A DNA stretch of 64,000 bases from contig CM097885.1 of assembly GCA_044892525.1 (NCBI GenBank), positions 2,234,001 through 2,298,000 on the forward strand. Reading direction: 5' to 3'. The stretch is from Schmidtea polychroa (lineage: Eukaryota). This document shows positions 1-64,000 of this stretch, in pieces. Each line of letters starts with the position of its first letter. Within the stretch, counting starts at the first letter, position 1. The position numbers and the translations under genes were made by a program. The notes beneath the pieces are model-generated. The model saw nothing but the letters and a program-made list of their open reading frames with translations. It had not been told where the DNA came from and did no database searches.

Positions 1-181
1 GGTTGCAGGCATTTCACCGCGAGATGCAGGAGTGAATTGTTGTCTCCGTCATGAGCATTCGAACTACTTAAATCGAGTCGTTCGAGAAAACACGGAAAAA
101 GAATTCCATGAAATTTCAATGACAATGTCAACGCGTTTTCATAGCAAGTCAAAGAAATTATTGATTGTGCAAATGGAATAA
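1..181 (-). CDS. Internal exon of an ankyrin-repeat protein gene, running off the window edge
   Basis: AG acceptor (tttcag) at 182-183 on the minus strand. The open frame reads IPFAQSIISLTCYENALTLSLKFHGILFPCFLERLDLSSSNAHDGDNNSLLHLAVKCLQ, with an ankyrin-like DGDNNSLLHLAV. Confidence 0.6.
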
Positions 182-1581
182 CTGAAAATATTCAAATCAT
201 TAATATTAATTGAATCGTGTCTTTTATGGCCCATTACCCCTCCATTCATCTACTGCTTCAAAATAAAATGTTAAATTTAAGTTATGCAAATTGATTTGAT
301 CAGTTATTATTAATTTATAATAATAATTAAACAAACAAAAATGGGAAAATATTTTTAATTCCAGAAATTCAATTTAAACAAAATTAAACCTTTATAAAGA
401 AGTATAACAGCATTAAGAAATGAAAATGAAAATATTATTTACACTATAAAAAATCCAATAAATACACGAAAGTAAAAATCCTAAACATTGCGAAACATTG
501 CAAATGCATTCAGTCAACAATCAGAATGGGAATTTCACTGACTTCATCAGTAAATGTTTATTACTGGATGCGCGCATCTATGATAAGGATGACCTCTTTT
601 AATCTGAGATTTTATAATTGTTGTCGCTGGCTAAACTAATCTCACCCTTTTTGGCTTTGGAGTCAAACATATTTAAAGAGTTACAAAACTTATTGAGTGC
701 CATAAATAGTTAACTCACATTAAAAAGGTAAAATCATTGACTCATTAAAACAACTTCGATAAATTAAATCATAAAAAAGATTTCGTTTATTTTCATTACG
801 ACAAAAACATTAATTTTCTATGCAACACAAATTCCGATTTCATAACATTTGATAAAGGCTTTATAATATATATTTTTATTATTTTAATGTTTCTAATGAT
901 TTGTAAGTGCCATAAAATATTTATTAGCAGGAATTGATGTAAATCAGCGCCTAAGATTAACGACCCCATCATCATATTGAATCATAGATACCAAGGTATG
1001 GAGCATCAGGATTACTATTAGCAATAGAGAAAATGTTTTGAAAGTATGATGATAAATGAAATACGTAAGGAATATAGAACAAGAATTAATTTATTCGAGT
1101 CATTCAGCAAAAAGATAAGGGACAATTTCATACTATGCGGCAGGGATGTCCAACCCGTAGCTCACAACGACTTTTGATGTGGCTCATTTTATCAACTCGG
1201 GCAATAAATGTCTAAAAGATTATTTGCTCTATAAAATACAATATCGCTGTAATTGGCCATATTTGTTCAGGCATTTCTTTAATTTGATAGTTAAATATAT
1301 AGAATGAAAATACTTTTATTGTAGGTATTATTTTGATTGATTATTTGTAGTTTTCTGTTTTATTAAATTGTTACGCCACTGACCAGGAATATTTTCCTTT
1401 CAAAAGGACATTAGGTGATATTGATAGAAAATGAAGTCAATTATTATAGACTCCATGAAAACATTAAATCTTTACACAAAGGAAAGTTTATGTGTCTCGA
1501 TAATCTAACTTTATTGATTTTTTTAGGTTATAGAAACTCTTGTTCATTGAATGTTTCATTTATGTTAGTCATTATTATATA

Positions 1582-1831
1582 CACTCATACCTCGCTTTAC
1601 GGCCTACATACGTTCCACGAAACTTGGCCGCAAAGCGAAAAGCCGTATAAGAAATCGAGATTGCGCTTGCGTAAGATTGGCAACATGTAGATATATCGAC
1701 ATCGAAAAAAAGTTTTTTTATGCCGTTATAGCGAAACATTTTAGGCCGTAAATCGAAAACGTGCCTTAATTAAAGAGGGCCGTTATAGCGAAATGCCGTA
1801 TAAAGAGCGGCCGTATAGCGAGGTATGGGTG
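1582..1831. mobile_element. 250-bp MITE, Tc1/mariner-pogo type
   Basis: TIRs CACTCATACCTCGCTTTACGGCC and GGCCGTATAGCGAGGTATGGGTG (21/23 match), flanked by TA on both sides. Internal GCCGT(T)ATAGCG subrepeats; no coding capacity. Confidence 0.85.
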
Positions 1832-2738
1832 TATTAGCAATTACTTTGTAGTTACCTTAATCATGTTGGAACAGGAACAAATTAAAATTTTTCAGAAAGC
1901 TTGACACTATAGCACGACAAAAGATGACTCAAAATATCTTGTTTATCATAAATCTTTTTTTAATCTTATACTGAAAATTTAAAAATTCTCTAATTACAAA
2001 AGTTGTAGATCTTTAATTTCTTTATATTTTGAAGTTAAATGGCAAAAAATTATCTGGTCGAAAAACTTTAAATCTTTCTCGGGAGGTTCCTCAAAAAGAT
2101 TCGTAAGAAGTACCATGTCAAAAAAATGTTCTCCTAAATCTCTATTTTTACAATTTCAATATTTTTATGCAGGTTAATTCAAAAATTTATAGATTTTCAA
2201 GGTTTTAACGAAAGTTCAATATTAATATTGATTACTTTGATTCAGATGATGAATTTGATTCTCCCGGTCATTTTATGGAATCGACACCAGCGGAATCTGA
2301 AATCCAGTTTATGACATTTTATGTTTTTAAATGGAAACTTCTTCACCTTATGTAATATATTATTTAATGTATTTAATAATCTTTCATTTTACTGAGCAAA
2401 TTGATCAAGATTGAAACAATTCAAATGCTTATTCATTGTAGTCATTGTACTAAATGCAATTTGCAACAATATCATAATAATAATACATCTCATTTCATTG
2501 TCAGCAACCATTGAACCGATTGTCATATCAGATTTATCAGTAGCACAATTATTGTATGGATCAGTGAACATATTTGAGCGGCTTGCTGAACTGTGCTAAT
2601 CATATGACAATAGGTTCAATTATCAATCTTTATTACTTTGATAATATGAAATGAATTATTTTTGCAAGAGATAAAGTTATTATTTGATGTTTGAAATGGC
2701 ATTAAATTGGAATAAATAAAGCGTGACTGATTGATAAA

Positions 2739-2891
2739 ATATTGAAAATAAAACGGCCTAAATGCAAATGGTCAGAGGCGTCAGCATTACATTTAGGACA
2801 TAAAGTTACAATAGATGATATAATAGCCAATCCCGACAAAATTGAAGTAATTAAGAAATGTCCAATTCCCAAAAGTGCTTGGACAATCTGA
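2739..2891 (+). mobile_element. Ty3/gypsy reverse transcriptase C-terminal remnant
   Basis: Manual translation ILKIKRPKCKWSEASALHLGHKVTIDDIIANPDKIEVIKKCPIPKSA resembles the gypsy RT LKxxKC..YLGHxV..GI..P.KI..I..P.P motif. Confidence 0.7.
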
Positions 2892-3673
2892 TCAACTGGA
2901 CCCGCGTGCTTGGATGGTTTGAATTGATTGCATATGACATTATCTTTTATATTTGTGACATTTTTTGTTATTTTCTGTGTATAATTTTTGTGATTGAATT
3001 GAATATATTTATGCGCGTTCATTTGATTAATTTATTTTGGGTAATGATTCCAATGCCCGTCTGTCCACAATTATATTTATTAAACCGGATATTATTCTAG
3101 CTTTTGTTTTACTATATTGAAATTTGGAATTAAACTTTTTGTAACAATTAATTTATCAAAAATTACAAATTTTATTTTTCAGTTTTTGCTATATTTTTAC
3201 ATTTTTATTGGTTAATAAGAATTTGCAATTTTAATTTCCAGCTTTTACAGCAATTCCTGATAAATCTCTTTTTAATACTTTTTCAAACATTAAACTTGTT
3301 TGAATAAGCTAAATTATATTTAATTGTTTTATTGAACAATCATGAGTTATTTTATGGTTTCCACATAATATTTTGTGGCTTCCTGGAAATGATCTCATAG
3401 AAATCTGAATTCAACCAGATAAATAATTTTTCATAATGCTATCATAATTATTGTAAGGTTTTTCATTTATTATTATTTATTATACAATATTATTTGAATT
3501 TATGTTTAGGAATTGTGATGAAGTTTTTATTAGGTATGCGTGTATGTGTGTGTGTGTGTAAAAACTTGTATGTATAATTTTTCCTGTATGTTTACCCAAT
3601 CATATTCTTTTATTGATAATACATCTCAACAGCAATAATATAAATATACCAACACTTCAACAATCAATTATAA

Positions 3674-4164
3674 ATGACGCACACAGCATTTATGATTGAC
3701 ATATTGAATGGTCTTGTCTCCAACAAAGAAACTAACGATGTGATTAATAATCTACAATTCCTTGTAATCGTACAGACAAAATCATTGAAGATAATCATAT
3801 CGAGAACGACACTATCATCAATTTGGAAACAGTCCAACAAAAGAAAAAATTATTCGAAGAAATATTTTATACATTATTCGATGATGAAATTACATGGTCT
3901 CGAATTATTATAGGTTTCATGTGTATGAAACATATTTTAGAGAAATCGAGCTCAGACTGAAAATTATTTTCAATGATCTGTAGAGGTATTATTTTGATTG
4001 ATCAAATTGACATCATCATTATTTAGATTACCGAATCAAAAATTATGCCATGGGTTGATGCTCATGGTGGATGGATTATGATGATTAGACAGCTAAAAAA
4101 ATCAAAAGAGAATGATGCCAGATGTGAAAAATTAAAGAATTTATTGAAACTATTGACTGGGTAA
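3674..4164 (+). pseudogene. Divergent Bcl-2-family pseudogene, copy 1 (BH1 and BH2 motifs, one 41-nt intron at 3986-4026)
   Basis: BH1-like LFDDEITWSRIIIGF (~3874-3918) and BH2-like IMPWVDAHGGW (~4042-4074). Frameshifts near 3765 and 3958 and an in-frame TGA; TAA at 4162-4164. Aligns with the homolog at 41364-41660. Confidence 0.7.
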
Positions 4165-4761
4165 AGAGTTGTATATGCATATATAAAAGTGTATTAAAAT
4201 AATTCTTGATAAATGTTTTTGATGTTTAAATAAAAGTATAAACATTGTGTGTACTAGTTATTGCAAGCATGTCCTACTTATTTAATAACTATGAATGGAC
4301 ATTCCAGCAAAGACACAAGCCGTTATGATGTGATCTAGATAATATTTGAGTTGACCTACATTATATATATAAGGCCAAAATAGCCTCAGCATGGCGAACG
4401 GTGGTACTGTCCTGAAGGGGGCACATCTACTACTTATAGCAGCATTTATTCTTTGGCAACAGGCGTAATCATTGCATATCCTGATCCTGAACCGATTAAA
4501 TTATGAATCGCGTCTGTGTGCGCGTTGATTATTCGTTGGGATTACCGGTTGAGTGCGCACACAGACACGAGGCAATGTTTGTGTGTTGCTGCTGGCTATT
4601 TATTATTTTCCGGTTCTGAAAGGACATTATTATTGGTTGTTTGAATGAACTATTTGGATTGCATTTTGAATATTGATATTGCTAATAAATCGGAAATGTG
4701 CAAAGGTGGATTGCGGGAGGTGTTGCTTCATGAGCTGTGCTGCTCTCAATTGTTGGGCACA

Positions 4762-5035
4762 TTCTAGACTTGAAGGTTTGACAGATTATTTGATGACAAT
4801 ACTGACAGGACGGTGTTACAGGTTTATAACCACAGCGCAAAGGATGATTTGTTCGAGATATTAAAGGACAAATGTGTTTCATTGCTCTCTGCTTTATCAT
4901 CGCTTCTTGATGAGTTATGAACTACCGGATGATCAATTTATAATCATTGGAAATGAAATATTGAGATGGCCAGCAGGTTTGTTACAGCCATCATTCTTGT
5001 GAATGATATTGTTGGTATTCAGGAGGCAACTTATA
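4762..5035 (+). pseudogene. Actin pseudogene fragment
   Basis: LTDYLMTILTGRCYRFITTAQR..RDIKGQMCFIAL..SYELPDDQFIIIGNE..LLQPSFL..GIQEATY matches actin [37 protein letters not shown]. Contains frameshifts and stops. Confidence 0.85.
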
Positions 5036-5079
5036 GGAGCAATACATTTTCTGCAGGACTAATAAGATATGATTTGATC

Positions 5080-5957
5080 CTTACATAATGCTTCTAGATG
5101 TTCCCGTGGCACTGTAAGCAATGACAACAAATCAAACATTTCATCTGACACTCAAAATATTAATTTCACAGAAATTATTTCTATTTTCTTTAATAAATTA
5201 ATTAAAATTTATAGTTTGATAAAGTTTCACATCAATACAAATATTAATATATAAATAATAAAAGCAGATCGATTGCATGTTAAGTTAAATTAAATCAATT
5301 AATTGATTAATCAATTTACTAATAAATATTTTACCATTTTCATTTCCGGAATATCGATTAATAATCTGTAATTAATAGAAATATAAAATTCAAATCAAAT
5401 AAATTGTGGCATTTCCTCACCTCAACAGATCTTACAACATCGGCACCCCGGTTCACCAGTTGTGCACAGACATTGATCATCCCTCTAATCACTGCACAGT
5501 GCAGGCCAGTCAATCCCATCTATATCTCACATAATTATTCAATCAATATCAACAAATCTCACAAATCCAGCCTGATCAATATCAATTGATCGATCTATCA
5601 AATATTCACAACTGTCCTCCAATCCACTCGCAATTGCCTCATGCAATGGAGTTTGCGAATACTAAATAATGCCAATTTATCAATATCAATATTGATTACT
5701 ATATTGATTTACTTTGTTTTGTGTATTGGTATCGATCTGGAATTGCTGCAATACTTTGATGCATTTCCTATGATGCAGCGAATGGGCCAAGGCCAATGCA
5801 GTCCCCATTGTCTACAAATATATTGATTTGATCATTTCAATGAACACATACTTCATTATTTGCATTGATATCAACAATGTCCTGATTATCAAGGATAAAT
5901 TTGGTCATATCTGCATCATTATCCAATATTGCTGTGTGTAATATGGTGAAATTGACC
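5080..5957 (-). CDS. Ankyrin-repeat gene exons, about one repeat per exon, with short GT-AG introns
   Basis: Exon translations NFTILHTAILDNDADMTKFILD, TMGTALALAHSLHHRKCIKVL, YSQTPLHEAIASGLEDSCEYLI, MGLTGLHCAVIRGMINVCAQLVNRGADV. Boundaries approximate. Confidence 0.75.
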
Positions 5958-6171
5958 TTGAATATGAATGAGATTAATTATTGATTTTGCATTATTCTGA
6001 TGCACCTTTTGACGTGATTCCATCAAAATCATTCGTTCTTGTATTTCTTCTTGTATTTCTCTGAATCCTTTATCCTTTGCTTTGTCAATGGCCTTGATCC
6101 ATAACTAAATGATGAAATCAATGCTGATTTAATCAATTCTATCTCAAATTAAAAATAAAATATAAATAAAA

Positions 6172-7330
6172 TTGCCGCTAGGTGATTTGTTATATTTAGC
6201 TAAAAATGTCCTCTGCGGCATTTTTTTCCAAATAATCCAGATTCATCAGCATTAAAAACCTGATCGGGACTGTAAGACTTAGCTGCAATAATTTCAGCAA
6301 ATTTTCGAGGATAATGTTGTGCTGTTTCTATATTAGAAGATGCTTGTTCACCTTTTAATTTTAGATTATGCAAAGAATGCCTTTGCTTAAACCGTTCGAA
6401 CCAAACCAATTGGAATCCGTTTTTGACTTTCGTCTTATATCCATATCACTAAAGCCTTTTCCATATTTTCCATATCAACATTTCTTACGTGTGAAGTTGT
6501 GCTCATACTTGTAGACATTCCAGGTGCTACACTTTTCTAATCCAGTTTTCGTTTATTCTTATTGTTCTTATTGTAGCTTCATTCATGGAATAAAATTTGG
6601 CAACATCTACTATTCTTTTTTTATTACGTAGACGGTCCAAAATTTCAATTTTCGTTTCTAAAGATATAACTTTTCTTTTCATTTCTGTTTTGATAATTTT
6701 TTCTTTTTCTACGGTAAAACTAAAACTTAGAATAACTTTACGTATGAGTTAATTATGAAAATGAGTGTTTAAAATGTGTGTAATTAATGACAAATTTTGA
6801 ATATTAAAAAAAGAATTCCCAACCCTATCAAAGTACATACATAGATTACATTTTTTAAGTGATAATAATATGTATGTAAGGAGTTACTAAATCTCTATAT
6901 AAAATTATTATGGTTAAATGGTAGAAGTGAGATCAGTTAGTAGAAATAATTATTTCTGTTAAATTTTTATATTTAAATTCTATATTAAATTATATCATAT
7001 TATATTAAATTATATTAAATTAATTCAATTAAATGTATGACCAGTAATTACATTAATATTAATAATTATCACGCCTCGGTGTTTAAATACGCTAGTAAAC
7101 GGCACAATTTTGAAGTTGTTATAAAAATAAATGCTTGAAGAAGATTGGAATTTAATTGCGGCTAACAATGTATAAAACTTAAAGATTACCCGATTATATA
7201 ATTATATAATTAAGCAGATATAAATTCGCATGAGGTCAAAATTAACCATTTTCGGAAAAAGAATTTTTCCAGAAACCGTGTAAGATCGAAAACATGTTAA
7301 ACGAGTACCGTGCTAAACGGAGGATAGGTG
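6172..7330 (-). mobile_element. 5' part of a Tigger/pogo DNA transposon (degenerate transposase)
   Basis: TA-flanked terminus CACCTATCCTCCGTTTAGCACGG at 7330. ATG at 6682 gives MKRKVISLETKIEILDRL (psq-type HTH), followed by WFERFKQRHSL and VFNADESGLF (first D of DDE). Frameshifted and truncated. Confidence 0.85.
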
Positions 7331-7759
7331 TATTTGAAAATATGTTCTACCAATCAACTCAGAAATTTATTCACTATAAAATAGCGCTTAAAAGATTTCA
7401 AATATGTTCAAATTTTATAATTTTCATTGAAAATTCTTCATAAACTTGCGTTCGAATTGACTCTGATGTTATTGAAACATCCCCTAGAATAGAATCTCAC
7501 AAAAATTCCTTTTCAGGCGTTAACAGTTTTCCTTCGTGGCTTTTCGATGATTCAATCCTTCCACCTCTTTGTATACACGGATAACACTCGCAACTGTTTG
7601 GTAATTTATATTTAAATAGCTTGAAATTTCTTTTATGATTTAGCTTGGATATATTTGTCGTAAATAAATTCCTCATCGAATCTGACAGCTTCATACTTAC
7701 AGATATTTACATTCACCCTTAATTTTTTGATTTGACATCATTATTAAAAAAGGAGAAAA

Positions 7760-7975
7760 ATAATGTAATAATAATAATTATTATAATAATAATAATAATA
7801 AATAACAATAAAATAATAATAATAATAATAAATAATTAATAAAATTAATAATAATAAAATAATAATAATAATAATAATGAAAAAATAGTAATAAAATAAT
7901 AATAATAATAAAATAAATAATTAATAATAATAAATCAATAAATAATAATAAATCAATAATAAATCAATAAAATAA
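7760..7975. repeat. Degenerate (AAT)n microsatellite
   Basis: Directly visible aataataat tract. Confidence 0.9.
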
Positions 7976-8167
7976 CTTGTCAATAATAATTTATAAAATA
8001 TAATTCAAATAAATCAATAATTATGCCATTTCCACAATGTTAATTAAATGAAATATTTCAACATAAAATCGATCGCGTTCACTCCAATGCAAAATTTAAC
8101 AAATCGATCTGACGCATCATAAAATATTTATTTAAAATTCATAAATAAACCAATCAAATATTTCCTC

Positions 8168-8887
8168 ACCGATTTGTCATAAACTGTTTTCTTCATGATA
8201 GATTCGACAAACAGATGATGGCCTTGATTGACAGCCAATTCCAGAAATGACAGCTCGCCCTAATCAATATCAATACAAATCCAAATAATTATTTGACCTT
8301 ACGATTCTGCGTTGCCCATTGATAATGTGAGCAGAATTGAATATCTTGAACCCGCTCATGTGCCCCTGAGTGATGCAGCGATAAAGGATGCACTGAAATT
8401 TATTTATTGATTTATTCAAATAATCAGCTCACTTCTCTCATTAAATTTGCATTTTTGTCCATTTTTGCTGTCAGCAATTCAATTGCATTATTGATTTCCT
8501 ATTGGTGAGAATATTAATTATATCAATCAATAAATCAATCAAACTTTATCATTAATCGGTTTGTCAAGGATTAATTTAATAATCTTATCAGCATTGGACT
8601 CGATTGCTCTCTCCAGCACAGCCAATCCAGTCTAAATATCAATTATTAACCATTCAGAATATCACAAATTTACATAAATATTCTGCATTATGAAATCAGA
8701 AGATTTGAACAAATAACCAAATGCAATTGCATCATCCCGTTCAACAGCACGAAATAACTGAAATATTTATTCAAATTTACTTATTGTAATAAATGCACTT
8801 TTTGAACAGTTTTGCCCTTAGCCAGTAATTCCACGCAATCAGCACGTTTATTTTGCTTTGCTAAATCCAGCGGACTCTTTCCTTCCT
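8168..8887 (-). CDS. Further ankyrin-repeat gene exons, probably the same gene as 5080-5957 and 1-181
   Basis: EGKSPLDLAKQNKRADCVELLAKG, LFRAVERDDAIAFGYLF and GELSFLELAVNQGHHLFVESIM, separated by short GT-AG introns. Connection to the other exons is inferred. Confidence 0.65.
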
Positions 8888-8944
8888 AAATAAATAATCC
8901 AATCAAAATCCAATCATCACAATTGAGTGAATTATTGTGCTAAA

Positions 8945-9960
8945 ACTTATGGATCCATTGGCTATGAAAGGAGGAACAGTAACGATTGACAATTTCTTTA
9001 CCAGCTTACCACCAGCACAAAATTACTAGCTAAAAAACTACACTAATTGGAACTATACGTGGAATCAAAAAAGGTTTGCCGAAGGTTTTGAAACATAAAA
9101 GGATGACATGGCGCGTTTTGCAACATTACTTAATAAATCATGACGTTGTTCTCACCCAAAAGTAAACCGAAAGAGAAAGTTCCATTATTGAGTTTAAAAC
9201 ATAAATTCGCTTTCATTATATAATAACACAAAGTTCAGAGTAGATATATCTGAGCGAATGGCAAGGAAATGTAGCGTCAAATCTGGGCCTAGAATATGGC
9301 CGCTTCAAGCACCTTTCAATATGCTAGGCATAGCTGCGATGAATGCATCGATACCATATAAGGGAACTGCAGCAGATAACATATCAATATGCTAGGCCTA
9401 GCTACAATGAATGCCTCGATACTATATAAGGGAACCGCAGCAGATAGCATATCAATATGCTAGGGCTAGCTGCAATGAATGCCTCGATACCATATAAGGG
9501 AACCGCAGCCGATAACATATCAAGAAATGATTTCCTATTTCAGCTTGCAGACGAATTTGCTTCCCAATACAAAAATCAGAAAGTGTATCACCAGTAAATT
9601 TATCGACACCTTCAAATAGCCTCCATCTCACGCGTAAATGGCGTATGATTGGATATTGGAATATTAATAAAATCACAAATTTCCCTATGAAATGTAAAAT
9701 AATTGATTGTAAAAATGTAACGAGTAATTATTGTCATTGCTTTTAATGAATTATTTCCAGTTTAATAATGAATATTATATTATAATTATATTTATTTATT
9801 ATTTGATAATATGGCAGCGTATGTAAGGCTACTTTATAAATGTTATTTGCTAATCAATCGCTTCTGTTTTCGGAGCAAGATATTATATTTGATGGCCCAT
9901 TGAAGTCATTATGACTGTTGCTGGTAGCAATTGCTGTGATTGTTATTGGCCGTTCTAGTG
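8945..9960 (+). mobile_element. piggyBac transposase 3' remnant with an internal 68-bp triplication
   Basis: GTVTIDNFFTS, TLIGTIR, YNNTKFRVD..MARKCSVKSGPRIWPLQ..NMLGIAAMNA are piggyBac DDD-domain motifs. A 68-bp unit is repeated at 9317, 9385 and 9453. Confidence 0.85.
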
Positions 9961-10285
9961 TTAGTTATCTAAATTGATAAATCATTTGGCTGTTGACAAA
10001 GCAATTTGCTGCGGTGGCTGGTAAAGAGCAAGATCATATGATAATGCTGTCACATCGATATTGGCCATATCGGACCAGCCGGGAGCAATTGTATTCTCAA
10101 CCCGCTAACGGTTCCATTGACACCTCATTCTTTGATCTCTTGCCTCTCACTAGAGCTCTCTGAGTCAATTCTCAATGGCATTTCAATCATTGCTCCTTAT
10201 GCAATCCATTTCACATATTCAATTAACCAGATCGCAACTCACGAAATTTAATTGATATTTCATTATATAAAATGTAAATGTTTAC

Positions 10286-11151
10286 TTTTGTTCGGCAATC
10301 GATTCGGCATTTTCGCTGCAGCAATAATTTCAATATTTCTGAATGCCCATAGCTGCTAGCATAATGAATTGCTCTCCATCCCTGCAATTTATCTATTAAT
10401 CATTTATTTGCAATGATTATTTACCTATTTGTCCCTAGATTCAATATCGCAGTTGCGGTCAAGCAATAATTTCAATATTTCTGAATGCCCATTGCTGCTT
10501 GCAATATGAATTGCTCTACTTCCCTGCAATTTATCAATTAATCATTTATTTGCAATGATTATTTACCTCATTGTCTTCAGATTCCATATCGCAGTTGCGG
10601 TCAAGCAATAATTTCAATATTTCTGAATGCCCCTTCCAGCTTGCAATATGAATTGCTCTCTTTCCCTGCAATTTATCAATTAATTATTTATTTGCAATAA
10701 TTATTTACCGCTTTGTCCTCAGATTCAATATCGCAGTTGCAGTCAAGCAATAATTTCAATATTTCTGAATGTCCTTGCCAGCTTGCAATATGAATTGCTC
10801 TCTTTCCCTGCAATTTATCAATTAATTATTTATTTGCAATAATTATTTACCATTTTGTCCCCAGATTCAATATCGCAGTTGCAGTCAAGCAATAACCTGA
10901 CAATATCAGCAAATCCACCAATGCAAGCCATGTGAATGGGCAACAGGCCCTGAAATCAGAAACATTAACCCAATAATTCACATTGCCAATCAATCTCACA
11001 CAAAGATGATCAACAATCCCATGCATAAATTCTCCCCTCAAATTATCCCTGACGCCCTTCACATTTCCCCTCATCAAGTGAGCCTTGAAACTTTGAAAAT
11101 CCCTGCAATGCAAATTATCCAATGCAAATCACAATCAATATTTCACCCCAT
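10286..11151 (-). CDS. 5' end of an ankyrin-repeat gene built from 142-bp exon+intron tandem units; one unit carries a TAG
   Basis: ATG at 11151 with a 5-nt first coding exon, then MGDFQSFKAHL...GLLPIHMACIGGFADIVRLLLDCNCDIESGDKM and repeats GxRAIHIASxxGHSEILKLLLDRNCDIESED. Period 142 bp = 99-nt exon + 43-nt intron. TAG at 10425-10427. Confidence 0.8.
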
Positions 11152-12077
11152 CTTGATATTTCTTTTCTGTTTTATCTATCAATTAATTGCAAAATCAATA
11201 AATTTAATTATAATTTAATTAACAAGTTCAAAATTAATAAATCTAACTTCCTAAAATCCAAATGAAATTAATTAAATAGCAGCCAATCAATTCTCAAGGC
11301 CAAATAATAAATTTGAAGCGATAAAACAAATCAATTGCAATCAATAATAAATGTAATATATATAATGGAATTGTCAGGCTTGATAAAATTGATATTCAAT
11401 ATTCAATGCGACAACCGAGCGATCTCACGGATTCCCCCGATGCGGCAATTATTATCAATGATTACAACATTCCAGGGAGCTGCAATTATTATTATTATTT
11501 GCTGGTAACTTTCAAATAATTTCCAATTATAATTTGCAAGCATTACACAAATGGCTAAATATTATTTTAAATGCTCAATTTTACCCACTCAAATCCTCAT
11601 GCTAATAAATATCAATATTAATAACAATTTTATACAAATCATTGAATTGCTTTATAATTGATATTTCATAACATCGCATATAATTGTTACATAAAATGAA
11701 TTAATTAATTAATTATTGAATCAAATAGAAATTATATTAATAAATACAAAATTGAAGCATTAAAAAATTAAACATTTGAATAATTAAAAAATCCAATTAT
11801 ATAAACAAATATACAAAATATTATAATGGGAATATTTGAAAAGATTTCCTTATAAATTGCAAAGCACATTAACGCAAAACAAATATATTTCACTAAAACT
11901 AGAAATAATAATGCTTAAATTAAATCAGCAAATGTTTAACAAAATAAATCGTAATATTCTAGAAATATAAATGTTTTAATTTCGAATATATAATACATTA
12001 GTAAGGAGGGAAACCACGACAAAATTTGAGATAAAAATTGAAATTTGTTAACAGTATCGTATGAAACGGTTTGAATT

Positions 12078-13628
12078 TGCTGGGTTTAGTAGGCTGACTG
12101 GATAAGCTTACTTTATCCATGGAAACTATCTGGCATTCATTTACATAAAAGGAATCCCTGGCTTGGCAACGTTTTTTAATGTACTAAGTTCGGTGCTGAT
12201 AACAAAAAGTGTGTTTTACAATAAATACTTCTAATTCTTTGACTAATCTTGGGTTCCTAGACGACCGTCAGAAGGTGTGTGTCTGAATGTCTCATTCGCG
12301 TTCCACCTCTTACCTGTCACCACACAATCATCTACTGAACTTTGTTCTCTATATTATTCTGCTTATGTTTTCTTTGTTGTAGAACGAGTATAAAATTATT
12401 TCAAGCTAAAAGCTAATGTTGCAATCGACCAGTTTTGTAACTTTGCCAGTGAGACACGTTGGGTGAGATATTTTTACTCATGAAAGAGATGCGAATAAAG
12501 TTATCACGGGTTGATGCACTGGCGTGACAGTCTAATCGAGGAGAGTCGTACTCAGCGGCTGCTCATTAAAGAACAATCCGAGGCTTTACACAAGGTTTAT
12601 GTGAAAGCGACCCTCACAAAAAAGATTGTAACCATGCCGATCACGGAAGATAATGTATTCCCTCTACATCATCAGACAACGGCAATCAACCAGCCTTCGG
12701 AGAAATCCTCCATTAGCTGTGTCGATGCGCTTCTGTCGCCATCCACATCTGAGATATGTGTCACGGGGTTCAGTCAAGCGATCCCAAAACGCATGCCACT
12801 CACTGTAAAAGACGCACCCCTTATACCGCTGATCAAATCAAAACGCCGGCAACAAACTCGGTCGGAAAATAAGAAGCGGAAGATCCTGCAAACCGAGCGG
12901 GAAGCGAAATTAATCACCGAAACGGTGCAAGCCACTCTGCTGGAACCGAAGGTAGCTCCAACTCCGTCTCACCTTTTATTCCGAGTTATAACGCTGTCCA
13001 GTACCTCTTAGGAAGAAAACGCGAGGGATTTTTTCGATCTGGACAAACTTTTCGCCGGAGCCTCTCATTCTAAATTATGAGACTCCACGCGCATCCGAAA
13101 CTATGAACACTAAACTAAATGGAAAAATCTTTTATTATGTTCTCTATTTAATGGTGTTACTCTGAGGGGCGTATGACATAGATTCCATTGTTCTCTGTTT
13201 GTCTGTCATATATTATACACTCTTATATATAATTTGCATTCATGTAGGGTTATGTTTAAGATTTTTCTTTTATTTTGAATGTTTGAAGTGGAATGGGTCT
13301 TGTAATCATTTAGCTACTGGTAAAGTGGGAAAGCGCACTGCGATATTTTCAATAAGCGAGACAAGACGTAAGACCTTCTATTGACAGTCAGGAGGCGGGC
13401 AAGCCGAGATGTGATGAAGGACTAGTCCTAAGGCAGGGGCTCACCTGCTTCACTATATCCCGCCATCATGACACAGTACCAACATGATGTGAATCATGGG
13501 TGTCATGGTGAGAAAGTAATCATGGGGGTTCTGACTAGCGGCCGACAAAAAAGAGTTTGTTTAATTTGATTGACCTTCATCCCCTGGCAGCGAATGAATG
13601 TGTGTTAACCTAGTCGACTACCCAACAG
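12078..13628 (+). mobile_element. Probable LTR-like repeat (~1.55 kb) related to the solo LTRs at 15107 and 44227
   Basis: TGCTGGG start and CCCAACA end, similar length, and the same 3' conserved motif block (13365-13536). No clean TSD (aatt vs gctt), so the boundaries are uncertain. Confidence 0.4.
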
Positions 13629-15106
13629 CTTTGTCAAAATCTATATTAATATTCACCTCGTTATTATCCTTGATCCTTCCAATAAGTTTCACTGCGTTTT
13701 GAATATCTTAGACTAGTCTCGGATTTTTTCTTAAAATCCCTACCTAGAGCAAAAAATAGCATTTGAATGTGCTAAAACAGAAAATCGTTAATTAATTAAT
13801 TAATTGGCTAATAGAAAACCCAAGCCAATGGAGAACCCGAGAGATGAAGGAAACCCGAAATCGGTTAACATGAAAAGTAAACAAAATAATACAGCATGAT
13901 TAATGGAGACAAACAAAGTTAGGACTATTATGAAGAAATAGCAAAAGGAGCCAATTAATCATGACATGGTGCAAACAATGTTCAAGGAGCCGGTTGTCAA
14001 ATCATTGTCAGATAGGAGCAATAAGGTCAAAAACCGATTAATCAAAGTGATTATTCCAGTATAAAAGCAAAGTCGAAATTCAAAATAATCGGCATTTTGC
14101 CTCAGCTAGGGTTAGAAAAAGATTAGCTAGGAAAAGGAAAAGATGAATGAAAGAGATTAGGGAAAAAGGAAATATAGAATAGGAATACGAAAAGGTGAAA
14201 AGAAATCAAATCAAATTAAAAGGAAAACGTCGGTCAAGAGAACCTAAGGAATAAAAAGGTGAATATTATCTTTTGTCAAAGCATCAACACCGAGCGGAGA
14301 ATCGGTCAAACTTGTAAAACTTTGGTGATTGATTATCGATAGAAATATATTTTTGTGATTCAAATATACGTTGGGTAGTTTATTGTTTTGATTAAAAGGA
14401 CAAGAGGAGTCAGATGTTACCGACTTGAATTAGCTAAAACCCAACATTATTATTGTTATTATTTTCTTCAAAGTTATACAGTGAACGCTCTATATAAGCA
14501 ACATTCTTTATAAGCAACCTCTATACAGGCAACTTTTTTGAGTTCTGTATAACTGTTCTGTATAAGAAACGTATTTTTTTCGGAACTAAAATCAGCTGTC
14601 CACGACTAATTAATTTTAAATTGTAAAAAATTCTGTTATTGTAATATGTTTGTATTGCCAGTATTGAAGAATAGTTACGTGAATTCTTTTTTTTCTGTTA
14701 ATTAATAAATTAATATTTTTTTGTTTTCAATTCAGCCATAAAATATGAATCAGAAGAAAAAAAGACGTTCTATTTCGTTAAAAGATAAACTATTCCTTTT
14801 AAAGGACATTGAACATGGTAAAAAACAAAGGCCGTTTGTAACGAATATAAAGTTGCTAAATCTACAATAAGTAGAGTAAAAGAAAATAAAGAAAATTTAG
14901 AAAAAATATGTGCATCCAAAACCTATGTGAATCAGAATAAGATTAAGCGAATGAAGACAATAAAATATAGTGAAATCGATGATACAGTGTTTTCTTGGTT
15001 CTTGGAGCGGCGAAAATAAAACGATTTAGTTTCAAATGAAATGATTAAATTAAAGGCACTTGAAGTAAATAGGTTGAATAATGGTCCTGAAACATTTGTA
15101 GCAAAT

Positions 15107-16650
15107 TGTTGGGCTGAAGCCGAGAACTGAGAGTTTGTTTTAATCGATCGAAAATACCTAACACAAAAACCGCAAAGTTGGAAAATTTATGACGAAGGTT
15201 TAATTTAAAATAAATGAAATAAATTACATCACACATTAAGAACCAATAAACCCCGTATAATAGAATAAGAGATAAATAAATTTAACAAAAATTCAACACT
15301 TAAAAATTTAAATAGAAAAATAATAAAATATAAAATAGAATTAGTTGAAAATTATTTAAACAATATAAAAATTAAATCGTCAAAAATAATAAAATTAGTT
15401 AGCATTATATAAATTGTAAAGTTTATAGAATTAAATGGTTATTTAACTTATTAAATTTAAAGAATAAAAATGTTTAAATTAATAAAAATTAATATAACTC
15501 AAATTATTTAAATTATAAAATTTATAAAATTAAAATTAATAAAAATTAAATAAGAAATTAATTAAATTTATTGAATTAAAACAAATAAACAATTGCACAC
15601 ACTCATGCATGTATGCAAAACTAATTAAAAATTTCTCGCACTCTGATTGGATAGAGTGGCAGCAAATGCATGAAAAATTAGTATAAATACTGATCACAAA
15701 TTCATTTAAAACTACTACTTTTTCTCTAACATCAAAATTTAGTTGTAGACAGTGAAGCTCTCAGTTTTCGATTTTATGCCAACGAGGATTTGGTAATTTA
15801 TTTTTTATTGTTGTAGTAATTTTACGAGATGATTTAATTTAATATGCAATAAAATTTTTAGTTAAATTTTCTTTTGTTATTTTCTTTTAATTGTTTAATT
15901 TCATTTAGTTGTAGATATTAAATAATAATTTTTATTGTGTGCAATTTTTATACTAACTGATTACGAACGTTAGTACCGCTGAATTGAGATTCATCATATC
16001 ATGGTTTAAAGTACCTTCGGGATGCTCAGACTGGTGGGTATGCTGGTTTTTCAATCACGCAGCTGGATTGGGCCGGAATGTGGGGGCTTCCTCACGGGTC
16101 CTATCGCTGGAAGTACTGTGGTCAAATGTAGGTTAGGACTGAGAATACAGGCAGATCCCTGCTCAAATTTTTTGAAGTATAACGTAAATATTATGGGAAG
16201 CGTGGATTAACTTGAAAATAAGGGCCAATCCCTGCTCAAATTTTTCAAAGGATAATTTAGATATTGTAGGAAGTGTAGAACAATAATTATTAGCTGGAAA
16301 ATAAGGGTGGATCCCTGCACAAAATTTTATAAGAGAACAATTAGAAATACCCGTAATTGAGGACCAACAACGATCAAAAAGTAGCATACACAGTGAATAA
16401 TGACGTAAGACCTTCTATCGGCAGTCTAGAACCCGAAAAGAAAATACAATGGGGAGTAGTTTTAGTAATGGAGCTCACCTGCTCATTGTTTTTTCACCTT
16501 TGTGTACAGTACCAACATGGTCGTCACCATGGGTACACAAATGGTTTAAATTTCAATAGTCATGGAGGTGCTTAGGAAAGAGTCGAACGATTATGATTAC
16601 CCCTAACGCATTTTAAAATGTAAAAATGATACACCCCTAAGTAACCAACC
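15107..16650 (+). mobile_element. Solo LTR (~1.54 kb), Ty3/gypsy-type
   Basis: Starts TGTTGGG and ends AACCAACC (CA mutated). 4-bp TSD AAAT at 15103-15106 and 16651-16654. Removing it restores the transposase FVAN|DGW. Homologous end-to-end to 44227-45774. Contains ATTGG (CCAAT) and TATAAA boxes. Confidence 0.85.
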
Positions 16651-16972
16651 AAATGATGGATGGTTAATGAATTAAAAAAACGCCATGGTATACGGATTTT
16701 GTCTGTTTGGGGAGAGAGTATGTCTTGCAATGTGGAGCTAGCTAATTCGTTGAAAAGTAATTTCAAAATTATATTGCTGAAAATGGCTTTATGCCTGAAC
16801 AGATATATAATTGCGACGAAACTGGTCTCGTCTATAAAAGCTTGCCCAACATAACTAATGTTTCAGATTTTGAAAAATTCCCTGCTGAGAGAAAAGCAAT
16901 GAAGGAATGAGTAACAATTATGCCATGCGTAAGCGCTACAGGTACGCATAAGTTAGATTTGATGATGATAGG

Positions 16973-17303
16973 TGTGAAAGTAATTAAATTGAATAAGTAT
17001 TTAATTTCCAGATTTAAATAATATAATTAAAGTAAATAATAAAATTATAAATTTAAATAATAAATAAAATATATTTAAGAATGATTGAAGATTAAAATAT
17101 AAAATATTTATTGAATGCTTGTGTACCAATATTCCCCATTCAAATATTAACTCATGCTTGCGAAAATAATCTCTAAGCTAAAAACAGTGATTGTTTTAAT
17201 AAGAGATTTTTGGGTTGTTTTTGAAAAATATAGTTTTGTTTTGTTTTTAAAATATGGATGTGATTAATTTAAGAAACCAAACATCTAATATGGCGATCTA
17301 ATA
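16973..17303. mobile_element. 331-bp solo-LTR-like insertion
   Basis: TG...TA termini with 5-bp TSD ATAGG (16968-16972 and 17304-17308). Removing it restores the transposase MMIGKSKSPHCF. Confidence 0.7.
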
Positions 17304-18944
17304 ATAGGGAAATCGAAATCTCCGCATTGCTTCAAAAATATGGAGTTGCCAATATATTACAAATCATCTAAAAACGCTTGGCAAACAAACTTATACACTT
17401 TTTAACGGCTGGTATAATGAAATATTTATACCTTCGGTAACTCGACACTTGGAATCTACAAACCTTTCAGTAAAGGCCTTTCTCTTAGTGGATAATGCAA
17501 CCTGTCATGACTCATGAGGATAATTTTAATGGTTACCCGAATTTCCAAGTTAAGTTCCCCCCCAAATAACACACCATTATTGTAACCACTAGATCAAAAT
17601 GTGATAAAAACACTAATACAACGCTAGCGCAAACATTTACTTGCATATCTTGCAGCCTTAGGTGCAGAAGATGGAATAGTTTCATCGCTTAATAATATAA
17701 ATTTGAAAGATGCTGTTTATTTAGTGGTGCCGGCATGGGATGATATTTCCGTGTCAGTTATACAAAATTCATTCTGATCACCTTTCAGAAGAAGACAATA
17801 TTCGGTATTTAATGATTGTAATTGACAAGTGGGACAAGCGAGGCATTTTTTTTGAGGCATTTGACCTTAAAGAAAATCCAGAATTAGAAAATCATAATGA
17901 AAGCTAGGTGAGAATATGGATAAATGGTGAACCATATTAGAAATTTTATTGATATTATGATATAAAAATTAATAAATAACCAATATTAGGTGGGCATTTC
18001 CTCGAGAATTCATCCTGTGATGCTTTACATATTGAGTTGCGTTTTATTGACCATAATTCCAATTCATAGATGCCATTTGATGGAAATTTTGAACTAAAAT
18101 TCTAAAAATCTTTGTTATCTAAGATTTATAGAATTTGTTTCTTTTAGTTTAGCATTCTCATAGATCTTTCAAAAACGGGGGAAATCTAGCTCGTTCAGTC
18201 AGACTTGAATACAATTGTGTAACATTGAATCAATTTATTGTCCATTGGCTGATTTGATTAGTCATCGCAGCAAACCAATGGCAACGCGATAATGTGTGCG
18301 CACACATACAATGAATCTATTGTACATTGATTCCATTGGCAACTCAACATTCACGGACACACTCTAAATCTGTACAGAAGTTGAATCCTATGACGTCATT
18401 TGAAAAAATTGAATCGCTGGATCAAGAATGCCGATATAAAGAAGGAATTTATTACAATCTGCCATCTGATCATCCGGAAAAATTCTCAAGAAAGATTGAA
18501 TTGCAACATTTAGAAGGACTTTTGAATAATATGAAGCGTGTGGAAAATCAAAAAGCTGTTCGAAACGGTCAGAAAGGACTTCCATATCCAGAGTTGAAAG
18601 TGAACAGAAAATCCACTCAAGATAGTTTTATTTGTAGATTCTTGTAGATAAATTATTTTCTTTGTATCAGCGATGATTTTTTTAATAAACTTTTTCATTT
18701 TGAAATTAATTTATACCAAGGCAATTTTGGATCCGTTAATTTGGAAATATTCGATATCATCCAGCGTTAAATAAATTCCAGGCATTTTTAATGAATATAA
18801 TGAGAAGGTTTTATGAAATTCAGGTGGATTTATTTTACAAGACAATCATAAATATGATTAAACTAGTCGATTGTATTATTATAATGAATTAGAAATCAAT
18901 AAATATTTTTTATAAATAACTAAATTAATTCAAAATCAATTTAT

Positions 18945-19500
18945 TTAAACGCCAACAGTTGCATTAGCTGTGATTATTCTTATATCATGCATTGGTTTTT
19001 CATTTGAGTCGGTTTCTACAAGGCCCATCTGTTTCACAACGATCATCCCTGATGCTATTCGGCCAAATATGGTATGAGAATTGTCCAACCATGGTGTGGG
19101 TATTAACGTAATATAAAACTGAGATCCGTTAGTATTAGGACCAGAATTAGCCATTGATAGAATTCCGGCGCCTGTATGTTTTAATTCAGGATGAAATTCA
19201 TCTTCGAAATAATGCCCGTATATAGATGCTCCGCCATTACCAACTCCAGTTGGGTCACCTCCTTGAATCATAAAATTGCGAACAATACGATGGAATATAG
19301 TGTTATTATAATATCCTCTTTTTGTTAACTGATAAAAATTATTACATGTATTAGGAGCGTGATTCCAGTACAATTCTACAACAATTATACCTAAACTGTA
19401 AATATTATTAAATAATAGCACTTAAATATTATAATTACGTTGTATTAAGAGTAATAAATGGAGGCCTTTCAGAAGATTTAACTACTTTTAAATTTGTCAT
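18945..19500 (-). CDS. PPIL1: Peptidyl-prolyl cis-trans isomerase-like 1 (spliceosomal cyclophilin), 170 aa; exons 19439-19500 and 18945-19395
   Basis: MTNLKVVKSSERPPFITLNTTLGIIVVELYWNHAP...FHRIVRNFMIQGGDPTG...GAGILSMANSGPNTNGSQF. The ELYW and GAGIL motifs fit PPIL1. A 43-nt GT-AG intron keeps the frame. Confidence 0.92.
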
Positions 19501-19944
19501 TTTGAATAAAATTTAAATATTATTAAAACAATTTAGAAATATAAATTAAGTTATTTTTAAAATATTCTCAAATTTTAACTGATTCATGTTAAAAACATTA
19601 TATAAAATTTTATTTTATTTATTTAATTAATTTTTTATATGTAGTAAAATTTGGACATCTTTAATTTTTTAGATATTTCATTTATTTGAATTATAACAAA
19701 ATCTCGAAAATTATATTTTTAAGCAACAAAAATAATATTAGAAATAAGTAAAAATTGGTTAAATTTAAAATTAAAAAATTTAGAAATACAATTCTGAAAA
19801 AAATTAATATTTTTACAAATTAAATAAAATTTGCAAAAGTTAAAAATTGATTTATTATAAAATTCGCCTAGCAGACGTTTAAAAGCCCAAAAATATATTT
19901 AAATGATCTAATTGAATAACGAATATTGTCCGCTATATAGTATA

Positions 19945-20171
19945 TGGTGAGTTACATGTGGAAAGGTCTTTCACCTCCAGGCACTTATTCGACCAACGCT
20001 TTTCTTTAATCGGCCACTAGACACGCGTTGCAAGCGATGTTAGAACTGCGATTTAGAGGGTGTCTGTCGGAAAAATGTGAGCTCTTCAACGAGAACAGCT
20101 AATGATCCAACGAGTTGCTTCGTCTATAGGCTACCGTAGTAGGTGTCTATTGTCCCTTCATCGTTTCACCA
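19945..20171. mobile_element. 227-bp solo-LTR- or MITE-like insertion
   Basis: TGGTGA...TCACCA termini flanked by TATA on both sides; GC-richer than the surroundings. Confidence 0.5.
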
Positions 20172-23100
20172 TATATTTTATTTATCACTCGCCGCTATTT
20201 ACTTCAAACTTTGATGATAAGATCTTTCATATACTGGATTTCATAGAGTAAAATAAAAACTCAAAATTATAAAATCGGAATTTCCTGACGTAATATTAAC
20301 AAAATCAACTTACAGTATTTTGGGATTATTTCGCTAGATATCTTACAAAACTAGATTTATTGTTTAATGAAAGTTCGAGTGATTATTTAGTTCTTTTCTT
20401 AAGGAGATAATTGTCCTTGACCTCAAGAGGTAATGATATCACAATTTAATCAATCCATTCTTTAAATTTCCAACTTTAATACGACTGATTCTTAAGAAAA
20501 TGGTCTTTCTAATAAAATTAATTATTTAAGCTGTAGCGCTAAATCAAAATTAACATATTATTATAATAAAGCAGTTTATTTATATAATACTGCATTTAAT
20601 ATTATCTTTATTTTTCTTGGCCTTCTTTTTGACTCGAACATTCCGGGTCGAGGCTTGCAGTACTTCTTCTGTACAAGTGTTATGGCTGGTATTCTGAAGA
20701 TCCGAGCTGCTAAAGCTGGGTACTTGTTCAACTTTAGCGTCAGTGTGGATTCAGTTCGTAATTCTATGATTTTCTGGGACTTTTTCAGGTAGTAATTTTG
20801 AGGTCTTTGATAATATTTTTGAAGATTGTAAGAATTCGGACTTAGAATTGCTTTTGTATGGATATATTGTAGAAGTTGATTTGGAAATACCGAAAGTAGG
20901 TAGATAGTAACCCACGGGAACAATTACCCCCCCCCCCCCCCCGGCGGGGGAGGGGGGGTTTGTTCCCAAATTTTTATTACGCAATTGTTCCCAACTCATT
21001 TTTTTGCTTTCAGGGAATTTTAGTCCAAATTTTTTTTTATCACATTATAGTGAGGGGGTCTCGATGGTCCTGGGATTTTCAATACAAAAAATTTTTTTCA
21101 ATACAAAAATCCGACTACCACTAAAAAAGCATGGATTTTTCTAGGTCAATTCAGGTGGGTCTCCTTGGTCCTGGGATTTTCAATACAAAAAAAATTTTTC
21201 AATACAAAAAGCTGGTCTACACTAAAAAAGCCAAGGATTTTTCAGACTATAGTGAGGTGAGTCTCCTTGGTCCTGAGAAATAGGTGGTCTACACTAAAAA
21301 CGTGGTAAATTTTTCAATTAAAGTAAATAATGGTCCAAATTTTAAAATTAAAGTAAATTATGGTTCTAAAAATTAAATTATAGTAAATTATGGCTCAAAT
21401 TTTTAAATTACAGTAAATTATGGTCAAACATTTTAAATTAAAAAAAACAATGGTTCAAATTTTTCAAATACAGTAAATTATGGGTCTAAAAATTAAATTA
21501 CAGTAAATAATGGTTCTAAAAATTAAATTAAAGTAAATTATGGTTCTAAAATATTAAATTACAGTAAATTATGGTCCAGATTTTTCAATTAAAGTAAATA
21601 ATGGTCCAAATTTTTAAATTAAAGTAAATTTAAGTTCTTAAAAATTAAATTACAGTAAATAATGGTCCAAATTTTTAAATTAAGTAATCAATGGTAAAAA
21701 ATTTTAAATAAGTAAATTAAAGTAAGATTTTAAAATTTAATTACAAAATAATAGAAGGTGTTTGAGAATTGAAATTTTTTAATGAAATTTTTTATGAAAT
21801 AATTTTTAAGTAATTTTTAATTGAAATTTTAATGAAATATTTTTCAATGGTAATTTTTAATGGAAATTTTTATGGAATAATTTTTTAAGTAATTTTTAAT
21901 GTAAATTTTTATGAAATATTTTTCAATGATAATTTTAGATGGAAATTTTTAAGATAATTTTTAATGAAAATTTTTATGAAATATTTATCAAAGACAAATT
22001 TTAATAATAATTCAACAACAAACCAACAACTTAGTACCAACAACCAGTAACTTACGAACATGTATTAACAACCAGATACCTACAACTAGTTACTAACAAC
22101 TAGTTACATGATACTAAGTAAATACAACCACCTAACAAGTACTAACAACCAAAAACAAGCAACCAACCAGGTACCAGTTACCAACTACTAAGTACCTACA
22201 ACCAACTAGTTACCTGATACCAAGTACTTACAACTAAATACTAACAACCAGTTACCTGATACCTAGTACTTACAACTAGTTACTAACAACCAAAAACAAG
22301 CAACCAACTAGGTACCAAGTACTAACAACCAAAAACAACTAGCTAACAACTAGATACCAAGTACCTACAACCACCTACCTATTAACTAGCTACCAAGTAC
22401 TAACAACTAACAACAACCAGGTACTAGATACCAAGTACTAACAACCTACAACAACTAGGTACTAAGCATTATCAACCAAGTACCTAAAACCACCTAACAA
22501 GTACATACAACCAACATCAACCAGGTACCTACAACTAGATACTAACAAACAGTTACCAAGTACCTACAACCACCTACCCATTAACTAGCTACAACCAGCT
22601 AACAACTAGCTACCAAGTACTAACAACCAACAACCAGCTAACAACTAACAACCAGATACCTACTACTTACAACCAACAACTAAGTACTAACAACCAGCTA
22701 ACAACTAGATACCAGGTACTAAGCATTATCAACCAAGTACCTACAACTAGATACTAACAACTAGATACCAAGTACCTACAACCATCTACCTATTAACTAG
22801 CTACTAGTTACTAACAACTAGATACCAAGTACATACAACCAACATCAACCAGGTACTAAGCATTATCAACCAAGTACTAACAACCAAGTACAAGATACCT
22901 AGTACTGTCAACTAGATACCAAACACTTACAACCAGATGACCACATGAAATTATTGGTTAAATATGAAAATAAGGGTTATAATTAGTTGTTTAGTAAATT
23001 ATGGTGTAAAATTAAGTAATAAAGCATAAATAGGTAAATTAAGGATAAGTAAATTAAAGTTAATTAAGGTCCAAATTTTAAAAATAAGTAATCAATGTTC

Positions 23101-23299
23101 TAAAAAATTAAATTAAAGTTAAATAAGTAAATTAAAGTAATAATTTTTAAAGAATTTAATTAAAGTAATAATTTTTAAATAAGTAATGTAATAAGTAAAT
23201 TAAAGTAAGATTTTTAAATTTATTATCAAAAGATTGAATAACCACCAACTTTTTTGAGAAATGTAATTTTTAATGAAAATTTAAATGGGAATTTTAATG

Positions 23300-23341
<42 letters not shown>

Positions 23342-23758
23342 TAATAATAATTCAACAGTTACCAACAATCGGTTACTAAATATTTTTAACTAAGTGCTAA
23401 CAAATAAGTACTTTCAACATGATACCACGTACTAACTCTCAAACAACCAGATACTTACAACGAACTACTAAATATTCTTCATTGTATTTTATGAAATGCT
23501 TTTTAAATTAATTTTTTATACATCTTCTATAATAATTTTAATTACAATCAGTAGAAAAACCTTTTCAAATTTAACAAAAAATGTTGATTTTCATCAAAAA
23601 AACCACAACTCATCACCACGTGAAATTCAAAATAATTTAAATGAAAGACTAATGAATTCTAATTTACAAAACATTCTTCTTTTAATTGATAACTTATTAT
23701 CGCAATGTAAAAATCGCATTCAATAAATACTTATTGTTGATCAGTTTTATTATATATA

Positions 23759-26700
23759 CTCTGAGTCTATCCGACAGGATGTTTTGACCCCCTAAGGGTA
23801 CAGGTCGTAAGGGTACTGGTCGTATGGGTATTAGTCGTAAGGGTACTGGTCGTAAGGGTACTGGTCGTAAAGGTACTAGTCGTAGGGGTATTGATCACTC
23901 TCAATCCCCACCTACTCATTAATTAGCTACCATGTACTAACCACTAGGTTTCAAACAACTAAATACTAAACACTTACAACCATGTACTAACAACCACCAT
24001 CAAAACCCATCGAGAAATTAACAAATATCAACCTACAACTATATAACAACAATCAGTAAACAACACTGTACCAACTACCAAATACAAAATATTCTTCATC
24101 GCATACACTATTTTCTTATCAAAATCTAAAAAGTCAACCAACTACTTACAACCAACAACTATGTACTAACAAATTGATCTTTAAAAGCAAATACTCTTCA
24201 CTTGAAAAATTGGATGAAAAATTATTTGAACTCAAGGCATCAATAACTAGGTAAAAATTGATTAAATTATTGTAAAAAATTTAAATTATTCAAAATAAAT
24301 ATCATAAAAATTTAATTAATGGACAAGAAAAAAATTCTAATCATCCAGTAAATAAAAAAAATATTGATCATTCAAGTTGAATCAACTAAGATAATAAATT
24401 AATAAGATAAGATCTAGTAGATAATTGATTTAGATTGAATAAATTAATTGAAATAAAATTAATTTTAAGTATTTTTTTAAGAGTAATACATGTACTCGAA
24501 TTGATTGACTGATTTCTCAATATATTCAAAAAATCAGTATAAATTCATTACAAATATTGGATGAAAAATTAATTGAACTCAAGACATCAATAACTTGGTA
24601 AAAATTGATTAAATAATTGTAAAAATTTAAAATTTTCAAAATAAATGTCATAAAAATGTAATTAATGGACAAGAAAGAACTTTAAATTCTAGTCATTGAT
24701 CATTCAAGTTAATATGAATCAACTAAGATAATAAATTAATAAGAATTTTGAAATAAGATCTAGTAGATAATTGATTTAGATTGAATAAATTAATTGAAAT
24801 AAAATTAATTTTAATTATTTTTTTAAAAGTAATACATGTACTCAAATTGATTGACTGATTTCTCAATATATTCAAAAAATCAGTATAAATTCATTACAAT
24901 TATCAAAGTCAGCAATCTACAATAAAAATAATTATCATTAAATTCCAAAAGAGACTAGATAACTAATGATAACATCTAACAAACCAGTAAATTCATTCAA
25001 ATGACAATAATTGGTATATCCAAGTGAATTCTCCAATAAAATCATCTAAAAAGCATCATTTTCCCCCTAAATATATCAATATTTAAAGATTGGTATTTTA
25101 ATGATAAATACTTGTTAAAGATCATATATTCTCCTCAAACTAATAAGATTCCTTAAAATCCCTTAAATGACTATATTTCAACCCTTAATTCATATTATTA
25201 CAAATAATTCATTAAAATCATCTAAAAAGCATCAAATTTCCCTGAAATAACTATCTTTAAAGATTATTATTTTATCGATAAATATCCTTAAAAGGTTATA
25301 TATTTACCTCAGACTAATAAGATTGCTTAAAATCCCCTTTAAATGACTTTAATTCCTATTATCACGAATATTTCCTTATAAAACATGTAAAATCATTAAC
25401 CCTAAAGAATTTATAAAATCTAATGACAAAACCGGTTATAATAAAATTTTTGTTAATCACTGTACTCGAAATATAAAATAAATATAACTGACTAGGTCCC
25501 ATTAAAAGATTAAATTTATCCATTCAATAAAATATATTTCTTCAAATGATCATTTTTACCGATATTCAACCGATTTAATTACTAATTAAAATCAAGATTT
25601 CTTCCAATAAAGATCAATTTTATTTAGTTGTTGTCGATGTTTTAAGTCCATATTTCTAAACTTTTGTCATTCTCCGCCTAAATAAAGATAAAAATAAATT
25701 AAAGTTGATATCAATCCCATTTATCTGTAAAGTTTTCATTGTCAAAACCAAGTAAATCGATCATTATCTCTACTTAATAAAACATAAGTCTAATTAATAT
25801 ACAATGGATTAATCACAACCTAATAAAACGATATAATTATTATTGATACATAACTGACTAATTGACATTTCCCTTAAAACAATGATATTTTACCAACATC
25901 ACCATTAAAAAAAAAATCATATATTCCCATCTTAACCCATCCTTCATTAAATTCAATCGACTATGTCTTCCTTAAAAGATTATATTTTCCCATCTTATCC
26001 GATCTCTTATTAAAGTCAATCGACTATATCTCCCTTACAATGATATATTCCCATCTTAACTCATCTCTCATTAAATTTAACCGACTATATCCCCCCCCCC
26101 ATAAAAACATATATTCCCATCTCTCATTAAATCTAATCGATAATATCCCATCTTATCCGATCTCTCAGCAAATATTTCTACCCTTTTAAACATCTATCCG
26201 ATTATATCCCTTAATTTCCCTAAAGATTCCACCCACTTGAACCCTTTAATATATATCAATCCTCTTAATATCCTTAGAGAACTTCAAAAAGTATGAATTT
26301 TCATAAACTGTTAAAGACACCAGGCATTCTTCCATTGAAATAATTTAGAAGCTAAATAATAAGAGCCCACTAACCAATCAAAATCATGGAATGGCAGGGG
26401 AAAAAATATATTACGTTGCGGTATTTTAAAATTAAAATTTATTTTAAAAACACATTTTGACGCTAAAGGCGACTTATGTAACAGACATAATAAACTGATT
26501 ATTTTCTACAAATATTTATCATCAAATACCTAACTGGAGATGATATATATTGTTTGATCATAATTCTTCATCGATTCAACCAATCATTTTCAAGCAATAA
26601 CAACAAACTAAATTTCTGTATATCCTACAAGTAAATTTAAAGTCCTTGATAAAGTTAACTGGTTTCTTAGCTTATGTTTTTTAAAGTGCATCAATGTGTA

Positions 26701-27477
26701 AATATTCTTAGAAAATTATTGAAAAATTATTTAGTCAAATATATTACAAAGTTATCATCAAAAATCACTTAATTATTAACCTAATTGTCAATGAAATTAA
26801 TTTTTATTTAAAAACTATTCAATAAAATACAACTAATTATCAAGAAATTAATTAAATTTGTCACCATTAAAACTTTTAATCAGTCAACATGAAATTCTTA
26901 GAAAATTATTCAATATCCTCATAAAAATTTATCCTACCCCTTGATTATTGTACAAACTCTAATTATTAACCTCATTAAAAATAATTTTTATTTAAAATTA
27001 AAAATACATCCAATTATCAAGAAATTAATTAAATTTATCTTAGAACTAACTTTAAATTATTAAATATTCATCCAATAAACATGAAATTTGCAAAAATGTT
27101 AGAAATCTACAAAAATAATAGAAATTCACCAAAAAACGATAAAAATTCACAAAAATGATAGAAATCCACAAAAATTATGGAAATTCATGAAAATGATGGA
27201 AATCCACAAAATAGATAGAAAAGCACAAAAATGATAGAAAATTACAAAAATTGATGGAAATTCACAAAAAAACGATAAAAATTCATAAAAATGATAGAAA
27301 TTTACTTGAATAAAACCATCAACTCTAAAAATTATCAATACCTTAAACAACAAATTTGCCTAAATAACCATTCAAATAAAAGTATTAAAAGTACCCTTGC
27401 GACATGTTGAATGTGAGTAGTACCCTTGTGAGCAATACCCATAGGGGGACAGAATATTTTGTCGGATAAAGTCAGAG
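23759..27477. mobile_element. Nested 3.7-kb non-coding TIR element in the left arm
   Basis: Imperfect ~42-bp TIRs: CTCTGAGTCTATCCGACAGGATGTTTTGACCCCCTAAGGGTA versus reverse complement CTCTGACTTTATCCGACAAAATATTCTGTCCCCCTATGGGTA. Flanked by TATATA; 15-bp GGTCGTAAGGGTACT subterminal repeats. Confidence 0.75.
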
Positions 27478-28083
27478 TATATATTAATTAACTCATTCTT
27501 CATTGAATCAGTAAAATTATCATAAATTTCGATAAAAATTCTAAAGTGGTAAGCAATGAAAAGAGAAATATTCTTTAAACTTTGATAAAATTAACAATGA
27601 AGGTGGTAAGAATCTTCATTAAAATGAGGAAATTACTCGATGATAAATTCAAATGGGTGAAAATAATTGGTAGAATAATTCATTAATGGAGGTAAATACT
27701 GAGAATGGGCATAGATAACATGAAGGTTGATAAGAATGGAAATATATTAATTGAATTTATTTAAAATTATTTCATAAAATTAACACTTTAATAAAAAAAA
27801 ATCTTAAAACAAATATTTGTGGGAATGTTTTAAGTGAATAATAAATCAAAATCGGCGGAATATAAGTAGAAAATCGGGGTGGGGGTTATAGGCGAATAAT
27901 TAATGGAAATTCGAGGGGATATAAGTGAATAATTAATGGAGAATCGGGGGAATATAGGAGATTAAATAGTGGGATAATGAGAATCGGTGGAATATAAGTG
28001 AGAAGGATATGTAATTTAAACTATTTTATTACGTAACAACGCGCGTCTATTTTATTACATAGCAAGCTGTGAATGGTATTTTA

Positions 28084-28982
28084 TTGAGAATTATTGATTA
28101 GGTCTTTTTTTTTTAATTTTTGAATAGGTACTTTAATGCCTTAATAATTTAAATGTTTTGATTTACACTAAATAATTTCTAAATCAATTACCCTTTTCAA
28201 TCAAAATAAGTTAATATTCAAATATAAGTCTTAGAAAATATAAATTTTATAAGTTTTTAAATTTTCAAATAATGTAAATAAAAAATTAATCTATTACCAG
28301 TTATATACCTTTAAACTTATTGATGGAATAAGACAAAAGTTTTGTTGTATAAGTCCTTTAATATTGTAATAATTATTTATTAATAAATTTATTATTTTAC
28401 GTTAAATATTTCAAAAACAATTATCATATTATTAATTATATTACCCTTTTTAATCAAAATAAGATAAATATTCAAATAGATGACTTCTATAAAATACAAT
28501 TAAAATTAAATACTTTACACTAAATTTAAAAATATAAATTCTATAAGTAAATGTAAATAAGAAATTAGTGTATTAGCTGTTATAGACTTTTAAACTTATT
28601 GATTAGGCAGTAGAAAGTTACTTTTTTTTTCAAAAAGTCCTTTAATATTGTATTCTATTCGTTATTAAATTTACTATTTTACACTAAAATATTTCGAAAG
28701 CAATTATCATGAAAAAAAAACAATTATCAACCAAAATAATTTAAATGTAATACTCAAATATTTGTCTTAAAAATTAAATCAAAATTAAATACTTCACAAA
28801 ATTTAAGTAAAGTTTTTAAATTCTCAAATAAATGTTAACAATATATTAATTAATTAATCATTATATACTTTTTAAACTTATCATTGGAATTAAACGATCG
28901 AATGATATTCAAAATATATACAATTTAAAAAATAAAATTAAAATTAAATTACATACTAGGTAAAATGTTGGTAAAATGATGG
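28084..28982. repeat. Unique 899-bp central spacer of the palindrome, with ~3 degenerate 250-280-bp AT-rich repeats
   Basis: Arm complementarity stops at 28083/28983. A TTACCCTTTT.AATCAAAATAAG unit recurs at ~28189 and ~28441, and more degenerately at ~28724. Confidence 0.75.
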
Positions 28983-29588
28983 TAAAATACCATTCACAGC
29001 TTGTTATGTAATAAAATAGTCGCGCGTTGTTACGTAATAAAATAGTTTAAATTACATATCCTTCTCACTTATATTCCACCGATTCTCATTATCCCACTAT
29101 TTAATCTCCTATATTCCCCCGATTCTCCATTAATTATTCACTTATATCCCCTCGAATTTCCATTAATTATTCGCCTATAACCCCCACCCCGATTTTCTAC
29201 TTATATTCCGCCGATTTTGATTTATTATTCACTTAAAACATTCCCACAAATATTTGTTTTAAGATTTTTTTTTATTAAAGTGTTAATTTTATGAAATAAT
29301 TTTAAATAAATTCAATTAATATATTTCCATTCTTATCAACCTTCATGTTATCTATGCCCATTCTCAGTATTTACCTCCATTAATGAATTATTCTACCAAT
29401 TATTTTCACCCATTTGGATTTATCATCGAGTAATTTCCTCATTTTAATGAAGATTCTTACCACCTTCATTGTTAATTTTATCAAAGTTTAAAGAATATTT
29501 CTCTTTTCATTGCTTACCACTTTAGAATTTTTATCGAAATTTATGATAATTTTACTGATTCAATGAAGAATGAGTTAATTAATATATA

Positions 29589-32500
29589 CTCTGACTTTAT
29601 CCGACAAAATATTCTGTCCCCCTATGGGTATTGCTCACAAGGGTACTACTCACATTCAACATGTCGCAAGGGTACTTTTAATACTTTTATTTGAATGGTT
29701 ATTTAGGCAAATTTGTTGTTTAAGGTATTGATAATTTTTAGAGTTGATGGTTTTATTCAAGTAAATTTCTATCATTTTTATGAATTTTTATCGTTTTTTT
29801 GTGAATTTCCATCAATTTTTGTAATTTTCTATCATTTTTGTGCTTTTCTATCTATTTTGTGGATTTCCATCATTTTCATGAATTTCCATAATTTTTGTGG
29901 ATTTCTATCATTTTTGTGAATTTTTATCGTTTTTTGGTGAATTTCTATTATTTTTGTAGATTTCTAACATTTTTGCAAATTTCATGTTTATTGGATGAAT
30001 ATTTAATAATTTAAAGTTAGTTCTAAGATAAATTTAATTAATTTCTTGATAATTGGATGTATTTTTAATTTTAAATAAAAATTATTTTTAATGAGGTTAA
30101 TAATTAGAGTTTGTACAATAATCAAGGGGTAGGATAAATTTTTATGAGGATATTGAATAATTTTCTAAGAATTTCATGTTGACTGATTAAAAGTTTTAAT
30201 GGTGACAAATTTAATTAATTTCTTGATAATTAGTTGTATTTTATTGAATAGTTTTTAAATAAAAATTAATTTCATTGACAATTAGGTTAATAATTAAGTG
30301 ATTTTTGATGATAACTTTGTAATATATTTGACTAAATAATTTTTCAATAATTTTCTAAGAATATTTACACATTGATGCACTTTAAAAAACATAAGCTAAG
30401 AAACCAGTTAACTTTATCAAGGACTTTAAATTTACTTGTAGGATATACAGAAATTTAGTTTGTTGTTATTGCTTGAAAATGATTGGTTGAATCGATGAAG
30501 AATTATGATCAAACAATATATATCATCTCCAGTTAGGTATTTGATGATAAATATTTGTAGAAAATAATCAGTTTATTATGTCTGTTACATAAGTCGCCTT
30601 TAGCGTCAAAATGTGTTTTTAAAATAAATTTTAATTTTAAAATACCGCAACGTAATATATTTTTTCCCCTGCCATTCCATGATTTTGATTGGTTAGTGGG
30701 CTCTTATTATTTAGCTTCTAAATTATTTCAATGGAAGAATGCCTGGTGTCTTTAACAGTTTATGAAAATTCATACTTTTTGAAGTTCTCTAAGGATATTA
30801 AGAGGATTGATATATATTAAAGGGTTCAAGTGGGTGGAATCTTTAGGGAAATTAAGGGATATAATCGGATAGATGTTTAAAAGGGTAGAAATATTTGCTG
30901 AGAGATCGGATAAGATGGGATATTATCGATTAGATTTAATGAGAGATGGGAATATATGTTTTTATGGGGGGGGGATATAGTCGGTTAAATTTAATGAGAG
31001 ATGAGTTAAGATGGGAATATATCATTGTAAGGGAGATATAGTCGATTGACTTTAATAAGAGATCGGATAAGATGGGAAAATATAATCTTTTAAGGAAGAC
31101 ATAGTCGATTGAATTTAATGAAGGATGGGTTAAGATGGGAATATATGATTTTTTTTTAATGGTGATGTTGGTAAAATATCATTGTTTTAAGGGAAATGTC
31201 AATTAGTCAGTTATGTATCAATAATAATTATATCGTTTTATTAGGTTGTGATTAATCCATTGTATATTAATTAGACTTATGTTTTATTAAGTAGAGATAA
31301 TGATCGATTTACTTGGTTTTGACAATGAAAACTTTACAGATAAATGGGATTGATATCAACTTTAATTTATTTTTATCTTTATTTAGGCGGAGAATGACAA
31401 AAGTTTAGAAATATGGACTTAAAACATCGACAACAACTAAATAAAATTGATCTTTATTGGAAGAAATCTTGATTTTAATTAGTAATTAAATCGGTTGAAT
31501 ATCGGTAAAAATGATCATTTGAAGAAATATATTTTATTGAATGGATAAATTTAATCTTTTAATGGGACCTAGTCAGTTATATTTATTTTATATTTCGAGT
31601 ACAGTGATTAACAAAAATTTTATTATAACCGGTTTTGTCATTAGATTTTATAAATTCTTTAGGGTTAATGATTTTACATGTTTTATAAGGAAATATTCGT
31701 GATAATAGGAATTAAAGTCATTTAAAGGGGATTTTAAGCAATCTTATTAGTCTGAGGTAAATATATAACCTTTTAAGGATATTTATCGATAAAATAATAA
31801 TCTTTAAAGATAGTTATTTCAGGGAAATTTGATGCTTTTTAGATGATTTTAATGAATTATTTGTAATAATATGAATTAAGGGTTGAAATATAGTCATTTA
31901 AGGGATTTTAAGGAATCTTATTAGTTTGAGGAGAATATATGATCTTTAACAAGTATTTATCATTAAAATACCAATCTTTAAATATTGATATATTTAGGGG
32001 GAAAATGATGCTTTTTAGATGATTTTATTGGAGAATTCACTTGGATATACCAATTATTGTCATTTGAATGAATTTACTGGTTTGTTAGATGTTATCATTA
32101 GTTATCTAGTCTCTTTTGGAATTTAATGATAATTATTTTTATTGTAGATTGCTGACTTTGATAATTGTAATGAATTTATACTGATTTTTTGAATATATTG
32201 AGAAATCAGTCAATCAATTTGAGTACATGTATTACTTTTAAAAAAATAATTAAAATTAATTTTATTTCAATTAATTTATTCAATCTAAATCAATTATCTA
32301 CTAGATCTTATTTCAAAATTCTTATTAATTTATTATCTTAGTTGATTCATATTAACTTGAATGATCAATGACTAGAATTTAAAGTTCTTTCTTGTCCATT
32401 AATTACATTTTTATGACATTTATTTTGAAAATTTTAAATTTTTACAATTATTTAATCAATTTTTACCAAGTTATTGATGTCTTGAGTTCAATTAATTTTT

Positions 32501-33305
32501 CATCCAATAATTGTAATGAATTTATACTGATTTTTTGAATATATTGAGAAATCAGTCAATCAATTCGAGTACATGTATTACTCTTAAAAAAATACTTAAA
32601 ATTAATTTTATTTCAATTAATTTATTCAATCTAAATCAATTATCTACTATATCTTATCTTATTAATTTATTATCTTAGTTGATTCAACTTGAATGATCAA
32701 TATTTTTTTTATTTACTGGATGATTAGAATTTTTTTCTTGTCCATTAATTAAATTTTTATGATATTTATTTTGAATAATTTAAATTTTTTACAATAATTT
32801 AATCAATTTTTACCTAGTTATTGATGCCTTGAGTTCAAATAATTTTTCATCCAATTTTTCAAGTGAAGAGTATTTGCTTTTAAAGATCAATTTGTTAGTA
32901 CATAGTTGTTGGTTGTAAGTAGTTGGTTGACTTTTTAGATTTTGATAAGAAAATAGTGTATGCGATGAAGAATATTTTGTATTTGGTAGTTGGTACAGTG
33001 TTGTTTACTGATTGTTGTTATATAGTTGTAGGTTGATATTTGTTAATTTCTCGATGGGTTTTGATGGTGGTTGTTAGTACATGGTTGTAAGTGTTTAGTA
33101 TTTAGTTGTTTGAAACCTAGTGGTTAGTACATGGTAGCTAATTAATGAGTAGGTGGGGATTGAGAGTGATCAATACCCCTACGACTAGTACCTTTACGAC
33201 CAGTACCCTTACGACCAGTACCCTTACGACTAATACCCATACGACCAGTACCCTTACGACCTGTACCCTTAGGGGGTCAAAACATCCTGTCGGATAGACT
33301 CAGAG
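29589..33305. mobile_element. Mirror copy of the nested 3.7-kb TIR element in the right arm
   Basis: Reverse complement of 23759-27477, with the same TA-flanked CTCTGA...TCAGAG ends. Confidence 0.75.
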
Positions 33306-33722
33306 TATATATAATAAAACTGATCAACAATAAGTATTTATTGAATGCGATTTTTACATTGCGATAATAAGTTATCAATTAAAAGAAGAATGTTTTGTAA
33401 ATTAGAATTCATTAGTCTTTCATTTAAATTATTTTGAATTTCACGTGGTGATGAGTTGTGGTTTTTTTGATGAAAATCAACATTTTTTGTTAAATTTGAA
33501 AAGGTTTTTCTACTGATTGTAATTAAAATTATTATAGAAGATGTATAAAAAATTAATTTAAAAAGCATTTCATAAAATACAATGAAGAATATTTAGTAGT
33601 TCGTTGTAAGTATCTGGTTGTTTGAGAGTTAGTACGTGGTATCATGTTGAAAGTACTTATTTGTTAGCACTTAGTTAAAAATATTTAGTAACCGATTGTT
33701 GGTAACTGTTGAATTATTATTA

Positions 33723-33761
<39 letters not shown>

Positions 33762-36700
33762 CATTAAAATTTCCATTTAAATTTTCATTAAAAATTACAT
33801 TTCTCAAAAAAGTTGGTGGTTATTCAATCTTTTGATAATAAATTTAAAAATCTTACTTTAATTTACTTATTACATTACTTATTTAAAAATTATTACTTTA
33901 ATTAAATTCTTTAAAAATTATTACTTTAATTTACTTATTTAACTTTAATTTAATTTTTTAGAACATTGATTACTTATTTTTAAAATTTGGACCTTAATTA
34001 ACTTTAATTTACTTATCCTTAATTTACCTATTTATGCTTTATTACTTAATTTTACACCATAATTTACTAAACAACTAATTATAACCCTTATTTTCATATT
34101 TAACCAATAATTTCATGTGGTCATCTGGTTGTAAGTGTTTGGTATCTAGTTGACAGTACTAGGTATCTTGTACTTGGTTGTTAGTACTTGGTTGATAATG
34201 CTTAGTACCTGGTTGATGTTGGTTGTATGTACTTGGTATCTAGTTTTTAGTAACTAGTAGCTAGTTAATAGGTAGATGGTTGTAGGTACTTGGTATCTAG
34301 TTGTTAGTATCTAGTTGTAGGTACTTGGTTGATAATGCTTAGTACCTGGTATCTAGTTGTTAGCTGGTTGTTAGTACTTAGTTGTTGGTTGTAAGTAGTA
34401 GGTATCTGGTTGTTAGTTGTTAGCTGGTTGTTGGTTGTTAGTACTTGGTAGCTAGTTGTTAGCTGGTTGTAGCTAGTTAATGGGTAGGTGGTTGTAGGTA
34501 CTTGGTAACTGTTTGTTAGTATCTAGTTGTAGGTACCTGGTTGATGTTGGTTGTATGTACTTGTTAGGTGGTTTTAGGTACTTGGTTGATAATGCTTAGT
34601 ACCTAGTTGTTGTAGGTTGTTAGTACTTGGTATCTAGTACCTGGTTGTTGTTAGTTGTTAGTACTTGGTAGCTAGTTAATAGGTAGGTGGTTGTAGGTAC
34701 TTGGTATCTAGTTGTTAGCTAGTTGTTTTTGGTTGTTAGTACTTGGTACCTAGTTGGTTGCTTGTTTTTGGTTGTTAGTAACTAGTTGTAAGTACTAGGT
34801 ATCAGGTAACTGGTTGTTAGTATTTAGTTGTAAGTACTTGGTATCAGGTAACTAGTTGGTTGTAGGTACTTAGTAGTTGGTAACTGGTACCTGGTTGGTT
34901 GCTTGTTTTTGGTTGTTAGTACTTGTTAGGTGGTTGTATTTACTTAGTATCATGTAACTAGTTGTTAGTAACTAGTTGTAGGTATCTGGTTGTTAATACA
35001 TGTTCGTAAGTTACTGGTTGTTGGTACTAAGTTGTTGGTTTGTTGTTGAATTATTATTAAAATTTGTCTTTGATAAATATTTCATAAAAATTTCCATCTA
35101 AAATTATCATTGAAAAATATTTCATAAAAATTTACATTAAAAATTACTTAAAAAATTATTCCATAAAAATTTCCATTAAAAATTACCATTGAAAAATATT
35201 TCATTAAAATTTCAATTAAAAATTACTTAAAAATTATTTCATAAAAAATTTCATTAAAAAATTTCAATTCTCAAACACCTTCTATTATTTTGTAATTAAA
35301 TTTTAAAATCTTACTTTAATTTACTTATTTAAAATTTTTTACCATTGATTACTTAATTTAAAAATTATTACTTTAATTTACTTATTTAAAATTTTTTACC
35401 ATTGATTACTTAATTTAAAAATTTGGACCATAATTTACTGTAATTTAATATTTTAGAACCATAATTTACTTTAATTTAATTTTTAGAACCATTATTTACT
35501 GTAATTTAATTTTTAGACCCATAATTTACTGTATTTGAAAAATTTGAACCATTGTTTTTTTAATTTAAAATGTTTGACCATAATTTACTGTAATTTAAAA
35601 ATTTGAGCCATAATTTACTATAATTTAATTTTTAGAACCATAATTTACTTTAATTTTAAAATTTGGACCATTATTTACTTTAATTGAAAAATTTACCACG
35701 TTTTTAGTGTAGACCACCTATTTCTCAGGACCAAGGAGACCCCCCTCACTATAGTGTGAAAATTCCATGCTTTTTTAGTGGTAGTCGGATTTTTGTATAG
35801 AAAAAATTTTATTTGTATTGAAAATCCCAGGTCCATCGAGACCCCCTTATTTCTCAGGACCAAGGAGACTCACCTCACTATAGTCTGAAAAATCCTTGGC
35901 TTTTTTAGTGTAGACCAGCTTTTTGTATTGAAAATATCCTGAGACCTTAAATTACCATGCTTTTTTAGTGTAGACCAGCTTTTTGTATTGAAAAATTTTT
36001 TTTGTATTGAAAATCCCAGGACCAAGGAGACCCACCTGAATTGACCTAGAAAAATCCATGCTTTTTTAGTGGTAGTCGGATTTTTGTATTGAAAAAAATT
36101 TTTTGTATTGAAAATCCCAGGACCATCGAGACCCCCTCACTATAGTGTGATAAAAAAAAATTTGGACTAAAATTCCCTGAAAGCAAAAAAATGAGTTGGG
36201 AACAATCGCGTAATAAAAATTTGGGAACAAACCCCCCCCCCCCCCCCCCGGGGGGGTAATTGTTCCCGTGGGCTACTATCTACCTACTACCGAAAGAACT
36301 TCATAACTTATTGGACGATTTTCAAATAGCTAGAGAAAAGGTGTGAGTATCTAAAGTGGAGAAATAATTGTTGACATATTATTCAAAGCAGAATTTTGTA
36401 GTGCATTGGCGTTTACCGAAAATATTTCTTTTCTTAGTGATGCAGTAGTAATATTTTTTCGAAATCATATTTTCTTCGGTGTGTGATAGTTTTCCATTTA
36501 CAAATGTTTTATTATTTTTGTTGTTTGCTAGAGTATCTCTCAATGTTAAAGATTTTTGTTCTTTATAAATTGTAAGTCCAATGCATTTAAGTTCTTTCAG
36601 GATTTTGAATTCGAGTAAAATAGAAGTAGATATTCTAACATACAGGTTCTACAAAAATCCAGCTCACAAAGAAATATTTATGCACCAAATTTTAGCGTTT

Positions 36701-39700
36701 CCATACTTACAGAAAGAAGATGTATTAAAAAGACGATAAACAAAGATAGTCAATCAAACAGCAATTAAACTTCAATAAAGTCCTACAGTAAAACGGATAT
36801 CAAAATAAGGACATTGGAATAATGAATTTAACCCCAAAAAGATATTGAGAGACAATACAAAAAATATTTCTTCCTACCCAAAAAAAACATCTCAATTAAA
36901 AATAAAATAAAACACGAGCAAGAAGTATCACAAGAAAACTTACTCAAATATAACCGAAAGATATAAAACAACAAAAAACAAATTCGAATAAAGGCGATTA
37001 GAAAAAAAATTAAAAAAGAAAATTAAAGAAAATCTCTATAAAATCTTACGTAAAGAAAATTATATCAAAATTTTGAATAAAAATCCAGAACAATTCATAA
37101 AAATGGCGAAATCCATCATGACCGCCAAACGACCCAATAAAATTTATAAAAAATAAATATTTTAGTTTAAAATATGAAAATTTTAGAAAAGAAATCATAA
37201 AAAAACAATATAAAAATAGGAAATAGATTAAATTTAGCATGGAATGTTCTGGAAATGCCGAAATCCAACATGGAGGCAAATTTAATAAAAAATAATTCAA
37301 AAATAAAAACAAAAATTCTTACTGAAAAATCGCCATCAAAATCGATAAAAATTAAAAATCGAATGTTCGAGAATTAAAATAATTCGAATTTGTTTTACTG
37401 CATCAACGCACGCATGTATACTTACACGTCAAACAGAGGCTATATAAACTAACATATTTCGTCTTATGCCAAATTTTTGGTTTTGATTTTTCTGAGATTG
37501 TAGGTAAGGACGATTTCATTGTGAATTATAAATTATTATGATTGAAACCTTGTTTTCATTATTTCTTTTTAACTATAGAAATGTAGGTTTGAGTGAGATC
37601 GTCGGTTATCATTGATTTTTGAAGCGAGATCCAAGTCAACCCTTCACCTATGCACTTTATCATCGATGAGTACACAACCCACAATGATTGCAGGCCACTG
37701 CCTGGCACGCACTTATATTTATTATTGGTTTCTTTTTGTTGGGTCATCGGAGGTCGTCCACTTCATTGTTCTGCCATGGAGTTGAGTCGTTAAAACCCCT
37801 CTGTTATGACTCTAGCTATTTATTATAAGTCGACAGTAGAATGTCGACTCCATACAACATTAAGGCTTGTCGTAGCGGTCACAGTTAGGCCGTGTAAGCA
37901 AGCACTCTTCCCGACTTTCAATACATGAATAACTTACATAGTTAAAATCTACATCCAAAATCATCACAATACAATACACTAAGGTTAATAAACGGAGTAT
38001 ATCTCAGACCTTAACTAATCACAAGACTGCGATTCATGATTAATGTAGACGGTTATCCATAACCTAATAAGTAATGAACTTTACCTACACGTATGTCGAA
38101 CCTAGTCTTAAATAACCTATAAAATAATAATGTAATGGAAATATTTTTCCATATGATGGTATTAATGGTAATAGTATTCATAAAGGCATTCGACATACGT
38201 ATCGGCAAGACTTAACTTATAAGTTGAATAGGCCATTGAAATTACTATATGAAGTGTAAATCTGATTTCATAAAAATATAATTTATAAGTAGCACGAAAT
38301 TATAGATCATAAATTTAACTCCCTAAAAATATAAATCGTGAACCTATACTGATATAAATTACAACTCTAAAATAGTTATATATAAATTATAAACTCGTAC
38401 CGACTATAAAAGTATAGATTATAAATTTAAAATATGTATTGTAGGTTCATGTTGAATACAGAAGCATAAATTACAAATCTAAATGAGTTATAAAAATATA
38501 CATTATAATTTCGAATTATGAGTTTGCTTTCATAGAATATAAGTCATGATTAGTTGTAAAAGAATAAATTACAAATTTAATTTCATAAAATATAATTAGG
38601 AACTTACATCACCCCTAAATTGTAAATTATAACTTAGAACTATCTATAAAAACATAAATTATAAGTTTATAAGTTTATAAATTCCATTTGAAATTGATAA
38701 AACGATTTCAGTTATTCCAACTCCTGGTAGTTGTTTCGCGGATTTGAGTGTGTCGAGGATACTTAAATAATAAAATAAAAAATAATTATTAAAAGCGTAA
38801 AATGATTGGGGAGGGGGAAATGATGATAAATGAATGGGGTATTGTTCTGGAACTCAGTGAAATAAGAGTGGAAGAGAGATATTGAAAAATGAGAAGGGAA
38901 CAGAAGAAAATCAATAAAACCTACAATTGAATAAAAGGTCATTCTAAATTAGTAAGTACAAGCGCAAAAGAAGAAAAACGAAAAGCAAAAAAAAATTATC
39001 TTGTTATCTCGATAAAAGGATATGAGTAATCCGAGAGATGGGATCGTCGAAAATAAATTGTAAAGATGTAAAATAAATTGTTGAGAATCAAGAAACAATT
39101 GGAAGAAACTTGCATATTGAATTAATAAATTAGAAGTAGTTGAGAAACTCATATCAAGTTAAAGGCAATCAAATCAATTTTGCGAATCACCCGTTACTGG
39201 CAGTAGTCAAGTGGTTGTGTTCTTGGAGTATTATTATTGTTGTGCTATTCCTCCCGAATGGTTGTAATAAGCATTTGAAACATTTGAGATGTGTTAAAAA
39301 TTCGTATCGTCGAATTCGTTATACTCAATTATGATAACTAATAAAGTTTTACGTCGTTATTAAATAAGACTCTCGGAGTCACATCAGTAATTGGCAAATT
39401 ATAATATACCCAACAAATAAAGATAATAATGATTTATTTCCTAAATTGTGTTATTCAACATATTTGGTACTATTGAGTACGATGATCCATTTGAATTAAA
39501 GAATACAAAAAAAATACAAAAATATAAATTTCGAAAACATTTCAGTTAGATGAAATGAAAATGCCTTTATCCCTTTCTGTGGCTTCATGGATTTGAGGAA
39601 TTTAAATTATTTTTAATTAATTTAGAATAATTAATTTTTGAAATATTATAATCGATACCGACAGCCATATTGAAATGAATTCAATTATAATTGTAAAAGA

Positions 39701-39715
39701 ACCTTGGACGGCCTG

Positions 39716-40852
39716 ATGAAATTCAACATAACCTACAAGTTGCTAGTCGACCTCATCCTGATATGGACAATTTTCCTCATGAACGTCATATTCATCGGCA
39801 CTTTTTTTGTGCGAAATAAAGTCAAGAAAAACGACATTAATAAATCTTTCTGTTTTCTATCATTAATGCACCTTCCAAATGGACTGGTGATCTTGCCGTT
39901 GAAGTTAGTACAACAGATAATGGCGCTAAATAGAGACATGATAACTCCAGAGTACTGTCGTAACCTTTTGACCATGGCTTGGCTTGGAATTCAGTCCACA
40001 ACGATTGCAGTGACATTTTTCTGTTTATACCATCTCTATTTGACCAACTCATCGGTAAAGAATCTCTATTCAAACAAATTCTATCGTTACTTTTCATTTG
40101 GAATTCTGATGCTATGGGTGATCGGTTCAGCGCTGGTCACTTTCAATTTTACCTATTACTATTCAGAGATCAGATTTAATAACTGCGTGATCAGCAAATC
40201 TGCTACTGCGACAGGAATGCTTATTTTGATAGTATTTGTGGCGCCATATACTTTATGTTTGGTATGTTATATTAAAATCTTTCCAGTTATTAGTTGGCTA
40301 TCCGACATGACTTCTTTCTCTAGGATATCTAGCCTACAAAAGGAAAGCCATTCAACCTTAAATACCGATCGTGATAGTCAGGAAAAGTGTAAATGGAACC
40401 GAATCTTTGATTTTTCAAAGCGATCCAGTAAGTTATCGAATGAAGAAAAACTTAGTAAAGAACCATCTATTGGAACTAACAATGAGTTCAGTAGTTCCCA
40501 CAGTAGCAACACGAATTCCAACAGCATGAATAACAATGAGTTTAGCCAGGCAATGACTGATCCGATCCTAGAAAAGAAAATTACGAAACTGCTGCATATA
40601 GACATGGAAAAAGCAAACAAAAATACACATACACAATCATCAATTGTTGTTGGGTTTGTTTTCATTTCATACTTTGTTTTCTGGGCACCGTTTATAGCGA
40701 TTATCCTAGTGGAGATGATGTCGAGAAGGTTTATGGTGAGGTATATTAGTTGGACGATCCGGCTGGGATTTTGCAACTCGTTTGCATTACCGATAATGTT
40801 TGCATTTTATCTCAAATTGCATAAGCCGGGAACGAAAAGGGGTAAAGGCTAA
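39716..40852 (+). CDS. Intronless divergent rhodopsin-like (class A) GPCR
   Basis: Seven hydrophobic segments, TM1 Asn (LMN), TM3 Cys (EYC), TM4 Trp, ECL2 Cys, long Ser/Asn-rich ICL3, TM6 FWAPF, TM7 FCNS..LP. First in-frame ATG at 39716. Confidence 0.85.
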   Translation: MKFNITYKLLVDLILIWTIFLMNVIFIGTFFVRNKVKKNDINKSFCFLSLMHLPNGLVILPLKLVQQIMALNRDMITPEYCRNLLTMAWLGIQSTTIAVTFFCLYHLYLTNSSVKNLYSNKFYRYFSFGILMLWVIGSALVTFNFTYYYSEIRFNNCVISKSATATGMLILIVFVAPYTLCLVCYIKIFPVISWLSDMTSFSRISSLQKESHSTLNTDRDSQEKCKWNRIFDFSKRSSKLSNEEKLSKEPSIGTNNEFSSSHSSNTNSNSMNNNEFSQAMTDPILEKKITKLLHIDMEKANKNTHTQSSIVVGFVFISYFVFWAPFIAIILVEMMSRRFMVRYISWTIRLGFCNSFALPIMFAFYLKLHKPGTKRGKG

Positions 40853-41363
40853 CCGTTGGCACCTGCATTTCATTTTCCAACGTCTGCACTGTTGGAATTT
40901 TAATTGAATATACATCGCATTGACAGTATTTCGAATTTGTTTTATTGAATTTGAAAATTATATGTTTTATAAGTGGATGTGACATTTACCTCGTGATTTT
41001 AGTCTTAAGGGGTGACGACACAATACATGGGGATATTTTACCCAACCGCTGAACCTTTTACTGACAAAATCTGTTTCAAGGGACAGTCTTGTTTTATCAT
41101 CAAGCAAAGGTTAACGAAGTGGGTACTTCCGTGTTATCTTACCCCCAAAAGTTAAATTAAAAAAGAACACATAATTATTATATTTATTTTCTAAATCAAG
41201 TTACAAACTCAGCAAATGTTTAGAATTTGTAAATAGTCATCCAGGTGGCCAGAAAACCACAATGTCGTTGAGAATAGTGTCGAACACATCGGCACTGTTG
41301 CTTAGAACACGTTTGCGCCACATAAACTCACATAATCACATAAATCACAGATAGCCTTAATAC

Positions 41364-41660
41364 TTCTTGAGACCACTGATAATAATGTTCTGAGTCATGT
41401 TGGCTTTTCGCAATGATTATCTTCATGTTCGTGAACCCTACAATAATTCTTGTCCATTTCATTTCTTCATCGCAGAGACATTAAAATATAGTGTTAAAAT
41501 AAATCTTCTTTGATTAAAGACAATCCATATGAAGCATGTTTTGGTAGTCGATATGGTTGTCTTCAATAATTTGTTCAGTCCGATTGACCAGGAAATTGAT
41601 GCTGTCAATTATATTCGATGTGACTAGTCCGTTTAGAACGTTTTCAATAAATTGAGCCAT
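41364..41660 (-). pseudogene. Divergent Bcl-2-family pseudogene, copy 2 (exon 1)
   Basis: MAQFIENVLNGLVTSNIIDSINFLVNRTEQIIEDNHIDYQNMLHMDCL*SKKIYFNTIF*CLCDEEMKWTRIIVGFTNMKIIIAKSQHDSEHYYQWSQE|gtatta. Aligns to copy 1 and shares the intron donor position; two in-frame stops. Confidence 0.65.
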
Positions 41661-42294
41661 TTTTACAATAATTTTTAATATACTGTTCTATTTATACTAC
41701 TGTTTGTGTGTGTACAATATGATTCTGATTGGTTGATAGACTATAAATGTAAAACATAATAAATTTTATATGATACAACATGAATACTATATTTATATTG
41801 GTAATTAGTATAATGAGTGTGTACTCACACAATACAACAATAACGGCAGTCTTTTAATAAATCAATGTGTTTGTCCAAATACCACCAAGTTGATGGATAT
41901 TTTATATATTATTGACAAACTAAAATGGGCAAAGCATCCAGAAAAAGGAATATCCGAAAGATTTGAGAATTTAGAAAACAGGTATGACCTATCATTTAAA
42001 TATATACAAAATATTAAATTTAAATTGATTGATCATATTGATGATTTCAATAAAAAGAATATGAAAATTATTGATAAGAAACATGATCATTTGTTAAAAA
42101 AAGATTAATTTAATAATATTCGAAATTCGAACAATGAAAGAATCGATAGAAAATTTGAAAACCAATTCAACGTTACCAATTTCAAACAAGATGGCAGCAA
42201 ATATGAGGATATAAATATTTAGATTGCCATTGTTAATTCTAAATTATTTTATTGTTTAAAAAATGAATTGATTTAAATTACCTTTTGTTTGATA

Positions 42295-43305
<1,011 letters not shown>

Positions 43306-43499
43306 AAAACAATAAAATGATAATTTAAGCCTTTTGCTGCAAATAATGTATTTAATGAAAGAATTTTCGACTATATGATTATTATTATTATTGTAATTAT
43401 TATTATTATTTTTATAATTATAATTATTATTATTATAATTATTATTATTTTGTAGCTAAATATTATCGGATACTATAATATTTGCTTTACTAAAAAAAG

Positions 43500-43905
43500 A
43501 AGTCATTGTTCTAAAAAATAGATGATGAGTCGTGTGATAAGTCATTATCTTTGTTCTAAAAATAAATGATTCATTGTCTTTGTTTAAATGTCTTTGTTTA
43601 AAAAGGATGAGTCATCGTCTTTGTTTAAAAACGACGAGTCATCAGATCAGTGATCGGATCAATGATCGGATCAAAAATGTTACTAAAAATAGATCCAAAA
43701 TGTTACTAAAATAGTTGTCTTTGTCTTTGTTACTAAAAATAGAATGACCTGGACCTAGTTACTAAAATAGAATGACCTTGATCTAGTTACTAAAAATAGA
43801 ATGACCTTGATGAGGCATCGATGAGTCACGTGACCCTGATGAGTTATCTATGAGTCATCGCGGGAGGGGGTTTGTGATGAGTCATGGCGCACACTTCCCT
43901 CTACT
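43500..43905. mobile_element. Possible orphan Polinton-like terminus with a subterminal repeat array
   Basis: Modular GATGAGTCAT and GTTACTAAAAATAGAATGACC repeats end at ...CTTCCCTCTACT (reverse complement AGTAGAGGGAAG), the same CTACT end as the giant element. No partner end found. Confidence 0.35.
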
Positions 43906-44226
43906 CACTAATGTTTTGCCTGACTTGTCTAATTTGTCGTTTCGGTTTTGTCTCAATTCTTGTCTTTATTTTTTTCTCCATTGTGTCCACCAGTTTCTCT
44001 TTATATAACTTGTTTTATTGGTGGCACAGAGATAAACAATGTTTTCAATTTTTCTTTCTTCCGCATTTCCAGACTGTTCCCATTTTATTTCTGACAGATG
44101 TCGAGATATTTTTTCCTTTTGCCTTTTTTGTTAGACCGACTTCTCTCGGCAATTCCGATATCATTGACAAGCTGTCCATTTTCCTCTTGTCGGTTTTGAA
44201 ATTTGAAATTCCCTTTCCCTTTGTAC

Positions 44227-45774
44227 TGTTGGGCTGAAACCGAGAACTGAGAGTTTGTTTTAATCGATCGAAAATACCTAACACAAAAACCGCAAAGTTG
44301 AAAAAATTTATAACCAAGGTTTAATATAAAATAAATAAAATAAATTTCATCACACATTAAGAGTCAATAAACCCCGTATAATAGAATAAAGAGATAAATA
44401 AATTTAACACTTAAAAATTTCTATAGAAAAATAATAAAATGTAAATAGAATTAGTTGAAAATTATTTAAATAATATAAAAAAATAATCGTCAAAATAATA
44501 AAATTAGTTAGCATTATGTAAATTGTAAAATTTATAGAATTAAATGGTTATGTAACTTATTAAATTTAAAGATAAAAATGTTTAAATTAATAAAAATTAA
44601 TATAACTCAAATTATTTAAATTATAAAATTTATAAAATTAAAATTAATAAAAATTAAATAATTAATTAATTAAATTAATGAAATTAAAAACAGATAAATG
44701 ATTGCATACACTCATGTATGAAAAATTAAGTCAAAATTTCTCGCACTCTGATTGGATAGAGTGACAGCGCATGCATGAATGCGCATGCAAAATCAGTATA
44801 AATACTGATCACAAATTCATTTGGAAAACTTGTTTTTCAGCACCACAATGTAATTTGCAGACAGTAAAGCTCTCAGTTTTCGATTTTATGCCATCGTGGA
44901 TTTGGTAATTTATTTTTATTCTTATTGTAATTTTTACGAAGTGTTTTAATTAATAAATTTTATATGCAATTAATGTCTCAGTTAAATTTTCTTTTGTTGT
45001 CCTTTTTAATTGTTTAATTTCATTTAGTTTTATTAGGTTCAACTCTTACATTAGTTAATTTTGACTAGTAGTTATAGTGTAACTGGAATCCAGTAGGCCA
45101 CAGCATTAAGGGACACTAGTTGTTCCTATTGCGAGTAGGTCAGCTGGCTTTGCAGATTCACACGGATTGATCGGACCATAACGAGGAGGCTTCTCCCCTG
45201 GTCCGTCTCCGTAAGTATTTTCTAGTCGGAAATAGGTTAAGACTAAGAATACAGGCAGATCCCTGCTCAAATTTTTTGAAGTACAATTTAAATATTATGG
45301 GAAGCGTGGATTAACTTGGAAATAAGGGCCAATCCCTGCTCAAAATTTTTGCGAGATAGGTTAAATATTCATAAATATCAAGGAAAATACCTAGCAACAT
45401 TTATTAATAAAAAATTAAGCGCGCATCCCTGCACAAAACTTTGAAAGGAAACAATAGAAAACATCTAGAAATGAGGACCATAGCCGAATGAGATAGAAAA
45501 GTAGAAATATAAAATGATCGATGACGTAAGACCTTCTATCGGCCGTCTAGAACCCGAAGAGAAAATACAATGGGGAGTAGTTTTAGCAATAGAGCTCACC
45601 TGCTCATTGTTTTTTTCGCCTTTGTGTACAGTACCAACATGGTCGTCGCCATGGGTACACAAATGGTTTAAAGTACAATAGTCATGGAGGTGCTTAGGAA
45701 AGAGTCGAGGGAATACCTATGATTACCCCTAACGTATTTAAAATTTAAAATGACATACCCCTAAGTAACCAGCA
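44227..45774 (+). mobile_element. Solo LTR (~1.55 kb), same family as 15107-16650
   Basis: TGTTGGG...CCAGCA with 4-bp TSD GTAC (44223-44226 and 45775-45778). Confidence 0.9.
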
Positions 45775-48769
45775 GTACTAATTTATAAGTACTGATATTT
45801 TTTTCAAATGGGAAAAATATACAAAGAAAATTTTATCTTAAAATCCCTTTCAGAAAATCCCCTAATAAATATAAACTATTATAATTACTTTATTAATATT
45901 ATTTATTATTTATAATCATTAAAAAGCAAATAATTACGCTCCCCGTCATGATGGATGATAACAGTTGGGTATGAGTTACCGATTTTATCGCGTTTATAAT
46001 GTTTTTTATTCAATAATTTTTATATTCTCGGTTTTTTCCGCTTTTATTTATATTTTCTATTATTTTATTTCTCTTCCAATTTATTTATTTCTCGCAACTT
46101 TTTCCTATTTTTCTCTTATGATTTAAATTCTTCACATTTTCCTTGTTGTTTCTTCGTTTTATTAAATCAACAATTAAATCAACAAATAATTTGATTGGGA
46201 TATCTGAATAAATTGGAAGCTTGATAATTAATTGTTACTTTTTATGATTATTAGTGAACAATAAATTTTTATTCTTCTAGCTTCTGCGCAGCATAGTCAT
46301 TGGCCTCTTGTTTTTGGCCGTCCAGAATTTCAGTTGGCTGACAAGTAGAGAGTAGTGTTGCCACCAAGCTCACCTGCCTGCTCACATCCAGTCACTATAT
46401 ACAATACCAATAAGGCCCACCGCCATGGGTTATCAGGGAGTTAGTGTCAATATCCTTGTGGTCATCTGACAATAGGACACTTTTACTTTATCCCTAGGCG
46501 TTGCTGCAATCTGGTCTTCAGGACTACTGAACAATTTGAGGGGCACATATTTGTCAAAAATTAGTTTTCGTAAATAATTTCTATCGACTGATTTAATTTG
46601 ATTAATTGACTCGTCTGGCAAAGGCGTGTGGACCGATTCTGGTGCTTATTAATTATAGCTTTGTGGATTTTTAGATAAGTATCTTACCTTATAAATGACA
46701 TTTGGGCACAGTTCATCTACTACTGCCCCGTGGACGTAGCCAACGAAACACGAACACTCGACCTGAACTTGTGGCTGCTATTTATGAGGGATATCCAATT
46801 TAACCAAATCAAAAGGAACAATCTATTCAAAAATACATGTATTCATAAAATATTCTTTGCCATAGTGAGCCGTTACACGGCCTTAACAAGATCTATATAA
46901 ATATTATACTATATAATATAATATTATATTATATATAAATGGGCGGTCATTAGCGAATAAGGATCAATCAGAACACAATTATGGCCAATCAAATATCTCC
47001 TATAATTGCACATTAGCTGGAATATCGCAGTCTACTCTATCTCATTCCAAGAGTCAATCAAAATTCATGCAATCAGCTAATACTTCTACTTAGCAATCAG
47101 GCTCTATTAATCAATCTCAGACGAGTAAAGCAAATTCGATGCCATGTTATTATTATCAAGAGTAACTGTATTCGGCCCCGAATAGTTTTAGTGTTGACTC
47201 TCATAGACCAACATCTTCATCCATTATAATTCGCGAAATATGTAACAAATCCTAACAATAATATGAACCCGAATAAATTTGTTATCCAACCACTACACAA
47301 ATCACTTATGATCCAAGAAATAACTAACAAATAATTTGATTGGGATATCTGAATAAATTGGAAGCTTGATAATTAATTGTTACTTTTTATGATTAGTAGT
47401 GAACAATTAAATACATTTTATTGATTAATCAAAGAATACCGTGTTTTTGAGTTATAATAAATAAATTATATTTATTTATGGATATTAAAAAAATCATGTT
47501 GTTTTACTTTTTTAAGTAAATACTATTTTTTGAATGTATTCTCTTGGAGTTAAAATTTAAAAGTGTAAATTATTTAAGAAAATTGTAATTTAAAGAAAAC
47601 AATAAAATGTTTCCTCGTTTGTTTTGCGATCCCATTAATATTTGTGATTTCGTGACTTCATCATCTAATTCTATAAAAGCAAGGAAACCAGAATTGCTTA
47701 GGATAAACACAACACTTGCTAATGATTTCTCAAAATTGTTCAGTTGAAACTATGAGCATAAATTATTTTTAATTAATCTTGGCCATTACCGATAAAAATG
47801 TTTATATTTTTACTTTTTATTTTTAATTTATTTTAAATTTCGAAATATTTTTTCTTATTAAGAAATATTTTCAATTAAATTTCTCAATAATTTATACGCT
47901 GTTTTCAAATTTTGATTTAAATAATTTTATAAAATTTTAAAAATTATTAATTTTATTTTTTTACAAAAATGTTTTGAAATTAAGTTACAAATAAATAAAA
48001 AAAACACAGAAAAATTAACATTAATCTTAAAACCAATATTTATAAAATATTTGTTTATCTACATCAAAAACCAAATTTTAAATATTTGTATCATTGAAAT
48101 ATCCAATTATCCGATCGTGGATCATTCCCATTATATTTATAACCATAACGAGATCATTAGGTCAAAGCCCAAAGCCTCACAATTGCTGAATAATACATTA
48201 ATAACACATTTAGCGTTACCCAGTAAAATTTTATTCAAATCTTTTTTTCTTAAAAAATTGATTGAAAATTTTTGTTATTTTGTTAAAAAGTATTTGAAAT
48301 AACAATATTGACTTTTTGTTGAATTTCTATTTTTGCTCTGATGATTTTGAATTCCTTTCTAATCGGTTCAAATAAATTCTAATGTCAGATAAAATTTTTT
48401 AAATTAATATTTTTTAATTTTAATAATTTATGTAAAATATTTATTTTTATCTTTTGATCTATTTTTAATTTGGATTTATTTAACTTTCCATTAAAATTTT
48501 ACTTTTTGTTATCAAATTATAATTTAAATAATTTTGTAAGATTTAAAATAAATGAGAAAAACGCTGAAAATTAACATTAATAATATTTCGAATTGCGCTC
48601 AAAGCTAAAATACAATATTTATAAATTGTTTGTTTATCTAGATTAAAATACAAATTATAAATATTGAAATTGTAAACGTCAGAGGAAATAATTAATATAA
48701 TAAGTATGATTTATGATTTATGTTGTAAAATGTTGAAATATTTTGATAATTTTGTTAATTTTAGATAAA

Positions 48770-49922
48770 ATGTTTGCAAGCGTATGGGAAATGATGAAGA
48801 GAAATAAATTTGAATTTGATAATGAAATCAGCAGTGAATTGATATGCAGAATTTGCAAATGTTTAATGATAAAGGCTTGCAATGCTCCTTGCGGTTGCCG
48901 CTTTTGTTCTGATTGCATTGAGCATTATTTGGATGGAAACGATAAATTCTGTCCAGGAGCAGCAAAACATTGCGGAAAGAAAATGATAAATTTTGCAAAT
49001 GATATTGTAGTAGACATTAATGCTAACAGTCGGATTTCAGAAGTGATAGTGAAATGCCCTATGCAAAATTGTCAATTCAAAGATGAATTAGAGGTGATGG
49101 AGAGCCACATGAGAACATGCAACAAGCAGCCAATTAGATGCCCAATCAATAGAATTGGATGTGAAATAAATGAGGTGGAGAAGGACGAAATGAAAGTCCA
49201 TCTCAATGAGAACAATGAATGCCATAGCAAATTATTGATTGATCATATCAGTAATTTATACAATGAGATGCAAGCATTGAGAGATGAGAATGTCAAATTG
49301 CGTGAGGAAATTATCAATATCAATGTACAATTTTATTTGTAATTAATTTAATTGATATTTGTGATTGTAGGTGAAATTGTGCAATATTGAAAGGAAACAG
49401 ACGGAGAACAGAGGGGAAATAGAAGACTCGAATGAGGAAATGGTGGTAGTGAAGATATTGGAGATGGAGACAAATATTGAATCAATCAATCAAGTTTTAA
49501 TAAATTACGGATTTTGTGAATGGCAAATTGATAAATATTCACAACGAAAAAGATTTGAATATATTTACAGCAAGCCATTTTATTCTGGTCCAACCGGTTA
49601 CAAAATGTGTTTGGGGCTGATGATTGGGGGTAATGGGGATGCAATATGGGTTGGTTTCTGTTTAATGCGTGGGGAAAATGATGAGCAATTGGATTGGCCG
49701 TTCAAACAAACGGTGAAAATCGATGTTATCGATCAGACAAATGACAACATTTATAAGAGTCAGACAATAAAATTTTTAGAATGCCCTGATCATGTCGGAT
49801 GGAGGAAACCGTCAAAGTACAGAAATAATACAATTCGCATTTATTATGGTGATGACTCATTCAATGAATTTGCATCCAGAAATAATAAATTGCTGCTCAG
49901 GTGCAAAATTGAAAATTTATGA
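48770..49922 (+). CDS. TRAF-like protein (RING, TRAF zinc finger, coiled coil, MATH); exons 48770-49324 and 49371-49922
   Basis: CRICKC..APCGCRFCSDC RING-like; VKCPMQNC..HMRTC zinc finger; YSKPFYSGPTGYKMCL and MRGENDEQLDWPF MATH motifs. 46-nt GT-AG intron in phase. Confidence 0.9.
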
Positions 49923-50399
49923 GAAATTTAAAAAAAACATATCAATAAAAATTTAATTTATTTTGGATTTTGATCTGTTTTATTATTTGTCTTGGTCGAT
50001 CAATTTGTCTGGATCAGTTATTGATACATTTGTCCAATTATAAACTGATTGCAACATTATTGATGCTGTGGATCAGCTGTAACCGCATTTAATGTTGATT
50101 GGATCAAATTGGATAAGCATTAAATGAGCATTGTGCAGATCCAGTTATTGATCTGTTTTGAATCAATTTTTATTGTTGCTTTGAATTGTTGTTTTGAATT
50201 GAAATATTTTGAAATATTTACTTTTTTATTTTATATATTCAAAATATTTATTTTCTATTTGGAAACATTTTAAATTTTTATTTTCTTTCCAATAAGTGAA
50301 ATTTTTGCATTTTAATTTCCCCTCAATTGTTACGCTACTTCGTTTACAAATTCAGATTTCAATTGGTATTTTATATTTCTCATTCAATTTCCCTCAAAT

Positions 50400-50600
50400 A
50401 TCAATAATATCGGAATTGCCGCCAGAAATAAATGAGAAAATCAATGAAAATTAGCATTATATTGATATGAAATTGAATTATTTATTGAACAGCTGCCATT
50501 ATGAGCATGCAACACACATCGTCAGGGCATCTCACAATTGCTGTCATTATCTGATCTATTATATCAATGCGGATCAGATATTATGGCAGCCATGTTAGAT
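50400..50600 (+). pseudogene. Possible F-box gene remnant
   Basis: IISELPPEINEKI resembles the F-box LPxEIxxKI start, followed by stops. Weak. Confidence 0.3.
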
Positions 50601-51759
50601 TTCTATCAGATCATTTATTGAAATTTATTATAATAATTTTGCAACTGAGCATTTCTTATAATTGAAGGTGAAAATGCGTTTGATAGAATCCCTTGAAGGC
50701 CAGCCAAATTATGATATTGATTATCATTACCGATAATAACAATTCCATATTTATAATAATATTGCTAGGTTCAAGGCAAATTTACGCCTTTAGGAGTTCC
50801 TTGAAATCTCCATCACATTCCCAACAATAATATCCATAGAAACATTGAACATTTCAACATCAAAGCGTTCTGTAGAGTCACAAAGTCTCTCATTTTCACT
50901 GAGTTTATCAAATATTTGAACGCTTTCATTTTACATTTCTTCATGTTTGTCTATTGTTCAAAATAAATGTTTTATTTAAATGTGTTTTTATGAAAAGAAT
51001 TTTAAATAATTTTATATTAAAATGAAATCTCAATAAAGCAAAGCGAAAGCTCCTGCCTAACTGAATCTGTAATATATTAGTAGGAATATGGCCAATCGCA
51101 TATTTGGCTTTACATATTTTTATATTTATTCAATTTTATTTTTATATTAATATTTATTTATTTATATTTATTTATTTTTATATTTATTCAATTTTTTTAA
51201 TAAATATTTGCTTATTCTTATAAACGTAATACGAAATAAATACAATTTGGCAGCATTTATGTAGCAATAATAAAATATTTATTTTACACCATTTCCAAAT
51301 TAGATCTGTTATAAGCGGAAAAATTCATTTGACAGTCAATTTCTCATTTTACATTTCTTAATGTTTTTCTATTTTCTATTTCAATAATTTGTTTACTTGA
51401 AATCTCAATAAAATGACATTTCAAAGCTCATGGGATATTTGACTGTTTTCGAGACATTTTTGTGAAATTTCTTTGAATTTTTATCTGTGCATATCAATGT
51501 GAATGGTGATGTCAATGTGAAGCAATAATTGACCTGTGAAATTTGGTTTGAGAGCCATTTTACATAAATTCTTTCGAGATCAACTACCATGTTTTTCCTA
51601 TTATTAGCGGCTGTTAATATTATTTTTCGGCGAAAAAAGTGGAGCACCTCTTTTATTTTTTTTACCGATTTGTTGAGTTTTATGATACAAAAAAGTCGAG
51701 CGTTAGTTACACTGACTCCACGTGTCGCAAAATTGACAAACACAAACTCCCAACGTATA

Positions 51760-52113
51760 TTTGTTTTAAAATAAATTTAGAATTCTCAATAAATAATTAC
51801 AACCTTTAGTTAACCACGATTTTGCTCACAATTTCCGCTCGAACCTCGCCCTGGAGAGTCTCGACCTTTTGCGATTTAAAAATAAGTTTCACCTTTTATT
51901 TGATTCCGCTCTCTGATCCGAACTCCTTTAATAATAATAAAAGGCGCTGACTTTTTCCATCCAAACGAAGTGCAAGAATACAGGTAACCCTCTGACTTTC
52001 ATAACCTGTTGAAGGAATATAGAATGATGATGTCCCACGAATGTTTACTGTTGTTTGCGAATCTTGTCCCATAAATGCAGCTGTCTCATCCATTGCAAAC
52101 ATATACGACAATT
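51760..52113 (-). mobile_element. pogo-family DDE transposase fragment
   Basis: FAMDETA...TTV..RG....STGYESQRVTCILAL..DG matches the pogo DET..TG.EK.R.T..L....DG motif. Confidence 0.75.
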
Positions 52114-52169
52114 GCTATTCCTGAAAATCAATATTATCAACAAATATATTACACATTATTAGTAGGTAG

Positions 52170-52867
52170 CTAGGAGCACATCTGATTGACCGTTTGTTGC
52201 ATGTCCTCATGTAGCTTTCCATCATACCCAACTCAGTTTTGAATTCACAATTTTGCATTGGGCATTTAACAATGACCTCAGATACTCTTAAATTGACTGG
52301 ATGATCCACAGAAACATTTTTAGTGAAAAGAATCGTTTGAACTTGACAATATTTTGCTGCTCCTGGACAGAATTTATCTTTTCCATCCAAATAATGCTCA
52401 ATGCAATCAGAACAAAAGCGGCAACCGCAAGGAGCATTGCAAGCCTTTATCATTAAACATTTGCAAATTCTGCATATCAATTCACTGCTGATTTTTCATC
52501 TTATTGGCTGCTTGTTGCATATTCTCATGTGGCTCTCCATCACCTCTAATTCATCTTTGAATTGACAATTTTGCATAGGGCATTTCACTATCACTTCTGA
52601 AATCCGACTGTTAGCATTAATGTCTACTACAATATCATTTGCAAAATTTATCAATTTCTTTCCACAATGTTTTGCTGCTCCTGGACAGAATTTATCCGTT
52701 CCATCCAAAAAATGCTCAATGCAATCAGAACAAAAGCGGCAACCGCAAGGAGCATTGCAAGCCTTTATCATTAAACATTTGCAAATTCTGCATATCAATT
52801 CACTGCTGATTTCATTATCAAATTCAAATTTATTTCTCTTCATCATTTCCCATACGCTTGCAAACAT
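52170..52867 (-). pseudogene. Truncated inverted TRAF-like copy with a tandemly repeated RING/zinc-finger segment
   Basis: 52496-52867 is nearly identical to 48770-49140. It is followed by a second RING/ZnF fragment at 52170-52495. No MATH domain; it ends in the pogo fragment. Confidence 0.8.
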
Positions 52868-53388
52868 TTTATCTAAAATTAACAAAATTATCAAAATATT
52901 TCAACATTTTACAACATAAATCATAAATCATACTTATTATATTGATTATTTCCGCTGACGTTTACAATTTCAATATTTATAATTTGTATTTTGATGTAGA
53001 TAAACAAACATTTTATAAATATTGTATTTTGGCTAACAACTTCTTAATAATTCAAAATATTGCAATCTTAATATTTCCAATTTCTATTGTTGCTCTAATG
53101 ATTTTGAATTTCTTTTTATCCTGATCAAAAAATTTCCAATTATTCAAATTTCCTATAAAATATTTACTTTTTTATTTTCAATTAAATTTCTCAACAATTT
53201 TACTCTGTTTTCAAATTTTGATTTAATTTACAAATAAATAAGAAAAACACTGAAAATGAACATAGTTATGATGTCCTCAACTTCTAAATTCATAAAATAA
53301 ATCAATAATAATTCAATAAGATATATTTTTCAAAAAAACACTAAAACGAATATTATTCAAACAAAACTTTACATAACTCTCCCCTTCT

Positions 53389-56300
53389 TTAAGGAACTGC
53401 CCATCTCTTAAGCCATTCAATTCGTCTGAGTTTCTTTGTCGTCCCGTCACTCAATTCCACCTGGTGTTCTGACAAAAACTTTGATATGACAAACGGACCT
53501 TCATACTGTAGTCCATCTTTGTCGCGATTTTGTGGTTCTTTCCGAACTAATACTTTCTCCCCCACCGTGAAACATCGATTCGTTCTCTTCTCTGTTTCCA
53601 TCTCTTTCATTCGTTTAGCTGCTTTCTCATTGTTCTCTCTTACCAATCTATGTATCTCAACTGTATCCAATGTCGTCTGAGGCAATGTTGAATGAAGGTT
53701 AATCTTCCTCCCAAAAACAATTTCAAATGGAGAAAATCCCGTCGCGCTCTGTTGTGTCACGTTGATACAAAATTCTACTCGAGGAAGTAACTCCGCCCAA
53801 TTTCGCTCTCCTAGTCCACCTGCTAATGATGTCGCCAGCAAGTCTCTGACTGTCCGTATTGTTCTCTCAACTAAACCGTTAGATTGATGCTGATATGGTG
53901 AACTGAACTGTTGCGTAATACCCAGTCTTCCTAGATTTGTTTTCATAAAACCACTATCGAAGTTCTTCCCTCTGTCTGACAGACAATTTCGCGGTTTTCC
54001 GAAACGGTATATCCACTTCTCCAATATGGCTTTGAAAATCGATCTCTCGTCTTGTCTCTCCAGTGCGGTCACACTGACCATTTTGCTAAAACGATCAATG
54101 ATAACTAGCATATACTTGTACACTCCACCATTCTTCATGTGTGCTATATCAATGACCAACTGCTCTAAAAATTCTGAACTTATTATCGGCAACAATCGTT
54201 CCTTTGTCTTCTCCTGCACTATTTTCCTTCTGCAGCATATCTCACATACTCTCAAACAGTTTTGTATAGTTTCTTGCATGTTTGGCCAAAAAAATATGTT
54301 GCTCATATAGCTAATTAATTTCTTTACTCCAATGTGACACATTTCAGTATGTATTCCTTTAACTAACGTATTTGAGTAGTCTATCGGCACCAGGATGACA
54401 TCTTTACCATTCTTCTCTAATAATAAAAACCCATCTTCTAATTTTATGTTGTTATGCAAATTGAAAGGAAATTTCTTTTTATTCAAGTCATCTTTTTTCT
54501 CTTCTCCCTGTAACACTCTTGTCATGTGAATGAAATCTACATCATCTTGTTGCTTTTCTAAGAGTTTAGTCATCGACTCAGTCTTCTGTAATGAGCTGAT
54601 ATGTCTTACTCTGGCTTTTTCTTCTTTTGCGTCTTCATGTCTAGTCTGGCATTGTGCACATAGCATCCCTTTAATCCTTGATATTCCGTCCGCATTTCCA
54701 TGTTCCTCTCCTTTCCTATATTGAAGATCGAAATCATATCCGGAAAGGTTGGCTAGCCAGGTTTGAAATTGCGGGCTTATCGGTTTTTTTGTGTATCTCA
54801 TGAAAACCAACGCCTTGTGATCCGTTCGTACTACAAATGACTTTCCGTATAGATATTGTTTAAAATACATTACATATTCGTGTATAGCAAGTAACTCCTT
54901 CCTAGTCACACAATAACCTTTTTCATGTGCTGTCAAGTGTCTCGACCCATATGCAATTACTACTTCAGTACCATCTTCTTTAGCTTGACATAAAACTGCT
55001 CCGATGGCCCCAAAACTAGCGTCTGTATCCAGAATAAAGTTTCTATCCATTCTTGGGTAATCTAGAATTGGAGCTTCACACAACTTTGTTTTAAGTAATT
55101 CAAAACTATTGTTGCAATCTTCTGACCAATTAATCTTTTTCTCACAGCCGGACGTAGCTGCATGTAGAGGTTCCGCAATTTTCGCATAGTCTTTTATAAA
55201 CTTCCTATAGTAATTGGTCATACCTAAAAAGGATCTTAATTGTTTGGCGCATACTGGTATTTCTGCATCTTGAATCTCTTTAATCTTCTTGTCGTTCGTT
55301 TTTATCCCACTTGCACTTACAGTGTGCCCTAGGAATGTCAATTCTTCTTTATACAGATTACATTTTTCTGGGTTCATTCTCAACCCCGCTAGTTGAATTC
55401 TTCTGAATACTTCCTCTAATCGGTTATTGTGTTCCTCTATGTCTTTTCCATAGACAAGAATGTCGTCGAGGTAGACAACAACACCCTTAAATAATATTCC
55501 ATCCAACATTGAGTGCATCATTCTTTGAAACGTCGCAGGGGCTGTTGCTAGTCCAAAAGGAAGTCGGTTAAAACAAAACTGTCCTTGCCTTGTACTGAAA
55601 GCCGTGACCTCTTGAATTTCCTTCGCCATTCCAACTTGATAATATGCTTGACCGAGATCGATGGATGTGAAATATTTTGAATCTGCCAGACAATCCAGTA
55701 GAAATCGTGTATCTGGCATTGGAAAAGATATCTTTTCAGTGATCGCATTCAACCCTCTATAGTCGACACACATCCTTATTGATCCATCTTTCTTAGCCAC
55801 AATCACTAGTGGCGCGTTCCATGCACTTTTGCATTTTCTAATAACTCTCGCTTCTAATAAGTTTGTGACAAGTTCGTCAAGCTTTTGTTCTAAATGCATT
55901 GGTTGTCTTCTTGGCTGTAACATTACAGGCCCACCTACTATATTCATTTCATGCTGAACAACTTTCGTAAACCCGAGATCAAAAGTTGAAGCCATAAAAA
56001 TACCTTTGAACTTCCGTAGCAATATGTCTAACTGTTCATTCTTCCTGTCTCCAAGCATTAATAATGCTTTCTCTTCTCGTTGTGAGTCCACATATGTCCT
56101 CCCTACTTGTGACGCTTCAATATTGTCTACCTCTACCAGTTGAATACCAAATCTCTCCATTGTATCTACACCCCCAATGAAATCTGGACGTATATCTTTG
56201 ACAACTATAACATTAATAATTCTTTTTTTCCCATTCCAATCAGCTTTTATCGTCATTGCTCCTAACGGTCTTTCCATTCCCGTCGAAAATACTCCACAAA

Positions 56301-56550
56301 GAGAAATTGTGCTCTGCTTCAACCTCGGTTTCCCGATCTTTGTCCAACTTTTTTCACTCATAACTGATACTGACGCTCCAGAGTCCCAAAGCATGTCAAT
56401 CGCCGTCATGTTTATTACAATCTTACTCCACTTTCTTCTGTCTGTCGTCTCATACATCTTCTGCATCATGTCTTCATTTCGCTTCTTTCTACTGATTATT
56501 GTGTCGACCCCACTGACGAAATGAAAGCAATGGGATCGTCCTTGTTTTTT
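53389..56550 (-). CDS. pol: Pol polyprotein (protease, RT, RNase H, integrase), entered by a -1 frameshift
   Basis: LWDSGAS protease, YLDD RT, DTDAS RNase H, H..H..C..C plus DDE integrase, GPF motif. The frame is open upstream to the AAAAAAC site. Confidence 0.95.
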   Translation of the reverse strand, partial: KKQGRSHCFHFVSGVDTIISRKKRNEDMMQKMYETTDRRKWSKIVINMTAIDMLWDSGASVSVMSEKSWTKIGKPRLKQSTISLCGVFSTGMERPLGAMTIKADWNGKKRIINVIVVKDIRPDFIGGVDTMERFGIQLVEVDNIEASQVGRTYVDSQREEKALLMLGDRKNEQLDILLRKFKGIFMASTFDLGFTKVVQHEMNIVGGPVMLQPRRQPMHLEQKLDELVTNLLEARVIRKCKSAWNAPLVIVAKKDGSIRMCVDYRGLNAITEKISFPMPDTRFLLDCLADSKYFTSIDLGQAYYQVGMAKEIQEVTAFSTRQGQFCFNRLPFGLATAPATFQRMMHSMLDGILFKGVVVYLDDILVYGKDIEEHNNRLEEVFRRIQLAGLRMNPEKCNLYKEELTFLGHTVSASGIKTNDKKIKEIQDAEIPVCAKQLRSFLGMTNYYRKFIKDYAKIAEPLHAATSGCEKKINWSEDCNNSFELLKTKLCEAPILDYPRMDRNFILDTDASFGAIGAVLCQAKEDGTEVVIAYGSRHLTAHEKGYCVTRKELLAIHEYVMYFKQYLYGKSFVVRTDHKALVFMRYTKKPISPQFQTWLANLSGYDFDLQYRKGEEHGNADGISRIKGMLCAQCQTRHEDAKEEKARVRHISSLQKTESMTKLLEKQQDDVDFIHMTRVLQGEEKKDDLNKKKFPFNLHNNIKLEDGFLLLEKNGKDVILVPIDYSNTLVKGIHTEMCHIGVKKLISYMSNIFFWPNMQETIQNCLRVCEICCRRKIVQEKTKERLLPIISSEFLEQLVIDIAHMKNGGVYKYMLVIIDRFSKMVSVTALERQDERSIFKAILEKWIYRFGKPRNCLSDRGKNFDSGFMKTNLGRLGITQQFSSPYQHQSNGLVERTIRTVRDLLATSLAGGLGERNWAELLPRVEFCINVTQQSATGFSPFEIVFGRKINLHSTLPQTTLDTVEIHRLVRENNEKAAKRMKEMETEKRTNRCFTVGEKVLVRKEPQNRDKDGLQYEGPFVISKFLSEHQVELSDGTTKKLRRIEWLKRWAVP

Positions 56551-57755
56551 GGTTTATCCATTGATTTTTTTATCGTTTCTTCGTAATTACTGTATAAATC
56601 TTCTGTAAAATCACCATTATTTCTTTCGTGATCTTCTTCGTAAATACATGCCACTCTCTTCTGATATCCATTTCTATTTTTAAGCAAAAAACAATCTCTG
56701 AATCCATGACCTTCTTTTCCACAGATTAGACATTTGTCTTTCATAGGACATTCAAAACGCCGGTGCCCTTTTTCTCCACAACAAAAACACTGACCTGGTG
56801 TCAGTTTCACTGGATGAGGCGAATCTCTTCCTTTGCTGTCATTAAATAACCTTCTTGCAATATCTTTAAGCGATACTGTAGGTATTCTTCTCTCTGGTTC
56901 TCCCGTCTCATATCGTCCTCTATACCGCTCATTTTCATTCTTGTCTTCATTTACAATTGGTACAAACCGACCATTACCAGGTCTATTCCTCTCATGATTA
57001 ATCTCTCGGTGTTCGTCGCGTTGATGTGCAGTTGTCTTCACAATTGTTCTTTGGTCTCGTCTACCCTCGAATTTACCATTTTTCATCACTGATGCGTAGG
57101 AGTCTCTTCTTATGGCATCAATATTGAATTTATTGTCATTCGTCATCTCGATCTTCTCCTGAATTTTTGCCATATCCCTGGCATCTTCAAAACTTGTCAC
57201 TTTCCCTGATAAGAATATTTCTTTTACCCTATCGTCTTTCGCTCTGTTTGAGATAATGTCTCGAACAATCTGTTCATCAGACATTCCAGAGCTAAATACA
57301 CTTTTAACTAAACTTCTTACTCGTATTTCGAAGACTTGGAATCTTTCATCTCTCTCTTGCTGAATTTGAGCTAGTTCTACAATCTTGTTAGTAATGGTTT
57401 TCCTTACTGTAAAAGTTTCTATAAACCACTCTTTTGCCATTTCATCGGTCATCTTCGCTATTTTCGCCGCTTCCCATAACATCGATGCCGCATCTGTCAA
57501 CAAAAGATCCAATGCGTCTACTAGACTTTGATCTTCTATTCTCAGCCATTCCATAATATCCTTTAGCCAAAGTTCGGCTTCAGATCCAACTTTTCCGTCA
57601 AACTTTCTGACATTAAAATTTAGCATCTCACGTGCTTGTTTTGACAAGGAATCTAACATATTCTTGGTTCCTTTCTTTTTTCCTATCGCATTGATTTCCT
57701 TGACGTGGTCGCCAGTTATGATGTCCTCAACTTCTAAATTCATAAAATAAATCAA
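56496..57755 (-). CDS. gag: Gag with two CCHC zinc knuckles
   Basis: CFCCGEKGHRRFEC and CLICGKEGHGFRDC. The true start is probably the ATG at ~57659 downstream of the PBS. Confidence 0.92.
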   Translation of the reverse strand: MIYFMNLEVEDIITGDHVKEINAIGKKKGTKNMLDSLSKQAREMLNFNVRKFDGKVGSEAELWLKDIMEWLRIEDQSLVDALDLLLTDAASMLWEAAKIAKMTDEMAKEWFIETFTVRKTITNKIVELAQIQQERDERFQVFEIRVRSLVKSVFSSGMSDEQIVRDIISNRAKDDRVKEIFLSGKVTSFEDARDMAKIQEKIEMTNDNKFNIDAIRRDSYASVMKNGKFEGRRDQRTIVKTTAHQRDEHREINHERNRPGNGRFVPIVNEDKNENERYRGRYETGEPERRIPTVSLKDIARRLFNDSKGRDSPHPVKLTPGQCFCCGEKGHRRFECPMKDKCLICGKEGHGFRDCFLLKNRNGYQKRVACIYEEDHERNNGDFTEDLYSNYEETIKKSMDKPKNKDDPIAFISSVGSTQ

Positions 57756-58465
57756 TAATAATTCAATAAGATATATTTTTCAAAAAAACACTAAAACGAA
57801 TATTATTCAAACAAAACTTTACATAACTAACATTAATAGAATTTCAAATCTCAATTTAAACTTCAAAGCAATATTTAAAAAATGTTTTGTTTATCTACAT
57901 CAAAAAACATATTTTAAATATTGAAATTTCAAAAGTAAGAGGAAATAATTATTATTTATAATTATAATTTATGAATTGTGAAAACCTTTGAAATATTTTA
58001 ATAATTTCATAATGAAATATTTAATTGATTTATTTTCATAATTATTGATTTGAAACTTATTCATAGAATTTTTAACATTTTTCACAGATAATTATTTTAT
58101 TGATTTATTTATTTTGCTACAAATTTTCATTTTCCGATTGATTTATTTCAATTATTTCATAAAATTCTTGATTCAAGATTTAGATTAAATTCTAATTTAT
58201 ATTCTCATTTATGAATCCAATTATCTAATTGTGGATCATTGCCATTATATTTATAACCATAGCGAGATCATTAGGTCACAGGCCAAAACCTCACAATTGC
58301 TGAATAATACATTAATAACCCATTTAGCGTTACCCAGTAAAATTTTATTCTTTAATTATATCCATTTATTTAAACAAATTTAATAATATTATTTCATTTC
58401 CTCCTGCCGAGCCCAATCTCCCAGTCTTTGCGGGGCTCTAGGAATTCCATTCATCTTTACAAGGC

Positions 58466-58860
58466 CAGTGGCGTAGCTAGATATTTCGGGCCGCTATGCA
58501 ATGAGTCATAGATCTCCCTTTTGCAATGAGTCATAGATAGGCCCTATGCAATGAGTCATAGATAGGCCCCTTTGCAATGAGTCATAGATGGCCCCTATGC
58601 AATGAGTCATAGATGGCCCCTATGCAATGAGTCATAGATAGGCCCTTTGCAATGAGTCATAGATGCCCCCCCCCCCCATACTGCATGCACAAGTGAAATA
58701 GGTACAAAGCACCATATGGCCCCCTTTGGAAGCATAATTGAATTAGACCAGGGTTTCCCAAACTTTTCCTGTGACGGAACACTTCGCAACTCTCGAAATT
58801 TTGATGGAACACCTTGTTTATTTTGTACGGTATGAGACCAGTGGCCTAGGCCTACCCAAG
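58466..58860. repeat. hAT-like MITE ends enclosing a ~22-26-bp minisatellite (TGCAATGAGTCATAGAT..GGCCCC x7)
   Basis: CAGTGGCGTAGCTAG at 58466 and CAGGGTTTCCCAAAC at 58749 resemble hAT termini. Tandem units run ~58497-58670. Confidence 0.55.
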
Positions 58861-59549
58861 ATGTTTTTAAGGGGGAGGGGAGAGTGTTTATTGAAAGAAG
58901 GGCTTATAGTTACAAAGGAGATTTGCGCCTCAGGCAAAACATTTTTTTGGGTCCTCTTTGGAAAGACGATTTAATTAAATAATTAGAGCTCAATATACAA
59001 TATGACAGTATAAGTCGTTATACAATGATAGTAATGTATCAGGGACAAATGTGTATAGCCGACAAGCGACCCCGATATGAATGGGCGATTTACTTAGATA
59101 ACTAAAGTTGCTTGCTTATACAGTATATTATTAGCGCGGCAGAGGCAGAGAGGGATTGCATAAATAGGTAAATAATGTACTTAATGCAATAAGTAAACAA
59201 AACAGTGGAGCTTTATTACATAAAACCATAAATCGATCATTTGAAGGTTCCTGTTGACTGGTGCCGAGCGTGCCGTTGTTTGACCTTGTTTTCTGAAGAA
59301 AATTAAGGAAACTTGGAAAAAGGCCCCTCTGTCTTGTGGCCCATATGCATTGCTTACTCTTGCTATATGGTAGCTGCGCCCGTGCAATGGGAATAACTTC
59401 TTCTGTCTGATCGTTGTTCATGTCTGGCATTTCATCTAGTGATAACGGAATTTCCTTCTCCATTGTCTCATTTAGCCCCTTTGGAAATTGCTGGTTGTTA
59501 CTTGCTCGTTTCATGACCGGGTTGTAGTCATCTTCTGAGATGGCTCATG

Positions 59550-61150
59550 ATGTATTCCCGTCCTTTGGCATGAGAAAGTTTGACAAGAAGTGTCATTAGT
59601 TAAGCAAGATTTGTAGTCCACAACTTTACCTTGTTGGAATGGAGGTATTATCGGTCAGCGTATTAGTCTCCTAAAAATCATTTCTAATGGAGACTTACCT
59701 TCAAAATCAGCAGATATCCGATGATAAAATAGCATCTTTTGAAGAACCTAGTCAAATTCAGTATGGCATTGACTTACCTTCCAACATTTTACACCCCTCT
59801 TGGGGGGTTTGAACTGCTCGTTCAGCTCTGCCATTTGCCATTGGGAAGTATGGCGGAGATTCCATTTTACGGGCTCCTTGGTTCTCTAACCATAACATTA
59901 GTTCGTTTGATGTGAACTCCGGTGCGTTATCTGTTACGACACATTCAGGGATACCGAACACTGTTCTCAGACATTTGATAATGCCGTATGTGGTCCTCTC
60001 TTTCGTTCTAAATCTTCGATCCGACCCGAACTCGAGTTGACTATAATTAAAATATTGCCAACCTGTTTGGCGTCAAAATGTACTCGTTCGAATGGCTTAG
60101 TATTGGGCCATCGATGAACTGTTTTGATTGGATTTGATCGTTTGTGTCTTGACCAATGTCGTTTGTCATATCTGGCCACCATGCCACCGAGCTCATCATT
60201 CTGTTAGAAGTTTGCACTCCATTGTGTGTTTCCTTGTGGATTAAATTAAAAGCTTTTTCGCGAAGTCTCTCGGAAATAAACACTCTAGTGCCATTATACA
60301 GCATTTTGTGTCGATTGTGAGACTTTTATAATTTTTTTAAATTGTGCTTCAAATTGACTGCATTTGGACCAACTTCCACTTATCACTCGTTGCATAATTC
60401 CTTTCAACCGTTCATCAATCTCAAGTTCATTTATAATTTCTTTTGGATCTAAAACATTACAAAATGTGACGTTGTAAATTCATGGCGCATTCATTGTGTC
60501 GAAATCAACATTTTCCTTGCCAGCATCTTTGAATTTAAGCCTTGACATGGCATCCGCGTGTGGGATCTGTGCTCCCGGAATATATGTTATATCATAGTCG
60601 TATTTCATCAGTTGTATTGCCCATTTTGTTACCCGTGCTAAGACTTGTTCTGGGATTGCCCTGTCACTTCCAAATAAATATTTCAACGGACAATGATCGG
60701 TCTGAATTAGCAATTTTCTTCCTAGAAGGAAATGGCTCAACGTGGTTGTTGACCATACAACCGCTATGTTTGAATAATTACGTTCAGATTGGCTCAGAGT
60801 TCGGGGAACATAAATCACTGGGTAACCTTCTTGAGTTAGAACTGCTCCGAGGTCGTTCAAGGATGCTTCTATCGCCAGAGTCACTCCTTTTTCTAGGGAG
60901 TAATTCTATCTTGGATAGAGGATACAATTCCGTCTGGATTTTCTGGTTTATATGAACTTTGAAATCAACACACATTCTTAAATCTCCATTCTCTTTTTTT
61001 ATTCATGCTACGGGAGAACAATTCATAACTGGATCTTTTGCATCTCATTTCCTTAAGACGTGATAATTCCTCGTTGATTCTTGTTTCTATTGCCAACGGT
61101 ATGGTTCTTGCCTTATAGAAAACATTCCTGACCCTTTTTATTGGAATCAT
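59550..61150 (-). mobile_element. Degenerate Ty3/gypsy pol (RT, RNase H and integrase fragments)
   Basis: CVDFKV, LGAVLTQEGYPV...TDHCPL...ADAMSR and FGIPECVVTDNAPEFTS...NGRAERAVQT; many frameshifts. Confidence 0.85.
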
Positions 61151-61510
61151 TGTGTTCTTTGAATTCCTTTGATTGTAGGAAGAAATGTACTATTCATCGT
61201 GACATTGTGATTGCTGGTTTCTGCTTCTAAAAGATCTCTTGAATTTATTAAAAAGAGAGCTTGAAAACTATAAATCAGTAATATATCGATGTTTGTTGAT
61301 ACTCACAAATCTTCGGCACTGTCTTTTTCAAATTCACTTGAAAAAGGCAGTGCCGAAAATTCGTGAATATCAAAAACATCGATATATTACTGATTTATGG
61401 TCCTCAAGCTCTTTTAATTAAATACAATGGAAAAAAAATCAGTGGTAAAATTGGAAAAAAACGTTCTTATAATATCGAAATTTTTGATAATTTTGTTAAT
61501 TTTAGATAAA

Positions 61511-62941
61511 ATGTTTGCAAGCGTATGGGAAATAATGAAGAGAAATAAATTTGAATTTGATAATGAAATCAGCAGTGAATTGATATGCAGAATTTGCAAA
61601 TGTTTAATGATAAAGGCTTGCAATGCTCCTTGCGGTTGTCGCTTTTGTTCTGATTGCATTGAGCATTATTTGGATGGAACGGATAAATTCTGTCCAGGAG
61701 CAGAAAAACATTGTGGAAAGAAAATGATAAATTTCAATAAGGATATTTCTGAAGATCATGCGATCAATTTAAGGATTTCAGAAGTGATAGTGAAATGCCC
61801 AATGCAAAATTGTCAATTCAAAGATGAATTAGAGGTGATGGAGAGCCACATGAGGGCATGCAACAAACAGCCAATAAGATGTCCGTTCAATAGAATTGGA
61901 TGTGAAATGAATGAAGTAGAGAAGGACGAAATCAAAGTCCATCTCAATGAGAACAATGAAGGTCATAGCAAATTACTGATTGATCAGATCAGTAATTTAT
62001 ACAATGGAATGCAAGCAATGAGAGATGAGGATATCAAATTGCGTAACGAAATTATCAATATCAATGTACAATTTTATTTGTAATTAATTTAATTGATATT
62101 TGTGATTGTAGGTGAAATTGTGCAATATTGAAAGGAAAGAGGCGGAGAACAGAGCAGAAATAGAAGAATTGAATGAAGAAATGGTGGCAGTGAAGAATGA
62201 GAATCGCTCATTGAGAATGGAGATGGAGACAAATATTGGATCAATCAATCAAGTTTTATTATTGATTTGATTTGTTATTGATTTGTTATTGATGTAAAGC
62301 AGGTCAGACATCAAATTGAGGTGATTGAATCAAAATGTCAACAGCAAATTGATGAGTTGAAAGAGAAATGCGAGCAGTCGCTGCAACAGGAGAATGCAAA
62401 TGTGATTTATTGATTTTTTAAAATGTTTGAATTTGAGATTCAGTTGCAGCTTAAAATGGCGAAATGCGCCAATGAAATTAGGCTGATTGAAAACAAATTA
62501 AGAAATGAAAAATATATAAATTGCGGATTTTTTGAATGGCAAATCGATAAATTATCACAACATAAAAGAGATGTATATATTTACAGCAAGGCATTTTATT
62601 CGGGGCCAATCGGTTACAAAATGTGCTTGAGGGTGTTTATTGGGGGTATTTGGGGTAATTGGTTTGCAATTGATTTCTGTTTGATGCGTGGGGTCAATGA
62701 TGAGCAATTGGATTGGCCGTTCAAAAAATCAGTGATAATCGATGTAATCGATCCAACAAATGGCAGCATTTATAAGAGCAAGTCAATGAAATATTCAGAT
62801 TGGCCTGATAATGCCGGATGGAAGAAGCCGTCAAATGACAGAAATTATCCAATTTACTTTTATTATCGTGATTACTCAATCTATGAATTCGTAGCCAAAA
62901 GTGATAATTTGCTGCTCAGGTGCAAAATTGAAAATCTGTGA
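61511..62941 (+). CDS. TRAF-like protein, full four-exon copy (61511-62065, 62112-62252, 62303-62401, 62444-62941)
   Basis: RING/ZnF/coiled-coil/MATH as in the 48770 copy; three phase-0 GT-AG introns of 46, 50 and 42 nt. Confidence 0.9.
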
Positions 62942-63145
62942 CAAATTTAAACAAACACTTCGATAAAAAATTGATTTATTTTGGCTTTTGTTTTGTTTTA
63001 ATATTTGCCTTGGATTGGTGAATAAATTTGTCTGGATCAGTTTATTGATAAATTTGCCAAATTATAAACTGATTGCAACATTATTAATGCTGTGGATCAG
63101 TTTTAACCGCATTTAATGTTGATTGGATCAAATTGGATCATTTAA

Positions 63146-63330
63146 CCCTTTGATTCCTGGCCTAATTTCTCCCATTTCCTGAGCTACTAGGCGCAAAACA
63201 ATTTTCACTTATCTACTCATTATGCTTGTAACCTTTGAACCGTTTGAGATAATCAAGCCAAATTCGGTATACGTCCTCAGTATCAAACTGCTACATCTTT
63301 TGCACCAGCTTTATGCGCTGAAGTCGAAGG
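63146..63330. mobile_element. Possible piggyBac-type terminus
   Basis: TTAA|CCCTTTGATTCC begins about where homology to the 3' flank of the other TRAF copy stops. The other end is not seen. Confidence 0.4.
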
Positions 63331-64000
63331 CTGTGGCTTAGTTTTTCGTTTCGGCGGCATTGCTTTAAAAAATAAAAAATTATTTGTACGACAAAAGTTT
63401 GGAATAATTAAATATTTATATATCTATTTTACATACTTACTAAACATAATGAAAAAAGTTGAGTAACTTACCTATTTATTGTTATTATAATAATATTTAT
63501 AACCGAATAATAATAATATAATATCAATAAAAATAATTACCGAATTTTTTTTAAAAATGTATTTTACAAAATGCAAATACTTTCCTTTTCAACTTTCCCA
63601 AAAATCTATTTCTATAATCATAAACGTACTTAAAATACGTGCGCCGTTTATTTCTGTTCGCCCCTAAATATATATAATAACAAGGTATATCATCCCCTAG
63701 AGCAGGGGTTATACGAAGTGCGACCCGCAAGAACATTTAATGGGGCCCACTGATTATTTTTTTGCTATTTTTATAAACATAATGTAAGATCCTTTATTTG
63801 CAAGCACATATATTTGCGAAAAAACATTTTCAATTATGCACTCAAATAAATCGAAGACAAGATCTAAAATGAGTGACAGTCATTTGTTGCCTGTGATCCG
63901 AATTAACACGACATCGTTTGAGCCAAATTTTAATGATAGTAGTAAGATGTGTCACCTCCAGGACATGTCACCTCCAGGACACATATATATAAGTAGGTCA

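Follow-up and report, generated by a model that had tools for sequence, protein, structure and literature searches.

A covarying sense-strand RNA motif common to LTR families of Schmidtea polychroa and its candidate role as a genomic-RNA leader signal

In a 64,000-nucleotide stretch of the Schmidtea polychroa genome (contig CM097885.1, positions 2,234,001 to 2,298,000; hereafter the window), a set of short invariant blocks recurs in LTR-like repeats, separated by sequence that can hardly be aligned. This raises the question of whether the blocks frame an RNA structure that is under selection and, if so, what such a structure does for the elements that carry it. A sequence-only reading of the window had proposed a covarying, multi-stem RNA near the LTR 3′ end, present in three copies and a decayed fourth.

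Copies of the motif and their fold

The copies, with the two main domains of copy A, are as follows:
13365–13536, + strand: copy A of the structured motif (recognised by blocks, covariance model and anchored helices)
13408–13459, + strand: domain 2 of copy A (12-bp helix 13408–13419/13448–13459, invariant internal loop GACTAG/GCTCACCTG and 4-bp hairpin)
13464–13510, + strand: domain 3 of copy A (11-bp outer stem, AGTACCAA/G loop, 6-bp inner stem)
16402–16573, + strand: copy B (closing helix 16406–16422 with 16559–16574, domain 2 at 16442–16493, domain 3 at 16499–16541)
45523–45695, + strand: copy C (blocks, model, helices)
46315–46455, + strand: copy D, divergent or decayed (four anchors at model spacing, block 1 missing)

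The named blocks were found where they had been reported, with GACGTAAGACC at 13365, 16402 and 45523 and GCTCACCTG at 13439, 16473, 45594 and 46368, and the outer stem, the inner stem and the 8x1 loop AGTACCAA/G are all as described. A two-anchor pattern, GA(C/G)TAGT...GCTCACCTG, occurs four times in the window and not once in 100 shuffles. Anchor spacing is nearly constant over the four copies: 19/19/19/18 nt from GA(C/G)TAG to GCTCACCTG, 36/35/36/35 nt from GCTCACCTG to A(A/G)TACCAA and 20/20/20/21 nt from A(A/G)TACCAA to CATGGGT. A covariance model was built from copies A, B and C only, and the whole window was scanned without filters. Copy D, which was held out, was recovered at 46315–46455 with E=4.9e-5; the next match has E=0.41, and there is therefore no fifth copy in the window. 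Copy D lacks the first block and keeps its stems only partly, and the four copies represent only two well-folding independent lineages, A on one side and B/C on the other.

Four gap-free helices were counted outward from the anchors. In domain 2, a 12-bp helix and a 4-bp hairpin flank the GA(C/G)UAG/GCUCACCUG loop; in domain 3, a 9-bp outer and a 6-bp inner stem enclose the AGUACCAA/G loop. When copy A was compared with copy B over these 31 anchored pair positions, 11 were unchanged, 3 were changed on one side, 15 were changed on both sides and 2 were broken. Every position with both bases changed (15/15) pairs in both copies, giving a binomial probability of 4.5e-7 at a pairing chance of 0.38, a figure that comes from one pair of lineages with helix registers picked by inspection and is not an R-scape test. 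With the partner strand slid by 1–3 nt as a control, 0–4 two-sided changes and 22–23 broken pairs were obtained. Pairing is thus kept despite sequence divergence, as had been claimed from the letters. The earlier list of stems needs amending in two respects. Its outer and inner stems stand, and it had missed the 12-bp helix and the small hairpin around GCTCACCTG, which hold 8 of the 15 double changes; the 12-bp helix of copy A is paired at 11 of 12 positions, with 7 double changes relative to B. The additional stem listed for copy A, AGTCAGGA/TTCTGACT, does occur in the minimum-energy fold of A, but it is absent from B and C and competes with the closing helix that the copies share.

The helices of A, B and C contain 13 G-U pairs against a single A-C, and the alignment folds at −34.3 kcal/mol on the + strand versus −22.2 on the − strand. 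The G-U excess and the stronger fold together indicate that the functional strand is the sense strand of the LTR. The first and last blocks are joined by a long closing helix, which is almost invariant and for that reason lends no covariation support. Internal loops and junctions are invariant and the apical loops vary freely; being variable and non-palindromic, the apical loops argue against kissing-loop dimerisation.

Individual copies fold to different degrees. For copy B the model fold is also the free minimum-energy fold (z-score −2.26). Copy A is 3.1 kcal/mol more stable in its free fold than in the model fold (z-score −0.32), with pair probabilities of at most 0.05 in domain 2 and of 0.62–1.0 in domain 3, while the model fold is worse than the free fold by 2.8 kcal/mol in copy C and by 17 kcal/mol in copy D. 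An alternative register of domain 3, in which ACC of the loop pairs with GGU, has a probability of 0.1–0.5 in copies A to C. Taken together, these data make it very probable that the motif is a selected RNA structure of the sense strand.

LTR setting and spread across families

The repeats around the copies were delimited as follows:
15107–16650, + strand: solo LTR B (TGTTGG...TAACCAACC, target duplication AAAT, inside a host-repeat remnant)
44227–45774, + strand: solo LTR C (TGTTGG...TAACCAGCA, target duplication GTAC)
13537–13627, + strand: tail of copy A up to the probable LTR end CCCAACA (alignment with a paralogous contig stops at 13625)
46456–46533, + strand: tail of copy D up to the probable LTR end GACTACTGAACA (from its likeness to the tail of A)

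Contigs of four public runs (X1, X5, X6 and X9) were matched to positions 11900–16800 at 80% likeness; contig depth is not copy number, and the joints come from 15 of 123 rows and the variants from 40 of 809. LTR B and LTR C are 80% identical over 1.55 kb. The termini of LTR C are TGTTGG...CCAGCA, and those of LTR B are TGTTGG...CCAACC, the last base differing from the TG...CA type. Among the joints listed, related copies of the host repeat without LTR B show a joint from 15104 to 16670 in at least three X1 contigs and at least one X6 contig. B and C were identified as solo LTRs by their TG..CA-type ends and 4-bp target duplications and, for B, also by these empty-site contigs. A 5-bp target duplication was considered for both and fits worse than 4 bp, as it needs a CA-less end in both LTRs and one mismatch in C. 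We take the repeat remnant that hosts LTR B to be a pogo/Tigger-like transposase, and we assume that a 4-bp target duplication suggests Ty3/gypsy.

For the other two copies, the LTR probably ends at 13627 (A) and at 46533 (D). The similarity between the tails of A and D was reached in 0 of 500 shuffles, and that between the tails of A and B in 42 of 500. A search of the window for the 5′ LTR ends of A and D found none, nor was a target duplication found for D, and the flanks of the four copies showed neither an internal region nor a primer site or gag. From CATGGGT to the LTR end there are 132, 122, 124 and 109 nt, and the motif itself ends about 80–90 nt before the LTR end. In summary, the LTR status of B and C, the strong covariation and the + strand polarity support the proposal of a selected RNA structure close to the 3′ end of the LTR.

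Between B and C, identity is 165/174 in the motif, 301/420 in the leader just upstream and 520/556 (93.5%) in U3. As U3 is also 93.5% identical, the identity of the motif between these two copies shows little by itself. Immediately before the motif, the leader of B and C contains about three degenerate repeats of ~73 nt (16140–16348 and 45248–45449), and other copies, among the contig joints listed, lack ~210 nt of the leader at this degenerate-repeat region. A deep X6 contig joins 16649 head-to-tail to 15106 with ~12 letters between; this joint is absent among those listed for the three other runs. The contig may reflect either tandem LTRs or a two-LTR junction.

Evidence that the motif extends beyond these LTRs comes from the contigs. 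Summed depth entering the bin of copy A rises from 369 to 81,659 in X1, from 206 to 28,053 in X6, from 44 to 830 in X5 and from 0 to 35 in X9. Depth peaks at the motif in all four runs, and the deepest bin of LTR B is 16328–16491 in each of them. Among the joints listed, two X1 contigs carry the first 25-nt block of B, then differing linkers, and then the sequence of A from 13417 or 13419. These two contigs with other linkers imply that the module occurs in two or more further families; it is common to families whose upstream LTR sequence cannot be aligned.

Several features next to copy A were observed in addition. Directly after it lies a repeat of very high depth (13628–14446), which ends in CCCAACA and contains no motif copy; within it, an inverted repeat links 13628–13648 to about 14262–14283. 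A 170-aa open frame (12499–13011, +) lies in the low-copy stretch that precedes copy A; no Pfam family, homologue or Atlas match was found for it. X5 contigs span about 12220–13670 and not 11900–12063, and the frame is possibly a captured fragment inside the LTR of A.

Predicted transcripts and candidate functions

The following transcript features were predicted from the sequence:
15682–15687, + strand: predicted TATA box of LTR B (CCAAT-like box upstream; counterpart in C at 44797)
15793–15973, + strand: predicted intron of LTR B (GTAATT...TACTAAC...TTAG, with AATAAA at 15848)
44797–45036, + strand: predicted TATA box (44797) and intron (44905–45036, AATAAA at 44952) of LTR C
45870–46280, + strand: predicted TATA box (45870) and intron (45969–46280, two AATAAA inside) upstream of copy D

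Copies B, C and D thus share a layout of predicted TATA box, ~100-nt exon and GT-AG intron, all upstream of the motif. The predicted introns of B, C and D contain 1, 1 and 2 AATAAA against 0.24, 0.09 and 0.20 expected, a comparison made post hoc, and the intronic signals of B and C fall in different alignment columns. From the intron end to the LTR end, B, C and D share no AATAAA; the single one, at 45406, occurs in C only. With the predicted poly(A) signal inside the first intron, R would be short and the motif would lie in U5, the R/U5 border being itself a prediction; the motif probably adjoins the primer site. One contig of X5, a run that we guess may be RNA, ends exactly at 15792, the predicted donor, a weak hint in favour of the predicted intron. 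The 5′ edge of the motif is formed by an invariant donor-like block, GAC|GTAAGA, which D lacks. The 3′ part of the predicted intron of D also has a 92% duplicate, AATAAA included (46168–46273 and 47314–47422).

This position favours a U5 leader role, with packaging, export, translation and ribozyme activity all still candidates. The candidate that we rank first, tentatively and at a little under an even chance, is a leader signal of genomic RNA for packaging and priming. Transcription would start after the predicted TATA box and poly(A) would be added after the intronic signal, so that genomic RNA would carry the motif at its 5′ end alone, directly ahead of the primer-binding site. The Gag/reverse-transcriptase machinery of the element would read the fold, choose the RNA for packaging and begin tRNA-primed copying. 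If the upstream donor or the GAC|GTAAGA block were used for splicing, messenger forms would lose the motif, as with retroviral psi, and the invariant loops GA[C/G]UAG/GCUCACCUG and AGUACCAA/G may form a surface for contact with protein or tRNA. Recognition by the element's own proteins or by the primer tRNA is suggested by a fold that is fixed relative to the primer site while the upstream LTR is replaced, and by invariant loops carried on exchangeable stems. UACCAAC may be complementary to a tRNA D-loop, and CUCACCUG may act as a U1 mimic.

Precedents for such a signal are known. According to the portion of PMC4974528 that was available, Ty1 and Ty3 have packaging and priming cis signals in or beside their LTRs, with extra tRNA-arm contacts. 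The motif resembles these domains, and retroviral psi/U5, in being a structured RNA in or next to the LTR and near the primer site, at a 5′ place in genomic RNA that is predicted here. It differs from the Ty1/Ty3 and retroviral leaders in that it has no sequence or Rfam similarity to them, lies wholly inside a long predicted U5 (~780 nt) and not downstream of the primer site and, so far as the same portion describes those leaders, is a module found across unalignable families, without a palindromic apical loop. In foamy viruses, a splice donor precedes the poly(A) signal within the LTR (PMC3694450), an arrangement that is only predicted here; in contrast to that system, the motif belongs to an invertebrate retrotransposon and lies far downstream of the predicted donor.

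A translation element, that is, an IRES or ribosome shunt taking ribosomes to gag past a long AUG-rich leader, is unlikely. Between the predicted intron and the LTR end there are 16 AUGs in B and 12 in C, and a purine at −3 combined with G at +4 marks the invariant CATGG sites (inner site in 4/4 copies, last site in 3/3), which open ORFs of 6–15 codons. Conserved internal loops in a multi-way junction, moreover, resemble IRES domains. However, pairing constrains the −3 base, families differ in the lengths and frames of their uORFs, the position of the motif is tied to the LTR end, and splicing could bypass the leader.

More doubtful still is an RNA-processing or export element, which would govern the donor-like block, suppress 5′ polyadenylation or export unspliced RNA in the manner of a CTE. 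In its favour, conservation begins abruptly at GAC|GTAAGA, with the TAAG of this block base-paired within the closing helix in copies B and C, and a predicted intron in the LTR means that unspliced RNA needs export. Against it, D keeps the core without the donor-like block, the motif of B comes 550 nt after the predicted poly(A) signal, the likeness of AAGAC to a CTE is only putative, and no Rfam match was found. The foamy-virus case, in which structure controls U1 access, does offer a precedent in the part of PMC3694450 available.

A self-cleaving ribozyme has a slim chance at best. Such an RNA would belong to a new class or be a variant akin to twister-sister/lantern, and by cleaving at GCUC|AC it would define RNA ends just as hammerheads define them in the LTRs of retrozymes. 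The long strand GCUCAC, part of the internal loop that is the most invariant element, carries, in 4/4 copies, 5/6 of the lantern residues G7 C8 U9 C10|A11 A12, the equivalents of C8-G40 and U9-A39 can pair, and the layout of stem, loop, stem and hairpin is alike, all judged from the available part of PMC11620745. The absence of any AATAAA common to the LTRs beyond the predicted intron, and the X6 contig linking LTR end head-to-tail with LTR start, point the same way. These points are opposed by the guanine at the scissile phosphate (twister sister G5; LINE-1 G36 by our own mapping), which is A in 4/4 copies, by the C37 position, which is G in 3/4, both compared with the same partial source, and by the bulge needed in the stem beyond the loop. 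In addition, target duplications and TG..CA ends suggest ordinary integration, and the 5-nt match is likely due to chance, several cores having been compared. A more specific form, in which the GA(C/G)UAG/GCUCACCUG loop would dock with the AGUACCAA/G loop in a new class or twister-sister offshoot cutting the genomic RNA at one and the same site in both LTRs, is similarly improbable. Were such a docked-loop ribozyme real, it would take the place of ordinary end formation in animal LTR retrotransposons of high copy number.

Known ribozyme cores were compared directly. The twister-sister/lantern core was rejected, as its short strand requires G-C-N-A-G in the accessible text of PMC11620745 and reads ACUAG in A and AGUAG in B, C and D. 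By that account, the lantern ribozymes of LINE-1 and OR4K15 share with the motif the long strand GCUCA of the internal loop and the variable hairpin cap, with C-G and U-A cross pairs that can form in the motif as well; they differ in having GC(U/C/A)AG as the short strand and the phosphate-contacting G that the motif lacks, and the loop of the motif is larger and lies within a 170-nt multi-domain fold. The hammerhead, whose core is CUGANGA plus GAAA at a three-way junction, was likewise rejected: of the 8 combinations of strand and copy, CUGANGA occurs in one, the minus strand of D, where it falls outside the core. Its absence from the + strand of all copies and the − strand of A, B and C, together with the lack of an Rfam match, agrees with the sequence-only reading, which had seen no hammerhead core. 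Plant LTR retrozymes, as far as PMC4918200 was available, resemble the motif as conserved structured RNA in an LTR and carry hammerheads, unlike the motif. HDV-like, hairpin, twister, pistol and hatchet cores, compared by eye, were rejected on order or missing residues.

The absence of any RNA function, with the blocks serving as DNA-level factor sites or as an antisense splice donor and the stems made neutrally by palindrome-correcting template switches, is very improbable, for although the antisense reading of the invariant 10-mer gives a strong donor, CAG|GTGAGC, in 4/4 copies (13439, 16473, 45594, 46368; minus strand), although TGACGTAA and the E-box CACCTG are presumed factor sites and although template switching can homogenise inverted repeats, this leaves unexplained the 13:1 G-U polarity, the fixed asymmetric loops that interrupt the stems, the four separate helices and the 1-nt spacing.

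Relation to catalogued RNAs and other features of the window

The structured RNA appears real, of an expected kind and uncatalogued. The Rfam search suggested by the earlier reading was run over the whole window with Rfam 15 and gave no family at gathering. The best match, with HDV, hairpin, twister, pistol, hatchet, IRES and psi families included, has E=0.53, far below gathering, and no ribozyme family appeared down to E=5–10; ARAGORN found no tRNA. Pattern matches elsewhere numbered 0, 4 and 9 in viral contigs, 12 in metagenomes and 11 in prokaryote genomes, and of these 36/36 were rescored with the model, with a best E=0.47; no homologue from beyond this genome emerged. No description of the motif was found in the literature searched or in the supplements of PMC11410931 (one scanned PDF aside), and the available parts of PMC11410931, PMC8532177 and PMC6431247, on planarian LTR elements, mention no such RNA. 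The LTR families that carry the motif may already have names (e.g. Grohme et al. 2018, Repbase).

Comparison with the LTR models for Metaviridae (Benachenhou et al. 2013, PMC3601003, available in part) shows that TGTTGGG...CCAACA fits att motifs of the Mag A/Sire type (TGTTRKR, YAACA), a fit to att motifs that assigns no clade. The same portion of that work reports residual stem-loop conservation in long R regions and nothing like the motif. Most of the structured cis signals mapped so far in LTR retrotransposons come from yeast Ty elements and vertebrate retroviruses, and the motif would add an invertebrate case that spans several unalignable families. It provides a defined RNA of about 170–250 nt with which to ask how LTR elements mark their genomic RNA, and a sensitive probe for solo LTRs across families.

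Elsewhere in the window, a gypsy-type element (53264–57828, −) contains gag and pol frames free of interruptions (427 and 1054 aa) and is bounded by two identical LTRs of 115 bp, which are unlike the motif LTRs; no motif copy was found in it. From its identical LTRs it is judged a young insertion, and its ends, AGTTATGT...TAACT, agree with att motifs of the Zam type (PMC3601003, Table 3). A 6.9-kb inverted duplication (21157–28083 / 28983–35844, 98.6% identity) has a spacer of ~900 bp and is rich in tandem repeats. Duplicated TRAF-like genes or fragments, with RING and MATH, lie at 48737–49922, 52115–52900 and 61418–62941. Repeat arrays containing TGAGTCA, which we take to be AP-1-like sites, occur at 58464–58696 (25-nt units) and 43520–43890. 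A 449-bp tandem duplication (99%) at 42295–43300 was also observed, with TTA microsatellites and a CCAAT-like box resembling the one in LTRs B and C.

Follow-up and report, generated by a model that had tools for sequence, protein, structure and literature searches.

The window analysed here, a 64,000-nt stretch of the Schmidtea polychroa genome, contains a palindromic element whose features are listed in Table 1. Its inverted repeat, of 7.2 kb per arm, makes up 94% of the element, and the two arms are 99.66% identical. A preliminary description of this DNA had reported both the palindrome with its 899-bp spacer and the ACCGAA direct repeat at its borders, and the two were recovered at the positions given in the table. 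When one arm is globally aligned with the other, 7,093 columns match, 24 are mismatches and 261 are gaps; 17 of the mismatches and 231 of the gap columns fall in the outermost 1 kb, which consists of tandem repeats. Identity peaks near the centre and reaches its minimum at the tips. The element begins with AGTAGGTAGATAGTA(A/G)CCCACGGGAACAATTACC... and carries the complement at its other end. The subterminal C/G hairpin (-23.5 kcal/mol when folded as DNA, z -3.1) also occurs in an autonomous Maverick copy of the same genome (see below).

Table 1. Features of the palindromic element and its flanks in the window (positions from the first letter of the window), and location of two related elements.
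Feature	Position	Strand	Description
Left flank	20806..20894	+	pPolB relic of another Maverick, aa ~992-1020 of the autonomous copy's pPolB (tblastn)
Left target-site duplication	20889-20894		ACCGAA
Palindromic element	20895-36288		15,394 bp; termini AGTAGG.../...CCTACT; 6-bp duplication ACCGAA; gene-less
Left arm	20895..28083	+	7,189 nt
Left terminus	20895..20927	+	33-mer beginning AGTAGGTAGATAGTA; 1 mismatch to the commonest family form
Subterminal hairpin	20916..20967	+	GGGAACAA-TTA-C(n)/G(n)-TTGTTCCC; 21 nt from the tip
Maverick-homologous part of left arm	20895..23351	+	matches the ~2-kb terminal inverted repeat of the autonomous copy
101-bp repeats	21046-21275		within the Maverick-homologous outer left arm
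~30-bp repeats	21307-21719		within the Maverick-homologous outer left arm
A/C-rich repeat block	about 22013-23046		interrupts the Maverick-homologous outer left arm; no such block in the autonomous copy
Inner left arm	23352..28083		~4.7 kb, AT-rich, non-coding; mirror at 28983-33714
Spacer (loop)	28084..28982		899 bp, asymmetric; degenerate ~280-bp direct repeats
Right arm	28983..36288	-	7,306 nt; reverse complement of the left arm
Right terminus	36256..36288	-	33-mer, perfect match to the family form
Right target-site duplication	36289-36294		ACCGAA
Right flank	36289..36445	+	same pPolB relic onward, aa ~1018-1073
Autonomous copy	C1:182205295-182223155		17.9 kb; duplication AAATAA; same tips; ~2-kb terminal repeats
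Verified pPolB palindrome	C1:9092710-9106037		13.3 kb; duplication TTTTAA; arms 99.58% identical

As noted earlier for this locus, the element has no recognisable genes. None of the stop-to-stop ORFs starting inside it is longer than 103 aa, none of the 25 ORFs of at least 50 aa in the left arm and spacer has a Pfam match at E<=0.01, and tblastn with the proteins of the autonomous copy finds no match inside it. The element is therefore not an autonomous member of the Maverick/Polinton group.

Maverick/Polinton elements, reportedly the subject of Kapitonov and Jurka in 2006 and of Pritham et al. in 2007, are regarded as integrated viruses akin to adenoviruses. Their virions and replication intermediates are not known to have been observed. 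Intact vertebrate Mavericks measure 16.9 +/- 1.7 kb, have terminal inverted repeats of 46-1,447 bp and show the end motif 5'-AG(T)...(A)CT-3', according to Barreat and Katzourakis 2021 (PMC8097293). The window element resembles Mavericks/Polintons in its 6-bp duplication, AGT ends and terminal inverted repeats, and its total length is like that given for intact elements in that study (PMC8097293), but it differs in being gene-less and in having 7.2-kb arms.

A genome search with the terminal 33-mer, allowing up to 3 mismatches, returned 656 forward and 667 reverse matches (1,323 in total) whereas the reversed sequence, taken as control, returned 0 forward and 0 reverse, indicating a family of ends far beyond chance. 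All 11 elements read have AGTAGG.../...CCTACT termini. The Maverick/Polinton-type character attributed to these ends, and the expectation that autonomous Polintons would share them, were borne out by the 17.9-kb autonomous copy. This copy encodes a pPolB (PF03175, 113 bits) in a 1,432-aa ORF, an rve integrase, an adenain-type protease (PF00770, 25.3 bits) and an A32-type ATPase (PF04665, 29.3 bits); as for capsid genes, further ORFs of 338, 344 and 408 aa are present, of which the first two were scanned and have no Pfam match. Three further pPolB matches lie 2.7-3.1 kb inward of the same terminus. The 33-mer is identical between the autonomous copy and the window family, and the whole ca. 2-kb terminal repeat of the former is covered in the outer ca. 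2.5 kb of each window arm, with 73-89% identity in the longer alignments. The same repeat is represented in full in all 8 other copies fetched. Nothing of the coding interior of the autonomous copy was found in the window element or in these 8 copies, and no similarity to it was detected in the inner ca. 4.7 kb of the window arms. From the autonomous element, the window element keeps only the cis-acting terminal inverted repeat, namely the 33-nt tip, the C/G hairpin and the subterminal repeat arrays, and it very probably represents a non-autonomous Maverick derivative mobilised in trans.

All 8 other copies are palindromes that lack genes and measure 10.9-20.3 kb, and arms in palindromic copies reach 8.6 kb with 99-100% identity. 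Seven of the 8 have their own perfect 6-bp duplications, which differ from one another as had been predicted, and the duplication is 6 bp long in 10 of the 11 elements examined, a set that includes the autonomous copy and the pPolB palindrome. Five of the 8 copies have a spacer conserved to 84-99%, and a 30-mer taken from the window spacer has 585 matches in the genome (279+306). Paralogous sites are uninterrupted in the 3 cases examined, with flanks overlapping by exactly 6 bp, in agreement with the earlier view that integration took place intact; an allelic empty site was not found. The window element went into its site in one piece and duplicated 6 bp of the target. Its left junction (20722-20923) is bridged with zero differences by a 202-nt contig of a public run.

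These observations bear on two alternatives. Fold-back chimeras of long reads are able to yield near-perfect palindromes, and one copy (E3) has mirrored flanks and no duplication, so that an assembly artefact had to be considered. Its probability is nonetheless negligible when set against hundreds of copies at distinct sites with their own duplications, an asymmetric 899-bp spacer that is conserved between copies, the 24 substitutions and 261 gap columns that separate the window arms, the 3 paralogous empty sites and the junction bridged by short reads. The second alternative is a conventional foldback transposon (FB-, P/Galileo-, MULE- or hAT-type) that would be Polinton-like only at its tips. 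In the foldback (FB) elements known from Drosophila the duplication is 9 bp long, in elements of Galileo type it is 7 bp, and both depend on other transposases. The window family is like them in its long inverted arms partly made of tandem repeats, its mostly gene-less copies and its variable arm length, which are classic foldback traits, and unlike them in its 6-bp duplication and Maverick ends. This reading is extremely unlikely, because 6-bp duplications prevail in the elements examined, because the tips and the whole terminal repeat recur in a copy with genes for pPolB, rve integrase, protease and ATPase, and because the 9 palindromic copies that were read from end to end contain no transposase of another family between their tips. 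The 6-bp duplications, and a Maverick as the only coding partner found, exclude a foldback element of the MULE, P or hAT kind, which would have its own transposase and duplications of 8/9 bp.

The window element shares its arm/spacer junctions with copies E1, E2, E3 and E6. The window copy descends from one old palindrome, since these junctions are common to subfamilies that diverge by 7-10%. Only the outer ca. 2.5 kb of each of its 7.2-kb arms is recognisably Maverick and it therefore did not arise from a fresh copy-back. Quartet counts between the window element and E1 gave 398 symmetric differences, 0 arm-specific ones and 32 singletons; the corresponding figures are 122, 0 and 32 for E1/E6, 93, 0 and 78 for E1/E2, and 18, 0 and 23 for the window element and E3. 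Both arms of the gene-less family evolve in concert. Large genomic palindromes with arm-to-arm gene conversion, such as sex-chromosome palindromes and plastid inverted repeats, are single fixed loci. The present elements are similar in that the arms remain near-identical even as lineages diverge in the structure as a whole, and in their short unique spacer, but they form a mobile family in which concerted evolution proceeds along transposing lineages. As a natural experiment, they allow one to study how inverted arms of 7 kb stay identical across 7-10% sequence divergence.

A sister family, in which the ends are of a third terminus variant, carries pPolB in each of its two arms. The loop of its verified member (Table 1) is ca. 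900 bp long and unrelated to the spacer of the window family; loops that differ between families indicate that palindromes arose more than once. Among 100 matches listed for a pPolB probe, 60 form 30 inverted pairs and none form same-strand pairs, while among 100 listed for an inner-arm probe 78 form 39 inverted pairs. As a class, the design of "one Maverick end copied back" is supported by this sister family, whose arms both contain the terminal repeat and pPolB. The proposal that one Polinton end was copied back, initially made for the window element, stands in this respect but is not demonstrated for the window family, in which the inner ca. 4.7 kb has no detectable Maverick origin. The palindromes as a set comprise a gene-less branch and a branch carrying the polymerase end twice, and palindromic derivatives appear to outnumber conventional copies in the S. 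polychroa genome.

Median end-to-end distances for the three terminus variants are 15.5, 16.4 and 14.7 kb, as compared with 17.9 kb for the autonomous copy. These rest on the first ca. 100 perfect matches listed per variant, with pairs not individually checked; among the matches listed, putative end-pairs range from 6.9 to 38 kb, with 59 of 82 within 12-19 kb and 0 of 82 under 6.5 kb. The medians (14.7-16.4 kb) are consistent with the suggestion that length may be held near that of the helper. A constraint imposed by packaging is possible, if somewhat doubtful, and the clustering could alternatively result from recent bursts from a few masters of ca. 15 kb.

Overall, the window element is likely a gene-less, non-autonomous, high-copy Maverick/Polinton derivative that goes back to one ancestral palindrome. 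The retroviral-type integrase of autonomous copies would insert it in trans, and their protein-primed polymerase would replicate it from either tip. Its palindromic shape would stem from one ancestral event, the likeliest candidate being a copy-back (strand switch) made while a linear Maverick-derived DNA was replicating by strand displacement, which would yield the order tip-arm-loop-arm'-tip; the arms may then have been kept alike by snap-back pairing of both arms followed by repair or gene conversion. For replicative copy-back itself as the origin of the palindromes, the chances are about even.

Another origin of such a Maverick derivative lies in host chromosomal processes, in which terminal repeats that were long already grew inward, or fold-back/break-induced repair took place at an internal inverted repeat, and the arms were afterwards kept alike by ordinary gene conversion from arm to arm, as happens in other long palindromes of genomes. 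No viral copy-back, packaging or interference is involved in that scheme. In copy E3, which has no duplication, the palindrome continues for 1,884 bp (99.8%) past both tips into host DNA, and this extended symmetry, which stops at an 88-bp solo terminus fragment bearing the C/G hairpin, needs chromosome-templated DNA synthesis. It is a mark of chromosomal fold-back/break-induced repair, so host processes alone can extend palindromes. The centre of copy E4 is a mini-element of ca. 292 bp with inverted, not direct, flanks, and points the same way, as do the arm identity in the window element, highest at the centre and lowest at the tips, and the predominance of symmetric differences expected from continuing conversion. 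Chromosomal growth alone does not, however, account for arms that stop exactly at functional tips, and it leaves unexplained the origin of at least two families with unrelated loops, the duplication of precisely the pPolB end in hundreds of copies and the lack of short end-pairs among the matches listed. A purely host origin is rather unlikely.

Defective adenovirus genomes are said to be inverted duplications of one genome end (reportedly Daniell in 1976, and Daniell and Mullenbach in 1978). The palindromes would be like them in that the helper is a protein-primed, adenovirus-like replicon. More generally, they look like an integrated counterpart of the snap-back (copy-back) defective viral genomes treated in a review (PMC13506859). 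The likeness lies in one end being repeated in inverse orientation on either side of a short unique loop, for which the parental end is shown in the sister family, in identical tips that are here predicted to be replication-competent, and in a size near that of the helper genome. Snap-back genomes are transient infection products, unlike the palindromes, which are integrated, inherited and transposing, occur in hundreds of copies and show millions of years of concerted arm evolution; moreover, the inner arm of the window family is not recognisably viral, and all the forms observed are integrated copies. Extending the analogy, they might be endogenous snap-back defective-interfering genomes, that is Maverick satellites that arose by repeated copy-back, are replicated by the helper from two identical origins, are held by capsid packaging at ca. 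75-95% of the helper genome length, are inserted by the integrase and outnumber their helpers in the germ line, with transcripts acting as anti-helper dsRNA. This full scenario is speculative and on balance improbable.

Still less probable, though conceivable, is that the palindromes are chiefly sources of long hairpin RNA. Read-through transcripts would then form dsRNA spanning the Maverick terminal repeat, together with pPolB in the case of the sister family; autonomous Mavericks would be silenced through small RNAs made from it, an effect for which host or element would be selected. Arms of up to 8.6 kb at 99-100% identity have the geometry of hairpin-RNA loci, and pPolB is present in both orientations in the sister family; yet the behaviour of the copies, which have duplications, is that of a mobile family and not of a fixed locus.

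Under the copy-back reading, a large young set of genome-length palindromes would be the expected residue of elements that replicate by protein-primed strand displacement, make copy-back errors and are packaged in a capsid of limited size. The set found here matches this expectation and would therefore provide indirect genomic evidence on Maverick replication, as well as a tangible case in which to ask if endogenous viruses are accompanied by defective-interfering satellites. No published description of such palindromes was found in the literature, and repeat annotation pipelines probably overlook or misclassify them. Finally, a rough estimate from ca. 2,650 ends at ca. 15 kb per pair, which counts autonomous copies with the same ends too, gives ca. 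20 Mb, or 2-3% of the 781 Mb genome.

The element at window positions 20895-36288 is a palindrome of 15,394 bp whose arms enclose an asymmetric spacer of 899 bp, with arm identity dropping to random exactly at 28083/28084 and 28982/28983. In a repeat search, two inverted blocks with 100% identity measured 2,612 and 1,992 nt and one with 99% measured 1,403 nt; blocks near the tips were shorter and less perfect. Global alignment matched the two arms at 7,093 positions, with 24 mismatches and 261 gap columns; 17 of the mismatches and 231 of the gap columns fall in the outermost kilobase, made up of tandem repeats. This copy (hereafter the window copy) starts with AGTAGGTAGATAGTA... and ends with ...CTATCTACCTACT, and ACCGAA is found on both sides; an 8-bp duplication was ruled out by the other copies described below. 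The lack of a recognisable coding ORF, reported in the preliminary description, was borne out: no ORF starting inside the element exceeds 103 aa, all 25 ORFs of at least 50 aa in the left arm and spacer were without a Pfam match, and tblastn with the proteins of an autonomous relative (see below) gave no match inside it. The only Rfam matches in 20500-36700 (E<=1) were two mirrored mir-221-like ones, which scored 24.2 bits, below the gathering score of 46.6, and were taken as chance; SRP/7SL RNA was not matched. The right arm/spacer junction (window 28959-28988) lies within a short direct repeat, GGTAAAAT(N3-5)GGTAAAAT, that could be microhomology from an ancestral strand switch; one extra 11-bp unit of this repeat occurs in the window copy and one in another copy, E3.

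Coordinates and scores of features in the window and in the autonomous Maverick copy
Feature	Location	Strand	Length, score or remark
Left arm, window copy	window 20895-28083		7,189 nt
Right arm, window copy	window 28983-36288		7,306 nt; compared as reverse complement
Cyclophilin-like ORF	window 18948-19421	-	~1.5 kb from window copy
ORF pair with cysteine-rich Cx2C...CxC...Cx2C motif, three copies, and the long ORFs they surround	window 48737-49919, 52118-52900, 61418-62938, 53392-57779	+, -, +, -	
pPolB ORF, autonomous copy	L051:2169-6464	-	1,432 aa
rve integrase ORF, autonomous copy			35.5 bits
Adenain-type protease ORF, autonomous copy			25.3 bits
A32-type ATPase ORF, autonomous copy			29.3 bits
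TATA-binding-protein-domain ORF, autonomous copy	L052:5561-6073	+	171 aa; PF00352, 58.7 bits
Adenovirus core protein pX-matching ORF, autonomous copy	L052:4401-4784	-	PF05829, 27.6 bits
RING-finger ORF, autonomous copy			382 aa

The ends of the window copy are Maverick/Polinton ends and are shared with an autonomous Maverick. A genome search for protein-primed PolB (PF03175) returned 8,820 first-look candidates; 91 were scored, and every one lay above the cut-off, 88 of them with no internal stop. One match is located between two perfect copies of the terminal 33-mer of the window copy, at C1:182205295-182223155, and provides the gene-bearing Polinton with the same ends that the preliminary description had proposed to look for. 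This autonomous copy is 17.9 kb long, is flanked by the duplication AAATAA, has terminal inverted repeats of ~2 kb (outer 586 bp 98.6% alike, inner part 88%) and carries pPolB and integrase among other genes (see table). When its pPolB ORF was submitted to hmmscan, PF03175 was not listed, possibly because the repeat-rich N-terminal half upset the filters; the genome-wide search gave 113 bits at the same place, which is the figure relied on. Three more pPolB matches were found 2.7-3.1 kb inside the same terminus and in the same orientation.

The whole terminal repeat of the autonomous copy is represented in the window copy and in all eight other copies (E1-E8, see below), and none of its coding interior occurs in any of the nine. 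In the window copy the homologous sequence corresponds to the outer ~2.46 kb of each arm, broken by an A/C-rich repeat block, while the remaining ~4.7 kb per arm and the spacer have no match in the autonomous copy. A C-run/G-run hairpin located 21 nt from the tip is common to both elements (-23.5 kcal/mol, z -3.1). By its membership tests the window copy is a non-autonomous Maverick derivative and not an autonomous element, and it differs from foldback transposons in duplication length and in partner. Duplications of six bases, end motifs of the AGT type and a total length of around 17 kb are reported for intact vertebrate Mavericks, whose terminal repeats, however, measure only 46-1,447 bp (PMC8097293).

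In the 781-Mb assembly, which comprises four very large contigs, a 400-bp terminal probe produced 2,123 first-look candidates, of which 40 were scored and gave 86 matches. The terminal 33-mer, with up to 3 mismatches allowed, has 656 forward and 667 reverse occurrences, with none for the reversed control. Eight pairs of facing ends, 10.9-20.3 kb, were fetched (E1-E8) and all are palindromic, with an arm-to-arm likeness of 94-99.8%. They contain no ORF above 202 aa and, of the 15 ORFs of at least 120 aa, 14 are within ~1.5 kb of an end, in repeat arrays, the remaining one (122 aa) being in the repeat-rich centre of E8. As anticipated in the preliminary description, palindromic copies have different 6-bp duplications: seven of the eight have their own, perfect in each case (GACATT, TATGCT, AAAATC, ATATTA, AATGGG, TACAAG and ATAGTG). 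Three fetched loci forming a terminal subgroup of ~90% identity (L048-L050), of which the first 10 kb only were taken, were left out of all later counts; no Maverick gene was found in these first 10 kb, and ORFs of L048 are transposase-like by eye, a possible nested element.

The window copy is inserted in the relic of another Maverick's polymerase gene, pPolB residues ~992-1020 being found on its left and ~1018-1073 on its right. Three paralogous relics were inspected, and in each of them the left and right flank sequences adjoin without interruption, sharing exactly the six duplicated bases. The left junction of the window copy is bridged, with no difference, by a 202-nt contig of a public sequencing run. 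The insertion is therefore real and arrived as a unit, as had been suggested from the duplication. In another study, two runs (X5 and X6) yielded contigs that leave 20620-20781 uncovered and so do not bear on an allelic empty site; a third run (X7), which is putatively RNA, shows contigs of low depth over the terminal repeats. Overall, four of the 11 elements examined are inserted in other Maverick sequence (window 20806-20894 and 36289-36445; E4 flanks; L051 1-145; L058 1-810). The targets are a relic of pPolB, the gene for an ATPase, an array of ~30-bp repeats in another family member and a site next to the 408-aa and protease ORFs; self-nesting, target preference or the mere abundance of Mavericks may account for this.

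The window family derives from a single ancestral junction, with concerted evolution of its arms. Five of the eight other copies retain the 899-bp spacer at 84-99%, a 30-mer from it has 279+306 matches in the genome (control 0), and the arm/spacer junctions are identical in the window copy, E1, E2, E3 and E6. Three subfamilies, 7-10% apart in their arms, were distinguished: the window copy with E3; E1, E2, E5, E6 and E7; and E4 with E8. In four-arm alignments, sites were called symmetric when a state common to both arms of one copy was absent from both arms of the other. Symmetric sites numbered 398 for the window copy and E1, 122 for E1 and E6, 93 for E1 and E2, and 18 for the window copy and E3, with 32, 32, 78 and 23 singletons, respectively, and no arm-specific site in any comparison (one "cross" site in the last). 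The palindrome is thus older than the subfamilies, and nearly every later substitution was copied to the opposite arm. Elements of this kind are bounded, too, by a second terminus variant (...CCCACTGCAGCAATGAC; 438+430 matches), and the spacer probe lies at the centre of five pairs of this variant.

The palindromic design recurs in a second family, in which both arms carry pPolB. A 30-mer of the autonomous copy's polymerase gene has 613+581 matches in the genome; among the first 100 matches listed, 30 inverted (+/-) pairs with members 5.4-10.2 kb from each other account for 60, and 40 lie outside such pairs, 2 of the 100 forming one -/+ pair, with no same-strand pair within 15 kb. One palindrome of this sister family, copy B (C1:9092710-9106037; L058, L059), was examined in full. 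It measures 13,328 bp, has the duplication TTTTAA, sits within another Maverick and ends in a third terminus variant, AGTAGGTAGTTAGTGG... (234+224 matches in the genome). Its arms, of 6.2 kb each, are 99.58% alike, and each contains the terminal repeat and a pPolB that matches residues 376-1382 of the protein in the autonomous copy at 96% identity; the loop, ~900 bp, is unrelated to the spacer of the window copy and to the autonomous copy. Among the matches listed, at least eight third-variant pairs enclose a polymerase-probe pair. A probe located 160 bp from the inner arm end gave 538+552 matches and, among the 100 listed, 78 occur in 39 inverted pairs 0.39-1.74 kb apart, so that loop length differs among pPolB-bearing palindromes. 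Since the loop of the sister family is unlike that of the window family, palindromes arose more than once. The preliminary description had viewed the window copy as "one Polinton-like end copied back on itself": this is exactly the architecture of the sister family. The window family may have had such an origin, but no viral ancestry was detectable in the inner 4.7 kb of its arms. At the end of its arm, copy B has a run of C, with a few G after it in one arm, that resembles the subterminal hairpin and may mark where the polymerase stalls or switches. A related locus, L060, is collinear with the left arm of copy B and then with the loop, as would be expected if the loop continued a non-palindromic parent, but another palindromic copy would give the same picture; that a search on coordinates only found no perfect inverted partner there is weak evidence. 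Palindromic or foldback non-autonomous Mavericks/Polintons were not found described in a full-text literature search, the founding paper and Repbase being outside its scope.

In Mavericks, the integrase generates a duplication of 6 bp, and the protein-primed polymerase begins synthesis from the tips. By analogy, such an integrase would have made the duplication of the window copy and such a polymerase would start at its tips. Our preferred account is a strand switch by the polymerase during strand-displacement replication of linear Maverick-derived DNA, which would yield a tip-arm-loop-arm'-tip product with two identical origins and two identical integrase sites. The displaced strand of this palindrome would fold back as a duplex, and repair of mismatches there would homogenise the arms. 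Host fold-back or break-induced repair between arms could also explain this homogenisation, and two copies bear on it. In E3 (C1:190775087-190795278; L015, L036, L037, L053, L054), mirror symmetry extends 1,884 bp (99.8%) past both tips, and inverted flanks take the place of a target-site duplication. On the left, the precise limit of the symmetry is the inner edge of a solo terminus fragment of 88 bp that bears the C/G hairpin (C1:190775087-190775174). The arrangement is suggestive of chromosomal fold-back or of break-induced synthesis, with one arm as the primer. In E4 (17.5 kb; L038/L039), the centre is a mini-element of ~292 bp (element coordinates 8706-8997) whose flanks are inverted, not direct. 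Both structures need chromosome-templated synthesis, so that fold-back or break-induced repair between arms does occur, and the palindromes may owe their origin and upkeep to host repair as well as to viral replication. One side of the E4 mini-element carries a Maverick terminus of variant 2 and the other a degenerate terminus; synthesis in this subfamily may have turned around at a short inverted repeat. A short MITE-like family, suggested by this centre, was rejected as its terminus variant pairs at 10-29 kb, not ~0.3 kb. As to the preferred strand switch, its proposed tip-arm-loop-arm'-tip product, seen here in integrated copies, may be likened to snap-back defective viral genomes (PMC13506859). 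Adenovirus defective genomes made of an inverted left end offer a second parallel.

Element length was estimated end to end from adjacent facing ends among the matches listed (roughly 100 per search, perfect matches). Median lengths among these matches were 15.5 kb for terminus variant 1 (31 pairs, one being the autonomous copy itself), 16.4 kb for variant 2 (13 pairs) and 14.7 kb for variant 3 (38 pairs). Among the same matches, 59 of the 82 pairs fall within 12-19 kb and none is below 6.5 kb; the autonomous copy measures 17.9 kb.

Elsewhere in the window, one of the three Cx2C...CxC...Cx2C ORF pairs is inverted; these pairs are TRAF/RING-like by eye and surround two long ORFs (1,054 and 427 aa), which are retrotransposon pol/gag-like by eye. 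Finally, the cyclophilin-like ORF is overlapped at 19000-19395 and 19439-19518 by a contig from a putative RNA run; the 43 bases that this contig skips are possibly a short intron.
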